A stretch of 64,000 bases of DNA from Octopus bimaculoides (GCF_001194135.2 NC_068983.1:23294182-23358181); one strand, 5' to 3'. Shown: positions 1-64,000, numbered from the stretch's first letter. Notes: generated by a model from the sequence alone, not told the origin. Numbers and translations are program-made.

Positions 1-406
1 ATTGATGTATCAATACCAGCAGATGACAATGTTTCTCTAAAAGAAATGGAAAAACTTTCAAAATACAAAGACCTGGAAATAGAGATAACTCGAATGTGGA
101 ATCTAAAAACAGAAACAATTCCTATCATAGTAGGTGCCTTAGGTATAATAAAAAAATATTCAGACAAATACATAACAAAAATAGCAGGACTTACAAATAT
201 ATATAACATACAGAAAATTGCACTACTGGGTACTGCACACATTCTACGCAAAACACTTTCAATACAGTAAACATAAGAGCACCACAGCAAACCACAGCAC
301 ATACCCAAGGCGCACAGAGCTGCGCTCGGTAGTGAAGTGAAAGCACGTTATAAAAATAAAACTACTGAATAATAATAATAATGATAATAATAGTAATAAT
401 AATAAT
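1..406 (+). mobile_element. 3' end of an R4/Dong-type non-LTR retrotransposon (restriction-like endonuclease C-terminus, 3' UTR, (AAT)n tail/target)
   Basis: Open frame 1-270: IDVSIPADDNVSLKEMEKLSKYKDLEIEITRMW...IVGALG...QKIALLGTAHILRK*, matching the RLE D..K..KY and GTAHILR motifs; followed by (AAT)n at 368-406. Confidence 0.8.
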
Positions 407-462
407 GTTTTATAAAGATTGTTGTTCATATGCACCACATGAGAGATGACTGCACTGGTATG

Positions 463-856
463 GTCATGTGATGTATATGGATGAGGACAGCTGTGTAAAA
501 AAGTGCCAATCTCTAACTGTGGAGGAGAACTGTGGAAGAGTTAGACTCAGGAAGAAGCAATGACAAGTGACTAAGACCTTTGGTGATATGCTGTGCTTGA
601 GAAGACTCATCAAGCCAAGTGAAATTGTAGTTGTGGTCAATGCCAGTGTCATGTAACTGGCACATAAAAACACCTATGCTGGTGACATGTAAAAAGCACC
701 CGTTACACTCTTGGAGGGATTGACATTAGGAAGGGCATCCAGCCATAGAAACTATGCCAAATCAGAATGAAACTTGGTGCGACTCTCTGGCTTACTGGCT
801 TTAGTCAAACCGTCTAACCCATGCCAGCATGGAAAGCAGATGCTAAATGATGATGA
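463..856 (+). mobile_element. RTE-clade LINE 3' fragment (RT C-terminus remnant, 3' UTR, (GAT)n tail)
   Basis: Same family as 28047-28796 and 34828-35875; ends tgccagcatggaaagcagatgctaaatgatgatga. Confidence 0.7.
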
Positions 857-974
857 CATAAATCTTCACGAAGGTAAATATACAATGAAAAGAATGTGAT
901 GCAATTTGTAATAGATAGTTTATTTAACAGTTTGAACAATATTTCAACAGCTTGTCTATCTTCTTCAGGTTAAT

Positions 975-1612
975 CATCGTCGTTTAACGTCCGCTTTCCA
1001 TGCTAGCATGTGTTGAACGATTTGACTGAGGACTGGTGAAACCAGATGGCTACACCAGGCTCCAATCTGATTTGGCAGAGTTTCTACAGCTGGATGCCTT
1101 TCCTAACGCCAATCACTCAGAGAGTGTAGTGGGTGCTTTTACGTGTCACCCGCACGAAGGCCAGTCAGGCGGTACTGGCAACGGCTATGCTCAAAATGGT
1201 GTATTTTATGTGCCACCCGCACAGGAGCCAGTCCAGGGGCACTGGCAACGATCTCGCTCGAAAATCCTTACACATGCCGCAGGCACAAGTGCCAGAAAGG
1301 NNNNNNNNNNCCTAACGCCAATCACTCAGAGAGTGTAGTGGGTGCTTTTACGTGTCACCCGCACGAAGGCCAGTCAGGCGGTACTGGCAACGGCTATGCT
1401 CAAAATGGTGTATTTTATGTGCCACCCGCACAGGAGCCAGTCCAGGGGCACTGGCAACGATCTCGCTCGAAAATCCTTACACATGCCGCAGGCACAAGTG
1501 CCAGAAAGGTGATGCTGGGCACAGGTGCCATCACAATTTCGCTTTCGCTTGCCCCAACAGGTCTTCGTAAGCTGAGTTTTGTGTCCAATGAAGGAGACGA
1601 TGTTGGCATGGG
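975..1612 (-). mobile_element. RTE-derived 3' UTR repeat copy, containing an assembly-duplicated 199 bp
   Basis: Reverse complement of the family 3' end (catcgtcgtttaacgtccgctttccatgctagcatg); 1102-1300 is identical to 1311-1509 across a 10-N gap. Confidence 0.75.
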
Positions 1613-2008
1613 TGCCAGTCATCGAATTTAATAATCCTTTCGAGTGTAGGCACAAAGCTTGAAATTTTGTGGGAGGGGCTAGTCTATTACATTGACCTCA
1701 GTACTCAACCGGTACTTTATTTTATCAACCCTGAAATGATTAAGGGCAAAGTCAACCTTGACAGAATTTGAACTCAGAATGTAAGGACGAGCTAAATGCT
1801 GCTAAGCAGTTTGTCCGGCATACTAATGACTGTGCCAACTCATCCCTGTTTCTCTTCTTACTTTACAACTCAGTTGCTAGCAATCCAGCTGTAAAAAAAT
1901 TATTCCAACAAGTGATTCATCTTCCCCCAGGGAAAGATAGATATAAAACAAAACAATATAATGTGAAAAGAAAATGACAATGTTTCAAACAAAAATGTAA
2001 ATATTTAC

Positions 2009-2079
2009 CATTTCATTTTAAGAAAGTTTTCACAAACAGGATGTGAAAGTAAATCTTCTCTTCCAAGTTTTGCCATCAT
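2009..2079 (-). CDS. TRPA1: TRPA1-like exon 17 (MMAKLGREDLLSHPVCENFLKMKW), pre-S1 helix
   Basis: ttccaaaag acceptor, GTAAAT donor, 71 nt; aligns to human AMVQNNRIELLNHPVCKEYLLMKW. Confidence 0.9.
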
Positions 2080-2316
2080 CTTTTGGAAGATATATAAAAA
2101 AAAATGTGATTAGTCATTTGTCATTTGAAATAATATTTCCATTGCTTTTAGTGAATGAAATTACATTAGTTGTTTTTGGTTCTAATTTGTTGAATGTAAA
2201 GTATTTTTATATTTATTCACACACACATACAAGAAGGCACATAGATGCTCATACATGCATGTACATACATGCATGCACATACATGCATGCACACACATAC
2301 ACACATAAATATTACA

Positions 2317-2548
2317 GGCGGTGAGCTGGCAGAAACGTTACCACGCCGGGCGAAATGCTTAGCGGTATTTCGTCTGCTGCTATGTTCTGAGTTCAAATTC
2401 CGCCGAGGTCCACTTTGCCTTTCATCCTTTCGGGGTCGATTAAATAAGTACCAGTTACACACTGGGGTCGATATAATCGACTTAATCCGTTTGTCTGTAC
2501 TTGTTTCTCCCCTCTGTGTGTAGCCCCTTGTGGGTAGTAAAGAAATAA
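2317..2548 (+). mobile_element. tRNA-derived SINE family B (central gcctttcatcctttcggggtcgat, Deu/Nin-like domain)
   Basis: Flanked by 14-bp direct repeat acacataaatatta (2301-2314, 2548-2561). Other copies near 9469-9700, 16583-16795, 22645-22830, 27838-28045, 52321-52410, 62494-62680, 63692-63885. Confidence 0.8.
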
Positions 2549-2570
2549 CACATAAATATTAAAAGATGGC

Positions 2571-2757
2571 TGATAGATAGATAGATAGATAGATAGATAT
2601 ATAGATAGAAGACAGACAGATGGACAAATGGATGGATGGGCAGACAGATGAATGGATGGATAGATGGATGGACAGACAGACAGAATGATAGACAGACAGA
2701 CAGACAGACAGACAGATAGTCAGACAGACAAACAGATAGTCAAATAGACAAACAAAT

Positions 2758-2820
<63 letters not shown>

Positions 2821-2900
2821 CAGTCAGACAGATGGATGGATGGACAGAGACAGATAGAGAGGTAATGAGACAGACAGATTAAATAGTTAGAGAGCTAGAT

Positions 2901-2955
<55 letters not shown>
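2571..2955. repeat. Compound (GATA)n/(GACA)n/(GATG)n microsatellite
   Basis: Directly visible tetranucleotide arrays. Confidence 0.95.
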
Positions 2956-3039
2956 GTGCCTGTCACTACTTCTCTACAGTAGTTTCATGGTAGCATCCAG
3001 GAATTTGGACATGGTGATCTTTTATCAAACTTTTGTCAT

Positions 3040-3570
3040 GGGAGGCAATGACAAGTGACTGAGGCCTTTGGACATATGTTGTGCTTGAGAAGACTTGGCA
3101 AGCCAAGTGAGACTGTAGCTGTGGTTTATGCCAGTGTCACATAACTGGCCCATTTAAGAGTATCCTTCAATCACTGGGCAATTTACTGTACTTGAGAAGA
3201 CCTGTTGAATCAACTGAAATCATTGCCGTGATCAATGCCAGTGCTGCCTGACGGGTTCCCATGCCAGTGGCACAAAAAAAGCATCATTCGAGTGTGGTCA
3301 TTACCAGTACCACCTGACTGGCTCACATGCTGGTGGCACGTAAAAAGCACCCTTTGATTGTGGTTGATGCCAGTACCGCCTAACTAGCCCCCATGCTGGT
3401 GGCATGTAAAAAGCACTCACTACACTCTCAGAGTGGTTGGCATCAGGAAGGGCTGTAGAAATCTTGCCAGATCAGATTGGAACCTGGTGCAGCCTCCTGG
3501 CTTGCGAGTCATCAGTCAAACCGTCCAAACCATGCCAGCATGGAAAGCGGATGTTAAATGATGATGAAGT
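3040..3570 (+). mobile_element. RTE-derived 3' fragment
   Basis: Same family 3' UTR ending gcatggaaagcggatgttaaatgatgatga. Confidence 0.7.
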
Positions 3571-3720
3571 GTTGAAGCAAAAGACAAGATAACAGATAAT
3601 ATTTATAAATCTAGACCCTGTAGGAGGTAGAAAAAGCTGAATCTGTGACAGATTGATGTTACTGGAGATGATGGAATACATATAATCAGGAGATTGAGTG
3701 TTGGGAGAAGAGAAATGGGG

Positions 3721-3800
3721 AGAAGAAGAAGAAGAAGAAGAAGAAGAAGAAGAAGAAGAAGAGCAACAACAACAACAACAACAACAGCAGCAAGAAAAAC
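3721..3800. repeat. (GAA)n-(CAA)n trinucleotide microsatellite
   Basis: Directly visible. Confidence 0.9.
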
Positions 3801-4029
3801 AGAAAGAAGAGAAATGAAGAAAGGAACAAGAGTAGAGGAGAAAAAGTGAAAAAAAAAAAATTGCAAGAATTAATAAAGAAGGGAAAAAATTGATTTATAA
3901 AAGCTTCTATCAATGATAATTTGATGAATTAAAAAATAGCAATATCTACTTACGNNNNNNNNNNATTGATTTATAAAAGCTTCTATCAATGATAATTTGA
4001 TGAATTAAAAAATAGCAATATCTACTTAC

Positions 4030-4125
4030 GACTAAGCAGAATAAAGGCCCAAAGTTTTCTTTCTGGGCTGGCTTCTTCTTGTGGTAAATAGCTGGATGCT
4101 GCATGTGTTTGAAGTTAAATTCAAT
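4030..4125 (-). CDS. TRPA1: TRPA1-like exon 16 (IEFNFKHMQHPAIYHKKKPAQKENFGPLFCLV)
   Basis: tttcaag acceptor, GTAAGT donor, 96 nt, phase 0/0; aligns to human IEYNFKYLQCPLEFTKK...EPLTALN. Confidence 0.9.
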
Positions 4126-5261
4126 CTTGAAATATTAAAAGGTGAAAAAAAAAAAAAAAAAAAAAATAAAATAAACCCCAATAAAAATAATTGATTTCTC
4201 AGATTGGCACACAGCTAGAAATTTTCAAGGAAAGATATAATTAATTCAACTTCAATATATTACTGGTACTTATTTTAAACTAATGAGTGACCTCTGTATG
4301 ATTGGAGAACCTTTTAAAATCTCCCTCAAATTACACTCACATCATTATCGTTATCTGTTTTCCATGGTGGTACGGACTGGATTGTTTGACAGGAGCTGGC
4401 AACCCAGAGGACTATGTCAGGCTCTACTGTCTGCTTTGGCATGGTTTCTATGGTTGGATGCCCTTCCTAATGCAACTGCTTTACAGAGTGTGCTGAGTAC
4501 TTTTTACATGACACCAGCACTGGTCCTTTTTATATGGCACCTTTAGTTCCTGAAGAACCATAGGGGAAACAAAGTATATTTTGTTGGACTAATGGCTGTG
4601 GATGAATATATCATACATACATAAATACACACACACACACATATATATATAATGTGTGCGTGTATTAGTCACAGCCTTACATTATATTGCGCAAATATAT
4701 GATAAAATGAAATTAAAGCAAAATATTACTGGTACCTATTTGTTTTTAGCTGCAGCAGGCATGAAAGACAAATCTAAGTCAGTCAGTTTCAACTGTCTTT
4801 AACAATGCAACAAATGAAGTACCACTGTGTAGCTGAAGACTGAATCTTTGGATTCATATCTACTACATGCCAAGAAATCTTAAAAACACATTGAAATTTA
4901 GAAGTAGTTATTAATGTGTGAAGCATGAGGAGAGAATTAAGTGGGAATTGAAGTCACATTGCACAAAACACCATCATCCTTCAGGATGGTTGAACAACCA
5001 ATCCTAACCAGTTAGGATCCACAGTATGCATTATACTGTTCATTTTTTGATCCTTGAGTACAAAACATGACTCACGAGACTCCTGTTTGGGTGATTTTAC
5101 ATGGTTTTGGAAACGTATTGCCATTCTTATAGCACAGTTATTAAATGATTCAAATCATGGACTTAAAATGTATCCATCAAACAATAGTTATTTTAAGTTC
5201 TAATGACTTATAGAACAAATGTAATGAACCAACTCTATCATGATATAAAGACAAAACTTAC

Positions 5262-5321
5262 ATAAAAATGATAGCTCTTTGGTTGATGACTTGAAGAAGT
5301 CTGGCATCGATCTAAGACAGC
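5262..5321 (-). CDS. TRPA1: TRPA1-like exon 15 (AVLDRCQTSSSHQPKSYHFY)
   Basis: ccttctag acceptor, GTAAGT donor, 60 nt; aligns to human VLLDFCMLHSTEDKSCRDYY. Confidence 0.9.
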
Positions 5322-6405
5322 CTAGAAGGATAGATTCAAATAATGTAGTAAAGAATAAAAACATGGAACCATAGTTTTGCAGTGGATATCTTCTAGGTAT
5401 GGCTATATTGTTAAGAAGTTTGCTTTGCAACCATATGATTTCAAGTTCAGTCCCACTATGTAGTACCTTGGGCTACACAATGGGACATAGTGTCTTCTTA
5501 GTGCTACATAGTGTCTTCTTCTTTAGCCCTGTGTTGAAATGATTTGTCAATTGAGGCGAGAGAGCAAATCGATTACGGTGACCTTAGTCCTCAATTGATA
5601 TTATTTTATTGACCTTGTAAAGAGAAAAGGCAAAGTTGACCTTGGTGCTATTTGAACTTAGAATGTAAAGACAGATGAAATGTTACTAAGCATTTTGTCT
5701 GGCATGCTAACAGTTCTGCCTGCTTGCCACCTCTAAACTGCTAAATGATACTGGTTGATAACCCCCATCCTGTGGAAACTATTTACAGCTAGATAAACAG
5801 GAACAATTTGAGAATTGTCTTTACCTCAAATGCATTACAGTGCAAACCATAAGATATATGTGATGACATGTCATCTGGTTTACTGATGTTCAACCAAGCC
5901 AGCCATCTATACTTTGAAATCCTAAATCAATAATTCTCAATAACAGTTATTGTATTTGATGGCACATAAGATAAACATTTAAAGAAACAAGTCTCAAAAC
6001 AATACTCTGCATATGAAATTGGTCCTATTATTATTATATGGCTTTAATACACAAAAAATTTTTCCCCTGAATATGCACAACTGAAATTAGTGTGCATCTA
6101 ATATACCCATATGTCTTTAATACCATTAAATACAGATTTTGAAGTTACTACATAAATCTTCTAGTGATTGATTCATGACAAAATATATGTCAAACCATTA
6201 AAATCTTTTCATAGCTGTGTAGGTCTCCATTCTTCATAACCCTTAATTTCTTATAGCTTCTCATCTTCAATATTCTTATATGATATTACAAAATCTACAT
6301 TAATCTTTCCATTATGAGATCATGTAAACATTATGTGATAAAACTTGATTTTAATTAAGATTAATAAACTTCAAATCATTGCCATCTTTTTAGGGATTGT
6401 AGATA

Positions 6406-6626
6406 TATGAGCGGGTACTGAAAAGTTCCTGGTTTTAAGGGTATTGCAAAAGTCTTGGTTGGAGGCCCAACTTTCTGAGTTCTCTTACAGGGCTTAGGAA
6501 AACTGAAGGACTACTGCAACAAGTGTGTGAATCTGTGTTGGATCTATATTGGATAAACTCACAATTAACTGATCCTCCTGTATTTTCTTTTACCCAAAGC
6601 CAGGAACTTTTTAGCACCCCCTCATA
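6406..6626. mobile_element. Internally deleted mariner-type MITE
   Basis: About 30-bp imperfect TIRs (tgagcgggtactgaaaagttcctgg / ccaggaactttttagcaccccctca) with TA on both sides; internal remnant of a mariner C-terminus (KLKDYCNKCV). Confidence 0.75.
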
Positions 6627-6937
6627 TGTCTGTTTATAGTTGTACATGTATTTACAGTTCCATCATATCATAAGAAGAACGTAGAAAATGAAATTAGTAC
6701 CAAATGAAGTAGCCCAGTAAGGATTATTAGTTTGTTTAAGATTACCCACATGGTGATTCACTCAATTTGAGTGTTATAATCAACATAATATTATGCTTAG
6801 CAACTGGAATCAGTCCATGACATATATGAGAATATTACTTATAGTATTTATAATAATAATATAACAGTGAATGATAACAAAAGAGCACAAAATGATATGG
6901 ATTAGCTGAGAGTCATAAATGAAACTGACTTGCTCAC

Positions 6938-7022
6938 CATACAAACTTCAGGAAGTTGTCGAACAAGGCCAATCATTGGCCAGCCATACAACACAGAATA
7001 TAGCTCCATACATTCCTCCCAT
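6938..7022 (-). CDS. TRPA1: TRPA1-like exon 14 (WEECMELYSVLYGWPMIGLVRQLPEVCM)
   Basis: ttttacag acceptor, GTGAG donor, 85 nt, phase 2/0; aligns to human WDECLKIF...KCPITEMIEYLPECM. Confidence 0.9.
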
Positions 7023-7854
7023 CTGTAAAATATCAATAACAATAACAACAATAATTGTTTCAAATTTTGGTATAAGGCCAACAATTTTTTTTGTGAGTGG
7101 GGGGTGGGGGGTAGCTGATTGCATCAATCCCAGTACTTGACTGGTACTTTATTTTATCAACCCTGAAAGGATGAATGTCTATGTGTTTAAGGAGTTTGCT
7201 TTGAAACCATATAGTTCCAAAGGAGAGATGTGTGACTCAGGAGTGCCTGAGTGGGGATGATGCCAATTCTGAGTATCAGTGGCCACTAATCTATGTAGAA
7301 AAAGTAAACAGAGATGAGATAGCATGCCTCTGAACCAGATGTATGTTGATAATCAACTTTGTGTTAATCAGGTGGTAGGTTGTTCTTCTTTAGAATGCAT
7401 GGTGCATTAAAGAGCTACCTAGAAAATATTACATGGTGGGGAAAAAAAGAATGATATTAGTAGTGGGTGCTTTTACGTTCAGGCGGTACTGGCAATGGCC
7501 ATGCTCAAAATGGTGTATTTTACGTGCCACCTGCACAGGAGCCAGTCCAGCGGCACTGGCAACAATGACTTTGCAAATTCTTTGTAGGCATCATTGATGC
7601 TTCTTGACCAACTTCACTCATGTTCTAAGCTTCATTGTCACAGAGAACCATTGGAAGAACTATTGTACAATAAAATTGTACCTTCACTATTCTAGAATAC
7701 AGCCCCTGTTTTGAAAATTCTACAATTCACATTACATCCTATTTACAGAAAGCGCTGTGAAGAACAGAATAGTCAAGTTAATATTATCACATTCAATGGA
7801 GGCTAACAAGAAACATTTGCATAGCAATGAAGAAAGAAACAAAGAAGTTTTTAC

Positions 7855-8021
7855 CTTTCATGTAAAACTACTGCCATTGCTGCATCATGATGTTTGTTAC
7901 AAATAATATAATCAAAAAAGGTTTTCTCTTTATCATTGGAATCAAGTTTGGCTCTGAGAGTTAACAGAAAGTTTACCATTGCTGCATGCCCTTCAGCAGC
8001 AGTGACATGAAGGGGTGTGTC
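7855..8021 (-). CDS. TRPA1: TRPA1-like exon 13 (DTPLHVTAAEGHAAMVNFLLTLRAKLDSNDKEKTFFDYIICNKHHDAAMAVVLHER)
   Basis: atttttag acceptor, GTAAAA donor, 167 nt; last two ankyrin repeats. Confidence 0.92.
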
Positions 8022-8053
8022 CTAAAAATAAAAATTTAAGTCATTGATATTTC

Positions 8054-8102
<49 letters not shown>

Positions 8103-8504
8103 ATATGTATGTATGTGTGTGTGTGTTGTATATATATATGTGTGTTTTAATCCAAAATGGAAACAAACACCAATTTCTCTATGTGATCGACTTGAAGAAT
8201 TGTTAAGATATTTTCTTAACATGTAAACAATCGTAGCCTTAATACACAAATACAGAATTTTTATCCACCAATGTGTATATATATAGTATACATAAATCAC
8301 AGTATGTGTGTGTATATTGACTAACACATACATTTCCACAATTCTCAACCAATTTACATCAAACTTTACATACACATTACTTATGTGCCAAGGATGGCCA
8401 TGCACTATAACATTTTGCCCAGAGCTCCTGTGTAAAAGGACAAACCAGGAAAAACAGTGGTTTACATGGGTTCTTTCTCTAATTCCTTGTATTATTCTTT
8501 TATT

Positions 8505-8887
8505 CTTTTACTTGTTTCAGTCATTTGACTGGAGCCATGTTGGAGCACTGCCTTTAGTCGAACAAATCGACCCCAGGACTTATTTTTTGTAAGCCTAGTA
8601 CTTATTCTATCAATCTCTTTTGCCGAACTGCTAAGTTACAGGGACATATGCACACCTGTATCAGTTGTCAAGCAATGTAGGGGGCCAAACACAGACACAC
8701 AAGCATACACACACACAGATATACAACAGGATTCTTTCAGTTCCCATCTACCAAATCCACTCACAAGGCTTTGGTCGGCCCAAGGCTATAATAGAAGACA
8801 CTTGCCCAAGGTTCCACACAGTGAGACTGAACCTGGAACCATGTGGTTGGTAAGCAAGCTACTTACCACACAGCCACTCCTGTGCCT
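8505..8887 (-). mobile_element. tRNA-derived SINE family A (about 400 bp, internal (TA)n/(TG)n tract, gagtaaaa tail)
   Basis: Head ggcgcaggagtggctgtgtggtaag with tRNA A/B-box-like motifs; recurs many times in the window. Confidence 0.8.
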
Positions 8888-9035
8888 ATAAGCTACTTAC
8901 CACACATCCACTCCTGTGTCTATATTATGGTTATATAAAACATTTATAATTAATTATATTATGATTATATAAAATGTCTATAATTGATTAAATTAATATT
9001 TTACATATTAACTATATAAAGCATTTAGATCTTAC

Positions 9036-9150
9036 TCTGTTTAGATTTTTAGAGTCCAAGATATTGGGGTAAATATCCAAAAGTAGTCGCGCAGTTTGTG
9101 TGTATCCATTCTTTGCTGCTAAATGAAGGGGCGTGTTGCCATCATTGTCT
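9036..9150 (-). CDS. TRPA1: TRPA1-like exon 12 (DNDGNTPLHLAAKNGYTQTARLLLDIYPNILDSKNLNR)
   Basis: tatcttag acceptor, GTAAGA donor, 115 nt, phase 2/0; ankyrin TPLH motif. Confidence 0.92.
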
Positions 9151-10053
9151 CTAAGATAAAAAAAGGAAAGAAAAGATAGAAAGAAAGTAGGACAAGAGGA
9201 GACAGGTGGGGCAGGGAGTCACTGAAGAGGTCACAGTATGTGTGATGAAAAAACTTTGAGAAATAAATTAAGAGTAATTATAATAAAGCTAAAGAAAAGA
9301 TCAAATAAATAGTGTGTGTTCAATTGACAAAAGATGACCACACCCAAGTATAACAATAATGAAAGAAATATTCTAATTTAATTTCTTCTCACATCAGAAA
9401 AACTAAATATACATGTGTACAACTATCCATACACGATGACGACGATGACAACGATGAAAGAAACCGAAAGGCAGTGAGCTGGCAGAAACGTTAGCACACC
9501 GGGCAAAATGCTTAGCGGTATTTCGTCTGCCATTACATTCTGAGTTCAAATTCCGCCGAGGTCAACTTTGCCTTTCATCCTTTCGGGGTCGATAAATTCA
9601 GTACCAGTTACACACTGGGGTTGATATAATTGACTTAATCCCTTTGTCTGTCCTTGTTTGTCCCCTCTATGTTTAGCCCCTTGTGGGCAGTAAAGAAATA
9701 AGAAACTGAAAGAAGCTCATTGTGTATGTATGTATGTGTGTGTGGGTGTGTGTATTTGTGTTCTTGTCTTGGCATCACTTGATAATAGTAAATGAATGTC
9801 ACTGTCATACAAGCAGTGCTGTTTATTTCCAATATTTAGCAGGTCGATTTTGCCTTTCATCGTTTCGGGGTCGATAAATTAAGTACCAGTTGTGTACTGA
9901 GGTCGATCTAATTGACTGGCACCCTCCCCATAAATTTCGGGCCTTGTGCCTAGAGTAGAAAAGAATATTCTACAAAAGCATATCTGACCATAGGGAAATA
10001 TTACTTTGCTTAGGAAACAGGTGAGGATTGGTGACAGGAAGGGCACTCAGCTA

Positions 10054-10183
10054 TACAGGGTGTCCACAAAGTCTGGGTACATGGGATTAACACATACTTT
10101 AAGAAATTATTATTTCTTGTATTTAATTGTTTATGTTATGATTTTATTTACCCCATGTACCCAGACCTTGTGGACACCCTGTA
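10054..10183. mobile_element. Tc1/mariner-type MITE nested in an older repeat
   Basis: TA-cagggtgtccacaaagtctgggtacatggg...cccatgtacccagaccttgtggacaccctg-TA; splits the repeat motif cagc(ta)gaaaa. Confidence 0.85.
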
Positions 10184-10333
10184 GAAAACCTGCCTCAATA
10201 AACTCTGTCCAAACTCTCTTCAAGTATGGAAAAGAGAATGTTAAAATGATGATGGTAACCTTATGCAAGACATAGAAATGATTTAAAAAAAAAATATCAG
10301 GATAATATATATTAAAGAAAAATCAATACTTAC

Positions 10334-10498
10334 TTATATATTACTGCACCCTTCCTTAGCAAAAGTGATACCAGCTTGGTATGACCATTCTGAGAAGCCA
10401 GATGAAGAGCAGTCTGATTCATGTTATCCATCTCGTTTAACATTGTAGATCCATCTTTACCCGTGATGAGTCGCACACATGTGTTAAAGCGACCATAT
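10334..10498 (-). CDS. TRPA1: TRPA1-like exon 11 (YGRFNTCVRLITGKDGSTMLNEMDNMNQTALHLASQNGHTKLVSLLLRKGAVIY)
   Basis: ctatcaaag acceptor, GTAAGT donor, 165 nt, phase 2/2; aligns to human YGRINTCQRLL...LHLAAKNGH. Confidence 0.95.
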
Positions 10499-10753
10499 CT
10501 TTGATAGAAAACAAGGCAAGCATATTTATAAGAAGCAGTTCAACATTTCGAAGTTGATACATACATACATAATTACATGTTGGTATATACATACACACAC
10601 ACATTGGAAAAGTGGATGTTAAATGATGATGATGATGATGAGAAACATAAGATTAAAGAAATTAAACACATTTAGAACTGATGTGAAAATAAAAATTCAG
10701 ATTAAATGTTGATGATATTTCCTAAGTATTTGCTTAATATAACTGAAACATAC

Positions 10754-10917
10754 CTGGATGCAAGGTGAAATGGTGACTGTTCATTATTGTTTTTCAAATT
10801 AACAATAGCCCCAAGTTTCATTAAGTCATCAATAGCAGTTAAATGACCCATTTTAGCAGCATAATGCAGTGGTGTCCAACCACTTATGTCTCTTTCATTT
10901 AGTAGATCTTTACTGTG
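10754..10917 (-). CDS. TRPA1: TRPA1-like exon 10 (HSKDLLNERDISGWTPLHYAAKMGHLTAIDDLMKLGAIVNLKNNNEQSPFHLAS)
   Basis: tttttcag acceptor, GTATGT donor, 164 nt, phase 0/2. Confidence 0.95.
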
Positions 10918-11315
10918 CTGAAAAAGGGAGAAAATATTCTTTACAGATTCTAAACAAGGAAATTTTAAAATTTCAAATTGAATGTTCTCTGAGTCAAATC
11001 ATAAAATTACTAGAATAATTAAAATAATATCACTGTTTAATGAATAATATACTTTTCTCATCACATAATTATTTCAAATTAGCATTTTAATGCTACTGAA
11101 CTAAATATAGTGCTAACAACTCAACCATTATTTTCATACAAATGGCATTCCTGAGTAATTTCTCACAAAATTCATCATTATAATAGGTTTCATTTAACAG
11201 ACTATGACTCTTCTCAATTAAGAAATCAATTAATCCACTAAGTTAAGGCTCATTAACTCCACTCACAGACCATATTTTATCTATATTATTTGAAGAGAAA
11301 CAGAAGTATTCATAC

Positions 11316-11516
11316 TTTCCTCAAGGAATTCCAAAACAAATTTAAATGGGATCCATTTTCAATTGCCAGGTGAAGGAAATTCCGATAGCTTTCATCTTTC
11401 ACTAATAAATTTGCACCTCTTTTAATTAAAACCTGAACCATTTCCCAATGTCCTTTACTTGCAGCTAAAAGAAAAGGAGTTCGGCCACGAGAATCCAGTG
11501 CATTAATGTCAGCACC
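11316..11516 (-). CDS. TRPA1: TRPA1-like exon 9 (GADINALDSRGRTPFLLAASKGHWEMVQVLIKRGANLLVKDESYRNFLHLAIENGSHLNLFWNSLRK)
   Basis: ttttttgaag acceptor, GTATGA donor, 201 nt; aligns to human GADIN..DSEGRSPLILATAS...GRNFLHL. Confidence 0.95.
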
Positions 11517-11789
11517 CTTCAAAAAAAGAAAGAAAAAAATATGTTATATATTTATCAATATAATTGACTGGATTATGATAGAGTCATTCTGGCATTTTTA
11601 AATACATGTTTTATTATATACCCAACCATTTTTGTCCCAGCATCATATAATATTAAGTATGAAAGCCTTTCATTGTACATTTACTAAATAGTTGTTGATA
11701 TTCCATTCCACTGTTTCTTGCTACATCACTGTATTTCAGTGGAAAATCAGTAACTAGATCATAATTAATGTTATGTACTTCTTCTCTTT

Positions 11790-12110
11790 AACGTCCACTT
11801 TCCGTGCTAGCATGTGTTGGACGATTTGACTGAGGACTGGTGAACCAGATGGCTACACCAGGCTCCAATCTGATTTGGCAGAGTTTCTACAGCTGGATGC
11901 CCTTCCTAACGCCAACCACTCCAAGAGTGAAGTGGGTGCTTTTACGTGCCACCAGCACGAAGGCCAATCAGGCAGTACTGGCAACGGCCACGCTCAAAAT
12001 GGTGTATTTTTCGTGCCATCTGCACAGGAGCCAGTCCAACGGCACTGGCAATGATCTCGCTCAAATGTCTTTTCACGTGCCAACAACAAATAAATGTAAC
12101 AACCATCACC
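11790..12110 (-). mobile_element. RTE-derived 3' UTR repeat copy
   Basis: Near-identical to the 975-1300 copy. Confidence 0.75.
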
Positions 12111-14713
12111 ATCATCAGCTGCAGCAGCATTATCAATGTCATCATTGTCCTCATTTAACGTCTGTGTTTTCCATGCTGGGTTGGGTTGCATGGTTTAACA
12201 GAATCCAGCAATTCAGCTCCAGTACCAGTATTGGCATGGTTTCTATGGCTGAATGCCCTTCCTAATGTCAGTGTGTGTTTTGACTGATTACCATGAAGCA
12301 GTCATCTTAGTTTCCACATACAATCTCAAATCAAAACTCCTAACTGCCAACAAGTAGTTACAACAAAGAAACAGTTTCTATACTTATGTTTTTTCTTGTG
12401 TCCTTTCAGCAGTTACAGTCATTGGACCATAGCTAAATCAATGGACCATGATAAGTAAATGTCTTCAAAAGTTTCTAGTCAATTATATGAACTCCAGTAG
12501 AAGCTATGGACTATGTTTTGTGAAACAGGCTTGCATCATGATGTAAGGAGACAAACAAACAGACAAACGAGTACTGGTGTCAGTAGATGGATAATGACAG
12601 AGAAAAACAATATCAAAGATAAAAAGTCTACTAAAAAATAGATTTACATCAACATGTCACACTAAGGGAAGCAGATAGATAATCAGCATAGGTACTACCT
12701 CATGAGCTCTGAACATCCTGTCAGAATAACAAGGTATGGCTACACTCCGAGACAAACACACAAAAAGCCTGTCACTTTGGTTACTATCCACACAGAGAGG
12801 AGAACAGATCACAGGACAATGCTGTTTACAAATTAACCTATGAATGTGGAAATGCAAACAATGGACTGACCAAGTGATAATTGCATGCCAAAATAGCAGA
12901 ACACTTACAACCATGCATCTTCTAGTATAGTAGACCAGCACAACAGTTATGCAAAATGAATAATAAAAAAAATAATAATAAATACATTTAAATAAATAAA
13001 TGAATGAATAAATAAATAAATAAATAAGAAACCCACATATCTCTGTGAGACATCCAAACACTGAAAATTATTGGGTTGAATAAATACAGTTCATTGAGAA
13101 ACAGAAACCAATTTTGAACTGCAGAGGAGAATCAGACATGTAGAAATAGACATTTAGTCCCTGCGAGTTACAAAAGTATGTGATTCCATGTTTCTCTTCT
13201 ATTAATGAGAACACAAATCAATGTCATATGAAGACTTATATATAAATCAAAATTGCTTACAATATAAGCAATAGAACTTATACCAGCAGCAAAGCAGCTT
13301 CCATTCAAAAGTTACTCATCAATTTGTTTATACATTTATCTGTTTGTTTATGCATTCATCCAGTCATACACCAGTCTATATCCCATATACATTTCCCTGA
13401 GTATACAAATATAAAAAGTTACAGTAATGTAGAAGACATGATTTCTCAAAATACAATAGATTACTGGAAGGTTCTAGTCAAAAGCTCAATAAAATGCAAG
13501 CCTAACAGACCAGACATAATGACCTGAGATTGAGGAAAGAAGTTATGCAGAGGAAATCAGTTGCCCAGCTGATGTCAGCATAATGTTAAATGATTAGTGG
13601 AAAAGAAAACATCTAATGAGAATCCTACATTCACTCCACTCAACTTTGAACTTATACCTGTAGTTATAGGGGCACTTGGATATATAACTAACTACCTTAA
13701 CACTAATCTTGAAATGCTAGGCTTTACAAAAGCTAAATGAATATGGCTAATCAGGAAATTACTGTTACAAACCATTAAGAGCACTGTCACAATATGTAAA
13801 ACATTCTAGGTTAGCATTTAATAAATGTATATTCACATGTTTAAATATGCAAACATACATGTGTACACATATGCAATGACATCTATGCTTGCATACATGT
13901 ATACATGTATAATACAATGGAAGTATAAATAGGCAAACAACTGGTGTCAGATTAGATTATGACATTTATATATTTAAACATAATGGTTATTATATAAGGA
14001 TGAAGAAAGTAAGGAGGTGCACAGATAGTTTCTTACAGCTGTTTCAAAAATAGATGCACAGATGGTGCATTTCTCAGTAAACAAACAATAGCTATCCATA
14101 TAAGCAGTGATCTATTCCATCATCAGAGAGAGAATGAGGTAGTTTCTTAGTAGAAGACTTTGATCTACCATCTGTGTAGTAGATCAAAGCTTTCTATCAA
14201 GGATCTATCTCATGCCTTCTCCAATGATGGAATTGATTGCTACTTAAGCTCTCTATTGAAAATATCAGTTATTTGCCTGTTTATATTTCCATTTTATTAT
14301 ACATGTATCTGCTCAATTGATAAACCACCTATAGCCAATCTTTGTTAGGTAGCTATATCTCTGCTTTTAGTTGCAGTTTAAGTTGGAGTCTTTGGTGGCA
14401 AGTCAACTTGAGCACTAATTGTATGTACATATTACATTACATCATCAAACATAATATTACATGAATTTTACATGTAATACATGTAAAATTGCTCATACAT
14501 ATATACAAACATACATGTTTTAATACATACATATGTACTTCATACATATATACATGCATATCTGCATATATATATATACACATACATGCAAGAACATATA
14601 TGCTTTGCTGAATTTGTCTAAATTCCAATGGAAGAGCCTTGTGTCTATTTAGAAGCTGACTCTTTTTCCATTGGTGAAATATTCAAATTATAAAACCATG
14701 TGTATAGACATAC

Positions 14714-14902
14714 CCTATCAAGTAGGAAGTGCACGGCAGCAGCTTGGTTCAGTTGTGCAGCTCTATGAAGTGGTGTCATCTTATGAAGATCAGCCATGGA
14801 AATGGCAGAGGAGAACTTTTCAGGTTGGTATTTTTGCATATATTCTAGAATTTCCACTTTGCCTTGAGATGAAGCACAATGAACTGGAGTAGAGAAATCT
14901 TC
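14714..14902 (-). CDS. TRPA1: TRPA1-like exon 8 (EDFSTPVHCASSQGKVEILEYMQKYQPEKFSSAISMADLHKMTPLHRAAQLNQAAAVHFLLDR)
   Basis: ttttcag acceptor, GTATGT donor, 189 nt, phase 0/0; two ankyrin repeats. Confidence 0.95.
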
Positions 14903-15798
14903 CTGAAAAATATGATTACAATAAATAAGAACCAGCTCTTTTATCAACATCATGTTTTATCTGTTGTTGTCATCATCATCGTCATTGTCATGGTCATTGT
15001 TGTCATCATCATCATTTATGTCCACATTCCATACTGACATGGGTTGAACAGTTCTACAGGATCTGACTTAACCAAAGGGCTGCATTGGTTTCCAGTATTT
15101 GCTTTGGCAAGGTTTTTATGGTTGGATACCTTTCCTGATGCCAATCAGTTTACAGAATGAGCTGAGTACCTTTTTTCATGGTAGACAGTCAAAAATTCAA
15201 TAAAACATTCCTGAGTTCTTTACTAAGCAAAAAAGACATCATCAAGTTTAACTTGTCCATAATGGGTTTAAAACAAGAAAATATAAAATGAAAAAAAAGA
15301 ATAAAAGAAACTTAGTTCTATCTCCTTTTCTCTGTTTTCTTTTCCTTCTTTTTTCTTGTTTTTAACAGTTCTAAGCAAGCAAAACTTGACATCATTTTTG
15401 TCTGGAAGGAATGGAGAATAGCCAACTTAAAGTTTTAAATTTCTACATTTCTGTGAATTTTTCATTTTTCATAACTCTAGTCCTATTTTGAACCTGAGAA
15501 GGACAGATGTACTGTTGATATATTGTTCAATAAACAAAGAATGTCGATTTTTATTGCATCTCACACTCTTCTAATTGACAATTTACCTTAATAAAGAGTT
15601 AAATTAGTCTTCATGGTAGCGTGGTGGCAAAATTGTGAGAATATCAGAAAAAATGCGTTTTGGTATTTCTTCTAACTCATTACGGACTGAGTTCAAATTT
15701 TACCAAGGTCAAGAAAATAAATATTGGTCAAGATATAATCAACTTGCTTGCTTCCTTCAAAATTGCTGACCTTGTACCAAAATTAGAAAGAATTATTA

Positions 15799-16177
15799 TT
15801 ATTGCCTCCATCATAGAGAAGGTGGAGGTATTGTTTTCAGTCACGTTTGGTTGTTTGTTTGTTTGTCCATGGACAAGATATCTCAAGAACTGCTGGATGG
15901 ATTTTCAGATGAAACTTTCAGGGATGTTTGGCCTCATAACTGGCACAAACTGATTAGATTTTGAGATCGATCTGGTACCGGACAGGGATTCTGAATTATT
16001 TTTCTGGTTCTTTTACTTAATTTTTGAGAGCAGTCAGGTTCATTTTTAGTATTCTCGTTTGTGAGAGCAGTCAAGTTTATTTCAGATATTTTCATTTAAA
16101 AAATCATCTCTGGCTAATTGTTGAGAGGACATTGGTGTTGCCTTGGTGGAGGCTTGCACTCTCTGAGTGCTCTTGTT
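15799..16177 (+). mobile_element. Non-autonomous Helentron/DINE-1-like (HINE) element
   Basis: 5' sub-terminal IR cctcca...tggagg, (GTTT)n tract, 3' ccttggtggaggc followed by hairpin gcactc-tct-gagtgc, T-rich ends. Confidence 0.55.
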
Positions 16178-16274
16178 ATCATCATCATCATCATCATCAT
16201 CATGTTTTCTTTGCTCACCTTCTGACACTGGAGATGTGTAACAGTATCAACCATCCACTACCAGTCTGAGGTAT

Positions 16275-16297
16275 TATTATTATTATTGTTATTATAA

Positions 16298-16358
<61 letters not shown>

Positions 16359-16527
16359 GGCGGTGATCTGGCAGAAATTCTTAACGTTATTTCAAATTCC
16401 GCCAAGGTTGACGTTAAAGGATGTTGTATAAAATACCCATGTTTCCAAAGGTGAATTATTCAAACCCCAAAGAATTCCTTGCGACATATGGCTATGATGC
16501 TCCCCATGATTATCATCATCATCATCA

Positions 16528-16575
<48 letters not shown>
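16275..16575. repeat. Two (TAT)n/(CAT)n microsatellite blocks, each followed by a SINE-B head
   Basis: Directly visible. Confidence 0.85.
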
Positions 16576-16576
<1 letters not shown>

Positions 16577-16891
16577 TTTAAGGTGGGGAGCCAGCAGAAT
16601 TGTTAGCACACTGGACAAAATGCTTAGTAGTATTTTGTCCATCTTCACATTCTGAGTTCAAATTCTGCCAAGGTTGACGTTGCCTTTCATCATTTCAAGA
16701 TTGATAAATTAAGTACCAGTGAAACACTGGGGTTGATGTAATCGACTAGTCCACTCCACGCAAATTTCAGGCCTTGTGCCTTTAGTAGAAAGGATGATTG
16801 TTGTTGTTGTTGTTGTTGTTACTATATTTGAATGTCACAAAATTGAATAGAGTATATAAAATACTTCTCTTTTCTTGATTTGTATATTTAC

Positions 16892-16939
16892 CTCTAAGTC
16901 ATCAACTGGACAGCCAGCTTGTAGGAATTTCAAAACCCT
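16892..16939 (-). CDS. TRPA1: TRPA1-like exon 7, 48-nt small exon (RVLKFLQAGCPVDDLE)
   Basis: ttcatttcag acceptor, GTAAAT donor, phase 0/0; exactly fills the 16-residue gap predicted from insect TRPA1 (AVELCLKSGAKISTQQ). Confidence 0.88.
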
Positions 16940-17216
16940 CTGAAATGAAAGAAACATAACAAAAATTATTCTTTTTTTAGTTTCAGTAATTGAACCCTAA
17001 TCTTGTTGGTGCATCTTATTTAACAGTTTCTAGCTGATTATATTAATTTCACTACTGTGTCAACCTCATTGTTATTGGCCCCAAGAGGAGGCAAGTGATT
17101 TGAGTTCATCTAGGCAGGATTTGAACTCAATTACCATAAAGTGTATTGTTTACTGTTCTACTAGTTCTGTCCTTTACACCCTGTCCACACAAATATGTGC
17201 ACGCACACACACACAC

Positions 17217-17270
<54 letters not shown>

Positions 17271-18239
17271 CCATTCACATTTTCTTTATACTTTTGATGT
17301 GCGGAAAAAGAAGTTGGGTCTCCTGATGGACCTTTGCATGGCTTGTTGTCCACTCCTTAGAGTAGACACACTTGGTTTCCTTCCTCAATCAATATCTCAG
17401 AATATCATTTGGTCATATAAAGTAGTCATAAATTAAGTTATCAACATGGTGGCTAACTTAATTTGATTGCTTGTCACTTCCTAAGATCAAAAGGCAGAAA
17501 AGATATGTTAAAAAGATGTTGTTGGGTAATCAACAAACCTGTTTGTGATAAAACCCTACCATTTTCAGTAACATCAAAAACATATTTTAAAAATCTGTAA
17601 ACATGTGCCCTTACCTTTATCTAAGTGAGAAAATGAAAGAAAATGGTATTACTGAGTATTCAATCTACTCTCTACCCACCCCCATTTTAATTTTCGTCTG
17701 AATATATAAAAGAAATAAGTACTGAACTTTCTTTGCAAGGTTAAAAGATGCTTCAAACAGATGAATACTGAGTATTCTTCTCAGGGTTAAAAGATACCAT
17801 CCTTCAAAAATTAATGACTTTCCACAAAGCCCAGCTGAGAGCCATAATGAAGATTACTCTGATATATGTGATGGTGCTGCATGAAGACTGCATTCAGAAA
17901 AGAATCATCTGATTGATTGACATAAAGACAAATGCAAATGCACTCCAGTATCTGATTCACAGGTGTGCTCTCTTTCTCTTTCTCTCTCTCTCCTGTCTGC
18001 CTTCTCTAGTACTACTATAATGGGTGCTGCTCCTCAGAGCTAGGTGGGCTCATATCACCCCTACTCAGGCAGCCTAACCTATTTTTCCCTCAACTTTTCA
18101 TCACCTTTGTGGAGTACAAACCTACCAAGGCTCTGCACTAATCACTACACCCGATCTTTCTGTCCTAGAACATCAGTCCTTTGGTATTCCCTCTGTGCTC
18201 TTTTATTATGGATGAGCAGCTAGAAGAAAACCTCTCCTT

Positions 18240-19005
18240 CAACCAATTAATATCATGAAAAGAAAGAAATGGGCTAAGGAGATGTCAGAAAAATCCAGTT
18301 CATTTTGTATTAGAGTGATTTTCTCAGATGAATCCAGACTTGCATTATTTTCAGACAGTGGACGTGTTTGGGTCTGGAGGTTTCCAATCAAGAATTTGAT
18401 TTGAAACGACTCCAACCAACTGTGAAACATGGCAGTATCTCTGTAATGGTATGGGGAGCTGTCTCCAGCAATGGTCGTTCTGAGCTGATCGAATGTGTTA
18501 GAACCATAAACTCTGAAAAATACATCGAAATACTTAAGCAAGGACTACTTCCGATGTATTCACACGATAATATAATGAAAAATGAGTTTTTATTCATGGA
18601 AGATGGGGCTCCATGCCACACAGCGAAAAGGAATCCACAATGGCTGACTGAAAATGGGATCAAAAAGCTTCTTTGGCCAAGCCAATCTCCTGACATGAAC
18701 CCAATTGAAAATCTTTGGAGCATACAAGATAGAGCTATACGAAAAACTCGATAGAAACCTAAATCTAAAGATGAATTGTTTTGATTGTTGTGCAAAAAGT
18801 GGGCAGAAATTCCACACGAGACAATCACAAAGCTCATCAGTTCAATACCAAAAAGAGTTTCTGAATAAAAAACTGCAAAGGGAATGTCAACTAAATACTA
18901 AAGTATGTAGTCCTGTCTATCGATTACATTTCAATTGTTTGCTTTGCGTATTAAATAAAAGATTTTGAAAATTAACGGTGTCTATTTACTTCCTGCACGT
19001 CTGTG
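18240..19005 (+). mobile_element. Decayed, 5'-truncated Tc1-family (DD34E) transposon
   Basis: [23 protein letters not shown] and [15 protein letters not shown] motifs with 34 residues between D and E; frameshifts; 3' end ...cctgcacgtctgtg followed by TA. Confidence 0.9.
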
Positions 19006-19673
19006 TATATATGTATATATATATATATGTATAAGTATATATTTATCTATATCTACCATCTATCTATTACTATATACATACATGTATATATACACACACA
19101 TACACACACACACACATACACATTTGTACACACACACACACACACATGTGCACAAAACTCTCAGCCTTTGATTCCTTCTGTATCTTCTGCCAATTATTAA
19201 TAATGCATATGTATGTATGCATGTGTATGTGTGTGTACATATGTCTGTCTATCTGTATGTATGTATGTGTGTATCTATGTACGCATACATACATGCATTT
19301 ATGTGTGCATGCATGTAGCTGTGTATGTATTGTTGTTGTAGCTTTGTTACAGTTATAAACTTCACACCCTACTGCAAATGCTGGCCTTTGTCACAAACAT
19401 TCAGTCATAAATATTTTATTCTTTGCGTTGTTTGTTTATACCATGTAATTTGTTGTAATTTTGTAGTCAAATAAATGAATTGGAAAAAAAAAAACAAAAA
19501 CAAAACTGAATTAAATTGTCACTGTGGTTTTGTGCAAGTAAAAAAAAAAAAAAAAAAAAATCCACCCCAAAATCAGCACATGTGTAATCTGAAGCTCGAA
19601 GCATAAACTAAGTCGTTTACTTGCCACATCTTTATAATTAATCAAACCTAATTAATGAACTCTCATTACTTAC

Positions 19674-19771
19674 CTTTTGATCACTGTTACAGATTGCAAC
19701 ACGTAGATTTACATTAGTCTCACTATCCACAATGTTTTTGATGTCACAAGCTGTGTATAATCCAATTGGAG
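19674..19771 (-). CDS. TRPA1: TRPA1-like exon 6 (PIGLYTACDIKNIVDSETNVNLRVAICNSDQK)
   Basis: ttttgcag acceptor, GTAAGT donor, 98 nt, phase 1/0 (the only open frame); aligns to insect FYDSEGNVPLHSAVHGGDIK. Confidence 0.85.
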
Positions 19772-21071
19772 CTGCAAAAGGATAAAACAACTATGTAAGT
19801 GTCATTAAGTGTAATTATTCAAATCTATGTAACTTTAAACTAAGACAGCATCTGAAGGCCAAGTGGTTAGCTGAAAGTTTGGCGGTTCATTTATACTTTG
19901 TCAATGTCATTGTCTTGTATCCATGACCAAAGTAATTAACTGTCAAATGATCCAGTTCACTATACTGAAAATAGGTACAGCTGGCTAGAAACTATTTGTT
20001 GCTTTGAGAAATAGCAATAAATTAACAAAGTCTAGAATTGCTAAATAGTACATTAGCTTACAGAGATAAGTTTTATTCTTCCAGCAGACAATGCTTTGAG
20101 AGGGATAGCTTAAAATACTTTAAATGAAAGTAAAGTTTGTAATATACTCCAACTAACCTATGGATTATAGTGGACGTTCCACTTTAAGCTGTACGAATAT
20201 ACACATGAAAGATTGTACTAAAAGCAAACAAAATATTAGTTAAGCAATCCGAGAGGAATTATGCATTTAAGTGATATTCCACCAGCTCTCTGCCCTCCCT
20301 ATTTAATCATTATTCAACACCACTGCCACTGCCATCACCACAGCCACCACCACCACCACTGTCACCATCATCACCAACATTATCATTTAACATGTTTTCT
20401 ATGCTGGCATGGGTTGTATAGTTTGACAGGATTCAGTGAGCGACAGAGCTCTGTCAAATTCCAATGTTAGCCGAAGCTAACATTGGCATGGTTTCTACAA
20501 TTGGATGCCCTTCCTAATGCCAAATATATAAAATAGAATTAAAGACTGAATGTCAATGAGAGTTTCTTGTCTTGAGTATCAAATAAGTGATGATACAGAA
20601 ATCATCAGGCTTCATATAATACTGCAATGAGTAAAGAACTGTACTGTCTTGACATTATCTTTTATCTTTTACATGTTTCAATCACTGGAATGCAGCCATG
20701 CTGGGGCACCACCTTCAAGAGTTTAGTTGAACAAATCAACTTACTTCTTAATCACATGACCATGTCTATTCCTCTAGTCACATAAAATAAGCCCTGATGG
20801 AAATCTGATGGAATTGATGGAATTAGTTTTACTCTTCACCTACAAAAATTAATTGTACACTTGATCAAAAGAAATCCATGCATTTCTTCTGTTGTCTTGT
20901 TTGTGGTGCCACATAAAAGCACCCAGCACACTCTGTAAAGTGGTTGGTGTTAGGAAGGGCATTCAGCCGTAGAAACTTTGCCAAATCAGATTGGAGTCTG
21001 GTGCAGCTCCCCAGCTCTGGTTAAACCATCCAACATATGCCAGCATGGACAACTGTTGTTAAATGATGATA

Positions 21072-21104
<33 letters not shown>

Positions 21105-21944
21105 GTTAGTCATGGAGGAAAGGGCAATATTTACGACCCTTTATTTTTCAGAGTCCCCATGACTGGTGGTAGGAAGTTTTCCTCAAAACCAGAAATCTGA
21201 CTTGAATGCTTGCAACAAGGCGAGCTCCATTAAAGGCACCCAAAGATCAGTTAGTGCTGTTGAACCAAATGATGGATTACATTAGGTACGATGATGGATA
21301 CATAATGCCATATACCATATAAATTACAGGATATGTATTGTATTATATTGCTTAGTTATTTCTTTCAAAGGATTCTGAGTTCAAATTCTGCCAAGGTCAT
21401 CTTTGCTTTTCATTCTTTTGGGATCAATGAAATAAGTACCAGTTGAGCACTGGGGTCAATCTCTCCTCAAAATTTCAAACCCTGTGCCTATAGTAGAAAG
21501 GATTAATTCTTTCAAAAGTAATAATACACAAGGTCACTGCTTCTCACAGGAAATCCTTGACCATTACGGTTCAGGCCATCATCTGCCCTTAATGAATTGG
21601 ATAATAATTTGTTTGCTTTTTTTTATGAACCAATGTTTAGTGATTACTGATATTTTGATTGGTTAGTCAAGAGGTCCCTTTACTACTGTCTCTGCCAAGT
21701 TAAAATACACTTAGTTTGTTCTGTATAGAGGTTAGTGATAGGAAAGGCATCCAACTATAGAAACCAAGTCAAAAATGAAACATATAAGCACCAGTCTATG
21801 AAGGTAGTGGCTGCCAGTGGGAACTGGCTCATACAGTGATGATTTTTCCAACCTATGCCAGCATGGAAAGCAGATGTGAAACAGATGATGAGGAAAGGTG
21901 ATTAATTATCATAAAAAGAAAAAGAACAAGCAAAACTCTTTTAC

Positions 21945-22053
21945 CGTTCTTTTTCAAGTACTCTAAAGTATTATTGGCTGATTGTTGTGCGGCAAGTTGC
22001 ATTGGGGTAACATCGTTATCATTGGCAATGGAGAAATCTCCTCCACTCTGAAA
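21945..22053 (-). CDS. TRPA1: TRPA1-like exon 5 (FQSGGDFSIANDNDVTPMQLAAQQSANNTLEYLKKN)
   Basis: ctttctcag acceptor (second in-frame AG 6 nt downstream would start the exon at 22047), GTAAAA donor, phase 0/1. Confidence 0.88.
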
Positions 22054-23624
22054 CTGAGAAAGAAAATAAATAAATAAGTAAAAATAACATTCTATTTTTT
22101 AATGTGTGTTAAGAAAAAGGATTGAAAATATTTCATTTTCTATTTGCTTCTTATATCAATTTTCCTATGTCAGCACAGTGAAATGCTTTATGTTCAGTTT
22201 AAAGAGATTCTAAGTCAATATGACATTTTTGGTATTGTTCAGCCCCAGGTCAGTCATGAAGAGGCAGAACTATGACTGAAAATGTTCTAGCTGTGATCAG
22301 GCTGTGGTTTGTGTTTTTATTGTTTTTTTAAAAATTTTTAACTAAATTTCAAACTACATCATCCAGCATGTCCTCTTTCTAAAGGTGTGATGGTGTAATT
22401 TCTGGAGATTTAACTGCTATGTCTAGACAGTAGATTGACCACCTCATTGAATCAATGTCATTCATGTTTAACTCCAAGTCAGCTCTGATTGAGTAAACCT
22501 ATAATAAAGATAAACATTCAAGGTATGATCCCCAATCATTTAATCTAATATTTTTTGGGGTGCAGTGTATCTAGAACAACATTATCTAATATTTTTTCCT
22601 TCTTTTTTTTTTTATATGGTATGTTAATATTTGAGAGTGGTTTAAGGTAGTGAGCTGGTAGAATTGTTAGCATGCCAGGCAAAATACTTAGTGGCATTTT
22701 GTTCTGTTGAGGTCAACTTTGCTTACCATCCTTTCAGGGTTGACAAAATAAGTACAATTGAGCACTGGGGTTGATATAATTTCAGGCCTTGCGCCAAAAT
22801 TTTAGACCTTGCACCAAAATTTGAAATCAATATGTGAGTGTGATTTAGCTGTTATATCTAGCAGGGGAATGAACAACCACATTGAAGCTTCTTTGATCTG
22901 TTGGCTGAAGGCTTGTCAGTTCATTTCATAGCTATAACTAACAGTATCTATAGCTTTACCATAGTAACACTGTAAACATAGCTAAGAGGACATTTCTTGA
23001 CCTAATTACCTTAGCTTGGTATATCAAATATTAATAAAGCAATTAATTACAGTCACAGTTGGATGCTCTTCCTACTTTTTATACTAAATGACTCAACCGT
23101 GAGGTATAAATATTGACTGCTGTTTTCTGACAGACCAAGCTAAACATACTTTGTGTTGTTTTTTTATCCCTTAACTTTTTTGTTGCCAATTTTTAAAAAA
23201 AATACATTGAATATGTTTAAATTAGTATTGAAAATAATGAAAAATTTACTAAAATAACTTTGTCATTTGTCATTAATCTGGTGTTTGGAACATAGCATGA
23301 AATTTTGATGGAAGGTTTAAATGTAGATCACTTTAATAGTGGTGTGTTTATGTGCCCGTAACCTAGCAGTTTGGCAAAAGAGACCGATAGAATAAGTACT
23401 AGGCTTACAAAGAATAAGTCCTGGGGTCGATTTGGTCGACTAAAGGCGGTGCTCCAGCGTGGCCACAGTCAAATGACTGAAACAAGTAAAATAGTAAAAG
23501 AGTACAACTTCTTCAAGCTGCTGTTGTAGCACACAGATTATTTGCAAGTTATTCATTTTGTAGGGGGTTAAGTTCATCTGCGAGTGACTGTTAGAAGATA
23601 GATGGAAGAAAGAAAGAATAAGAG

Positions 23625-23660
23625 TGGGGGACAAACACAGACACACAAACATATACACAC

Positions 23661-23735
<75 letters not shown>

Positions 23736-23878
23736 GCTTCTTTCAGTTTCCGTCTACCAAATCCACTCACAAGGCTTTGGTCGGCCCAAGGCTATAGCAG
23801 AAGGCACTTGCCCAAGGACTGAACCCGGAACCATGTGGTTCGTAAGCAAGCTACTTACCACACAGCCACTTCTATGCC
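23625..23878 (-). mobile_element. SINE family A copy (5' half)
   Basis: Reverse complement of the family head plus internal (TA)n. Confidence 0.8.
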
Positions 23879-24382
23879 TGCAACAGCAGCAGCTTGAAGG
23901 AGTTGTAACTTACATTGTAATGATAAAATAAAGGCCATATCAACTAAGAGTTTTCTTCCTATCATTTATATGATACATATCTTTGTTACAATAGTTATAT
24001 GCTTTGCCCATTTGTATATAGGTACAGGATGGGGGAATTTTCCTCCATCTAATACAAAGAAGGACACAAACTATTTTGCTTACAAGCATAACATGGAGGT
24101 TGTTAAACTCAGACCAGATCTCTTGATTGCGGGTTGTGCATAGAGTCCCTAGCCAAGTGATGTTGAAAAGATTTTTCGCTGAGAATACGTCAACAGAAAG
24201 CAAAACAATCTCTGAGTGCATTGAGCAAAAAAGAAGCTTTTTGCCTCAACAACTTATGATGTCCTTGAACTCCAATCACTTCTTGGGGAAGCTAGAGCCA
24301 ATGCATAGAGGATAAATTGAAGGAAGGACTGGACAATAAACAAAGGACTGGACAGTAAATTGAAAGAGGACTTGGAAAGCAT

Positions 24383-24730
24383 GTGTTGATGGCCTCTACT
24401 CAACAGGGACATGTAGAAGAAGAAGAAGAAGTAGTGTCTTTGTTGTTATCGTTGGTGATGATGATGATGATACTGCTGCTGTTGACGACAGCAATAATAT
24501 TGATGGCAACAATGAAGGCTGTGACAATGACAATGATGACGGTGATGAGGATTACAATGACAATAATAAGGAGGAAGAGGAGGCAGAGGAGGATGCTGAT
24601 GAGGATGATGGTGATGATGATGATGGGGAGAAGAAGGAGGAGAATGATGATGAGGATGACAACAACGACAACAACAGTGATGAATATGACAACAATGATG
24701 ATGATAATGCTGATGATGGTGATTATTTAA
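24383..24730. repeat. Degenerate (GAT)/(GAG)/(ACA) trinucleotide low-complexity tract
   Basis: Directly visible; intronic and close to the exon 4 donor. Confidence 0.85.
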
Positions 24731-24759
24731 GAAATGAAAGCAAAAAAAACATTTCTTAC

Positions 24760-24864
24760 CAGACAAATTACAGCAGCTAAATGATCTTTGTTTACTGAAT
24801 AATGTAAAGCAGTCCAGCTTCGATGACCTTTCAAATTGGGGTCAACATCATATTCCAGTAATGT
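24760..24864 (-). CDS. TRPA1: TRPA1-like exon 4 (TLLEYDVDPNLKGHRSWTALHYSVNKDHLAAVICL)
   Basis: ctttcttcag acceptor, GTAAGA donor, 105 nt, phase 0/0; ankyrin TALH motif. Confidence 0.93.
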
Positions 24865-24913
24865 CTGAAGAAAGAGAAAACAATTGATTTGAGAGAATTA
24901 ATGTAAAAGTATT

Positions 24914-25076
24914 CGCAGGAGTTGCTGTGTGGTAAGTAGCTTGCTTACCAACCACATGGTTCTGGGTTCAGTCCCACTGTGTGGCACCTAGGGCAAGTGT
25001 CTTCTACTATAGCCTCGGGCCGACCAAAGCCTTGTGAGTGGATTTGGTAGAAGGAAACTGAAAGAAGCCCGTCGTA

Positions 25077-25123
<47 letters not shown>

Positions 25124-25330
25124 TTGTGTTTGTCCCCCCAACATCGCTTGACAACCGATGCTGGTGTGTTTATGTCCCTGTAACTTAGTGGTTCGGCAAA
25201 AGAGACCGATAGAATAAGTACTAGGCTTACAAAGAATAAGTCCTGGGGTCGATTTGTTCGACTAAAGGCGGTGCTCCAGCATGGCCACAGTCAAATGACT
25301 GAAACAAGTAAAAGAGTAAAGAGTAAAGAG
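24914..25330 (+). mobile_element. SINE family A, full-length copy
   Basis: Head cgcaggagttgctgtgtggtaag, internal (TA)n, (gagtaaa)n tail. Confidence 0.85.
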
Positions 25331-25464
25331 TATTACTCTCAGAGGTAACTTTACATCTATATCTTACATTTTTAGCCTTACACTTATTTTTCACTTAACA
25401 CGATTCCCATTTAGAACAATTGCAAAGATACTTTCTCTCAGATTTAGTTTTATAAGAATTGGAT

Positions 25465-25584
25465 AGCTCTTTCTCGATTCGGTGGGTGGTGGTGCATGGC
25501 TGTTCTTAATTGGTGGAGTGATCCGTCTGGTTGATTCCGATAACGAACGAGACTCCAGCCTGCCAATCACGTCGAGGTCACCAG
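25465..25584 (+). pseudogene. 120-bp insertion of an 18S rRNA fragment with 15-bp target-site duplication
   Basis: agctctttctcgattcggtgggtggtggtgcatggc...ttccgataacgaacgagactc is the conserved eukaryotic SSU rRNA core; ttataagaattggat occurs at 25450-25464 and 25585-25599. Confidence 0.9.
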
Positions 25585-25843
25585 TTATAAGAATTGGATG
25601 AGATATGATGGCTCGGCCATCTCTCCCCAGTTCTTATATTAATCATTAAAATCCAGAAATACAACAACACGAGGGATAACGGTAACAACAGATCAATAAT
25701 TTATTCTAGGTTGGTGTAGAGCCGTTTTGTTCCTGGGTGAACAGGCATGCTGCTAGAATACCAAGGAAGCTTCGACCACATGTCGGTATCGAGTTGAGAG
25801 AGCACTGGAAGATACGTGTTGTCACGACCGCTGCTAGATAGAG

Positions 25844-26405
25844 NNNNNNNNNNNNNNNNNNNNNNNNNNNNNNNNNNNNNNNNNNNNNNNNNNNNNNNNN
25901 NNNNNNNNNNNNNNNNNNNNNNNNNNNNNNNNNNNNNNNNNNNNNNNNNNNNNNNNNNNNNNNNNNNNNNNNNNNNNNNNNNNNNNNNNNNNNNNNNNNN
26001 NNNNNNNNNNNNNNNNNNNNNNNNNNNNNNNNNNNNNNNNNNNNNNNNNNNNNNNNNNNNNNNNNNNNNNNNNNNNNNNNNNNNNNNNNNNNNNNNNNNN
26101 NNNNNNNNNNNNNNNNNNNNNNNNNNNNNNNNNNNNNNNNNNNNNNNNNNNNNNNNNNNNNNNNNNNNNNNNNNNNNNNNNNNNNNNNNNNNNNNNNNNN
26201 NNNNNNNNNNNNNNNNNNNNNNNNNNNNNNNNNNNNNNNNNNNNNNNNNNNNNNNNNNNNNNNNNNNNNNNNNNNNNNNNNNNNNNNNNNNNNNNNNNNN
26301 NNNNNNNNNNNNNNNNNNNNNNNNNNNNNNNNNNNNNNNNNNNNNNNNNNNNNNNNNNNNNNNNNNNNNNNNNNNNNNNNNNNNNNNNNNNNNNNNNNNN
26401 NNNNN
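25844..26405. other. Assembly gap (N run); other gaps at 1301-1310, 3955-3964, 32076-32129, 33855-34126
   Basis: Directly visible. Confidence 1.
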
Positions 26406-26790
26406 CAATCATTTTGACTGTGGCCATGCTGGAGCACCGCCTTTAGTCAAGAAAATCGACCCCAGGACTTATTCTTTGTAAGCCTAGTACTTATTCTATC
26501 AGTCTCTTTTTGCCAAACCACTAAGTTATGGGGACATAAACACACCAACATCAGTTGTCAAGCAATGGTGGGGGGACAAACACAGACACACAAACACACA
26601 TACATACACATATATATATATATATATATACGTATATACGATGGGCTTCTTTCAGTTTCCGTCTACCAAATCCACTCACAAGGCTTTGGTCGGCCCGAGG
26701 CTATAGTAGAAGACACTAGCCCAAGGTGCCACGCAGTGGGACTGAACCCGGAACCATGTGGTTGGTAAGCAAGCTACTTACCACACAGCC
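26406..26790 (-). mobile_element. SINE family A copy
   Basis: Reverse complement of the family consensus. Confidence 0.85.
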
Positions 26791-28046
26791 GCATCTGTGT
26801 ATATCTTTGAATTTGTGTTTGTCTCTCAACACTACAGGACAATGAGTGTTGGTTTGTTTACATCCTGTAACTTAGCAGTCCAGGAAAAGAGACCAACAGA
26901 ATAAATACTAGACTTAAACTAAGTGTTGGGGTTCATTTAGTTTGACTGAATCCTTCAAAGTGGTACCCTAGCAAGGATAAAAGATATTTCACATCACATA
27001 AGAAAATTGTTAAATAAAATGTCTTTTATTGTTCTTTTATTTTAAGTAATTTTACTTTATAACAATATATAGTAAATATTTTTTACCGTTTCACAACCAA
27101 ATTACCATGATAATATGGTTTTAATGCGCATTGAATCCAACTACACATTTTCTGGTATACATTAATAAGTGTAGTCTGAATACTGAAAGCGTAAGATGTA
27201 TTTGATAAAATACAACTTTGAAGTTTAACATTCACCTTACCATGTTTCAATGCTAGCAGTGCACCCCTAGTGATTTCACATATTGCATTGCAACTTAAGT
27301 TAAGCTACTTTCTCTAACTGTCTCAGAAAATTTTTTCATCTGTGTGGGAATTTAACTAATGTCTTTTGCAGAGATGGTTTTGTCAAAGATTTGAGAAAAA
27401 GGCATCAGTATCCCTGTGACCTATTTAAACTTTGGAGAAAATTGAAGTAAAACTGAGAAAGGGGTTCAGAAAGTTAGGAGTTTTTTTTGCTCTGTGACCA
27501 TAAATCTACTGAATTACACTGCCTATATGTTTTTATTAATTATGAAGAAAGATAAAACATCAAGGATTTTAAAGGATTTATAAGATAACTTAGATACATT
27601 GTTAAGTTGATGTTTATAGTATGACTAGACAAAAGTGCTTACATAAAACTATGATGGAAGATTTTAATTAAAATATAAGCATTTTTAAAACAAGTAGATC
27701 TGTAATGCAAAACCAGAGGTGGTTCCATTTGAATTGGTACCAAAAGAATTGAATATCATTAATTTTGAAACACATTTTATAATTTGAATTTTGCTTATTT
27801 ACTTAAATTTCTTATGTTATTTCATTAGCAAATAAGATGGCAAGCTGGCTTAATCATTAGCATGCCTGAGAAAATGCTTAGTAGCATTTCGTCTGTCTTC
27901 GTGTTCTGAGTTCAAATGCCACTGGGGCAGACTTTGCCTTTCATCCTCCTGGGTCGATAAAATAAGTACCAGTTGTAGACTGGAGTTGATTTAATCGACA
28001 TAACTCCACTCCAAAACTACTGGCTTTGTGCCAAAATTTGAAAACA

Positions 28047-28796
28047 TTGAGGGGACCTGTGAAAGAGGTAGATCCAGGAAGACCTTGGATAAGGTGGTGA
28101 AGCACAACCTTCGGACATTAGGCCTCACCGAGGCAATGATTAGTGACTGAGACCTTTGGAAATATGCTGTGCTTGAGAAGACCTGGCGAGCCAAGTGAGA
28201 CCATAACCTGTGGCCTATGCCAGGGGTGTAACCAGCCCACTTATGCGTACCTTTCCTTCATTGGACACTAAACTCTGCTTGTGAAGACCTGTTGAGACAA
28301 GTGAAATCAGAATTGAAATTAAATTCGATGACTGGCATCCGTGCTAGTGGAGTGCTAAGAGCACCATTTGAGTGTGATCATTGCCAGGGCCGCTGACTGG
28401 CTCCCATGCCGGTGGTACGTAAAAAGCACCCTCCGAAAGTGATCGTTACCAGTGTCACCTTACTGGCACCAGTGCTGGTGGCACGCGAAAAAATATTCAA
28501 GCGAGGTCGTTGTCAGTGCTGCTGGACTGGCTCCTGTGCAAGTGATACGTAAAAATTACCATTTCAGCATGGCCGTTGCCAGTACCGCCTGACTGGCCCT
28601 CGTGCCAGTGGCACATAAAAAGCACCCACTACACTCTCAGAGTGGTTGGCGTTAGGAAGGGCATCCAGCTGTAGAAACTCTACCAGATCACATTGGAGCT
28701 TGGTGCAGCCATCTGGTTCGCCAGTCCTCAGTCAAATCGTCCAACCCATGCCAGCATGGAAAGTGGACGTTAAACGATGATGATGATGATGATGAT
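28047..28796 (+). mobile_element. RTE-clade LINE 3' end (RT tail, tandemly repetitive 3' UTR, (GAT)n)
   Basis: Remnant EGTCERGRSRKT..KVVKH.LRTLG; repeated gtgccggtggcacgtaaaaagcacc-like units; (GAT)n tail. Confidence 0.85.
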
Positions 28797-29094
28797 AAGT
28801 TTATATACTTATATATATGTAGATGTGTGGATGTCTCCTTATCTTGTCATTGAATGAAAATTGTAAATGAATGTCATTGTCAGACAAGCAGAACAATTCA
28901 TGTCCAATATTTCGTGAAAACATTTATGGTATTGGAGAAATATTATCTTGCTTAGAAACAGGTGAGGGCTGGCAACAGGAAGGGCATCCAGCTGTAGGAA
29001 AATCTGCTTCATGTTTAACCCATGCAAGCATGGAAAAATGGGCATTAAGACAATAATAATTATCAAAAATTAAATTTGTCAGAATGATGTAGAC

Positions 29095-29137
29095 GCCTCT
29101 GATGAGAACCCAATAAGGTTCAAAAATTAATTAAGGT
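29095..29137 (+). ncRNA. Degenerate minimal type I hammerhead ribozyme motif (Penelope-type)
   Basis: gcct-CTGATGA-gaacc(caataa)ggttc-AAAA-attaatt-A-aggt; expected GAAA is AAAA, consistent with CpG decay. Confidence 0.6.
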
Positions 29138-29141
29138 TGTT

Positions 29142-29313
29142 AGGCGCAGGAGTGGCTGTGTGGTAAGTAACTTGCTTACCAACCACATGGTTCCAGGTTC
29201 AGTTCCACTGCGTGGCACCCTGGGCAAGTGTCTTCTACTATAGCCTTGGGCCGACCAAAACCTTGTGAGTGGATTTGGTAAACGGAAACTGAAAGAACCC
29301 CGTCGTATATATG

Positions 29314-29352
<39 letters not shown>

Positions 29353-29553
29353 TTGTGTGTTGGTGTTTGTTCCCCCAACATCGCTTGACAACCAATGCTG
29401 GTGTATTTATGTCCCTGTAACTTAGCCGTTCGGCAAAAGAGACCAATAGAATAAGTACTAGGCTTACAAAGAATAAGTCCTGGGGTCGATTTGCTAGACT
29501 AAAGGCGGTGCTCCAGCATGGCCACAGTCAAATGACTGAGACAAGTAAAAGAG
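29142..29553 (+). mobile_element. SINE family A, full-length copy, ending about 20 bp from the exon 3 donor
   Basis: Family head and tail present. Confidence 0.85.
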
Positions 29554-29574
29554 TACTGAAATTGCAAAACTTAC

Positions 29575-29750
29575 CTGCAAGATATTAATTGCTTTCATGT
29601 CAGCAGCTATATGAAGTGGTGCCATATGACAATTGTTTAAGATTGTTGTATCAGCACTGTGACAAAGCAAGAAATCAACACCGAGATTTTGTCTCATCTT
29701 CACTGCAATGTGAAGTGCTGTATCGCCATTATTTTCTTGTTTATTGATAT
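29575..29750 (-). CDS. TRPA1: TRPA1-like exon 3 (DINKQENNGDTALHIAVKMRQNLGVDFLLCHSADTTILNNCHMAPLHIAADMKAINILQ)
   Basis: ctttatacag acceptor, GTAAGT donor, 176 nt, phase 1/0; aligns to human GNTPLH...NMMAPLHIAV. Confidence 0.95.
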
Positions 29751-30758
29751 CTGTATAAAGAGAAGATAGTCTTGCAATCATAAGTGTTGTTGTGTTGATA
29801 ATAATAAAGATTGTTGTAATAACAAATATGAATTTACCTATAAAATAAAATATAAATTTGACAGACTTATAAACTTTGACAGACATATAAATTTAAACTA
29901 ATACAAATAAAAACTGAATATAAAATAGATTGTTTAATCTTATTGTTTTAATTAAATAGTTAATAATATTTATTTGTGTATAGTGTTGTTATAGTTTAGT
30001 TAAATTGATTATGTGTATTTCTTTAGAATATTAGGTAATAATAGTTGAACATGCAGTAATAATAGTTAAAGTGCAGATGAAATATATAGTGTGTGTTTAA
30101 TTGGCGACCCCCCACCCCAAAATGACCATCCCCAAGTATAGAAATATAAATTCTCTTTCAAAAACACATATTAGTAATTAATCCAGTACAATATTGTATA
30201 TAATCTCTAGATACTGGATAAGTTAGTAAATCAGTAATTAGAGGAGATTTGTAAAGGTTTTCTTTACATAATAGGTGCAGACGTGGCTGTGTGATAAGAA
30301 GTTTGCTTTCCAATCCTATGGTTCCAGATTCAGTCCCACAGTACATTGATTTTACCCAGGAGAAACAATGGTGCTAAGATGGCCCTATGTCACTGTGTTA
30401 GCCAATAGACTGCATGTATTATGAGTGATACTCCATTGGTTCAATGAGCGTTCTGTTATTTTGTCAAATGAACATCCAACTCTTTAGATTAACAAGTAGG
30501 TGGTTGTAGTATTCTACAGACATGTTTACCTTTAACATAATTCTCAAGCCAAATCAGTATGACAACAATATGTGACAAAATTGAACCTTCATATTACATG
30601 TACAACCCTTCTGATGAGTTTCCAAGGCTATGGTAAAGACATTTGACCAAAATATTATGCAGTGGGATTGAACACACACACACATGTAGACAGCAGAAGT
30701 CATCAATATCAGTAAAATAGCAACTATTTTACAGCTGTTGTTCATATTAGATACTTAC

Positions 30759-30915
30759 CACCACCATGTCCAAGGATATATGCCATTATGGAGACATGAG
30801 AATGTGCTGCAGCCAAGTGGAGAGCAGTCTGGCCGACTGAATCATGAGCATCTAAAATATTCGGCTGACACAGGTAAAGTCTATCAAATTCTTGACTATT
30901 ACCATTCTGGGCTGC
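30759..30915 (-). CDS. TRPA1: TRPA1-like exon 2 (AAQNGNSQEFDRLYLCQPNILDAHDSVGQTALHLAAAHSHVSIMAYILGHGG)
   Basis: ttaatatag acceptor, GTAAGT donor, 157 nt, phase 0/1; aligns to insect AAESGNLDDFKRLF...GRTAAHQAAA. Confidence 0.93.
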
Positions 30916-31780
30916 CTATATTAAACAGAAATAGTAAGTGTTTAAACGTTATTGGATTTATATGGATGTGAAATGACTTGATAGATAAGGTTTGTTTTTG
31001 AAGTGGATAGAAAAATACATCTTAGGACTGTAATTGAAGATATGTAAGACACTCTTTTTCCTGAAAAATGTCTCAAAAACTCACCTTGCAGCCTATATGT
31101 GAAGTTGGGCCTCCAATAAGCTTTATTGCATTAAAATTGTTTTTCTTGAATATGTGCTGCTGAAATTGGGTGCATCTAGTATGCCCATGTGTCTTTTATG
31201 CTATCACTTACGGTAGTTACTCAGGCACTTGAGTTTCATATGTAACATTTCACACGTTTACCTTTACTATTCCTGAAGCTATACAAATAGCATAAGATAC
31301 TTTCATGTAAATTCTACCTGAAGAAGCTCTATTTTTAATATAACTTTGATAGGTCAAGCAGGGAAGTGCTCATGAGCTTTTTCAGGACTGGTGTCAGGAA
31401 GGGAGGATATTGTTTTTAGACCAAACATGCTCTGACGGTTAACAACAGTATAGATTCTGCTGAAGGTCTCCAAATTCTATTTGGCAGTGTTAAACTGGCT
31501 GACACAAAGAACAGTATTCAATAACAGAAATGGTCTCTTCAACAAAGTTCCACAGTGCTTCTTTCATTTGCTAATTTAACCCCTATTTTTCTTGATGCTA
31601 GATGTTTTATTTGTTGCCAAAAAAAAAAAAAAAAAAAAAAAAAAAGCACGACCAGCTGGCTGAAGATGCCTGTCAAGCTCTCGCAAATATATATATTTCT
31701 AGTGAAAACACATTCACTGATTACAAAAATTAGAAATGATCTAATTATAAATCTCACAGAGAGACTTAAACAGCAGTGTT

Positions 31781-32020
31781 ACGATAAAGCAGTTGTATAA
31801 TGTCAACTTAATGTGACAGTCCCAATAAGGAAATCATACTGCTGCTATTTAGCCCTAGGAAGCTGGACCGCTTCCTGTCAGCCATGACACATTTCCTGTG
31901 TCCTTATGTTTGTGAGGGGGAGACAAGCACCTCCACCCAGCCTAGCCTGCATTCAAGGACATGTTTCTGAGTCTTTGCTCGTCATCAGCCTGAAGTAGCA
32001 TGACCAGCTGGCTATATATG

Positions 32021-32068
<48 letters not shown>

Positions 32069-32130
32069 TGTATATNNNNNNNNNNNNNNNNNNNNNNNNN
32101 NNNNNNNNNNNNNNNNNNNNNNNNNNNNNC

Positions 32131-32161
<31 letters not shown>

Positions 32162-32279
32162 AGTGATGCGATAAAGTAGTTGTATGCTATCCACTTAATG
32201 TGACAATGTGTCAAGGCTGACAGGAAGCGGTGCTGCTTCCTAGGGCTAAATAGCAGTAGTATTATTCCCTTCATGGGAC
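31781..32279. mobile_element. Probable non-autonomous Penelope-like element (two related segments, one partly inverted, carrying a hammerhead)
   Basis: 31781-31818 resembles 32158-32205 (direct); 31819-31892 resembles the reverse complement of 32206-32279; hammerhead lies between them. Confidence 0.5.
31948..32000 (-). ncRNA. Minimal type I hammerhead ribozyme, sense to the TRPA1 pre-mRNA
   Basis: Minus strand: ttcagg-CTGATGA-cgag(caaaga)ctca-GAAA-c(at)g-TC-cttgaa; stem I 6 bp, stem II 3 bp plus a C.A mismatch, palindromic stem III ACATGT, GUC site at 31960-31958. Confidence 0.75.
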
Positions 32280-33854
32280 TGACACCTTTTCTACAGATCA
32301 AGCAGGGCCTCCTACCTGATGGGGTGTGTGATGTGTTCGCCTTCCTACTTACAAGAACTTTGGTCTTTGCAAAATTGACTCTAAGGCCCTTCGATTCTAA
32401 ACCTTGCTTCCACACTTGAAATTTCTTCTCTAGTTCTGGTAGTGATTCTGCTATGAAAGCCAGGTCATCAGCATAGAGGAGCTCCCAGGGGCAACCTGTC
32501 TTGAATTCCTCTGTTATTGCCTGGAGGACTATGATGAATAAGAGGGGGCTGAGGGCTGATACTTGGCGGACCCCTACTTCTACCTGGAATTCTTCACTAT
32601 AATCATTGCAAGCCCTAACTTTACTAATAGAATCTCTGTATAGGGTCTGCACAGTCCTTATGAACCATTTGTCAATCCCCAGTTTCCACATCACCCACCA
32701 GATGAGGGATCAGGGGACCTTGTCAAAGGCTTTCTCCAAGTCCACAAAAGCCAAGTATAGGGGTTTATCTTTGGCTAGTTATTTCTCCTGCAGTTGCTGC
32801 ACCAGGAATATAGCATTAGTGGTGCTTCTACCTGGCACAAAACCAAACTGCATCTCATCTAAGCAGACTCTTTCCCTAATTAGTTGGGCTATGACCCTCT
32901 TTGTGACCTTCATCTCCTGATCCAGCAGTTTGATACCCCTGTAGTTATTTCTATCTAAAGCATCACCTTTACCTTCGTAGCAGTTGATTATGGGACTGCT
33001 ATGCCAATCATTGGATATGACTCCACCTTGAACTACCTGGTTTACAATACGGGTGACTAGGCCATGGCGCATACCACCAGATGTTTTAAGCATTTCAGCA
33101 GTGATTCCTGATTGGCTGGAGGCATTTTCTGGCTTCATACCCATTATTGCTTTATCTACCAGGGTGCTGTCTATTTGGATAGCTGATCCCTCTACTGGAT
33201 CAACATTTGGCAAGCTCTCCTCTTCCCATTCATTCTCCACATTCAGCAGTCTTTCATAATGGCTTCTCCAAGCCTCTTTCTTTTCCGAATCATTAAAAGC
33301 AAGTGCACCATCATCCATGCACACACATTTCTCTCCTGTGACATCACAATTTTCTCTCACACACTGTCTTGCAATCCGAAATACTTCAGTTCTTTGGTCT
33401 TCACATCACTTGACATTGGCAAACTTCTTTTCTGCTTTGCCCTTGGCTATGTATACCTGTCGCCCAGCCTCCCTTTTGGCTATCTGGTACGGTTCCTTGC
33501 TACCCCCCACCCTTCCAGGCCTGTTTCTTTACTCTGATGGCTTTCTCTACCGTATTATTCCACCACCACATTACTCTAGGTCTGGAAGGGACTTTGCACC
33601 ATCCGCAGACTTGGTCTGTGGCATTCAGTAAGCTGTCCCGTATGAATTTCCAGCTACCTTCTATGTCTGATGTCTGTAGCTCCTCCTCCCTCTCATCAAA
33701 TTTCTTGATGAAGATGTCCCTAAATCTCTGACCATGTGAAGGGTTCTTTAGCTTCCAAATCCTTCACTTCTGTGTTGGTCTGCTTCTTGGCATCCTTCTG
33801 GTGTCTAATGACTAGTCTATGCTCAGGGGTGCATTCCTCACCTGGGAGGGTCTT
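32280..33854 (-). mobile_element. RTE-clade LINE, APE end through reverse transcriptase (decayed)
   Basis: ORFs with LPGEECTPEHRLV, NYRGIKLL, QFGFVPGRST, GVRQ.SALSPLLF and WELLYADDL; in-frame stop near 32779. Confidence 0.92.
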
Positions 33855-34248
33855 NNNNNNNNNNNNNNNNNNNNNNNNNNNNNNNNNNNNNNNNNNNNNN
33901 NNNNNNNNNNNNNNNNNNNNNNNNNNNNNNNNNNNNNNNNNNNNNNNNNNNNNNNNNNNNNNNNNNNNNNNNNNNNNNNNNNNNNNNNNNNNNNNNNNNN
34001 NNNNNNNNNNNNNNNNNNNNNNNNNNNNNNNNNNNNNNNNNNNNNNNNNNNNNNNNNNNNNNNNNNNNNNNNNNNNNNNNNNNNNNNNNNNNNNNNNNNN
34101 NNNNNNNNNNNNNNNNNNNNNNNNNTGCTTCAAATAACGGTCATGGATTGGTCGTTTCAATTAACGGTCATAGATGCGTAATGCACAGACCAAATAAATT
34201 TAATACAGATTCATCCTATTAAAAAAATATTGAAGAAAACCTTACTCC

Positions 34249-34290
<42 letters not shown>

Positions 34291-34582
34291 CATGTATGTA
34301 TGCATTTAAGTATGTATATGTGAGGGTCCATGGCCTACTGGTGTTGCACTCACGATCACTAGATCATGATTTCAATCCCTATACTGGGTAGTGCATTGAG
34401 TTCTTGAGCAAAACACTTCCTACCATGTTGCTCTGCTATCTCTTTGACACAGGGCGCCTGTTCAATGTTGATTTGCTGAGTGAAAGTGAGCTAATGTATG
34501 GCATGAACATTTGATCACTATAAACGAATCATTTGTGAAGGTTATTCAAGAAAAGTTGAATACTCACGTCATCTTCAATCCA

Positions 34583-34655
<73 letters not shown>

Positions 34656-34827
34656 ACCATAGTACAATAGGCATGGTTATGTGGTTAAGAAACTTATTTT
34701 GCAACCACATTGTTTCAGGCTCAGTCCCATTTCACAGTATCTTGGGTAGTTGTCTTCTACTATAAGCCTCAACATGAACAATACCTTGTGAGTGAATTTA
34801 ATAGATGGAAACTCTGTGGAAGCCCTT

Positions 34828-35875
34828 CATCATCATCATCATCGTTTAACATCTGCTTTCCATGCTAGCATGGGTTGGACGGTTTGACTGAGGACTGGTA
34901 AGCCAGAGGCTGCACCAGGCTCAATCTGATCTGGCAATGTTTCTACAGTTGGAGGCTCTTCCTAACGCCAACCACTCCGAGAGTGTAGTGGGTGCTTTTT
35001 ACGTGCCACCGGCACAAGGGCTAATCAAGCGGTTCTGGCAACAGCCATGCTCAAAAGGTGTTCTTACATGCTACCTGTACAGGAGCCAGTGCGGTGGCAC
35101 TGGCAACGACCACGCTGTTTTATACATGCCACCAGCATGTATGCCGGTAAAGCGACACTGGCAACGATCACGCTCAAATGGTACTTTTCAGATGTCACCG
35201 GAATGGGAGCCAATCCATGGCCCTGGCAACGATCATGCTCGGATGTGCTTTTAACGTTCCACTGGCACAAGTGCCAATCAGGTAGTACTGTCATCAGCCA
35301 CATCAACAATTTTGGTTTGTTTACACTTGCCTCACTAGGTCTTCGCAAGCAAAGTTCATTGTCCAATGAATGAGGGGTACTCATAAGTGGGTTGGTTACA
35401 CCCACGTTCGGATGTGCTTCTAATGTTCTACTGGCACGAGTGCCAATCAGGTGGTACTGTCGTCGGCCACGTCAGCAATTTTGATTTTGATTTCACGTGC
35501 CTCAATAGGTCTTCACAAGCAAGGTTTATTGTCCAATGATTGAGGGGTATTCATAAATGGGCTGGTTACACCCACTGGCATAGGCCATGGGCTATGGTCT
35601 CACTTGGCTTGTTGGGTCTTCTCAAGCACAGCATATCTCCAAAGGTCCCGGTCACTAGTCATTGCCTCGGAAAAGCCCAATGTTCGAAGGTCGTGCTTCA
35701 CCACCTCATCCCAGGTTTTCCTGGGTCTGCCTCTTTCACAGGTTCCCTCAACTGCTAGGGTGTGACACTTTTTCACACAACTATCCTCATTCATTCTCAC
35801 CACATGACCATACCAGTGCAGTCATCTCTCTTGCACACCACATCTGATGCTTCTCAAATCCAACTTTTTCTCTCA
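34828..35875 (-). mobile_element. RTE-clade LINE 3' end (separate copy)
   Basis: MVRMNEDSCVKKC...GTCERGRPRKTWDEVVKHDL...DRDLWR; long 3' UTR; (GAT)n tail at 34828. Confidence 0.88.
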
Positions 35876-37013
35876 GGGCACTTCATATATGTATATGTGT
35901 GTGTGTGTGTGTGCCTTTGTGTTTGTCTCTCCAACACTTGACAAGCAGTATTAATTTGTCTATGTCCACATAACTTAGCAGGTCACCAAAAAGAGACCAA
36001 CAAATTAAGTACCAGGCTTAAAAAATAGGTACAGGAGTTGATTTGTTCAATTAAACCCTTCAAGTAGGTGCCCCAGCATGGCTGCAATCCAATGACTGAA
36101 ACAGATAAAAGATAAAGAAGAGACCTAAATATAGAAATACAAGATAAAACTGCAACTTAGTGTTTTTTTCCCTTTGTAATTTACTTTGTACCTTCTCATT
36201 GTTCAGGCCTCACACAACAAATCTCTTTTATATATCCATATTAATATATACATTAAATGCTTGAAATGTAAAAGATTTTTCCATTCTTCCAGAGCGTTAA
36301 ACTAATACACCTGCTTGTAGTTCCTGCACCTGTCTTCATCTTCTGCTTTCTGTAAATTTGGACTCTATATATGTATCTTTATCATAGTTTTTATGGTGGG
36401 TTTTGGAGCAACAGTTCTGATTTTAGCAAGTGGTATTATATACCCTACCTAATCATATATATAGTTGAGTTATTTAAAAGAAAGCTGGTCTTCTTCTGTT
36501 GGTTGTTTTTCCTCGCATTCGGTACTAAATGTGTTTATTTTGGGAAGTCCAGTGTGTGGCATTATTCTGTAGTAATGCCCCTTATATAAATATAAACGAA
36601 TAATTATATTCTTGGGAATAGAAATTTCTCTTATGAATTTTTTTACACACTGGCTTCTTGATAAAATTCTTGTAAAAGATTTTTATCCCTTCTTGAATTT
36701 ATTAATCATATATATATATATATGCGAGTAAAAATAAATACAAAAAAGGTGGGTTTTTTGTATGATTGTGTATAGAGGAATATATTATTTTGTTTAAAAG
36801 AGTTCCAACACTGTCTGTTTTTTATGTTTTATTTATATTCCTGCAGAACCAATGTGGGGTATAGAATATGGAATATACAATATATAATATAATATACAAT
36901 ATATAATATAAAATAAAATTAAATTAAAATGGGTGGCACCATGAAAGAAAGTATTGAATGTAGATGAAATATTGAGTGTTCAATATAAAGGATCAAATAT
37001 ATAAATATATAAA

Positions 37014-37054
37014 GGCGACTCGAGTTTCAGGGCTATTTCCCTTCGTCATGGCCG
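37014..37054 (-). ncRNA. Degenerate hammerhead motif (Penelope-type)
   Basis: Minus strand: ggc-C(a)TGACGA-aggg(aaatag)ccct-GAAA-c(tcga)g-TC-gcc; one extra A in the core. Confidence 0.55.
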
Positions 37055-37592
37055 GTATGACAGACTTTAACAGATGGATTCTCCTGTTAATGATGACATG
37101 TGAGCATTCAGCTTCTGCTTAATGATCTACACAAATGATTTGTTTATAGTGATCTAATGTTTGTGCTGCATATTGTCTGAACAGGTGCATGGGGTGTACC
37201 CTGTGTTGGGTATTGAAGTGATAGCAGAGCAACACAAGAACACAAGATGCTCAAGAACACAACACATCACTAAGTCTTGGAACTGAACTTACAATCACTA
37301 GGTCATAAGTGAAACACCCTAACCACTGAGCCATGTGCCCTCACAAACAAAAACAAAACAATCTAATATTTAAAAAAATGAGTGGAATCAAACCAGTGTG
37401 TGCGTGTTAATTATATTGGCATAATGACTATCCCTAGACACAACAAAACACTCACACACACATATTTATCCAACATACACATTATTATAATGAATAATTT
37501 GATTGTTTATAATTTCTTGAACAAGGGTAATCAGCCATCAATAAGTGGTCAAACTTATAGACTATGAGGTATAAGGAATTGTATATTGTCAT

Positions 37593-37978
37593 GGCGCAGG
37601 AGTGGCTGTGTGGTAAGTAGTTTGCTTACCAACCACATGGTTCCAGGTTCAGTCCCACTGCATGGCACCTTGAGCAAGTGTCTTCTACTATAGCCTCGGG
37701 CCAACCAAAGCCTTGTGAGTGGATTTGGTAGACAGAAACTGAAAGAAGCCCGTGGTATATATGTATATATGTGTGTGTGTGTGTTTGTGTGTCTGTGTCT
37801 GTCCCCCAACATCACTTGACAACCAATGCTGGTGTGTTTACATCCCCGTAACCTAGTGGTTCAGCAAAAGAGACCGATAGAATAAGTCCTGGGGTTGATT
37901 TGCTTGACTAAAGGCGGTGCTCCAGTATGGCCACAGTCAAATCACAAATCACTGAAACAAGTAAAAGAGTAAAAGAGT
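37593..37978 (+). mobile_element. SINE family A copy
   Basis: Family head and tail present. Confidence 0.85.
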
Positions 37979-38700
37979 ATATAACATCCTTTTGCCAAGG
38001 ATATTTGTAGATTAAGTAAATACAAGGGGGTGTAAAACCTAAATTATAGGTTTGGGTTACAAGGAGGTTACCAGCAACATTGTGCCACAAACCATTAAAA
38101 TTGAAATTTGGTTACAGGCTCAATTTTCAGGGACTTTATCACTTGTGTTTCTGAAATTGTCACTGCTGAAACTATACAGTATTTGTTAAGGTGTAGAACT
38201 GATTTTAAAGCTGATAGATTTGGTTTGTTGAGAGGGATTTGACGACAGCATTGAGGAACTAAGGAGAGGATGTGAAACGAATATACATGCTTAAATATGT
38301 ACATATGTATAAAATATATACACACACTTAAGCATACATAACTGGCATTTTGTTGGTTATGATGATGAGGGTTCCAATCAATCCAATCAATGGAACAGCC
38401 TGCTCATGAAATTAATGTGGAAGTGGCTGAGCACTCCACAGACATGCATACCTTTAACATAGTTCTCAGAGCGATTAACATGACACAGAATGTGACAAGG
38501 CTGGCCTCTTGAATTACACACACAATTAATTTATGTCAGCTGAATGGACTGGAGCAACATGAAATAAAGTGTCTTGCTTAAAAACACAATGCGCCACTGG
38601 GAATCAAACTCATGACCATACAATTGTGAGCCGAATACTGTAACCACTAAGCCATGGGGTCTCACTCTCTGTCTCTCACATATACATACATACAACCTAC

Positions 38701-39294
38701 GGATCTTTTTTAAAACGGGGGGCCACATTTTTCATTAATGTTTTACGTAGTGTTTTTGGTACCGAAAGACTTTCAAACTTCGTATACTTATCTATTTTGT
38801 GTTATAGAACAGAAAAATATTTTTGTATTCAAATTTATTTCATGTAAAAAATTGTCTTATTTCGATAATTTCAACCAATCACTGACAAGTATTCAGTTGT
38901 TTACATTTACTCCTTTGGCTGATTAAGCCATAGCTTCGTTTTATTTGCTTTTTTCATTTTAAATTTGCTTTTTTCATTTTCTTTTTTTTTTCTTCGTTTT
39001 ATTTGCTTTTTTCTTTTTAAATTTGCTGTTTTACCCTAACCCTATCACCGATAGAATTGTTTCAGAATCGTTAGTTTATGTAGTCGGCACTTAATGTATA
39101 TCGGCTGAATGGACGTCAGTGATTGGTTGAAATTACAGAAATACGACAACTTTAACATGGAATAACTTAGTCTTCTTTAAAAAAAAAGAAATCCCTAAGA
39201 GAAAAAGATGTTTTATATGACACATTCTACCAGTGTTCCAAGTTTCAAAGTGTTTCGTTAATGAAAAATGTGGCCCCCGTTTTAAAAAAGATCC
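38701..39294. mobile_element. 594-bp non-autonomous DNA transposon with long TIRs and 8-bp TSD
   Basis: TIR ggatcttttttaaaacggggg(g)ccacatttttcatt at both ends; caacctac duplicated at 38693-38700 and 39295-39302; inner IR aatttcaaccaatcactgac / gtcagtgattggttgaaatt. Confidence 0.9.
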
Positions 39295-39349
39295 CAACCT
39301 ACATATATGTAAGTATGTGCAGTTATAGTCAAAAATTAGCTAGACTTAC

Positions 39350-39523
39350 CAAAAGAGCCTTAGTCATATTATCAACCTGGCAATCAAACTGCTGATCCCT
39401 TTCCAGCCCCTGGTTTTGCTGTTTGACATCTAAACCAGTATATTGTTCATTGTATTTTATAGCATTGAAAGTTAGACTTTTCACAGAAGGTGCAATTTGA
39501 GGTAGATTATTCAGATCCATCAT
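39350..39523 (-). CDS. TRPA1: TRPA1-like probable first coding exon (MMDLNNLPQIAPSVKS...CQVDNMTKALL)
   Basis: ATG-initiated 58-codon frame ending in a phase 0 GTAAGT donor; joins exon 2 as KALL|AAQNG, like insect RILR|AAESG. No motif support within the exon itself. Confidence 0.7.
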
Positions 39524-40103
39524 TAAGACATTGAATGAAAGATAGAAGAAAGATAGAGAAAGAGAACAAGACAGAAACAGAAAGAAAAACTAGAAAGAGT
39601 GAGTTGTTTGAAATCAATCCAGTGTCCAAGTGTAAACGGTCAAAGCTAAGAACTGGCAAACATCTGAAGACATTTCCAGCCTAGATATAAAAGCTACTGA
39701 ACATCAGCATCACAAAATAAACAGTGATGACACGTAGTTAAGGAAATTGTTGATTATTTGCTGAAGAGATTAATGAGGAAATTAAAACAAAAATTAGATT
39801 AAGAGTTTGTAATGTCTGTGTGAGTGTGTGTGTATGTGTGAAAGAGTACATTTCATCACTGTCTGTTGCTCAACAATAAATGAATCTCTATCATGTTAAC
39901 AAACAGTTGCACATTTACTACACTAGATACATTTACTACACTAGATAAGGAAGTTAAATACAATATTGACTAATTTTTATCAATAATTGAAATGAAATAA
40001 AATAGATATTGAAATGATGATGATAATGTGAAAGAATGATCTACAGCCATGACTTGCACTTGAGGATGATTTGGCAGCATGTACCCTATTTTAACTAATT
40101 GTT

Positions 40104-40480
40104 TTAGGTACTTCTGTAGTCATGAACAGAGAAAAGCATTCTGAAGCACTTAAATCCTTGATTCTCAACTAGGAATTGAAACCTCAGTCTGAATGTTTCT
40201 GCCAGCTTCTTTCCTTTGTTCACTTGGAGGTTCATGAAAGTCAGTTTGTCAACTGTCTGACTTTCTTGGGTCAAGTTCAACCTAGATAATCCATGAAATA
40301 TCCTTTGTTTCACTATGACTTATCAAGGGAATGGCTATAAATATGGAACACTAAACAGAATTCTGGCCTTCTTTTTTGGCTTGGCCCATGGCACAGATAA
40401 CACGCCTGTTTTCTTTCTTCAGTGTTGTTAGAGTTAAGATGTGTTTCTCTCTTTACTTGGTAGCTGTCGCTAAGGTAACA
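40104..40480 (-). mobile_element. Possible highly decayed LTR-retrotransposon gag-knuckle/protease remnant
   Basis: Broken frames read CYLCHGPSQKRRPEFC (degenerate CCHC-like), then LQVNKGKKL...FQFLVENQG (weakly like FLVDTG). Weak. Confidence 0.25.
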
Positions 40481-40529
40481 TACCTCTCTTATCCTCTCTG
40501 TAATTTTCAGAGAGATAAATTCTCTAAAC

Positions 40530-40774
40530 CAACGGTTCTCAACCATCTTTTGCTTATGGAACCCTTTGATTCCTGTTTTATTCCAGTAGACTCTTATAGC
40601 CATTCAACATTTAAAAAATCCTATTTTATTTTTATACTTAAATATAAGAAATTCTATTAAAAATTTGTTAAAATATTTTGTGTATTGTATAACCAATTTA
40701 CTGTACATAAAATTTAACAACAAAACCTTGTATGGACCACCAAAGATCATATGGACCCCAGTTGAGAACCACTA
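40530..40774. mobile_element. hAT (Charlie-like) MITE
   Basis: Ends caacggttctcaac...gttgagaaccacta; related copy at 53786-54010. Confidence 0.65.
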
Positions 40775-43700
40775 TTTAAAATTTTCTCTCTCTTTTGTTT
40801 AATGAACAGAGATATCTATACGAGGGACAATAGAATTATCCTTATGTATTAACAGGTTTGTTTTGTCATGGTAAATAAAAGTTATATTAACTATGATATT
40901 TCTTCTGTTATCTATTTCCATGGATTCCAAATTTACCAACAGCTACCCCAACTTTACTAAACTTCATCCACATATTGACCAAAACATCCGGATAATATAA
41001 AACACATTTATGGCTACAATCCATCTGTTACAATCATCTTAGTCTTTCCAATTTTGATCTAAAGGAATAATCAGGCTGTGATAGCTGAAGCAAGAGATGA
41101 TAAGATTACTACTGCACTTGTACTTTATTTATAGACTCCAAAACGATGAAAGGTAAGGTTGACATTGGCAGGATTTGAACTCAGAGAACCAGAACAAATA
41201 GAACACAAGCTATCCAATGCTCTAATGACTCAGCCAATTAGACCATCTTAAAGGAAATTAATGTAATAATAATATTGATGGTTTCTTACAAAGGCACAAG
41301 GCAACGACTGAAGTCAAACTCAGTATTTGATTTGTGTTTATGCTATTTATGAACTCTGAAATAAAGAAAAGCGAAGTTGATTCTGGTAAGATTTGAACTC
41401 AAAACCTAAAAGGTTATAATTTAAGTCTTCAAGCAATTAATTCATCATTTTTACTGTTTCTGCTATCCTTTCCTTTGTTATCTTCCAATTTCATGCTCGC
41501 AACATGAATATTTTAATACTTTTTCCATGCTGTATGACAGTGAGTTGGTGGAAATAATAATAAAGCATTTGTGTCTAACATTATTTACTTCTATCTTTTT
41601 AACACTTTAAAGTCCAATTCCTAGCAGAGATTATGTTGTTCCTTAGCATTTAAACCAGCCATATCAGAAAAAAATATTCTACCTATTTTATGTTTAAACT
41701 GACCAGATCTAAACTCTCACACCTAATCCTAAAATGTCATTCTAAAAATAAACAATCATATCATCAAAAACTCAAAGTTATGAAATAATGCATGATTAAT
41801 TCAAAACAATATGAATGAAAAAGCATTACATTTGATAGAGCAATCTCGATGCTAAAAATACATAGCAATAATATGCTGGAATCGATTTAATTTCTTTACT
41901 CTGTTGTATGTCTGAAGAAATTGATACAGGTGTAACACAGAATTTATGGCTTTTGATGGTCTGGTGTCTACTTTAGTTTGGATAAAATTATGAGCAAGAA
42001 TTTGAAACTCTCACAGCTACCAAACTCGTTTACTGGGCAGCATGCAGATGGTGTTGAGTGAAGCTGAGCTTTCTTTGTTTGTTCACATTACAGCTGTTAG
42101 TGGCACTACTTCAATTTTGTGAGATTCTTAACTTATTTTGCTTAAATTTAAACCAAACTTTGACTTCTAAGAGAGTGTTACTGATGGTGTCAAATGTAAT
42201 CCCCAGTCCATACCAATTCTAGCAAAAAGTTTAAAAAAACTGGATCATGATGTTTCAGTGTGGAAGCTTGTGAAATATGTGGTATTGGTTTACCAAATAT
42301 TTATGATATACCAAAGTAGAGAGAAAAGGTATGGAAATTTTATATAGGTAGTGATTCCAAGAACCAAATGACCATTTGGAAAAATACTGAGCATGACTGA
42401 GTGAAGATGGAGTGGTTTCAGACAACGAAGTGGAATTGTCAGGCAGCTTGATAATGGAGTAGGTTTGATTGTTCCATGAAGAATTTGAATTAGAAATGAG
42501 TGTGATTATAGTGCAGGTGTGTGTGTGTGTGTGTGTGTGTGCGTTGGGGGGAGGGTTCAAAAATTCAAGATGTATCATGGAATTTCTTTCAATAAAGTAT
42601 GAAGTAAAGCAGTCTGTGAACCATGAAGGAGGTATCAAGTATGTGGTTGAATTTTCCAAGCTTGTACATTATGCAGATGAATAGTGTTAAACTGGTGGTG
42701 CATACATTAAAAAGCATTAACAACAGATGAAGAAGCATCCACAGAATTCAAACTACCTAAGGACAGATTTACCATCTTGGGGTGCTGAAATGCAGCAGAC
42801 AGGCACAGATGTAAATTGTTAGTGATAGAAAAAAGTAAATGCCCCAGGGTCTTGAAAGTTGTTGAAATTTACTTCCTAACAAACTGTTCAGATAAAAAAT
42901 GGTTGGATTACAATTGAAATTACTGCAGAATGGTTTTAAAAAAAAACTTTTATTAATGTCAGAGGACACTGCACATCAGTATGCCTCTAAGAAGGTTATA
43001 AAATTAGTCTTTTTAGGTCAATTTTCCAGCCCACCCCACCCCAAAGCTAAACTCTGGTGTAAGAAAATTGTTTATATTGTGTATTTAAAACCCAATTGTT
43101 TGTCAGTTATCCAGCCCCAAGATCAAAGAATTCTGAAACCATAACATAGTTGATTTCCTAATTCAGTTAAAACCGTTTTTACTTATTTTACTAATAACAA
43201 TAATTATTTTTACTTATTTTACTAATAGCAATAGGAAAGGCATGAACATGACAATGGTTTATAGGTTCGTTCTATTCAATAGGTCTGAGATAAAATTCAG
43301 AATGGAGATCATGGCTAGAATGACATTGGCCATATGTTTACTTGAGGACCATCTGGGATTAAACAGCAACAGTCTATTTGCATTTCAAATAATTACAAAT
43401 TAGCTAATATTTACTTATTATATTGCAATACATATTTTCCTTCTATTAATTCCTGGAAGCAGGAATTAAAAGATTCAGGCATTAGGTACATCAGACCATG
43501 ACATTGTTTTCAAGACCTCCACTATACTGAAAAAAATCACAAGGTGATATATCATCTCTACAGTGTAAATATATAATCATACATGAGGCTTTTTCACTGT
43601 TGTGGACATTGGCCACATATATAGTATAACTACAGTCATGCAAACTGAATCCATTATCAAATTTAGATCATCAATTGGAAAGGTATGACCAGGACAACTC

Positions 43701-44589
43701 TCCATTACATTATTTCATAATTTTGAGGTTTCATTCTTAGGAAGGGAAGGAACGCGTGTGTAAAACAGAAGCTGGCTCGAATGAAGAGAAGAATTATCAA
43801 TTCAAATCCAATCATATAAATTTTTTGCACAGATATTTTTCTGTGGCAGAGTGCGCGCGCGCGCGCGTGTGCGTGTGCGTGTGTGACCAAGTTTTGATTG
43901 CTGGGTTAGTGCCCAGTTTTTCATCTCCCTTTGCTGAAGTTGAACCTAGTATTGTGAACTAATAAAATTCTCTACAATTTTAGTGTTCCCACTGCTTACA
44001 ATAGCAAAATATACCATTCAGTGCAGCCATTCATTGCAAAAGCTTTCACAGATGAGTTGAGAATAAGTATGCCTCAATGTAATTAAATAGTTTGCACGCA
44101 TCTTAGACTGCAAACGGCCTGTTATGTTATAACCATCAATGAGTTTTGCTTCCTCATTTTCAAAAAGCAGCATCTTAGATGCAGACTTTTGGGTTTTTCA
44201 GCAAAGATATGGTTGGATGCCTTTTCCTAATCATTTCAACTACAAATTGTTATATCCAGGAGATTCTACTCCAATAATTCTCTTTAGAGAGACTCACCAC
44301 TAGTTGCTGACAATCACAAAGCTAGTTGCTGTAAGCTTTCTGCACTGAAATATGCCATTCATCTTCCAGTAACTGTGTCCTTGTGCATGAGTTATAATTA
44401 TTTTGACTCATGAATATCATAAACTTAAGGTCTATGTAGTTGATAAACTATTTTTATCCACACATCTAATAAATTACTCTACAATTCTAGATGGCAATGT
44501 GATTTTTCCCAAATTCATAATAATGACACATTTTGAGAAAGTTCCAGCACTTGTCACACAGAACTGTCAGTGCAACTATGCAAGGTTTT

Positions 44590-44900
44590 CATACCTTTCT
44601 TATTCAGGTTATTCTATACAAACATGTGCACAAGATGGAATTCCAGTCTTGACTAACAAGCAAGTGGTTCTGAAGAATGCTTCCAGGTACCTGAAGAAAT
44701 CTGATTTGTCTGCCTCAGTCAGAGAACAAACAGCTACTAATATGAAGGCACAACCTTCATGGACCTTCAAGACCAAGACCACTGACGTATCTGGATAATG
44801 TAAGATGAGCCTCACCTTGATATCCGGACCATCTCAAAACAACACTGCCTCCCTGTTCAATCCAGGATGACCAAAAGACGAGTACATCTACTAGTCGTTG
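44590..44900 (+). mobile_element. Old RTE-type LINE 3' remnant
   Basis: Stop-ridden frame contains HGPSRPRPLTYLDNV, like the RTE C-terminal G.R.RGRP..TY.D motif. Confidence 0.35.
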
Positions 44901-45859
44901 ATAAGAAGCATATGTGTGCATCCCAGGAATTCTGGTCTAATATTTATATCTGGTAACTTGAGGTTTTAAAGCAAGGGACATTGTTTCAAAGCTAACCCTA
45001 AGTTATTGCATAAATTTGTTGAGCAAAGAACAATGACTTAGTTGATCCTACATTTGGGTCAACTGTGCATGCAGGTTTTCAGGGTTCTCCAAAAGGTCAT
45101 ATCAGATGTATACAAAGGCTTTCTGCTGATAATCCCACATCATGTGGAATTCTCAACAGCAAGTATTTGTACACTTTTAGAATGCCACTTCGAAAACAAG
45201 TTGGTCCAAGCACCCAAAAGTAACTGGAAACACTCTCTGTGGGACAAGCACATTGTAGTTCAGGCTTCTGCTACTAGAAGCCACTTGATATGACCCTCAG
45301 GCATCAGTCTGCCAACCAGCATCGTTGCGTACAGTCATACTGCCATGTAGTGTGTCTGTTTTACAGTGCTTCACTCCTGTTTGATTTTTGTGATGGCTGA
45401 AACAAAGGAATAATGTGTAACCATGAAATTCTATCTTCTGCTGGGAAAAACAGCAGCTGAAACAGTTGTCATGCTTCAAACAGCTTACATGAGTAAAACA
45501 ATTTATAAGCAGTTCTCAATGATTTTGTGAATTTTTCAAAAACGTCTGTCTTCTCTGCCCCACCCTGTAGCATCTTGCTTAGAAACAAGTAAGGGTTGGC
45601 AACAGAAAAGGCATCCAGCCATAGAAAAAGTCTCAATGAACTCCAACTCCATCTGATCAATGCAAGCATGGAAAAGTGGACATAAAATTTTCCAAGTGTT
45701 ATGATTGCTATATTAATGTAGGAAGTGTTTAAAAAAATATACAGTAGAAATAAAGGAAGTTTAATAATAAATTGCTATAATCCTTAAATTACACAGAGAA
45801 TTAAAATTGAAGAGGCAATATAAATATATAAACAGATACGTCATTAATACACAACAATT

Positions 45860-46313
45860 AATAAAACTTATGAAGATTTTTATTTGAAATCAATATGGCT
45901 AATGTAAATCAAGAACATCACAACACAAGAATCTTGAAAAGTTCGCACAAAAATGAGATTTAAAAATGAAAATTTAAAAATATTCACATTCATTATTGTA
46001 AAGTTTACGACAGTCAAAAAAAGTTTTTAAATGACCATGTTATGATAAAATCTTTGTTTTTGTTAAAACATTGCGCTTTGTTAATGGATGAGGTAAAACA
46101 CTATTTGTAAGGACAAAAAGGATGTTAATTTCTAACACAAATTCACAGAATATATTATGACTGCTAGTTCAGTATGTCTTTTATCTTTGAAACTGAGATA
46201 ACTAGAACATAAAACATCAGTGCCACAAAAATAACAAAACTATCACTTCAATCCAGTCACACTAAACGATGGAAGATGATGATGAGTGTGGAAGTACAAG
46301 AATCGTCTGCCAT
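45860..46313 (-). other. Probable terminal 3' UTR exon of the chromodomain-TM gene
   Basis: Strong acceptor tttgcttttatttcag; AATAAA on the minus strand at 45884-45879; lower boundary approximate. Confidence 0.55.
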
Positions 46314-46463
46314 CTGAAATAAAAGCAAACCAAAACTTTAAAAATGATTTAGAAAAAAAAAACAAAAAATGTTATGAATATACTTTATATCAGTAGTTCC
46401 CCAAAACCCTTTAACATTCACCATACTCTATCAAGTGCGATGCTTATTTATTCACATTTTCAA

Positions 46464-46693
46464 TTAACCCTTTAGCATCCAGGTTACTGTGAAATGATAT
46501 GCCTATTGTTCCCTGCAATTTGTTTTGAATTAATCATGCATTATCTTGTAGTTTTAAGATTTTGATGATGTGATTGTTTATTTTTAGAATGACATTTTAG
46601 GGTAAGTGTAAGAGGCCAGATCTAGTAGGTTTTGATATAGAATAGGTAGACTATTTCTGTCAGATATGGCTAGTTTAAATGCTAAAGGGTTAA
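46464..46693. mobile_element. piggyBac-like MITE (about 225 bp; TTAA-CCCTTTAGCA...TGCTAAAGGG-TTAA)
   Basis: TTAA on both sides and short TIRs. Other copies at about 41641-41857, 46700-46850 (partial), 51892-52115, 55183-55407, 57076-57303. Confidence 0.8.
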
Positions 46694-47996
46694 TTAAACA
46701 TTATCTTAGTAATATCAAGATTTAGATGATGTGACTTTATTTTTTGAATGGCACATAAGATGGGTGCGAGAGGCTGGATCTGGCTAGTTTTAACATAAAA
46801 CAGGTAGAATTTTTGGGCCAGATGCAACTAGTTTAAATGTTAAAGGGTGAGATTAAAATGAAATTTTCTCACAGACCCCAGTATTTTGAAAGATCTTACT
46901 CAAGGTGATTTCACTAACTGACAATATACACATTCTTCCGGTTTCATCTCTCAAAAGATATGCAAGTGAATAATTATATGCTGAGGAATTAAACATTTTA
47001 CACAGCAGCCTTTTAAAATTTTGAACACAGATCATAGACCCCAGTACTACATTTGAGAATCCTTAGAAATCTACAAAGCCCAAGTTAGGAAATGCTGCTT
47101 TATTATAATGACAGGTGAAAATTTTGATTAGCTCATCTGTCTGCTGCCTATAAGCATACTTAATAATAAGATAATTTTATGCATTTATGTTTATTTAGCT
47201 GAATGAAATAGCACATCAGGAAAATGATACAGACAGGCATTTTATATCAGTGAAAAAAAAATTCATATCTACTCTGTAATCCCAAACTAAGTACACCAAG
47301 AACTATGGTTCCTGGAGATGTCCACATTTTATTAAAAGGTGAGAAATTTAGCTTCATGATTCTAGGATTAAAAAATTCTTTGCACAAGATGAAGAGGTAT
47401 CATAACGGTCAAATAATATTGATCTAGTTATGTTCAAAATTACAATATGCATATGGATTTTTGTTTTGTCACTTTTTCATCTTGTAGATATTATTCTAAC
47501 AATATTTTTAACATTATACGTACACTAAAAGTAGCTTTTGATTTTTTCTTCTACTTGCTACACGTGGAAGAATCAGTGTCTATGACTTTTGTAGGCCTCT
47601 CAAAACTAGAGATATTGATGCTAATGTTCCTCCTGAATCTTTGTAAGATAACACCTGCAGGAAAGGTACAAGGAAGGAGGGAATTCCTGAGGGACAACAT
47701 TCTGGGAAGGATTAATGTGGAATCTGGGGGTGGGGAAGGAGGGTTAAGCATAAAAGAATTTTTTTAAATTAAAGTCTTTTCTAATCCTTAAATCAGAAAT
47801 GATATGAAAGCAAAATTTCAATAAACTAATGCACTATAAAACAAGCATTACAGCTGAATACGAAAGAATAGGAATGGTTACAGCACTAATTAATACAAAC
47901 AAAATACATTTTTTTCTTTTTCTATTTCAAAATTAAAAATAAGTATGAAATAAAATAAACATCAACTTACAATGAGAAGTATGAATTTTCGGCAGG

Positions 47997-48317
47997 TTAT
48001 TTTACGAGGAATTTCCCAAGTAAGAAACTAATTGCAACAATTATTAAGCCAACTATGCAAACAACAATAGGCCAGGTCTTTTCAGAGTGATTTCCAACAC
48101 ATGTCACTGCGTCAGAAGCAATGCTTTCTTCCTTTTTCTCATCAGGTTCAACAGAATCAACTGAATCAACAGTGCTCTTTTCCTGTACCTCATCATTTAT
48201 ATTGGTATTCTCTTCTTCCTCTATTTCAGCAGCCTTTGCTGCTGCTCTCATTTTGATCCTTCGAGTTAATACTGTGGTTAAACTTTCTGATATTGGTGTG
48301 TATACTTCTGTTTTTTC
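47997..48317 (-). CDS. Chromodomain-RS-TM protein, last coding exon (acidic linker + TM WPIVVCIVGLIIVAISFLLG + KFLVK*)
   Basis: ctttatttttcag acceptor, phase 0, 106 codons then TAA at 47999-47997; exon continues 26 nt to a GTAAGT donor at 47970. Confidence 0.85.
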   Translation of the reverse strand, partial: EKTEVYTPISESLTTVLTRRIKMRAAAKAAEIEEEENTNINDEVQEKSTVDSVDSVEPDEKKEESIASDAVTCVGNHSEKTWPIVVCIVGLIIVAISFLLGKFLVK

Positions 48318-49104
48318 CTGAAAAATAAAGATTAAAAATATACATTTTAAAAACGATTTATTTTCTGTATGATGCAACTTCCTTAAACGGCTGTTTGAAA
48401 AGATATCCAAAACCATTAAAAAAAAACAAAAACAAACAAATAATGAAACTTTAGTTTATAGATTGCCTCAGTCTATAACTGGAATGAGCAGGAGCCAAAG
48501 GGGAGCCTCTACTTAATTGATCTGCTAGAAATCTTCCTCAAATTGTATTAACATTTTAAATAAAAGACACTGACTAATGAAATCCCTAATATACACAAAG
48601 ATGGGATGGAACACTTGCTTGATAAGGGTTATTCTGGGACTAAACTAGGATATGCCACCTTTTTAGATTGCTCAATATGACAGCTTTGAATCTGATACAG
48701 TATCTTCAAGAAGGAATTGCCTAAAATGTTAACTGATGTGCTATAGCTATTAAATAACATTTCTCTTCTTTATCCTGGCATAGGCATGGCTGTGTTGTAA
48801 CAATGTTCATTTTATAATCATGTTATTTTGGTTATCTCTTTGCATAACACCCTGGGCAAGTGTCTTTCTACTGCAACCTTCAGTTGGCTGATCAATGTAT
48901 TGTGAGTGAAACTGGGAGAGAAATTTTACAAGAGCCCCACTGTATGGCTAAAAAGCTCACTTTGCAACCATGTAGTTTCAGGTCCAACCCCTGTGTTGCA
49001 CCTTGGGCAAATGTCTTCTACTGTGGCCCTAGGTTGACCAAAGCCTTGAGTGGATTTGGTAGATGGCAAATGAATGAGGTCTGTTGTTTATGTGTACAGA
49101 AATG

Positions 49105-49254
49105 GCTGTGTAATAAGAAGCTTACTTCCCAAGCACATGATTCTGGGTTCAGTCCCACTGTGTGGGACACCTTGGGCAAATGCCTCCTACTATAGCCTTG
49201 GGCCAACCAAAGCCTTATGAGTGGATTTGGTAGAAGGAAACAGGAAGAAGCCTG

Positions 49255-49315
<61 letters not shown>

Positions 49316-49570
49316 GATAGATAGATACACACACATATATATATACATATATATACATACATGTGTGTATGTATTTGAGTGTGTTTGTCCCCGCCACCAT
49401 CGCTTGACAACTGATGTTGGCATGTTTACGTCACTGTAACATAGCAGTTCAGCAAAAGAGACTGATAGAATAAGTACTAGGCTTATAAAGAATAAGCCCT
49501 GGGGTCAATTTGTTCGACTAAAAGATGGTGCTCCAACATGGCCGCAGTCAAATGACTGAAACAAGTAAAA
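49105..49570 (+). mobile_element. SINE family A copy with expanded (TG)n
   Basis: Family head, body and tail present. Confidence 0.8.
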
Positions 49571-50913
49571 GAAAATAAAAAGAAAAAATGTGTGCACATT
49601 ATGTGACAGTTGCGAAGGGGTATCATCGACATAAAAGTGAGGTCATGGTAGGTGGGGGGATACATTACCTTGCTCAGAAACAGGTGATGGTTAGTGACAG
49701 GCATCCTGTTGTAGAAAATCTGCTTCAACAAATTCTTTCTGAGCCATGCAAGCATAGAAGGAGAGTGGACGTTGAGATGTATACTTGCTTGCTCTCATCT
49801 ATTTTCATCGATTGTCAGTAATTATTATCTATCTTTCAAGTAAAGGATCTTTTATTTCACACATCTTCAAAAAGATGCAATACCAGCAGATGGTTGAATG
49901 GAGAACTGACAACAACACTGCTTATAGCTCATGCTTTTCAGAAGCACAAATGCAAACACACATACAACAGACTTCCTTCAGTTTCAATCTACAAAATACC
50001 CTCACAAGATTTCGTTCAGCTCAGGAACATAATAGCAACACTTGCCCAAGGTGCCATGCAGTAGGATTGAACCTGAAACTACATGGATAGAAAGTGAACA
50101 TCTTAACCACACAACCATACTTCTGTGTGTGAGTATGTGTGTGCACACATACATTTATTTCTTCTTCTTTGCAATGACACTATATGTTTAGGTTTCCTGT
50201 AAACAATACATCCTAGAACTTGCCGGTTTTGATGTGTGAAGACCAATGGAATAAAAATACCAAATCTGTAAAAAAGGTAATGGTTGACAACAGGCTGGGT
50301 TGTCTTCTCCTAAATTTCATTTGTTTAAAAATTAATGTTACCCTTATAGATATTTCAACAAAAAGGTTATGGGTGTCACACACACATTTAGTATTCCATT
50401 GTCCCTGTAGAGAAGGCCTGTTATTTCACAGGACTCAGTAACTCACTTTATTGTTGGCAGCTCTTACTGAAATGTCTAATGCCCATTTCTTACAGCTAAC
50501 AGCATCTTAACTTATTCAGAAGTAGATTAGTCTCTTCTGCTTAATTTTAGAAAACTGAACCCATGGCACCCTGTTTAATATGAAAATGTTTATGTAATGT
50601 TTTCAATAAAAATGTCTCTCCAGCTTACAGACTCAGAAGTTGGATCCTATGTGAATGTTCAAGATGTTTATTTTCCTTCTGAATGGGATGCTGGTCAGTC
50701 ACAGTTAACCATCACCAGATACCACTAGCACTAATTTTCAGCTGAGTATTCTAGAGCAACAGGGAATAAAGTATTTTACTCAAGGATACAATGTGTCCAG
50801 TCTGAGGATTGACCCCCTTGATTTAATGATTATGAGCTCAACTACTTCATCATACACCTTCTCTTATAATAAGAGTTTATCACATCAGAACAAAGAAATT
50901 TGCCATGACTTAC

Positions 50914-51231
50914 TGTAGTTATCCTGGTTGATGTAAAGGAAGTAACAGGAGTCTGTTCAACGCCTTCATTCGAAAGCTCTGTGACAACTGATTGGCTGTC
51001 AACGACCTCTTCCAGTTGAGTTGTACTGTCTTCCGTAATTTCTTTTGTAACATCTTCACTTGGTGGTATGGTTTCCAAATCTTCAGCTGGAGCTACAATT
51101 TTTTCTTCAGGCGGAGCTATTATTGGTGTGCTTTCTCGAGACGGTTTCTCTGGGGTGCCTATGTCTCTCTTTACAGGAAGCTTTGTTCGGGTGCGAGATC
51201 GAGAACGGGAACGTGATTTTGAGCGACGTCT
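50914..51231 (-). CDS. Chromodomain-RS-TM protein, middle exon (RRRSKSRSRSRSRTRTK...GTPEK...RITT)
   Basis: tttgctatcag acceptor, GTAAGT donor, 318 nt, phase 0/0; RS dipeptides, then an E/T/P/S-rich linker; CpG retained. Confidence 0.88.
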
Positions 51232-52664
51232 CTGATAGCAAAACGAAAAATTAAACATTCTAAATTTACCTTAAAATTCAAATATTTTAACACTTTAAAA
51301 AACTTGGATGAGTCAGAATTTAATCCTTTTGTGATATTTCAAATGGAAAACACAACTGTGTGTTTCAAAGATAAAAAATTTATAAGGTTCAGTAGCAGAA
51401 TAACTTTCTCATTAAACTATGTTTGGAACAAGTAAATAAAAATTTTTCATCTAAACTTATGAGGGTAGATTTTTATTCAAATATGAACCTTTTAAAAATG
51501 GACAGTTTGTATAATCAAATTTGGTACCAAAAGGATTAAACAACATGTAGGCTTGGATATAATTTCATTTTAATAAAATGATCTCTACATTGAAACAAAA
51601 TATGATGTAAAGAGAGATTTTATTCATTCTCACCAATTCCCACAGACTAAGGAAGCTCTAAGCACAAGGTCAAATTACACAGCAAATGGAACAGTGTTCA
51701 ATGTATACAGTCATTTATTCTATTAAACCTAGAAGATGAGATATAGCTGACTGCCATGAGATTTAAACTCATAAGCTATAGGAACAAAATTATATATTGT
51801 AAAGCATTTAATCCAGCCTCTTGGACTTTTGCCAACTCTAAATGCTACATACTACTAATAATAAATGATGTATAATGATGATCCCTGCTCCTTACCCTCT
51901 AGCATTTAAACCTCGCTATATCTGACCTGAAGAGTCTACCTGTTTTATGTTCAGACTGGATAGATCAAGCCTCTCACACCTCCAAACAATGTTATTCTAA
52001 AAATAAATGATCACATCTTTGAAACCTCAAAGCTACAGGATAATTAATGAGTGAATTCAAAATGTGAACAAATAAATATCAGATTTGATAGAGTAATCTG
52101 AATGCTGAAAGTTAAAGAAGTGGTAGTTTTATGAAGTAGTTTGTTTTGACTGCAATATCTTACTGGTACCTATTAATTCCAGCAGGATGGAAAGCAGAAT
52201 TCATCTAAATGGAATTTGAACCAAGGACACTCAACCTAAATATTGTAAGGCATTCAGTTTGATGCCCTACAGATTCTACCAACTTTCAATAATTTTTAGG
52301 TGTAACATTAACAATGATGAAGGCAGTGAGCTGGCAGAACTTTTAGTATGCCAGATAAAATTGCTTAGCAATATTTCATCCATTTGCATGTTCTGAGTTC
52401 AAATTTTGTCAATGTATTTAGTTAAGTTGTTTTATATTGTTCAAACTTTGAACAATATAAAACAACCTAACTAAATATATGAGCTACTGTGTAAAGCAGA
52501 AAAACATGAAATTCTACAAGCAGGCATGTATCTTATGCAAAATCTGTGATGAGCCTAAATATAGGATAAAATCTTTATAAGAATTTATCAAGTAGTTAGC
52601 GTGAAAAACCGCATAAAGGAAAAATTTATTAATTATTCCCGTTAAATATATTGATTTATATTAA

Positions 52665-52964
52665 GAGCATTACTATACATAAATGCCTCACGCGAGGAAG
52701 GACTCGTAAAGTCAAAACTACCATAATAATATATATATATATATATATATATATCAGTGGCGACCCAGCCACTCGGGCTGTTCAGGCTTAGCTTGAGTAT
52801 AAACTTAGTGAAGTGAACATGTATTTGCAAGCTGATTTAATTTCTGCCAACATTAACTTCAAGTATGTAATTTCAGCCAATAACTCGGGTTCCTTTGATT
52901 GAACCTGGTAGTTTTGACTTTAAGAGTCCCTCCTAGCATGAGGCATTTATGTATAGTAATACCC
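52665..52964. mobile_element. 300-bp MITE with about 55-bp TIRs, possibly Kolobok-type
   Basis: attactatacataaatgcctca...aaagtcaaaactacca and its reverse complement; flanked by TTAA / TTTA. Confidence 0.6.
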
Positions 52965-53566
52965 TTTATATAAATATATAAGGTGGCATTTCACAATTTA
53001 CAACCGAAAGGCACAAATATAGTTGTGACTAAGGATGCAAATCAGCACCATCAGAAACAAAGAGTCAAAACAACTCTTAGCAATGGGTAAGCACTTATCT
53101 AATGACTGACAAGGGAAACAAGCTCTCAACAGCAAGTGTGAAGGAGCCAGATCCTTGATAATTTTAGATTTGTTTAGTCCTCATCAGTGACCCTTACCCA
53201 GTTGCTGAGGGTTAAAACTTAACATATTCATATATTCATATTTTGAGTTCTATTTTTCCCGTTTGCATCAACATACGTATGTATGCAAATACATACATAC
53301 ATACATTACATATAAATAGGGGAAGGGAATGTGTTTATTATTTGTGCTTCCTTGTCTTAACATTGCATGATTGTTGTAAATGAATGTTATTCATTTCCAA
53401 AATGCTGTGAAACAAGTTTAGTCATACAGAAATATTACTTTGCTTGGAAACAGATAAATGTTGGCAACAGGAAAGGCATCAGGCTATAGAAAATCTGGTT
53501 CAAACCCTGTCTGATTCATGCAAGCATGGAAAAGTGGACGTTATGATGATGATGATGAACACTTAC

Positions 53567-53725
53567 TCGAGTAGATTTATTTCTCTTGTACTCTTCCAGA
53601 AGTGGTGTTGCACTTGTAAGATTTGATGCTGGTTCCCATGAGTCTTCTTCTGCACCAAAATTTTTCCATCGAATAAGGTATTCTATTTGCCCTCTTTTCT
53701 TCCTGTCTTTGAGCACAGCTCCAAT
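53567..53725 (-). CDS. Chromodomain exon (IGAVLKDRKKRGQIEYLIRWKNFGAEEDSWEPASNLTSATPLLEEYKRNKSTR)
   Basis: ttgaag acceptor, GTAAGT donor, 159 nt, phase 0/0; EYLIRWKNF and SWEP..NL match the HP1/Polycomb chromodomain consensus. The first two domain residues would be in an unidentified upstream exon. Confidence 0.92.
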
Positions 53726-53785
53726 CTTCAATTACAGAAATAAAAAACTTTTTTAAAAATACAATTTATTTTAAAATGTTTAAAG

Positions 53786-54010
53786 CAGTGGTTCTCAAGC
53801 AGGGTCCAGATAAGATTTTGTTAAAATTTATCTGTAATAAATTTGTTATACAAAATAATTTGTTATATTCACAAAATATTTTAATACAGTTCCTAATAAT
53901 TAATTATAAAAATATATGTTTATTTTAAACATTGAATAACTAGGAGGGTCCATCTAAGTAAAATATGAATCAAAGGGGATTCACAGCCATAAAATGGTTG
54001 CGAAACACTG
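53786..54010. mobile_element. hAT (Charlie-like) MITE
   Basis: cagtggttctcaa...ttgcgaaacactg with 8-bp TSD gtttaaag / ctttaaag. Confidence 0.75.
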
Positions 54011-56639
54011 CTTTAAAGGATAAGATTACTAGAAAGGATTTTTTCCTTTTTTAATTGTAAAAATATTGGTCATCAACCAATATATTTTCTCTTTTACCAA
54101 ATATCTGAATACAATTTCACCTAATTAACTATTGGGCTGTACATCTTGACAGAAAAATTAACAGCTTATGGTTGAAATGGTTTTGTTGATAAATCGCTTA
54201 ACTTTAGAACATCAGTGTTTGGCAGAGAAAGTCCATGTCAGAAGTTAACAATACAAGAGACTAGGCTAGCTTTGTAAGAAAATATAAACAATGATATACT
54301 ATCTTTGTTGGAAAACTAATGTCATGCATTTGGCTTTGGATTCCTCTGTAATGTGGAAATACAGATAATAAATAGTGGTCAATGATAACTCCTTTTTATT
54401 TTTGCTTTCGTTTGAAGGTCATTAAATCCTATCTTGCTAGTATTTCTGTTTAACCCCAGGTCATCTCTAATCCAGCTGATCTATGATCACAATATTCCAG
54501 TCATGATCATCCAATCTTTTCAATTATAGTGTCAATTACTATCAAATGTATCTTTCCTCATTCTTAAGATAGATTTTTATTTCAAGGGACATTTGGCTGC
54601 TCTTTTTAGCAGTCAAGTAACCATTAGAGGCTCTTTTGTTGACTTGTCTACTTCTCAATAGTCATTGTTCTTGCTCAAACCTAATGCTGGCAAAGCATTG
54701 ATGGGTGAGGAGAAAGAATACATGCAGCCAGAGATTCAGCTCACATTCTTTCTGGCATTCTAGTTAATGAGTGTGTATGCTTGTGTGTAGAGACTACATG
54801 TGAAACATTAAATATGTATGTTATTCTGTTATTACTATACTCTATATATCTAATAAGTGTTGTTACTACTGTAATTGCAACTTGAAACAATCCATTTTAC
54901 ATTTACATACATAAAATAAGAAAATTTAATCAAACAACATTTATTTGTAATAGTACAATATTTTCTGGTATGACTCAGTGAACAACTTCGATAATTTATA
55001 CAAGTTTCACATCCAACAAGATTCTTTATTCAATAATATTTTGTGGAAATGCTTAAAACTAAGTCTTCCTTGTGTAATCTACTACTTATCTATTGACATA
55101 CCCATTTCACACAAGTGGTAGAAGATAACTTTCAAGTAAACGAGAAAAGCATTTTATCAAATTTAGATATTAATCTAATCACTTAACCCTTTAGTATTTA
55201 GATTACTCTGTCAAATGTAATATTTATTCATAATGTTTTGAATAAATCATGCATTATCTCATAGCTTCAAGATTTTAATGATGAGAGTGTTTATTTTTTT
55301 GAATGACACTGTATAGTAGGTGTGAGAGGCTAGATCTGGCCAGTTTGAACTGAAAACAAGTAGAACATTTGGGCCAAATATGGCCAATTTAAATGCTAAA
55401 GGGCTAAGCTCACAAACTGAAACCAATAATAATTCCCTATACCCACCACATGAATAATATCAGTGATGTAGTGTAGCTTTTAGCCAATTAAGATTTTCTA
55501 TTTTTCTACTACATTCATATCAACTGTTTACAAGTATTAAGCAGTATCTTTTACAACCAGTTGCCACTATTGCAACAGTTTTTGTTTCTCTAGACTTTTT
55601 TGCAATCCTTATTTGCAATCCTTCTGATAAATTCAGCATGCATGATTTTCTTAACAATCTGCTTCCTTTCAATCCTACAGTGTCATATTCTCCCAACACA
55701 TCTTGTATTTATCAACATCGTCCAGTGAGTTGAAATTTAAAGTATTACTAAGTTAGTAACACAAGTTGACATTTAATGTTCAACTTCTGTCACCAAATCT
55801 CAAATATTGAGTCTAAGGGAAAGAACTTATTTAAATAGTTATTTAAATAGTCAAATGAAGGCAGTATGTGAAAGAAGTGTTTAACCTTTTAGAATTCAGA
55901 TTTTTCAGTCAGATTAATACTTATTTATTCACATTGTTTTAAATTGAATATGCATTATCTAGTGCTTAAATAATAACACTGCAATTTTCTCCTACTGTCT
56001 GCATTGAGAAACTAAAGAAAATTAATGGTAAATGCCACAAAAAAAAAAAAAAAAAGAGCATCACATACTCTGCTTCTGGACTACTCAACAACCAAAATAC
56101 TTAATTCAGACATCATTTATCACAGAAGGTTGGAATGACTAAGGCATTCATGAACCTGAAGTCCATATCTGTTGAGCATGTTTTGGCATAATATCTGCTC
56201 AGACAATTCTATAATTAATTAACTAGCTAGCTAGATAATGGGTAATGTACTGAACTGTGAGAGATTAATATCCTAGCTAAAAGAAAATAGGTTTTTGGCA
56301 TGTCTCACGACAAATATTGGATTTAAAGGTTTGGCCTCATGACCTGGGTTCTTAATTCAACTCATAAGAGTTGATTTGCCAGTGTGTGTACAAAAGAATA
56401 TGAACCTTTTGGGGTTGACACATTGGTTCTGATGTTAAAGAAAATATTTTTACACAGATCTAGTTTTTCAAACCAATTAAGAATTTTTTTTGTTTGGAAA
56501 GCTAGAATTTTGTAGTCTTAGTCAGTCAGACCCATCTGGTATCTACATGATGGAAAGCATAATTGTTTTTCAGATGACATTAATTTTTGAGAAATTAATG
56601 AGAGCTGGAGTTGAAAAAGTTGGAAGAACACAATGGCAG

Positions 56640-57800
56640 TTGTTGTGTGAATAGAAAAGGTGTAGGTAAAAGTGCAAGTTGGTATTTTGAGAGTGAACAG
56701 AACTGAAAATGTATAGACTGATGATGATAGAAATAGAGAAAATAGGAGATGGTAGAGGTTAACTATCCAAGATGGGTAAAAGTTGTTCATAAAAGAGATG
56801 AAAACAAGGGATTCCTCCTAAGGGAGTGCAGTAGCACTGATAGACTCATTGATAAAATTACCATGGAATTACGGCGAACTGGACAAAAATCTGGGCCCTT
56901 AATGTGGTTCATGAAAAAGTTACCATCTTTAGTCCTCATCTTAGGATTAATGGTCATCTCTGGTTATTTTTAAAACTCAGTGGTGAAGGGGAAACAGTTG
57001 AGGGTAAAGAGGAATTTAATTAACTGGAGAAGAGTGGTAGCACTGGATTCAAACGAAGGCAGCACATCAAAGTGCTTAACCCTTTAATATTCAGATTTCT
57101 CTGTCAAATGTAATACTTATTCATTCACACTGTTTTAAATTAATTATGCATTATCTTGTAGCTTCAAGATAATGATGATGCGATTGTTTATTTTTTTAGA
57201 ATGACATTGTAGGGTAGGTGTGAGAAGCCAGATCTGGCTGGTTCGAGCACGAAACAAGAATATTTGGGCTAGATATGGCCGGGTTAAATGCTAAAAGGGT
57301 TAAGGGCTCAGAGCTTGTTGTTGTAGAGTATGACAGTGTAAAGGGATTTTACATCCATGATGAAAAGAAGTCATGAAGATTCAGGAAAGAAGGAAATGGA
57401 GTCGAGAAGGTTAAGTTCATGGCTGGTATCCTTAATGACAGCAGAACAGTGATTAACGAGTGGCAGGAGTTTATTAAGGTAGCAGGAGAGAAGTTCAACA
57501 AGACTACTACAGGGAAAGATGATGAAGTAACCAGGATAGCTGGGCCCACACACATTTGGAAGAAAATAGATCTTAGAAGTACAAAGTATGTTGATGAGAT
57601 TCATAGCTGTAGGAGGAATTTCGGAAGAGATTAGCAAGTTAATAGTTTCGGGATAACATTGAGTAATCTGCAAAGCTGAAATATATAGATAAGATGACTT
57701 ACAGAATATTTTATAATTTTGACAATACGATCTTCAAGCAGGTACAAAGTACAAGATGGTTAAGACTATATTGAAATTTAGAGGACAGAACAAAAACATA
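56640..57800 (+). mobile_element. Old non-LTR retrotransposon remnant interrupted by the piggyBac-like MITE
   Basis: Purine-rich broken ORFs (GILNDSRTVINEWQEF...RIAGPTHI, resembling the LINE linker and K.pGpDgi motif). Confidence 0.35.
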
Positions 57801-60800
57801 TTCAGGAAAGAAGTCTAGGTTTGTGTAATTTCTAACTTTAGGTGATTGTCTTTCTTTTTAAATAACATTGTGTATCTACCCTATTTACAAATGAAAAGAT
57901 AGATGGGAAAAAAACTTTGATAACTGAAATAGTTTGTAGTTTATGACAAAGGATTCACTGTTAGCAGGACAATAAATACTTGTGAAGAAGAGGAAGTCAA
58001 CCACAGGGAACATTTTTCAATTAGCATTTGAATAAAGTATTAGATATAGAACTTGTCTCCATTCTTGTTTTTTTTTTGTGTAAGAGGGATCGCTTTTATA
58101 CTCAACCTAGTTACAAAAATTGAGATGAAAGTACAAAATTATATTAATTATCACAGTTAAGATAATCAGACTTTTTTCAAGAGATAATCAAACTATTAAG
58201 ATCATTTTAACATCCGTTAGTGACTTGAAAATATCTATGTCATGGTATATAACCACACCTGTCAATCTTGTATCAGCTGATCTATCAGAAGTATAACATT
58301 TAAAAATTCAAGCACTTTTTTTTCCACTCATAATGTAGAAATCATTCATATATTGCATCTGTATGAAAACCAGCGACTTCTTGTATACATTAGCTGATGC
58401 TTTTAAATTCCGCTGAGGTTGACTTTGCCTTTCAGGGCTGATGAAATAAGTACCAGTCATGCACTAGGGTTAATGTACTTGACTAGTTCCCTCCATCTAA
58501 ATTTCAGGCGTTGTACCTGTAGTAGAAAAGATTATTATTATAGGGAAACTGGCTGCACCAGTGATCATAATAGGTTCTCCCAGGTGAGATGACAGCAATT
58601 AATATAGTTTAAACTTTTGTAAGAAAAAACATGAATAGGCAAAAGTAAAAGAGTTTATTAGGTAGAAATGGTATGCAGCAGGATGCTAGCCATAAGGACA
58701 AAAGACATTACAGTAGCAGAAGACACAGTGACTAAACAATATATCAGTGGGCCATTGTTGGAGCATAATGTGAATATTTATCAATCAGCCATTTGGCTTT
58801 TTTTCCAGTGTTGTTCAGAATGCTTGCATGTGTAGCAGGTCTGTTAGAGATAAATGAACAGTATTCTAGGGTGGGTGATGATTGAACTTTGTAGAGCAAT
58901 CAGACATTGCTCACGGTTTATCTTTTACTTTCAATCATTGGATTATAGTCATACTGGTGCACTGCCTTGAAGGGTTGAGTCAAACAAATCAACTCCTGAA
59001 CTTAATTCTTTTTTAATTTTAAAGTCTTTGGTGCTTATTCTATCACTCTCTTGCTAAATTGCTAAGTTACAAGGTATAAACAAACTGACACTGGCTGTCA
59101 AGGTGGTGTGTAGGTGTGTAAACACACATGATGTGCTTCCACAGTTTCTATCTGCCAAATTCACCCACAAAGCATTAGTCAGTCTGGGGTTATAGAAGAG
59201 CACATTTGTCTAAGGTGTTGCACAGTGGGATTGAAACTTGAAAGTACATGGTTGCAAAATTAACCTCTTAACCAACCAACTAGACCTGCACCTTCTGAAG
59301 TACTTCTTCCACCCACTGAACAGGAATGGTATTCTTCAAAATGTAATGTTGGGAAAATTACAAGTGCTATGTCTACAATGGGTCTTCAGAGATTGCAAAG
59401 TAAGAAATCAGCATCTGTGGCATTTTTGAGAGCTTTAGATGTGTTTTGTATACAAGTAAAGGAGATAGAGTGAAAGTTCTTTATGTGCGAGATGTTTAAA
59501 AATGAGGATGCATTTAACAGCAGTCCAAACAGTTTACAAAAACTGAAAGAAAAGCCTACTGCAGGTCCTGCCAAACAGAAGCTTCCTATCAACTGACACA
59601 TATAAAAGGATAGAGGAGCTTTTGTTAATGTTTAAGCTCTGTATCAAACCCGTTTGATCAGATCTATTATAAAAATTTTTCCAAGCATGCTCCTCTTTTT
59701 ATGTGTATGATGAATTACATTTTATAATGCACCCATCTTCAGTTTACAGTGGTAAAAAAAAAAAAAAAACTCGGTGTTTATGCACAAGTAAATATGACTT
59801 GCCAGCAAATAGATTACTTTTGATAATTATTTTAGGCGGCATTGTATGAAGTTACAAACAGATTAATACATCTTCTGTCTTCCTAGACCATACAAAATGT
59901 GACAGCTGGAAGAAACAAGGCTACACTACCATTTGGCTGGTACTCATTTAATCTGAGCTGACGGGACCAATGTGAAATTAAGTATCTGGTTCAAGGACAC
60001 AATTTGCCACTTGATACAGGGATTGAATCCACAACCTTCTGACTGTGAGCCCAACACTAACACTACGCTATTTACCTTTACTAAAATGGTAGGGTGTGAT
60101 AAAAAGGGTATTTAGCTGTTATTTCTAGCAAGAGGATTGATTGCATTGAGACTATCTCATTGCAATGACTAATCCACCATAAAAACCACTGCCAAAGTTA
60201 ATTAGGCAACCAAGCTAAGAGAATTACCTTTTTACATCTAGTAAGTTGCCTTGGTATCTGAGACCTCATTTCATGAGTGGTGGACTTACTGTTAATTATT
60301 CCTACATGGGTCACATTTGAAAATGTGGTTTTCTGTTAATCTGCTACAAGTCCCACATGATCATGTACCCATTACTTGTAGTAAAAACCACAATTTAAGA
60401 CATCATGATGAAAACCTTTGAATTAATGAAAGTATTATTGTATCTTATAACAGAGTTAACTAAGTTCCAGAAAACTATTGCTATTTATATCAATATGAAA
60501 GAGGTCATCAGTTTCTACATTATGTAATCAAAATATTCCACTTGAGGAAGATTTGGCTTCAAGTTTCAGCAGACTGAACGGCCATGCAGAAGCTGCCTTG
60601 GTTCATTGTAGTCTACTGTAATTATTATAACTGCTTAAACTCTAGCCTGTCATATCAAACATTTGTCACCAGCTGTGACTAAACTGTTTTTTTTTTAAAC
60701 AAAAAATAATGGAACATCAGAATAATTTCCCCTTTTGTTTTCTTTCAGCTGCTGCTAAATTAATTTTTGATTCTTTGTTTAGACATGTTATCTTTAAGTT

Positions 60801-61822
60801 GTTCAATTTATATATATACATACATATATCATTATCATTTAATGTTCATCTTTCATGCTGGCATGAATTAGATGGTCTAACAGATACTGGCAAGGCAGGG
60901 GACTGCAGCAGGTTCCACTGTGTTTTGGTATGGTTTTTATAGCTGGATGCCCTTCCTAACACCAACCACTTGTGGATTTGAAAGAGAAATTACTATTAAA
61001 ATTAGCAACTACGAAAAGAGTGGTACCATAAAAACCATACCAAATTAGACACTGGAGCATGGATCCTGTCAAACTGTCCAACCTATGCCAGCATGAAACA
61101 TGGAGTTAAATGATGATGTATTACACAAGTTAACACACAATATGAGAGGTTAGAAAATTACTATTTTTAAATCTCACAACGAGAGATATTCAGCAACTGT
61201 ATACATAGATATTGTTTTGAGCTGAGTGGGGGTACTAGATTCCTTTGTTCAAAAATATAACACAGATCATGTAATATAGCCAGCTGGAGACGATGTCTCC
61301 TGGGGCTAAATTACAGCAACATTCGTCCTAAACCATGACTGCCATGTTATGTTGGCAAACTCTCTTTACTATAATATGAGAGCTGTCTGAAAAATACATT
61401 TCTTCACTGCACAAGTAATTTTGGTGGATTCAAAGCTGAAGTTATAAGATCCATGACAGAAATCATGTCATTGGATTTGCACATGGATATATCTAGAAGT
61501 GATGACAATAATGTCAGAATTAACTTACAAGATGTGCACTTCAATGAAAGACTTTTAGAGTTTAGAGCAGCAATGTACAAATGATGTGAATGGTGACCAG
61601 GACAAAACACGTTAAGCTAGGACACAAAGCAAAAAGATCGCAAAAAACTTTATGCTGTTTTTAGAATATTTGAAGATAGAAACCAAATAATAATAGATGC
61701 AGATCCATATGTAGAGAGACAGCGCTATGCAAGTCAGAAAAGTTGAACATGCATTCAATTGCTATAAGGTCATGCACAAAGAAAAGGAAGAAATATTGAA
61801 ATATATAACCCTTTTACAATTA

Positions 61823-62213
61823 GGAGTGGAGGCACAATGGCCCAGTGGTTAGGGCAGCGGTCTCGCGGTCATAGGATTGTGGTTTCGATTCCCAGACCGG
61901 GCGTTGTGAGTGTTTATTGAGCGAAAACACCTAAAGCTCCACGAGGCTCCGACAGGGGATGGTAGTGAACCCTGCTGTACCCTTTCACCACAACTTTCTC
62001 TCACTCTTACTTCCTGTTTCTGTTGTGCCTGTAATTCAAAGGGTCAGCCTTGTTACCCTGTGTCACGCTGAATATCCCCGAGAACTACGTTAAGGGTACA
62101 CGTGTCTGTGGAGTGCTCAGCCACTTGCACATTAATTTCACGAGCAGGCTGTTCCATTGATCGGATCAACTGGAACCCTTGACGTCGTAAGCAACGGAGT
62201 GCCAACAACAACA
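61823..62213 (+). mobile_element. tRNA-derived SINE family C with RTE-type (ACA)n tail
   Basis: Head ggcacaatggcccagtggttagggcagcgg...ggtttcgattccc (A and B boxes); TSD acaatta at 61816-61822 and 62214-62220; reverse partial copy at about 38352-38660. Confidence 0.85.
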
Positions 62214-64000
62214 ACAATTAAGAAAATAAAAACATCTAATTTCATTTTGCATATACTGCTCATTGCAAAACCACTAAAACAAAACTACATCCAATTCAGT
62301 TATTTTGTTCTTTACTTATGCTATTCATATCTTCTTCCCCACTACCCCAAAGTTTGGTTCCTTCTGAACTTTAACCTTTTCACATCAACTTGTCTGAAAC
62401 CATCAGTTTTTCTGTGACACAAACTTCCTGTTTTAAAGGGATCTAAATTTAAAATTTCCTTTAAAACTCCATGTCAACCTATGTTCCAAACAAGGCAGTG
62501 AGCTGGCAGAATTATTAGCAGTCTAAACAAAATGCTTAGCAACATTTCATCTATTTTTTTAATGTTCCGAGTTAAAACTCTGCCAAGGTTGACTTTGCCT
62601 TTTATCCTTTCAGGGTCAGTAAAATAAGCAAGCACCAGTGGAGCACTAAGGGGTCGATGTAATCAATTTATGCTCCAAACACTAGTTTAATAGCAAACTT
62701 ATTTTACTAAGTTCTTCATTATTTTAAAAGTTAATTGAAATTAAAGTAGCATAGTTCAACAGAAATATAGTAACAAGAGTTAAATCTTAGTATGTTTTGA
62801 TATCAATGCAAGTAGCATAGCAGACATATTCTACTGGGTGGTGCTTAATGTGTGTGTGTGTGTGTGTGCACACACACATTACATATACATACATACATAC
62901 ATACATACATACATAGAGAAATAAATTTTATTAGAAAATTCTAATGAGGAAAACGTAAAAAGGTTATACTATTGCTTAATGATTTGCGAGTCTCATTCAT
63001 CAAAAGCATACTTATGTTCAAAAGGCTGAGAATTAATTTTTGAAAGCAATGCATAATACATTACAAATTAACAGTATTACTTATCACAAAAGTGTAGAGA
63101 GCAAAATGACTGTTGTAAAGAGGTAGGGCAAGATTACTATTTCAAACTCTGGAATCTGAAGCATTCAATACTAGACAGAAGAAATAAAACATCATCTAAG
63201 AAATTATTACATTACGATATAATTACACCATAACAAACAGATGGTAGTTTAGAGCAAACCAAGCGCGCGCGCGCACACACACACGTGCACACACGCGCAC
63301 GCACGTGTACAAGGCCTAGAGTTTGCAGAGAGGGGTACTGGTCAATTACATTGACCTCACATGCTCAAATGGTATTTTATTTTATTGATCACTAAAATGA
63401 TGAAAGGGAAGTCAACCTTAGTGGAACTTGGATTCAGAACACAAAACCAAAAGAAATGCCACCAAGCATTTTGTCCAGCATGTAATGATTCTCCCAGTTC
63501 ACTGCCATATTGAGAGAGAGAATATTGAGTTGTTTATGAATATGCATGATGTTCCATTATAGATATGTACTTTGATGAAGGGTAAATCTATACAGGGTTC
63601 ACAGTTGTACAGGACAGAAATATTTGTCTTCCGAGGAGATAAATTCACCATTAGAATTAGTTTCAATTACTAATAATTATAGACAAGGATAAGGCGGCAA
63701 GCTGGTAAAATTGTTAGCATGCCAAGCAAGATGCTTAGTGGCATTTCATCTGCATTTATATTGAGTTCAAATTCTGCTGAGGTTCATTTCGCCTTTCAGA
63801 GTCAAAATTACCAGTTGAACACTGGGGTGCATGTAATCAACTGGCCCATATCCCCAAAATTGCTGCCTTGTGCCAAAATTTGAAACCAATAATTATAGAC
63901 AAGGATTGTGTGGAGTCAGGTGGCACCAGGAAGTATGCCATTAATGGAGCACATACACAACAACACATTCAAATATATTTCAGCATATACTAAGGCAATA

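What the first reader, a model, noticed from the sequence alone, without database searches (positions are those of the whole stretch)
47997..53725. Chromodomain fused to an RS domain and a C-terminal membrane anchor: candidate direct heterochromatin-to-nuclear-envelope tether
Seen: three phase-0 exons with canonical splice sites give 265 aa: a chromodomain (aromatic-cage W and F present in IRWKNF), a basic/RS tract (KRNKSTRRRRSKSRSRSRSRTRTK), an acidic E/T/S/P linker with a CDK-type T-P-x-K site (GTPEK) and several TP sites, then one hydrophobic stretch of about 20 residues with only KFLVK before the stop, i.e. tail-anchored topology. Known: vertebrate lamin B receptor is Tudor + RS + membrane (sterol reductase) and tethers heterochromatin; C. 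elegans CEC-4 uses a chromodomain to anchor H3K9-methylated chromatin at the nuclear periphery; typical chromodomain proteins (HP1, Polycomb, MPP8, CDY) are soluble. Inference: a methyl-lysine reader built into an inner-nuclear-membrane protein, LBR-like in layout but with chromo instead of Tudor and no reductase, and possibly released in mitosis by SRPK/CDK phosphorylation. I do not recognise this architecture as a named gene.
Basis: partly seen in the sequence, partly recalled or inferred. Interest (0 to 1): 0.85.

Follow-up and report, generated by a model that had tools for sequence, protein, structure and literature searches.

The report
Membrane-anchored chromodomain protein of molluscs
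This octopus gene really does encode a histone-methylation reader (chromodomain) joined to an arginine/serine tract and a C-terminal membrane anchor, and it belongs to an unstudied family found in all major mollusc classes that probably ties silent chromatin directly to the nuclear envelope.

Summary
Three phase-0 exons on the minus strand (53567-53725, 50914-51231, 47997-48317) have canonical splice sites and give 265 aa. These equal residues 10-274 of Octopus bimaculoides RefSeq XP_014785412.1, auto-named "heterochromatin protein 1 isoform X1". The missing first exon (MSSEEDIYE) lies outside the window and supplies the predicted cage tyrosine.

The protein has four parts:
- an HP1/CDYL/MPP8-type chromodomain with a Y/W/F cage;
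- an RS tract;
- a roughly 160-aa disordered linker, rich in S, T and acidic residues, with CDK-type sites;
- one very hydrophobic C-terminal helix followed by 5 residues.

It is not HP1, CDY, MPP8 or LBR, because it lacks the chromoshadow, crotonase, ankyrin, Tudor and reductase parts that define them. The same architecture occurs in more than 35 molluscs from all major classes. These share a conserved TM motif and a four-exon structure, and there is a probable nemertean orthologue. I found no paper describing the family.

Best reading (inferred, not shown): a membrane-anchored methyl-lysine reader that reaches the inner nuclear membrane and tethers H3K9me/H3K27me chromatin. It is CEC-4-like in function, LBR-like in its reader+RS layout, and emerin-like in its anchor. 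Localisation, ligand and any homology to CEC-4 remain untested. Conserved alternative first exons remove the cage tyrosine.

The parts
53567..53725 (-). Coding exon 2 (53 aa): chromodomain core IGAVLKDRKKRGQIEYLIRWKNFGAEEDSWEPASNL... with cage W (53666-53668) and F (53657-53659)
   Evidence: Translation and splice sites. Pfam Chromo E=4.5e-11. PDB sequence hits to CDYL/CDYL2/HP1. 99.4% nt identity and 0 nonsynonymous changes against O. vulgaris.
50914..51231 (-). Coding exon 3 (106 aa): RS tract (51181-51231), CDK-type TPEK (51145-51156), then an acidic, S/T/P-rich disordered linker
   Evidence: RS tract invariant in the family alignment. [ST]Px[KR] sites enriched family-wide. pLDDT about 50.
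47997..48317 (-). Coding exon 4 (106 aa + stop): linker with a predicted helix (LTTVLTRRIKMRAAAKAAEIEEEE), TM helix WPIVVCIVGLIIVAISFLLG (48015-48074), tail KFLVK (48000-48014), stop TAA (47997-47999)
   Evidence: TM helix pLDDT about 91-96. TM and tail unchanged between O. bimaculoides and O. vulgaris and nearly so in Argonauta.
47971..47996 (-). Start of the 3' UTR, ending at a conserved GTAAGT donor (47969-47970) 26 nt after the stop codon
   Evidence: The same donor is used in the O. vulgaris model.
46205..46313 (-). Tentative downstream (3' UTR) exon, acceptor tttcag|ATGGCAG. Its 3' end was not determined.
   Evidence: 97.5% identity to O. vulgaris L003 38804-38960, against 87-92% for introns.

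Best explanation
The gene encodes a 274-aa membrane protein whose whole functional part faces the cytosol or nucleoplasm. The steps below are marked as shown or inferred.

1. Shown from sequence and models. An N-terminal canonical chromodomain carries an HP1-beta-type aromatic cage: Tyr from exon 1, plus Trp and Phe from exon 2. An RS tract follows directly. Next comes a disordered linker of about 160 aa, rich in acidic residues and S/T, with CDK-consensus sites. Last is a single very hydrophobic C-terminal helix followed by only 5 residues.

2. Inferred. The protein is inserted post-translationally into the ER as a tail-anchored protein by the GET/TRC40 route, which handles very hydrophobic anchors. 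Its extramembrane part of about 27 kDa can diffuse through the pore membrane to the inner nuclear membrane. It is retained there because the chromodomain binds methylated H3 tails (an H3K9me2/3- or H3K27me3-type ARKS motif) and the basic RS tract binds chromatin or nucleic acid and may self-associate. The protein would thus tether silent chromatin directly to the nuclear envelope.

3. Inferred. Phosphorylation of the RS tract and adjacent [ST]-P-x-[KR] sites by SRPK- and CDK-type kinases loosens the tether in mitosis, as in LBR.

4. Inferred. Conserved alternative first exons that lack the cage tyrosine give isoforms with weakened or altered methyl-lysine reading.
For: Gene model: canonical junctions; identical to RefSeq XP_014785412.1 residues 10-274; spliced transcripts of relatives.

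Chromodomain: Pfam hit. Best solved relatives are CDYL, CDYL2 and HP1-alpha/beta at E of 1e-12 to 1e-10, with cage positions aligned. An AlphaFold model of a family member that carries exon 1 has pLDDT 95-97 over the domain. It superposes on H3K9me3- and H3K27me3-bound MPP8, CBX1, CDYL2, Chp1 and HP1 at 0.7-1.2 A with TM-score 0.8-0.93.

Anchor: one segment with KD 2.87, negative insertion free energy and 5 residues after it; helix pLDDT above 90. There is no N-terminal signal-like hydrophobic segment, since the N-terminus is acidic.

Selection: chromo exon has 0 nonsynonymous changes; TM and tail are unchanged; introns are 87-92% identical.

Family: more than 35 mollusc proteins from chiton, gastropods, bivalves and cephalopods share chromo + RS + one TM, with the conserved motif D-[YH]-[PA]...LSF.LE. 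A four-exon structure with the same intron positions is shared by octopus, Argonauta, chiton and a nemertean.

Regulation: CDK-consensus sites in the linker number 55 observed against 17.8 expected, and 0 of 500 shuffles reach that.

Targeting: the C-terminal flank of the TM helix is mostly neutral or acidic across the family. This argues against mitochondrial outer-membrane targeting, which favours basic tails and less hydrophobic anchors (established knowledge of tail-anchor sorting).

[quoted passage not shown] LBR uses Tudor (1-60) + RS (61-89), regulated by SRPK1 and CDK1 (PMC5617974).
Against: Nothing here shows localisation, topology, ligand or phosphorylation. A tail anchor alone only predicts ER entry, and accumulation at the inner nuclear membrane depends on unproven retention. 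Many orthologues in gastropods and bivalves have 30-77 residues after the TM helix, so the strict tail-anchored mode is not a family-wide feature. Their luminal tails have an unknown role. Some heterobranch gastropod members appear to lack the third cage aromatic, though the alignment there is uncertain. Conserved isoforms lack the first cage residue, so methyl-lysine reading may not be the only activity. The linker evolves fast (12 nonsynonymous changes in exon 4 between two Octopus species), so no lamin- or HP1-binding motif could be identified.
Confidence: 0.55

Rival explanations
1. It is a nuclear-envelope protein, but its main job is not tethering methylated heterochromatin. The RS tract and chromodomain would instead serve post-mitotic envelope reassembly on chromatin, chromatin compaction, or recruitment of SR-type or RNA partners at the envelope. 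These are LBR/LAP2-beta-like general chromatin docking roles.
For: The RS tract is the most invariant feature after the chromodomain core. CDK-site enrichment points to cell-cycle control. LBR's RS domain drives oligomerisation, compaction and mitotic regulation (PMC5617974). Conserved isoforms without the cage tyrosine suggest functions independent of methyl-lysine.
Against: The chromodomain is the best conserved part (0 nonsynonymous changes). It keeps a full cage in the main isoform and in most family members, which would be unnecessary for methylation-independent docking.
Confidence: 0.17
2. It is an ER, outer-nuclear-membrane or other endomembrane protein whose chromodomain faces the cytosol and binds a non-histone partner. 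The partner could be a methylated protein or an unmethylated peptide, as with the chromodomains of chloroplast SRP43. Chromatin would not be involved.
For: A tail anchor by itself gives ER insertion. Chromodomains with non-histone ligands exist: MPP8-DNMT3A K47me2 and CBX7-SETDB1 peptides are among the structural neighbours, and cpSRP43 appears among the sequence hits. Luminal tails in gastropods and bivalves hint at functions on the other side of the membrane.
Against: The nearest relatives by sequence and structure are all histone H3K9/K27 readers. The basic RS/KRKK patches resemble nuclear localisation and chromatin-binding elements. The extramembrane part is small enough to reach the inner nuclear membrane.
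Confidence: 0.15
3. It is a tail-anchored protein of the mitochondrial outer membrane or of peroxisomes.
For: The octopus tail KFLVK has net charge +2, and basic tails can favour mitochondria or peroxisomes.
Against: The anchor is very hydrophobic (KD 2.87) and about 20 residues long. Orthologues have neutral or acidic flanks such as EEYF and LEKYV.F. Both features are typical of ER-directed anchors.
Confidence: 0.05
4. It is a gene-model artefact: the hydrophobic end is not part of the mature protein. The O. vulgaris model removes exactly the TM-coding 80 nt as an intron.
For: The cryptic GT..AG pair and a downstream exon are conserved in the window.
Against: Four RefSeq isoforms in two Octopus species, Argonauta, and two assembled transcripts all keep the TM helix. 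The TM sequence is conserved in frame across the phylum with a specific motif. The alternative frame gives a tail with no counterpart in other species' proteins.
Confidence: 0.03

Closest known systems
C. elegans CEC-4 (chromodomain anchor of H3K9me chromatin at the inner nuclear membrane)
   Same: Small protein (270 vs 274 aa) with a single HP1-like chromodomain and no chromoshadow domain. Its C-terminal part is what places CEC-4 at the nuclear envelope, independently of lamin and even in yeast (PMC4783997, PMC5788517). This is what an intrinsic membrane anchor like the one here would do.
   Different: CEC-4 is described as worm-specific, with a C-terminal domain lacking recognised homology (PMC5788517). 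From my own recollection, its chromodomain sits about 80 residues from the N-terminus (cage mutations Y87/Y111), whereas here the domain is at the extreme N-terminus. An RS tract is not reported for CEC-4. I could not obtain the CEC-4 sequence with these tools, so homology and the presence of a TM helix in CEC-4 are untested. The only nematode hit to the family profile (Bursaphelenchus) has no TM helix.
Lamin B receptor (LBR)
   Same: A methyl-histone reader domain of about 60 aa at the N-terminus is followed directly by an RS tract with a CDK-type site beside it. A membrane anchor follows, and the N-terminal part faces the nucleoplasm and tethers heterochromatin (PMC5617974).
   Different: There is one TM helix instead of eight, and no sterol-reductase domain or second globular (HP1-binding) domain. 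There is no sequence homology outside the low-complexity RS tract (Pfam finds only Chromo).
Emerin / LAP2-beta (tail-anchored LEM-domain proteins of the inner nuclear membrane)
   Same: Same overall design: a small N-terminal chromatin-contact domain, a long disordered linker, and a single C-terminal tail anchor with a few luminal residues. They use the post-translational ER insertion and diffusion-retention route (established knowledge).
   Different: Their chromatin contact is indirect, with the LEM domain binding BAF. Here the contact domain is a direct histone-mark reader. There is no LEM domain.
CDYL/CDYL2, HP1 (CBX1/3/5), MPP8 chromodomains
   Same: Closest by sequence (CDYL 48 bits, CDYL2 45 bits, HP1-alpha 44 bits) and by modelled structure. 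The cage Y/W/F is identical in type to that of human HP1-beta (Y21/W42/F45, established knowledge).
   Different: Those proteins are soluble and are defined by second domains (crotonase-like, chromoshadow, ankyrin) that are absent here. None has a TM helix.
PRR14
   Same: Proposed functional equivalent of CEC-4 in mammals: a modular H3K9me-heterochromatin tether regulated by phosphorylation (PMC7272351).
   Different: PRR14 is not a membrane protein. It binds lamin A/C and reads H3K9me only indirectly, through HP1.

Membership tests
Chromodomain superfamily (Pfam PF00385) | Sequence match above the curated threshold | tested here: met
   42.9 bits against a cutoff of 25.1, E=4.5e-11. 62 PDB chromodomain sequences match at E<1e-3.
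Chromodomain superfamily (Pfam PF00385) | Three-stranded sheet plus C-terminal helix, with three aromatic cage residues | tested here: met
   Model of family member P0004 has pLDDT 95-97, with strands 10-19, 22-29 and 38-41 and a helix from residue 46. It superposes on ligand-bound chromodomains at 0.7-1.2 A. The cage is Y (exon 1) / W / F. The first cage residue is encoded outside the window.
Chromodomain superfamily (Pfam PF00385) | Binding of methylated lysine (H3K9me/H3K27me) | not testable with these tools
   Needs peptide binding assays.
HP1 family (the RefSeq name of this gene) | Chromoshadow domain (PF01393) C-terminal to the chromodomain | tested here: not met
   The Pfam scan of the 265 aa finds only Chromo. 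True HP1-like hits carry PF01393, and this family's members do not.
CDY/CDYL family (name given to several orthologues) | C-terminal enoyl-CoA hydratase/crotonase-like domain | tested here: not met
   No such Pfam match. The proteins are 200-350 aa and consist of chromo + RS + linker + TM.
MPP8 (name given to the priapulid protein) | Ankyrin repeats after the chromodomain | tested here: not met
   No Ank match in the protein. The Ank exons in the window belong to the neighbouring gene.
Lamin B receptor | N-terminal Tudor domain | tested here: not met
   The N-terminal domain is Chromo, not Tudor.
Lamin B receptor | RS tract directly after the reader domain | tested here: met
   RRRSKSRSRSRSRTRTK starts 1 residue after the chromo exon. 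There are 9-28 RS/SR dipeptides in every mollusc member.
Lamin B receptor | Eight-TM sterol C14-reductase domain | tested here: not met
   Only one hydrophobic segment and no reductase Pfam hit.
CEC-4-type anchor | Single chromodomain, no chromoshadow, and a C-terminal part that confers nuclear-envelope association | tested here: inconclusive
   The first two features are met. A C-terminal TM helix would confer membrane association, but nuclear-envelope localisation is not testable here.
CEC-4-type anchor | Sequence orthology to C. elegans CEC-4 | not tested
   The CEC-4 sequence was not obtainable with the tools. Family-profile searches returned no TM-bearing nematode protein.
Tail-anchored membrane proteins | Single TM helix within about 30 residues of the C-terminus, no N-terminal signal sequence | tested here: met
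   Octopus has 5 residues after the TM helix and an acidic N-terminus. The same holds in Argonauta, two other cephalopod-like transcripts, the chiton and Tegillarca. It does NOT hold for most gastropods and bivalves, which have 30-77 residues after the TM helix.
SR splicing factors | RNA-recognition motif plus RS domain | tested here: not met
   No RRM.

The most novel reading that the evidence does not exclude
This family is an ancient protostome (possibly bilaterian) solution for fastening methylated chromatin directly to the inner nuclear membrane. C. elegans CEC-4, so far regarded as worm-specific, would be a diverged member of it. Conserved alternative first exons would act as a built-in switch between a methyl-lysine-reading isoform and a non-reading isoform of the tether.
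Probability: 0.15. Interest if true: 0.85.

Novelty: new variant of a known kind. Interest (0 to 1): 0.66.

Why it matters
Only three H3K9me-based tethers are generally cited: LBR, PRR14 and CEC-4 (PMC7272351). The only one that reads the mark directly with a chromodomain, CEC-4, is considered nematode-specific (PMC5788517). A conserved phylum-wide family that joins a canonical chromodomain to a membrane anchor would show that direct mark-to-membrane tethering is not a worm oddity.

It would also give a minimal, modular model (reader, RS switch, spacer, anchor) for studying how peripheral heterochromatin is built and released. And it would open the question in Lophotrochozoa, where nuclear-envelope biology is almost unexplored.

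Practically, it shows that the current database names for these genes (HP1, CDY-like, cec-1-like, MPP8-like) are misleading.

Tried and rejected
1. Exon 1 in the window: peptide and degenerate DNA searches for MSSEEDIYE, for the alternative SRLPV exon and for the MVELQ exon found nothing. They lie beyond position 64000; exon 1 is 22.6 kb upstream of the chromo exon in O. vulgaris.

2. First AlphaFold run on the window's 265 aa with 5 sequences: the chromodomain was poorly modelled (mean pLDDT 51.8), because the N-terminal strand was missing and the alignment shallow. It was replaced by a run on a full-length relative with 36 sequences.

3. Homology of the priapulid (P0093) and hemichordate (P0109) proteins beyond the chromodomain: the TM/juxtamembrane profile scored no better than shuffles. 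I therefore treat them as architecture-only look-alikes. The apparent motif P-x-[FY]-L-x-[LF] that I noticed by eye in Priapulus did not survive this test. The bed-bug protein P0114 (three chromodomains, weak hydrophobic end) was set aside as unrelated.

4. Searching for more phyla with the three outgroup proteins returned only hymenopteran HP1-like proteins and more molluscs.

5. CEC-4: six papers were read for its mode of membrane attachment. None states it. The original Cell 2015 paper is not held. One literature query was wasted by a loose min_terms setting.

6. The Priapulus gene structure could not be fetched.

Full report
OBSERVATION. The region is part of an intron-rich animal gene on the minus strand. 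Exon A is 53567-53725 (acceptor attgaag|ATT, donor CGA|gtaagtg). Exon B is 50914-51231 (ctatcag|AGA ... ACA|gtaagt). Exon C is 47997-48317 (ttttcag|GAA ... TAA). All are phase 0 and together give 265 aa.
- cage Trp at 53666-53668 and Phe at 53657-53659;
- RS tract RRRSKSRSRSRSRTRTK at 51181-51231;
- TPEK at 51145-51156;
- hydrophobic stretch WPIVVCIVGLIIVAISFLLG at 48015-48074;
- tail KFLVK at 48000-48014.

IS THE GENE MODEL REAL? Four independent lines say yes.
1. The 265 aa are identical to residues 10-274 of Octopus bimaculoides RefSeq XP_014785412.1, "heterochromatin protein 1 isoform X1". This identifies the window as O. bimaculoides and shows that an independent pipeline joins the same exons.
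2. Two relatives (P0003, P0004) are uninterrupted 300- and 320-aa ORFs on 1.7- and 1.3-kb contigs assembled from public sequencing runs. They are therefore spliced transcripts carrying chromodomain, RS tract and TM helix in one frame.
3. The O. vulgaris and Argonauta hians genomes have the same exons with the same junctions.
4. Between O. bimaculoides and O. vulgaris, the chromo exon is 99.4% identical with no amino-acid change, and the TM helix and tail are unchanged. Alignable intron sequence is 87-92% identical.

The missing first coding exon encodes MSSEEDIYE, followed by a gtaagc donor. In O. vulgaris it lies 22.6 kb upstream of the chromo exon, and 8.8 kb upstream in Argonauta. That explains why I could not find it in the window.

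ANATOMY. Residue numbers in the first three points are for the window's 265 aa.
- Chromodomain. Pfam Chromo scores 42.9 bits (cutoff 25.1) over residues 3-48. The nearest solved sequences are CDYL (48 bits), CDYL2 (45), HP1-alpha (44) and HP1-beta (42), with cage positions aligned. The first AlphaFold run, with a truncated N-terminus and 5 sequences, was poor. A second run used a full-length relative and a 36-sequence family alignment. It gives pLDDT 95-97 for a canonical three-strand-plus-helix chromodomain. That model superposes at 0.7-1.2 A on H3K9me3- or H3K27me3-bound MPP8, CBX1, CDYL2, Chp1 and HP1. The cage Y/W/F is of the same type as in human HP1-beta (Y21/W42/F45, established knowledge).
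- RS tract and linker. The RS tract begins one residue after the chromo exon ends. It is followed by about 160 residues rich in E, T, S and P, with pLDDT around 50. One moderately confident helix (LTTVLTRRIKMRAAAKAAEIEEEE) lies within this linker.
- Anchor. There is a single hydrophobic segment, with mean Kyte-Doolittle 2.87 over 19 residues and summed Hessa free energy about -1.7 kcal/mol. Five residues follow it, and it is modelled as a helix at pLDDT above 90. The N-terminus is acidic, so there is no signal peptide. This is tail-anchored topology, with the whole N-terminal part on the cytosolic or nucleoplasmic side.

THE FAMILY. An exhaustive profile search returned 9148 chromodomain proteins. 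I screened the best 150 for a strongly hydrophobic segment, which picked out about 20 clusters with the same layout. Two profile searches of the named database added more. Source names place them in all major mollusc classes:
- Polyplacophora: Liolophura.
- Gastropoda: Patella, Haliotis, Littorina, Batillaria, Pomacea, Nucella, Babylonia, Lymnaea, Biomphalaria, Physella, Elysia, Plakobranchus.
- Bivalvia: Solemya, Tegillarca, Magallana/Crassostrea, Saccostrea, Mizuhopecten, Ylistrum, Potamilus, Sinanodonta, Mercenaria, Ruditapes, Dreissena.
- Cephalopoda: Octopus (3 species), Argonauta, and two unidentified transcripts.

All of these carry only automatic names: HP1, CBX1/2/5-like, CDY-like, testis-specific CDY2-like, cec-1-like, cec-3-like, or uncharacterized. 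The oyster protein occurs on many transcript-sized contigs, so it is expressed.

Shared features across the family are:
- an acidic N-terminus ending in [FY]-E-V;
- the chromodomain;
- an invariant RSRS core;
- an S/T-rich linker with a recurrent TEVV(T/K) motif;
- a TM helix framed by a conserved Asp before it and ...LSF.LE at its end.

CDK-consensus [ST]-P-x-[KR] sites in the linker are three times more frequent than composition predicts (55 against 17.8; 0 of 500 shuffles reach 55). The sequences are related, so this is not a formal probability.

Gene structure is conserved. Octopus, Argonauta, the chiton and a nemertean gene all have four coding exons, with intron 1 in phase 0 right after [FY]-E, intron 2 between chromodomain and RS tract, and intron 3 in the linker. 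The limpet has a fifth exon encoding a 51-aa luminal tail. Most gastropods and bivalves have 30-77 residues after the TM helix, so strict tail-anchoring is a feature of cephalopods, the chiton and some bivalves, not of the whole family.

Outside molluscs the evidence is thinner. The nemertean Tubulanus protein matches the mollusc TM/juxtamembrane profile better than 298 of 300 composition-matched shuffles and shares the exon structure, so it is a probable orthologue. The priapulid and hemichordate proteins share only the architecture.

HOW IT PROBABLY WORKS.
- Shown: a canonical methyl-lysine-reader fold with a complete cage, a basic RS tract, a long flexible spacer and one membrane-spanning helix at the C-terminus, all conserved.
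- Inferred from established knowledge of tail-anchored proteins: a very hydrophobic anchor with neutral or acidic flanks in orthologues goes to the ER by the GET/TRC40 route. An extramembrane part of about 27 kDa is below the size limit for lateral passage to the inner nuclear membrane. Retention there needs a nuclear ligand, which the chromodomain and RS tract would provide.
- Inferred by analogy: the RS tract and flanking CDK sites are phosphorylated by SRPK and CDK1 at mitosis to release chromatin, as in LBR (PMC5617974).

The result would be a one-polypeptide tether of methylated chromatin to the envelope. I put this at 0.55. The more limited claim, that it is a membrane-anchored chromodomain protein, I consider close to certain.

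A FURTHER FEATURE. Annotated isoforms and transcripts use alternative first exons. MSSEEDIYE, which carries the cage Tyr, is in O. bimaculoides X1, O. sinensis X2, P0004, and the O. vulgaris and Argonauta genomes. M(M)(S/T)TPSRLPVACSRT(Q/R)K is in O. sinensis X1 and Argonauta X1, with a related MSLPRRTSRLPV... in transcript P0003. MVELQ is in O. bimaculoides X2. The last two lack an aromatic at the first cage position. Mutating cage aromatics abolishes binding in HP1 and in CEC-4 (PMC5788517). These conserved isoforms are therefore likely to be weak or non-readers of methyl-lysine, which would make a built-in switch or competitor. This is inference.

COMPARISON WITH KNOWN SYSTEMS. In function it would be closest to C. 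elegans CEC-4. Its chromodomain sequence is closest to CDYL and HP1. It is a member of none of these families:
- no chromoshadow domain, so not HP1, despite the RefSeq name;
- no crotonase domain, so not CDY;
- no ankyrin repeats, so not MPP8;
- no Tudor or sterol reductase, so not LBR;
- no LEM domain.

Orthology with CEC-4 could not be tested because I could not obtain its sequence. The literature I could read calls CEC-4 worm-specific, says it has a C-terminal domain required for envelope localisation, and describes it as membrane-associated, without stating how (PMC5788517, PMC7272351, PMC4783997). Profile searches returned no TM-bearing nematode protein.

RIVALS. The rivals and their confidences are:
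- a nuclear-envelope protein with a mainly RS-driven role independent of methylation (0.17);
- an ER or outer-membrane protein reading a non-histone ligand (0.15);
- a mitochondrial or peroxisomal tail-anchored protein (0.05);
- a model artefact (0.03).

On the artefact rival, the O. vulgaris GenBank model (CAI9719236) lacks the TM helix because it removes an 80-nt GT..AG segment that is exactly the TM-coding part, and then reads out of frame into a downstream exon. The genome there encodes the intact TM helix. The splice signals and the downstream exon are conserved in the window. The downstream exon is best explained as a genuine 3'-UTR exon, with its donor 26 nt after the stop. Whether the 80-nt excision ever occurs is unresolved.

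NOVELTY. Full-text searches for chromodomain + tail-anchored/transmembrane + nuclear envelope/heterochromatin/mollusc, and for CEC-4 + tail-anchored, found no description of such a family. The library does not cover all journals. I rate it a new variant of a known kind: a direct heterochromatin-to-nuclear-membrane tether. It is real and conserved, but its function is so far only inferred.

Noticed in passing
outside window; O. vulgaris L003 10001-10027, Argonauta L004 10001-10048 and 31716-31745: There are conserved alternative first coding exons. One (MSSEEDIYE) carries the first aromatic-cage residue. Two others (M..TPSRLPVACSRT.K and MVELQ) do not. The SRLPV-type exon is shared by octopods and by a more distant cephalopod-like transcript (P0003).
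   Followed up: partly
window 47969-47996 and about 46205-46313 (minus strand): There is a conserved GTAAGT donor 26 nt after the stop codon and a downstream exon (97.5% identical to O. vulgaris), so the gene probably has a 3'-UTR intron. The O. vulgaris model CAI9719236 also excises an 80-nt GT..AG segment (window about 48019-48098) that is exactly the TM-coding part. This is either an artefact or a TM-skipping isoform; which one is unresolved.
   Followed up: partly
window 10705-10998, 11313-11543, 14648-14956, 29497-29892 (minus strand): These are ankyrin-repeat exons of the next gene downstream on the same strand. In Argonauta the gene downstream of the orthologue has Ank + Ion_trans domains, so synteny with a TRPA-like channel gene appears conserved among octopods.
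   Followed up: partly
window 31945-33405 (minus) and 18332-18751 (plus): A reverse-transcriptase (RVT_1) fragment and a DDE_3 transposase fragment lie within the introns of the ankyrin gene.
   Followed up: partly
window 52649-52980; 52412-52480; 49260-49361: Three features lie in introns of the chromo-TM gene. The first is a MITE-like element with 75-nt terminal inverted repeats that are 88% complementary. The second is a 34-nt near-perfect palindrome. The third is a compound (TG)n(TA)n microsatellite.
   Followed up: no
window about 8529-8888, 24991-25290, 26418-26765, 29123-29527, 49193-49504: A dispersed SINE-like repeat recurs in both orientations. It is recognisable by the same pseudo-translation (LWPCWSTAFS...PNPLTRLWSAQGYSRRHLPKV), and one copy lies in intron 3 of the gene studied.
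   Followed up: no
window about 25840-26410, 33850-34130, near 32000-32100 and near 1300: Runs of N mark assembly gaps.
   Followed up: no
L007 (Patella vulgata) 12505-12661; proteins P0089/P0113 (Nucella) and P0070/P0178 (Babylonia): The luminal tail after the TM helix in the limpet is encoded by a separate fifth exon. Most gastropods and bivalves have 30-77 residues after the TM helix, partly conserved (e.g. P[DN][FL]GVL..RL). Two neogastropods each have two paralogues.
   Followed up: partly
L006 (Tubulanus polymorphus) 1069/1070: Intron 1 of the nemertean gene appears to use a GC donor (GAG|gcgagt) at the position where molluscs have GT.
   Followed up: no
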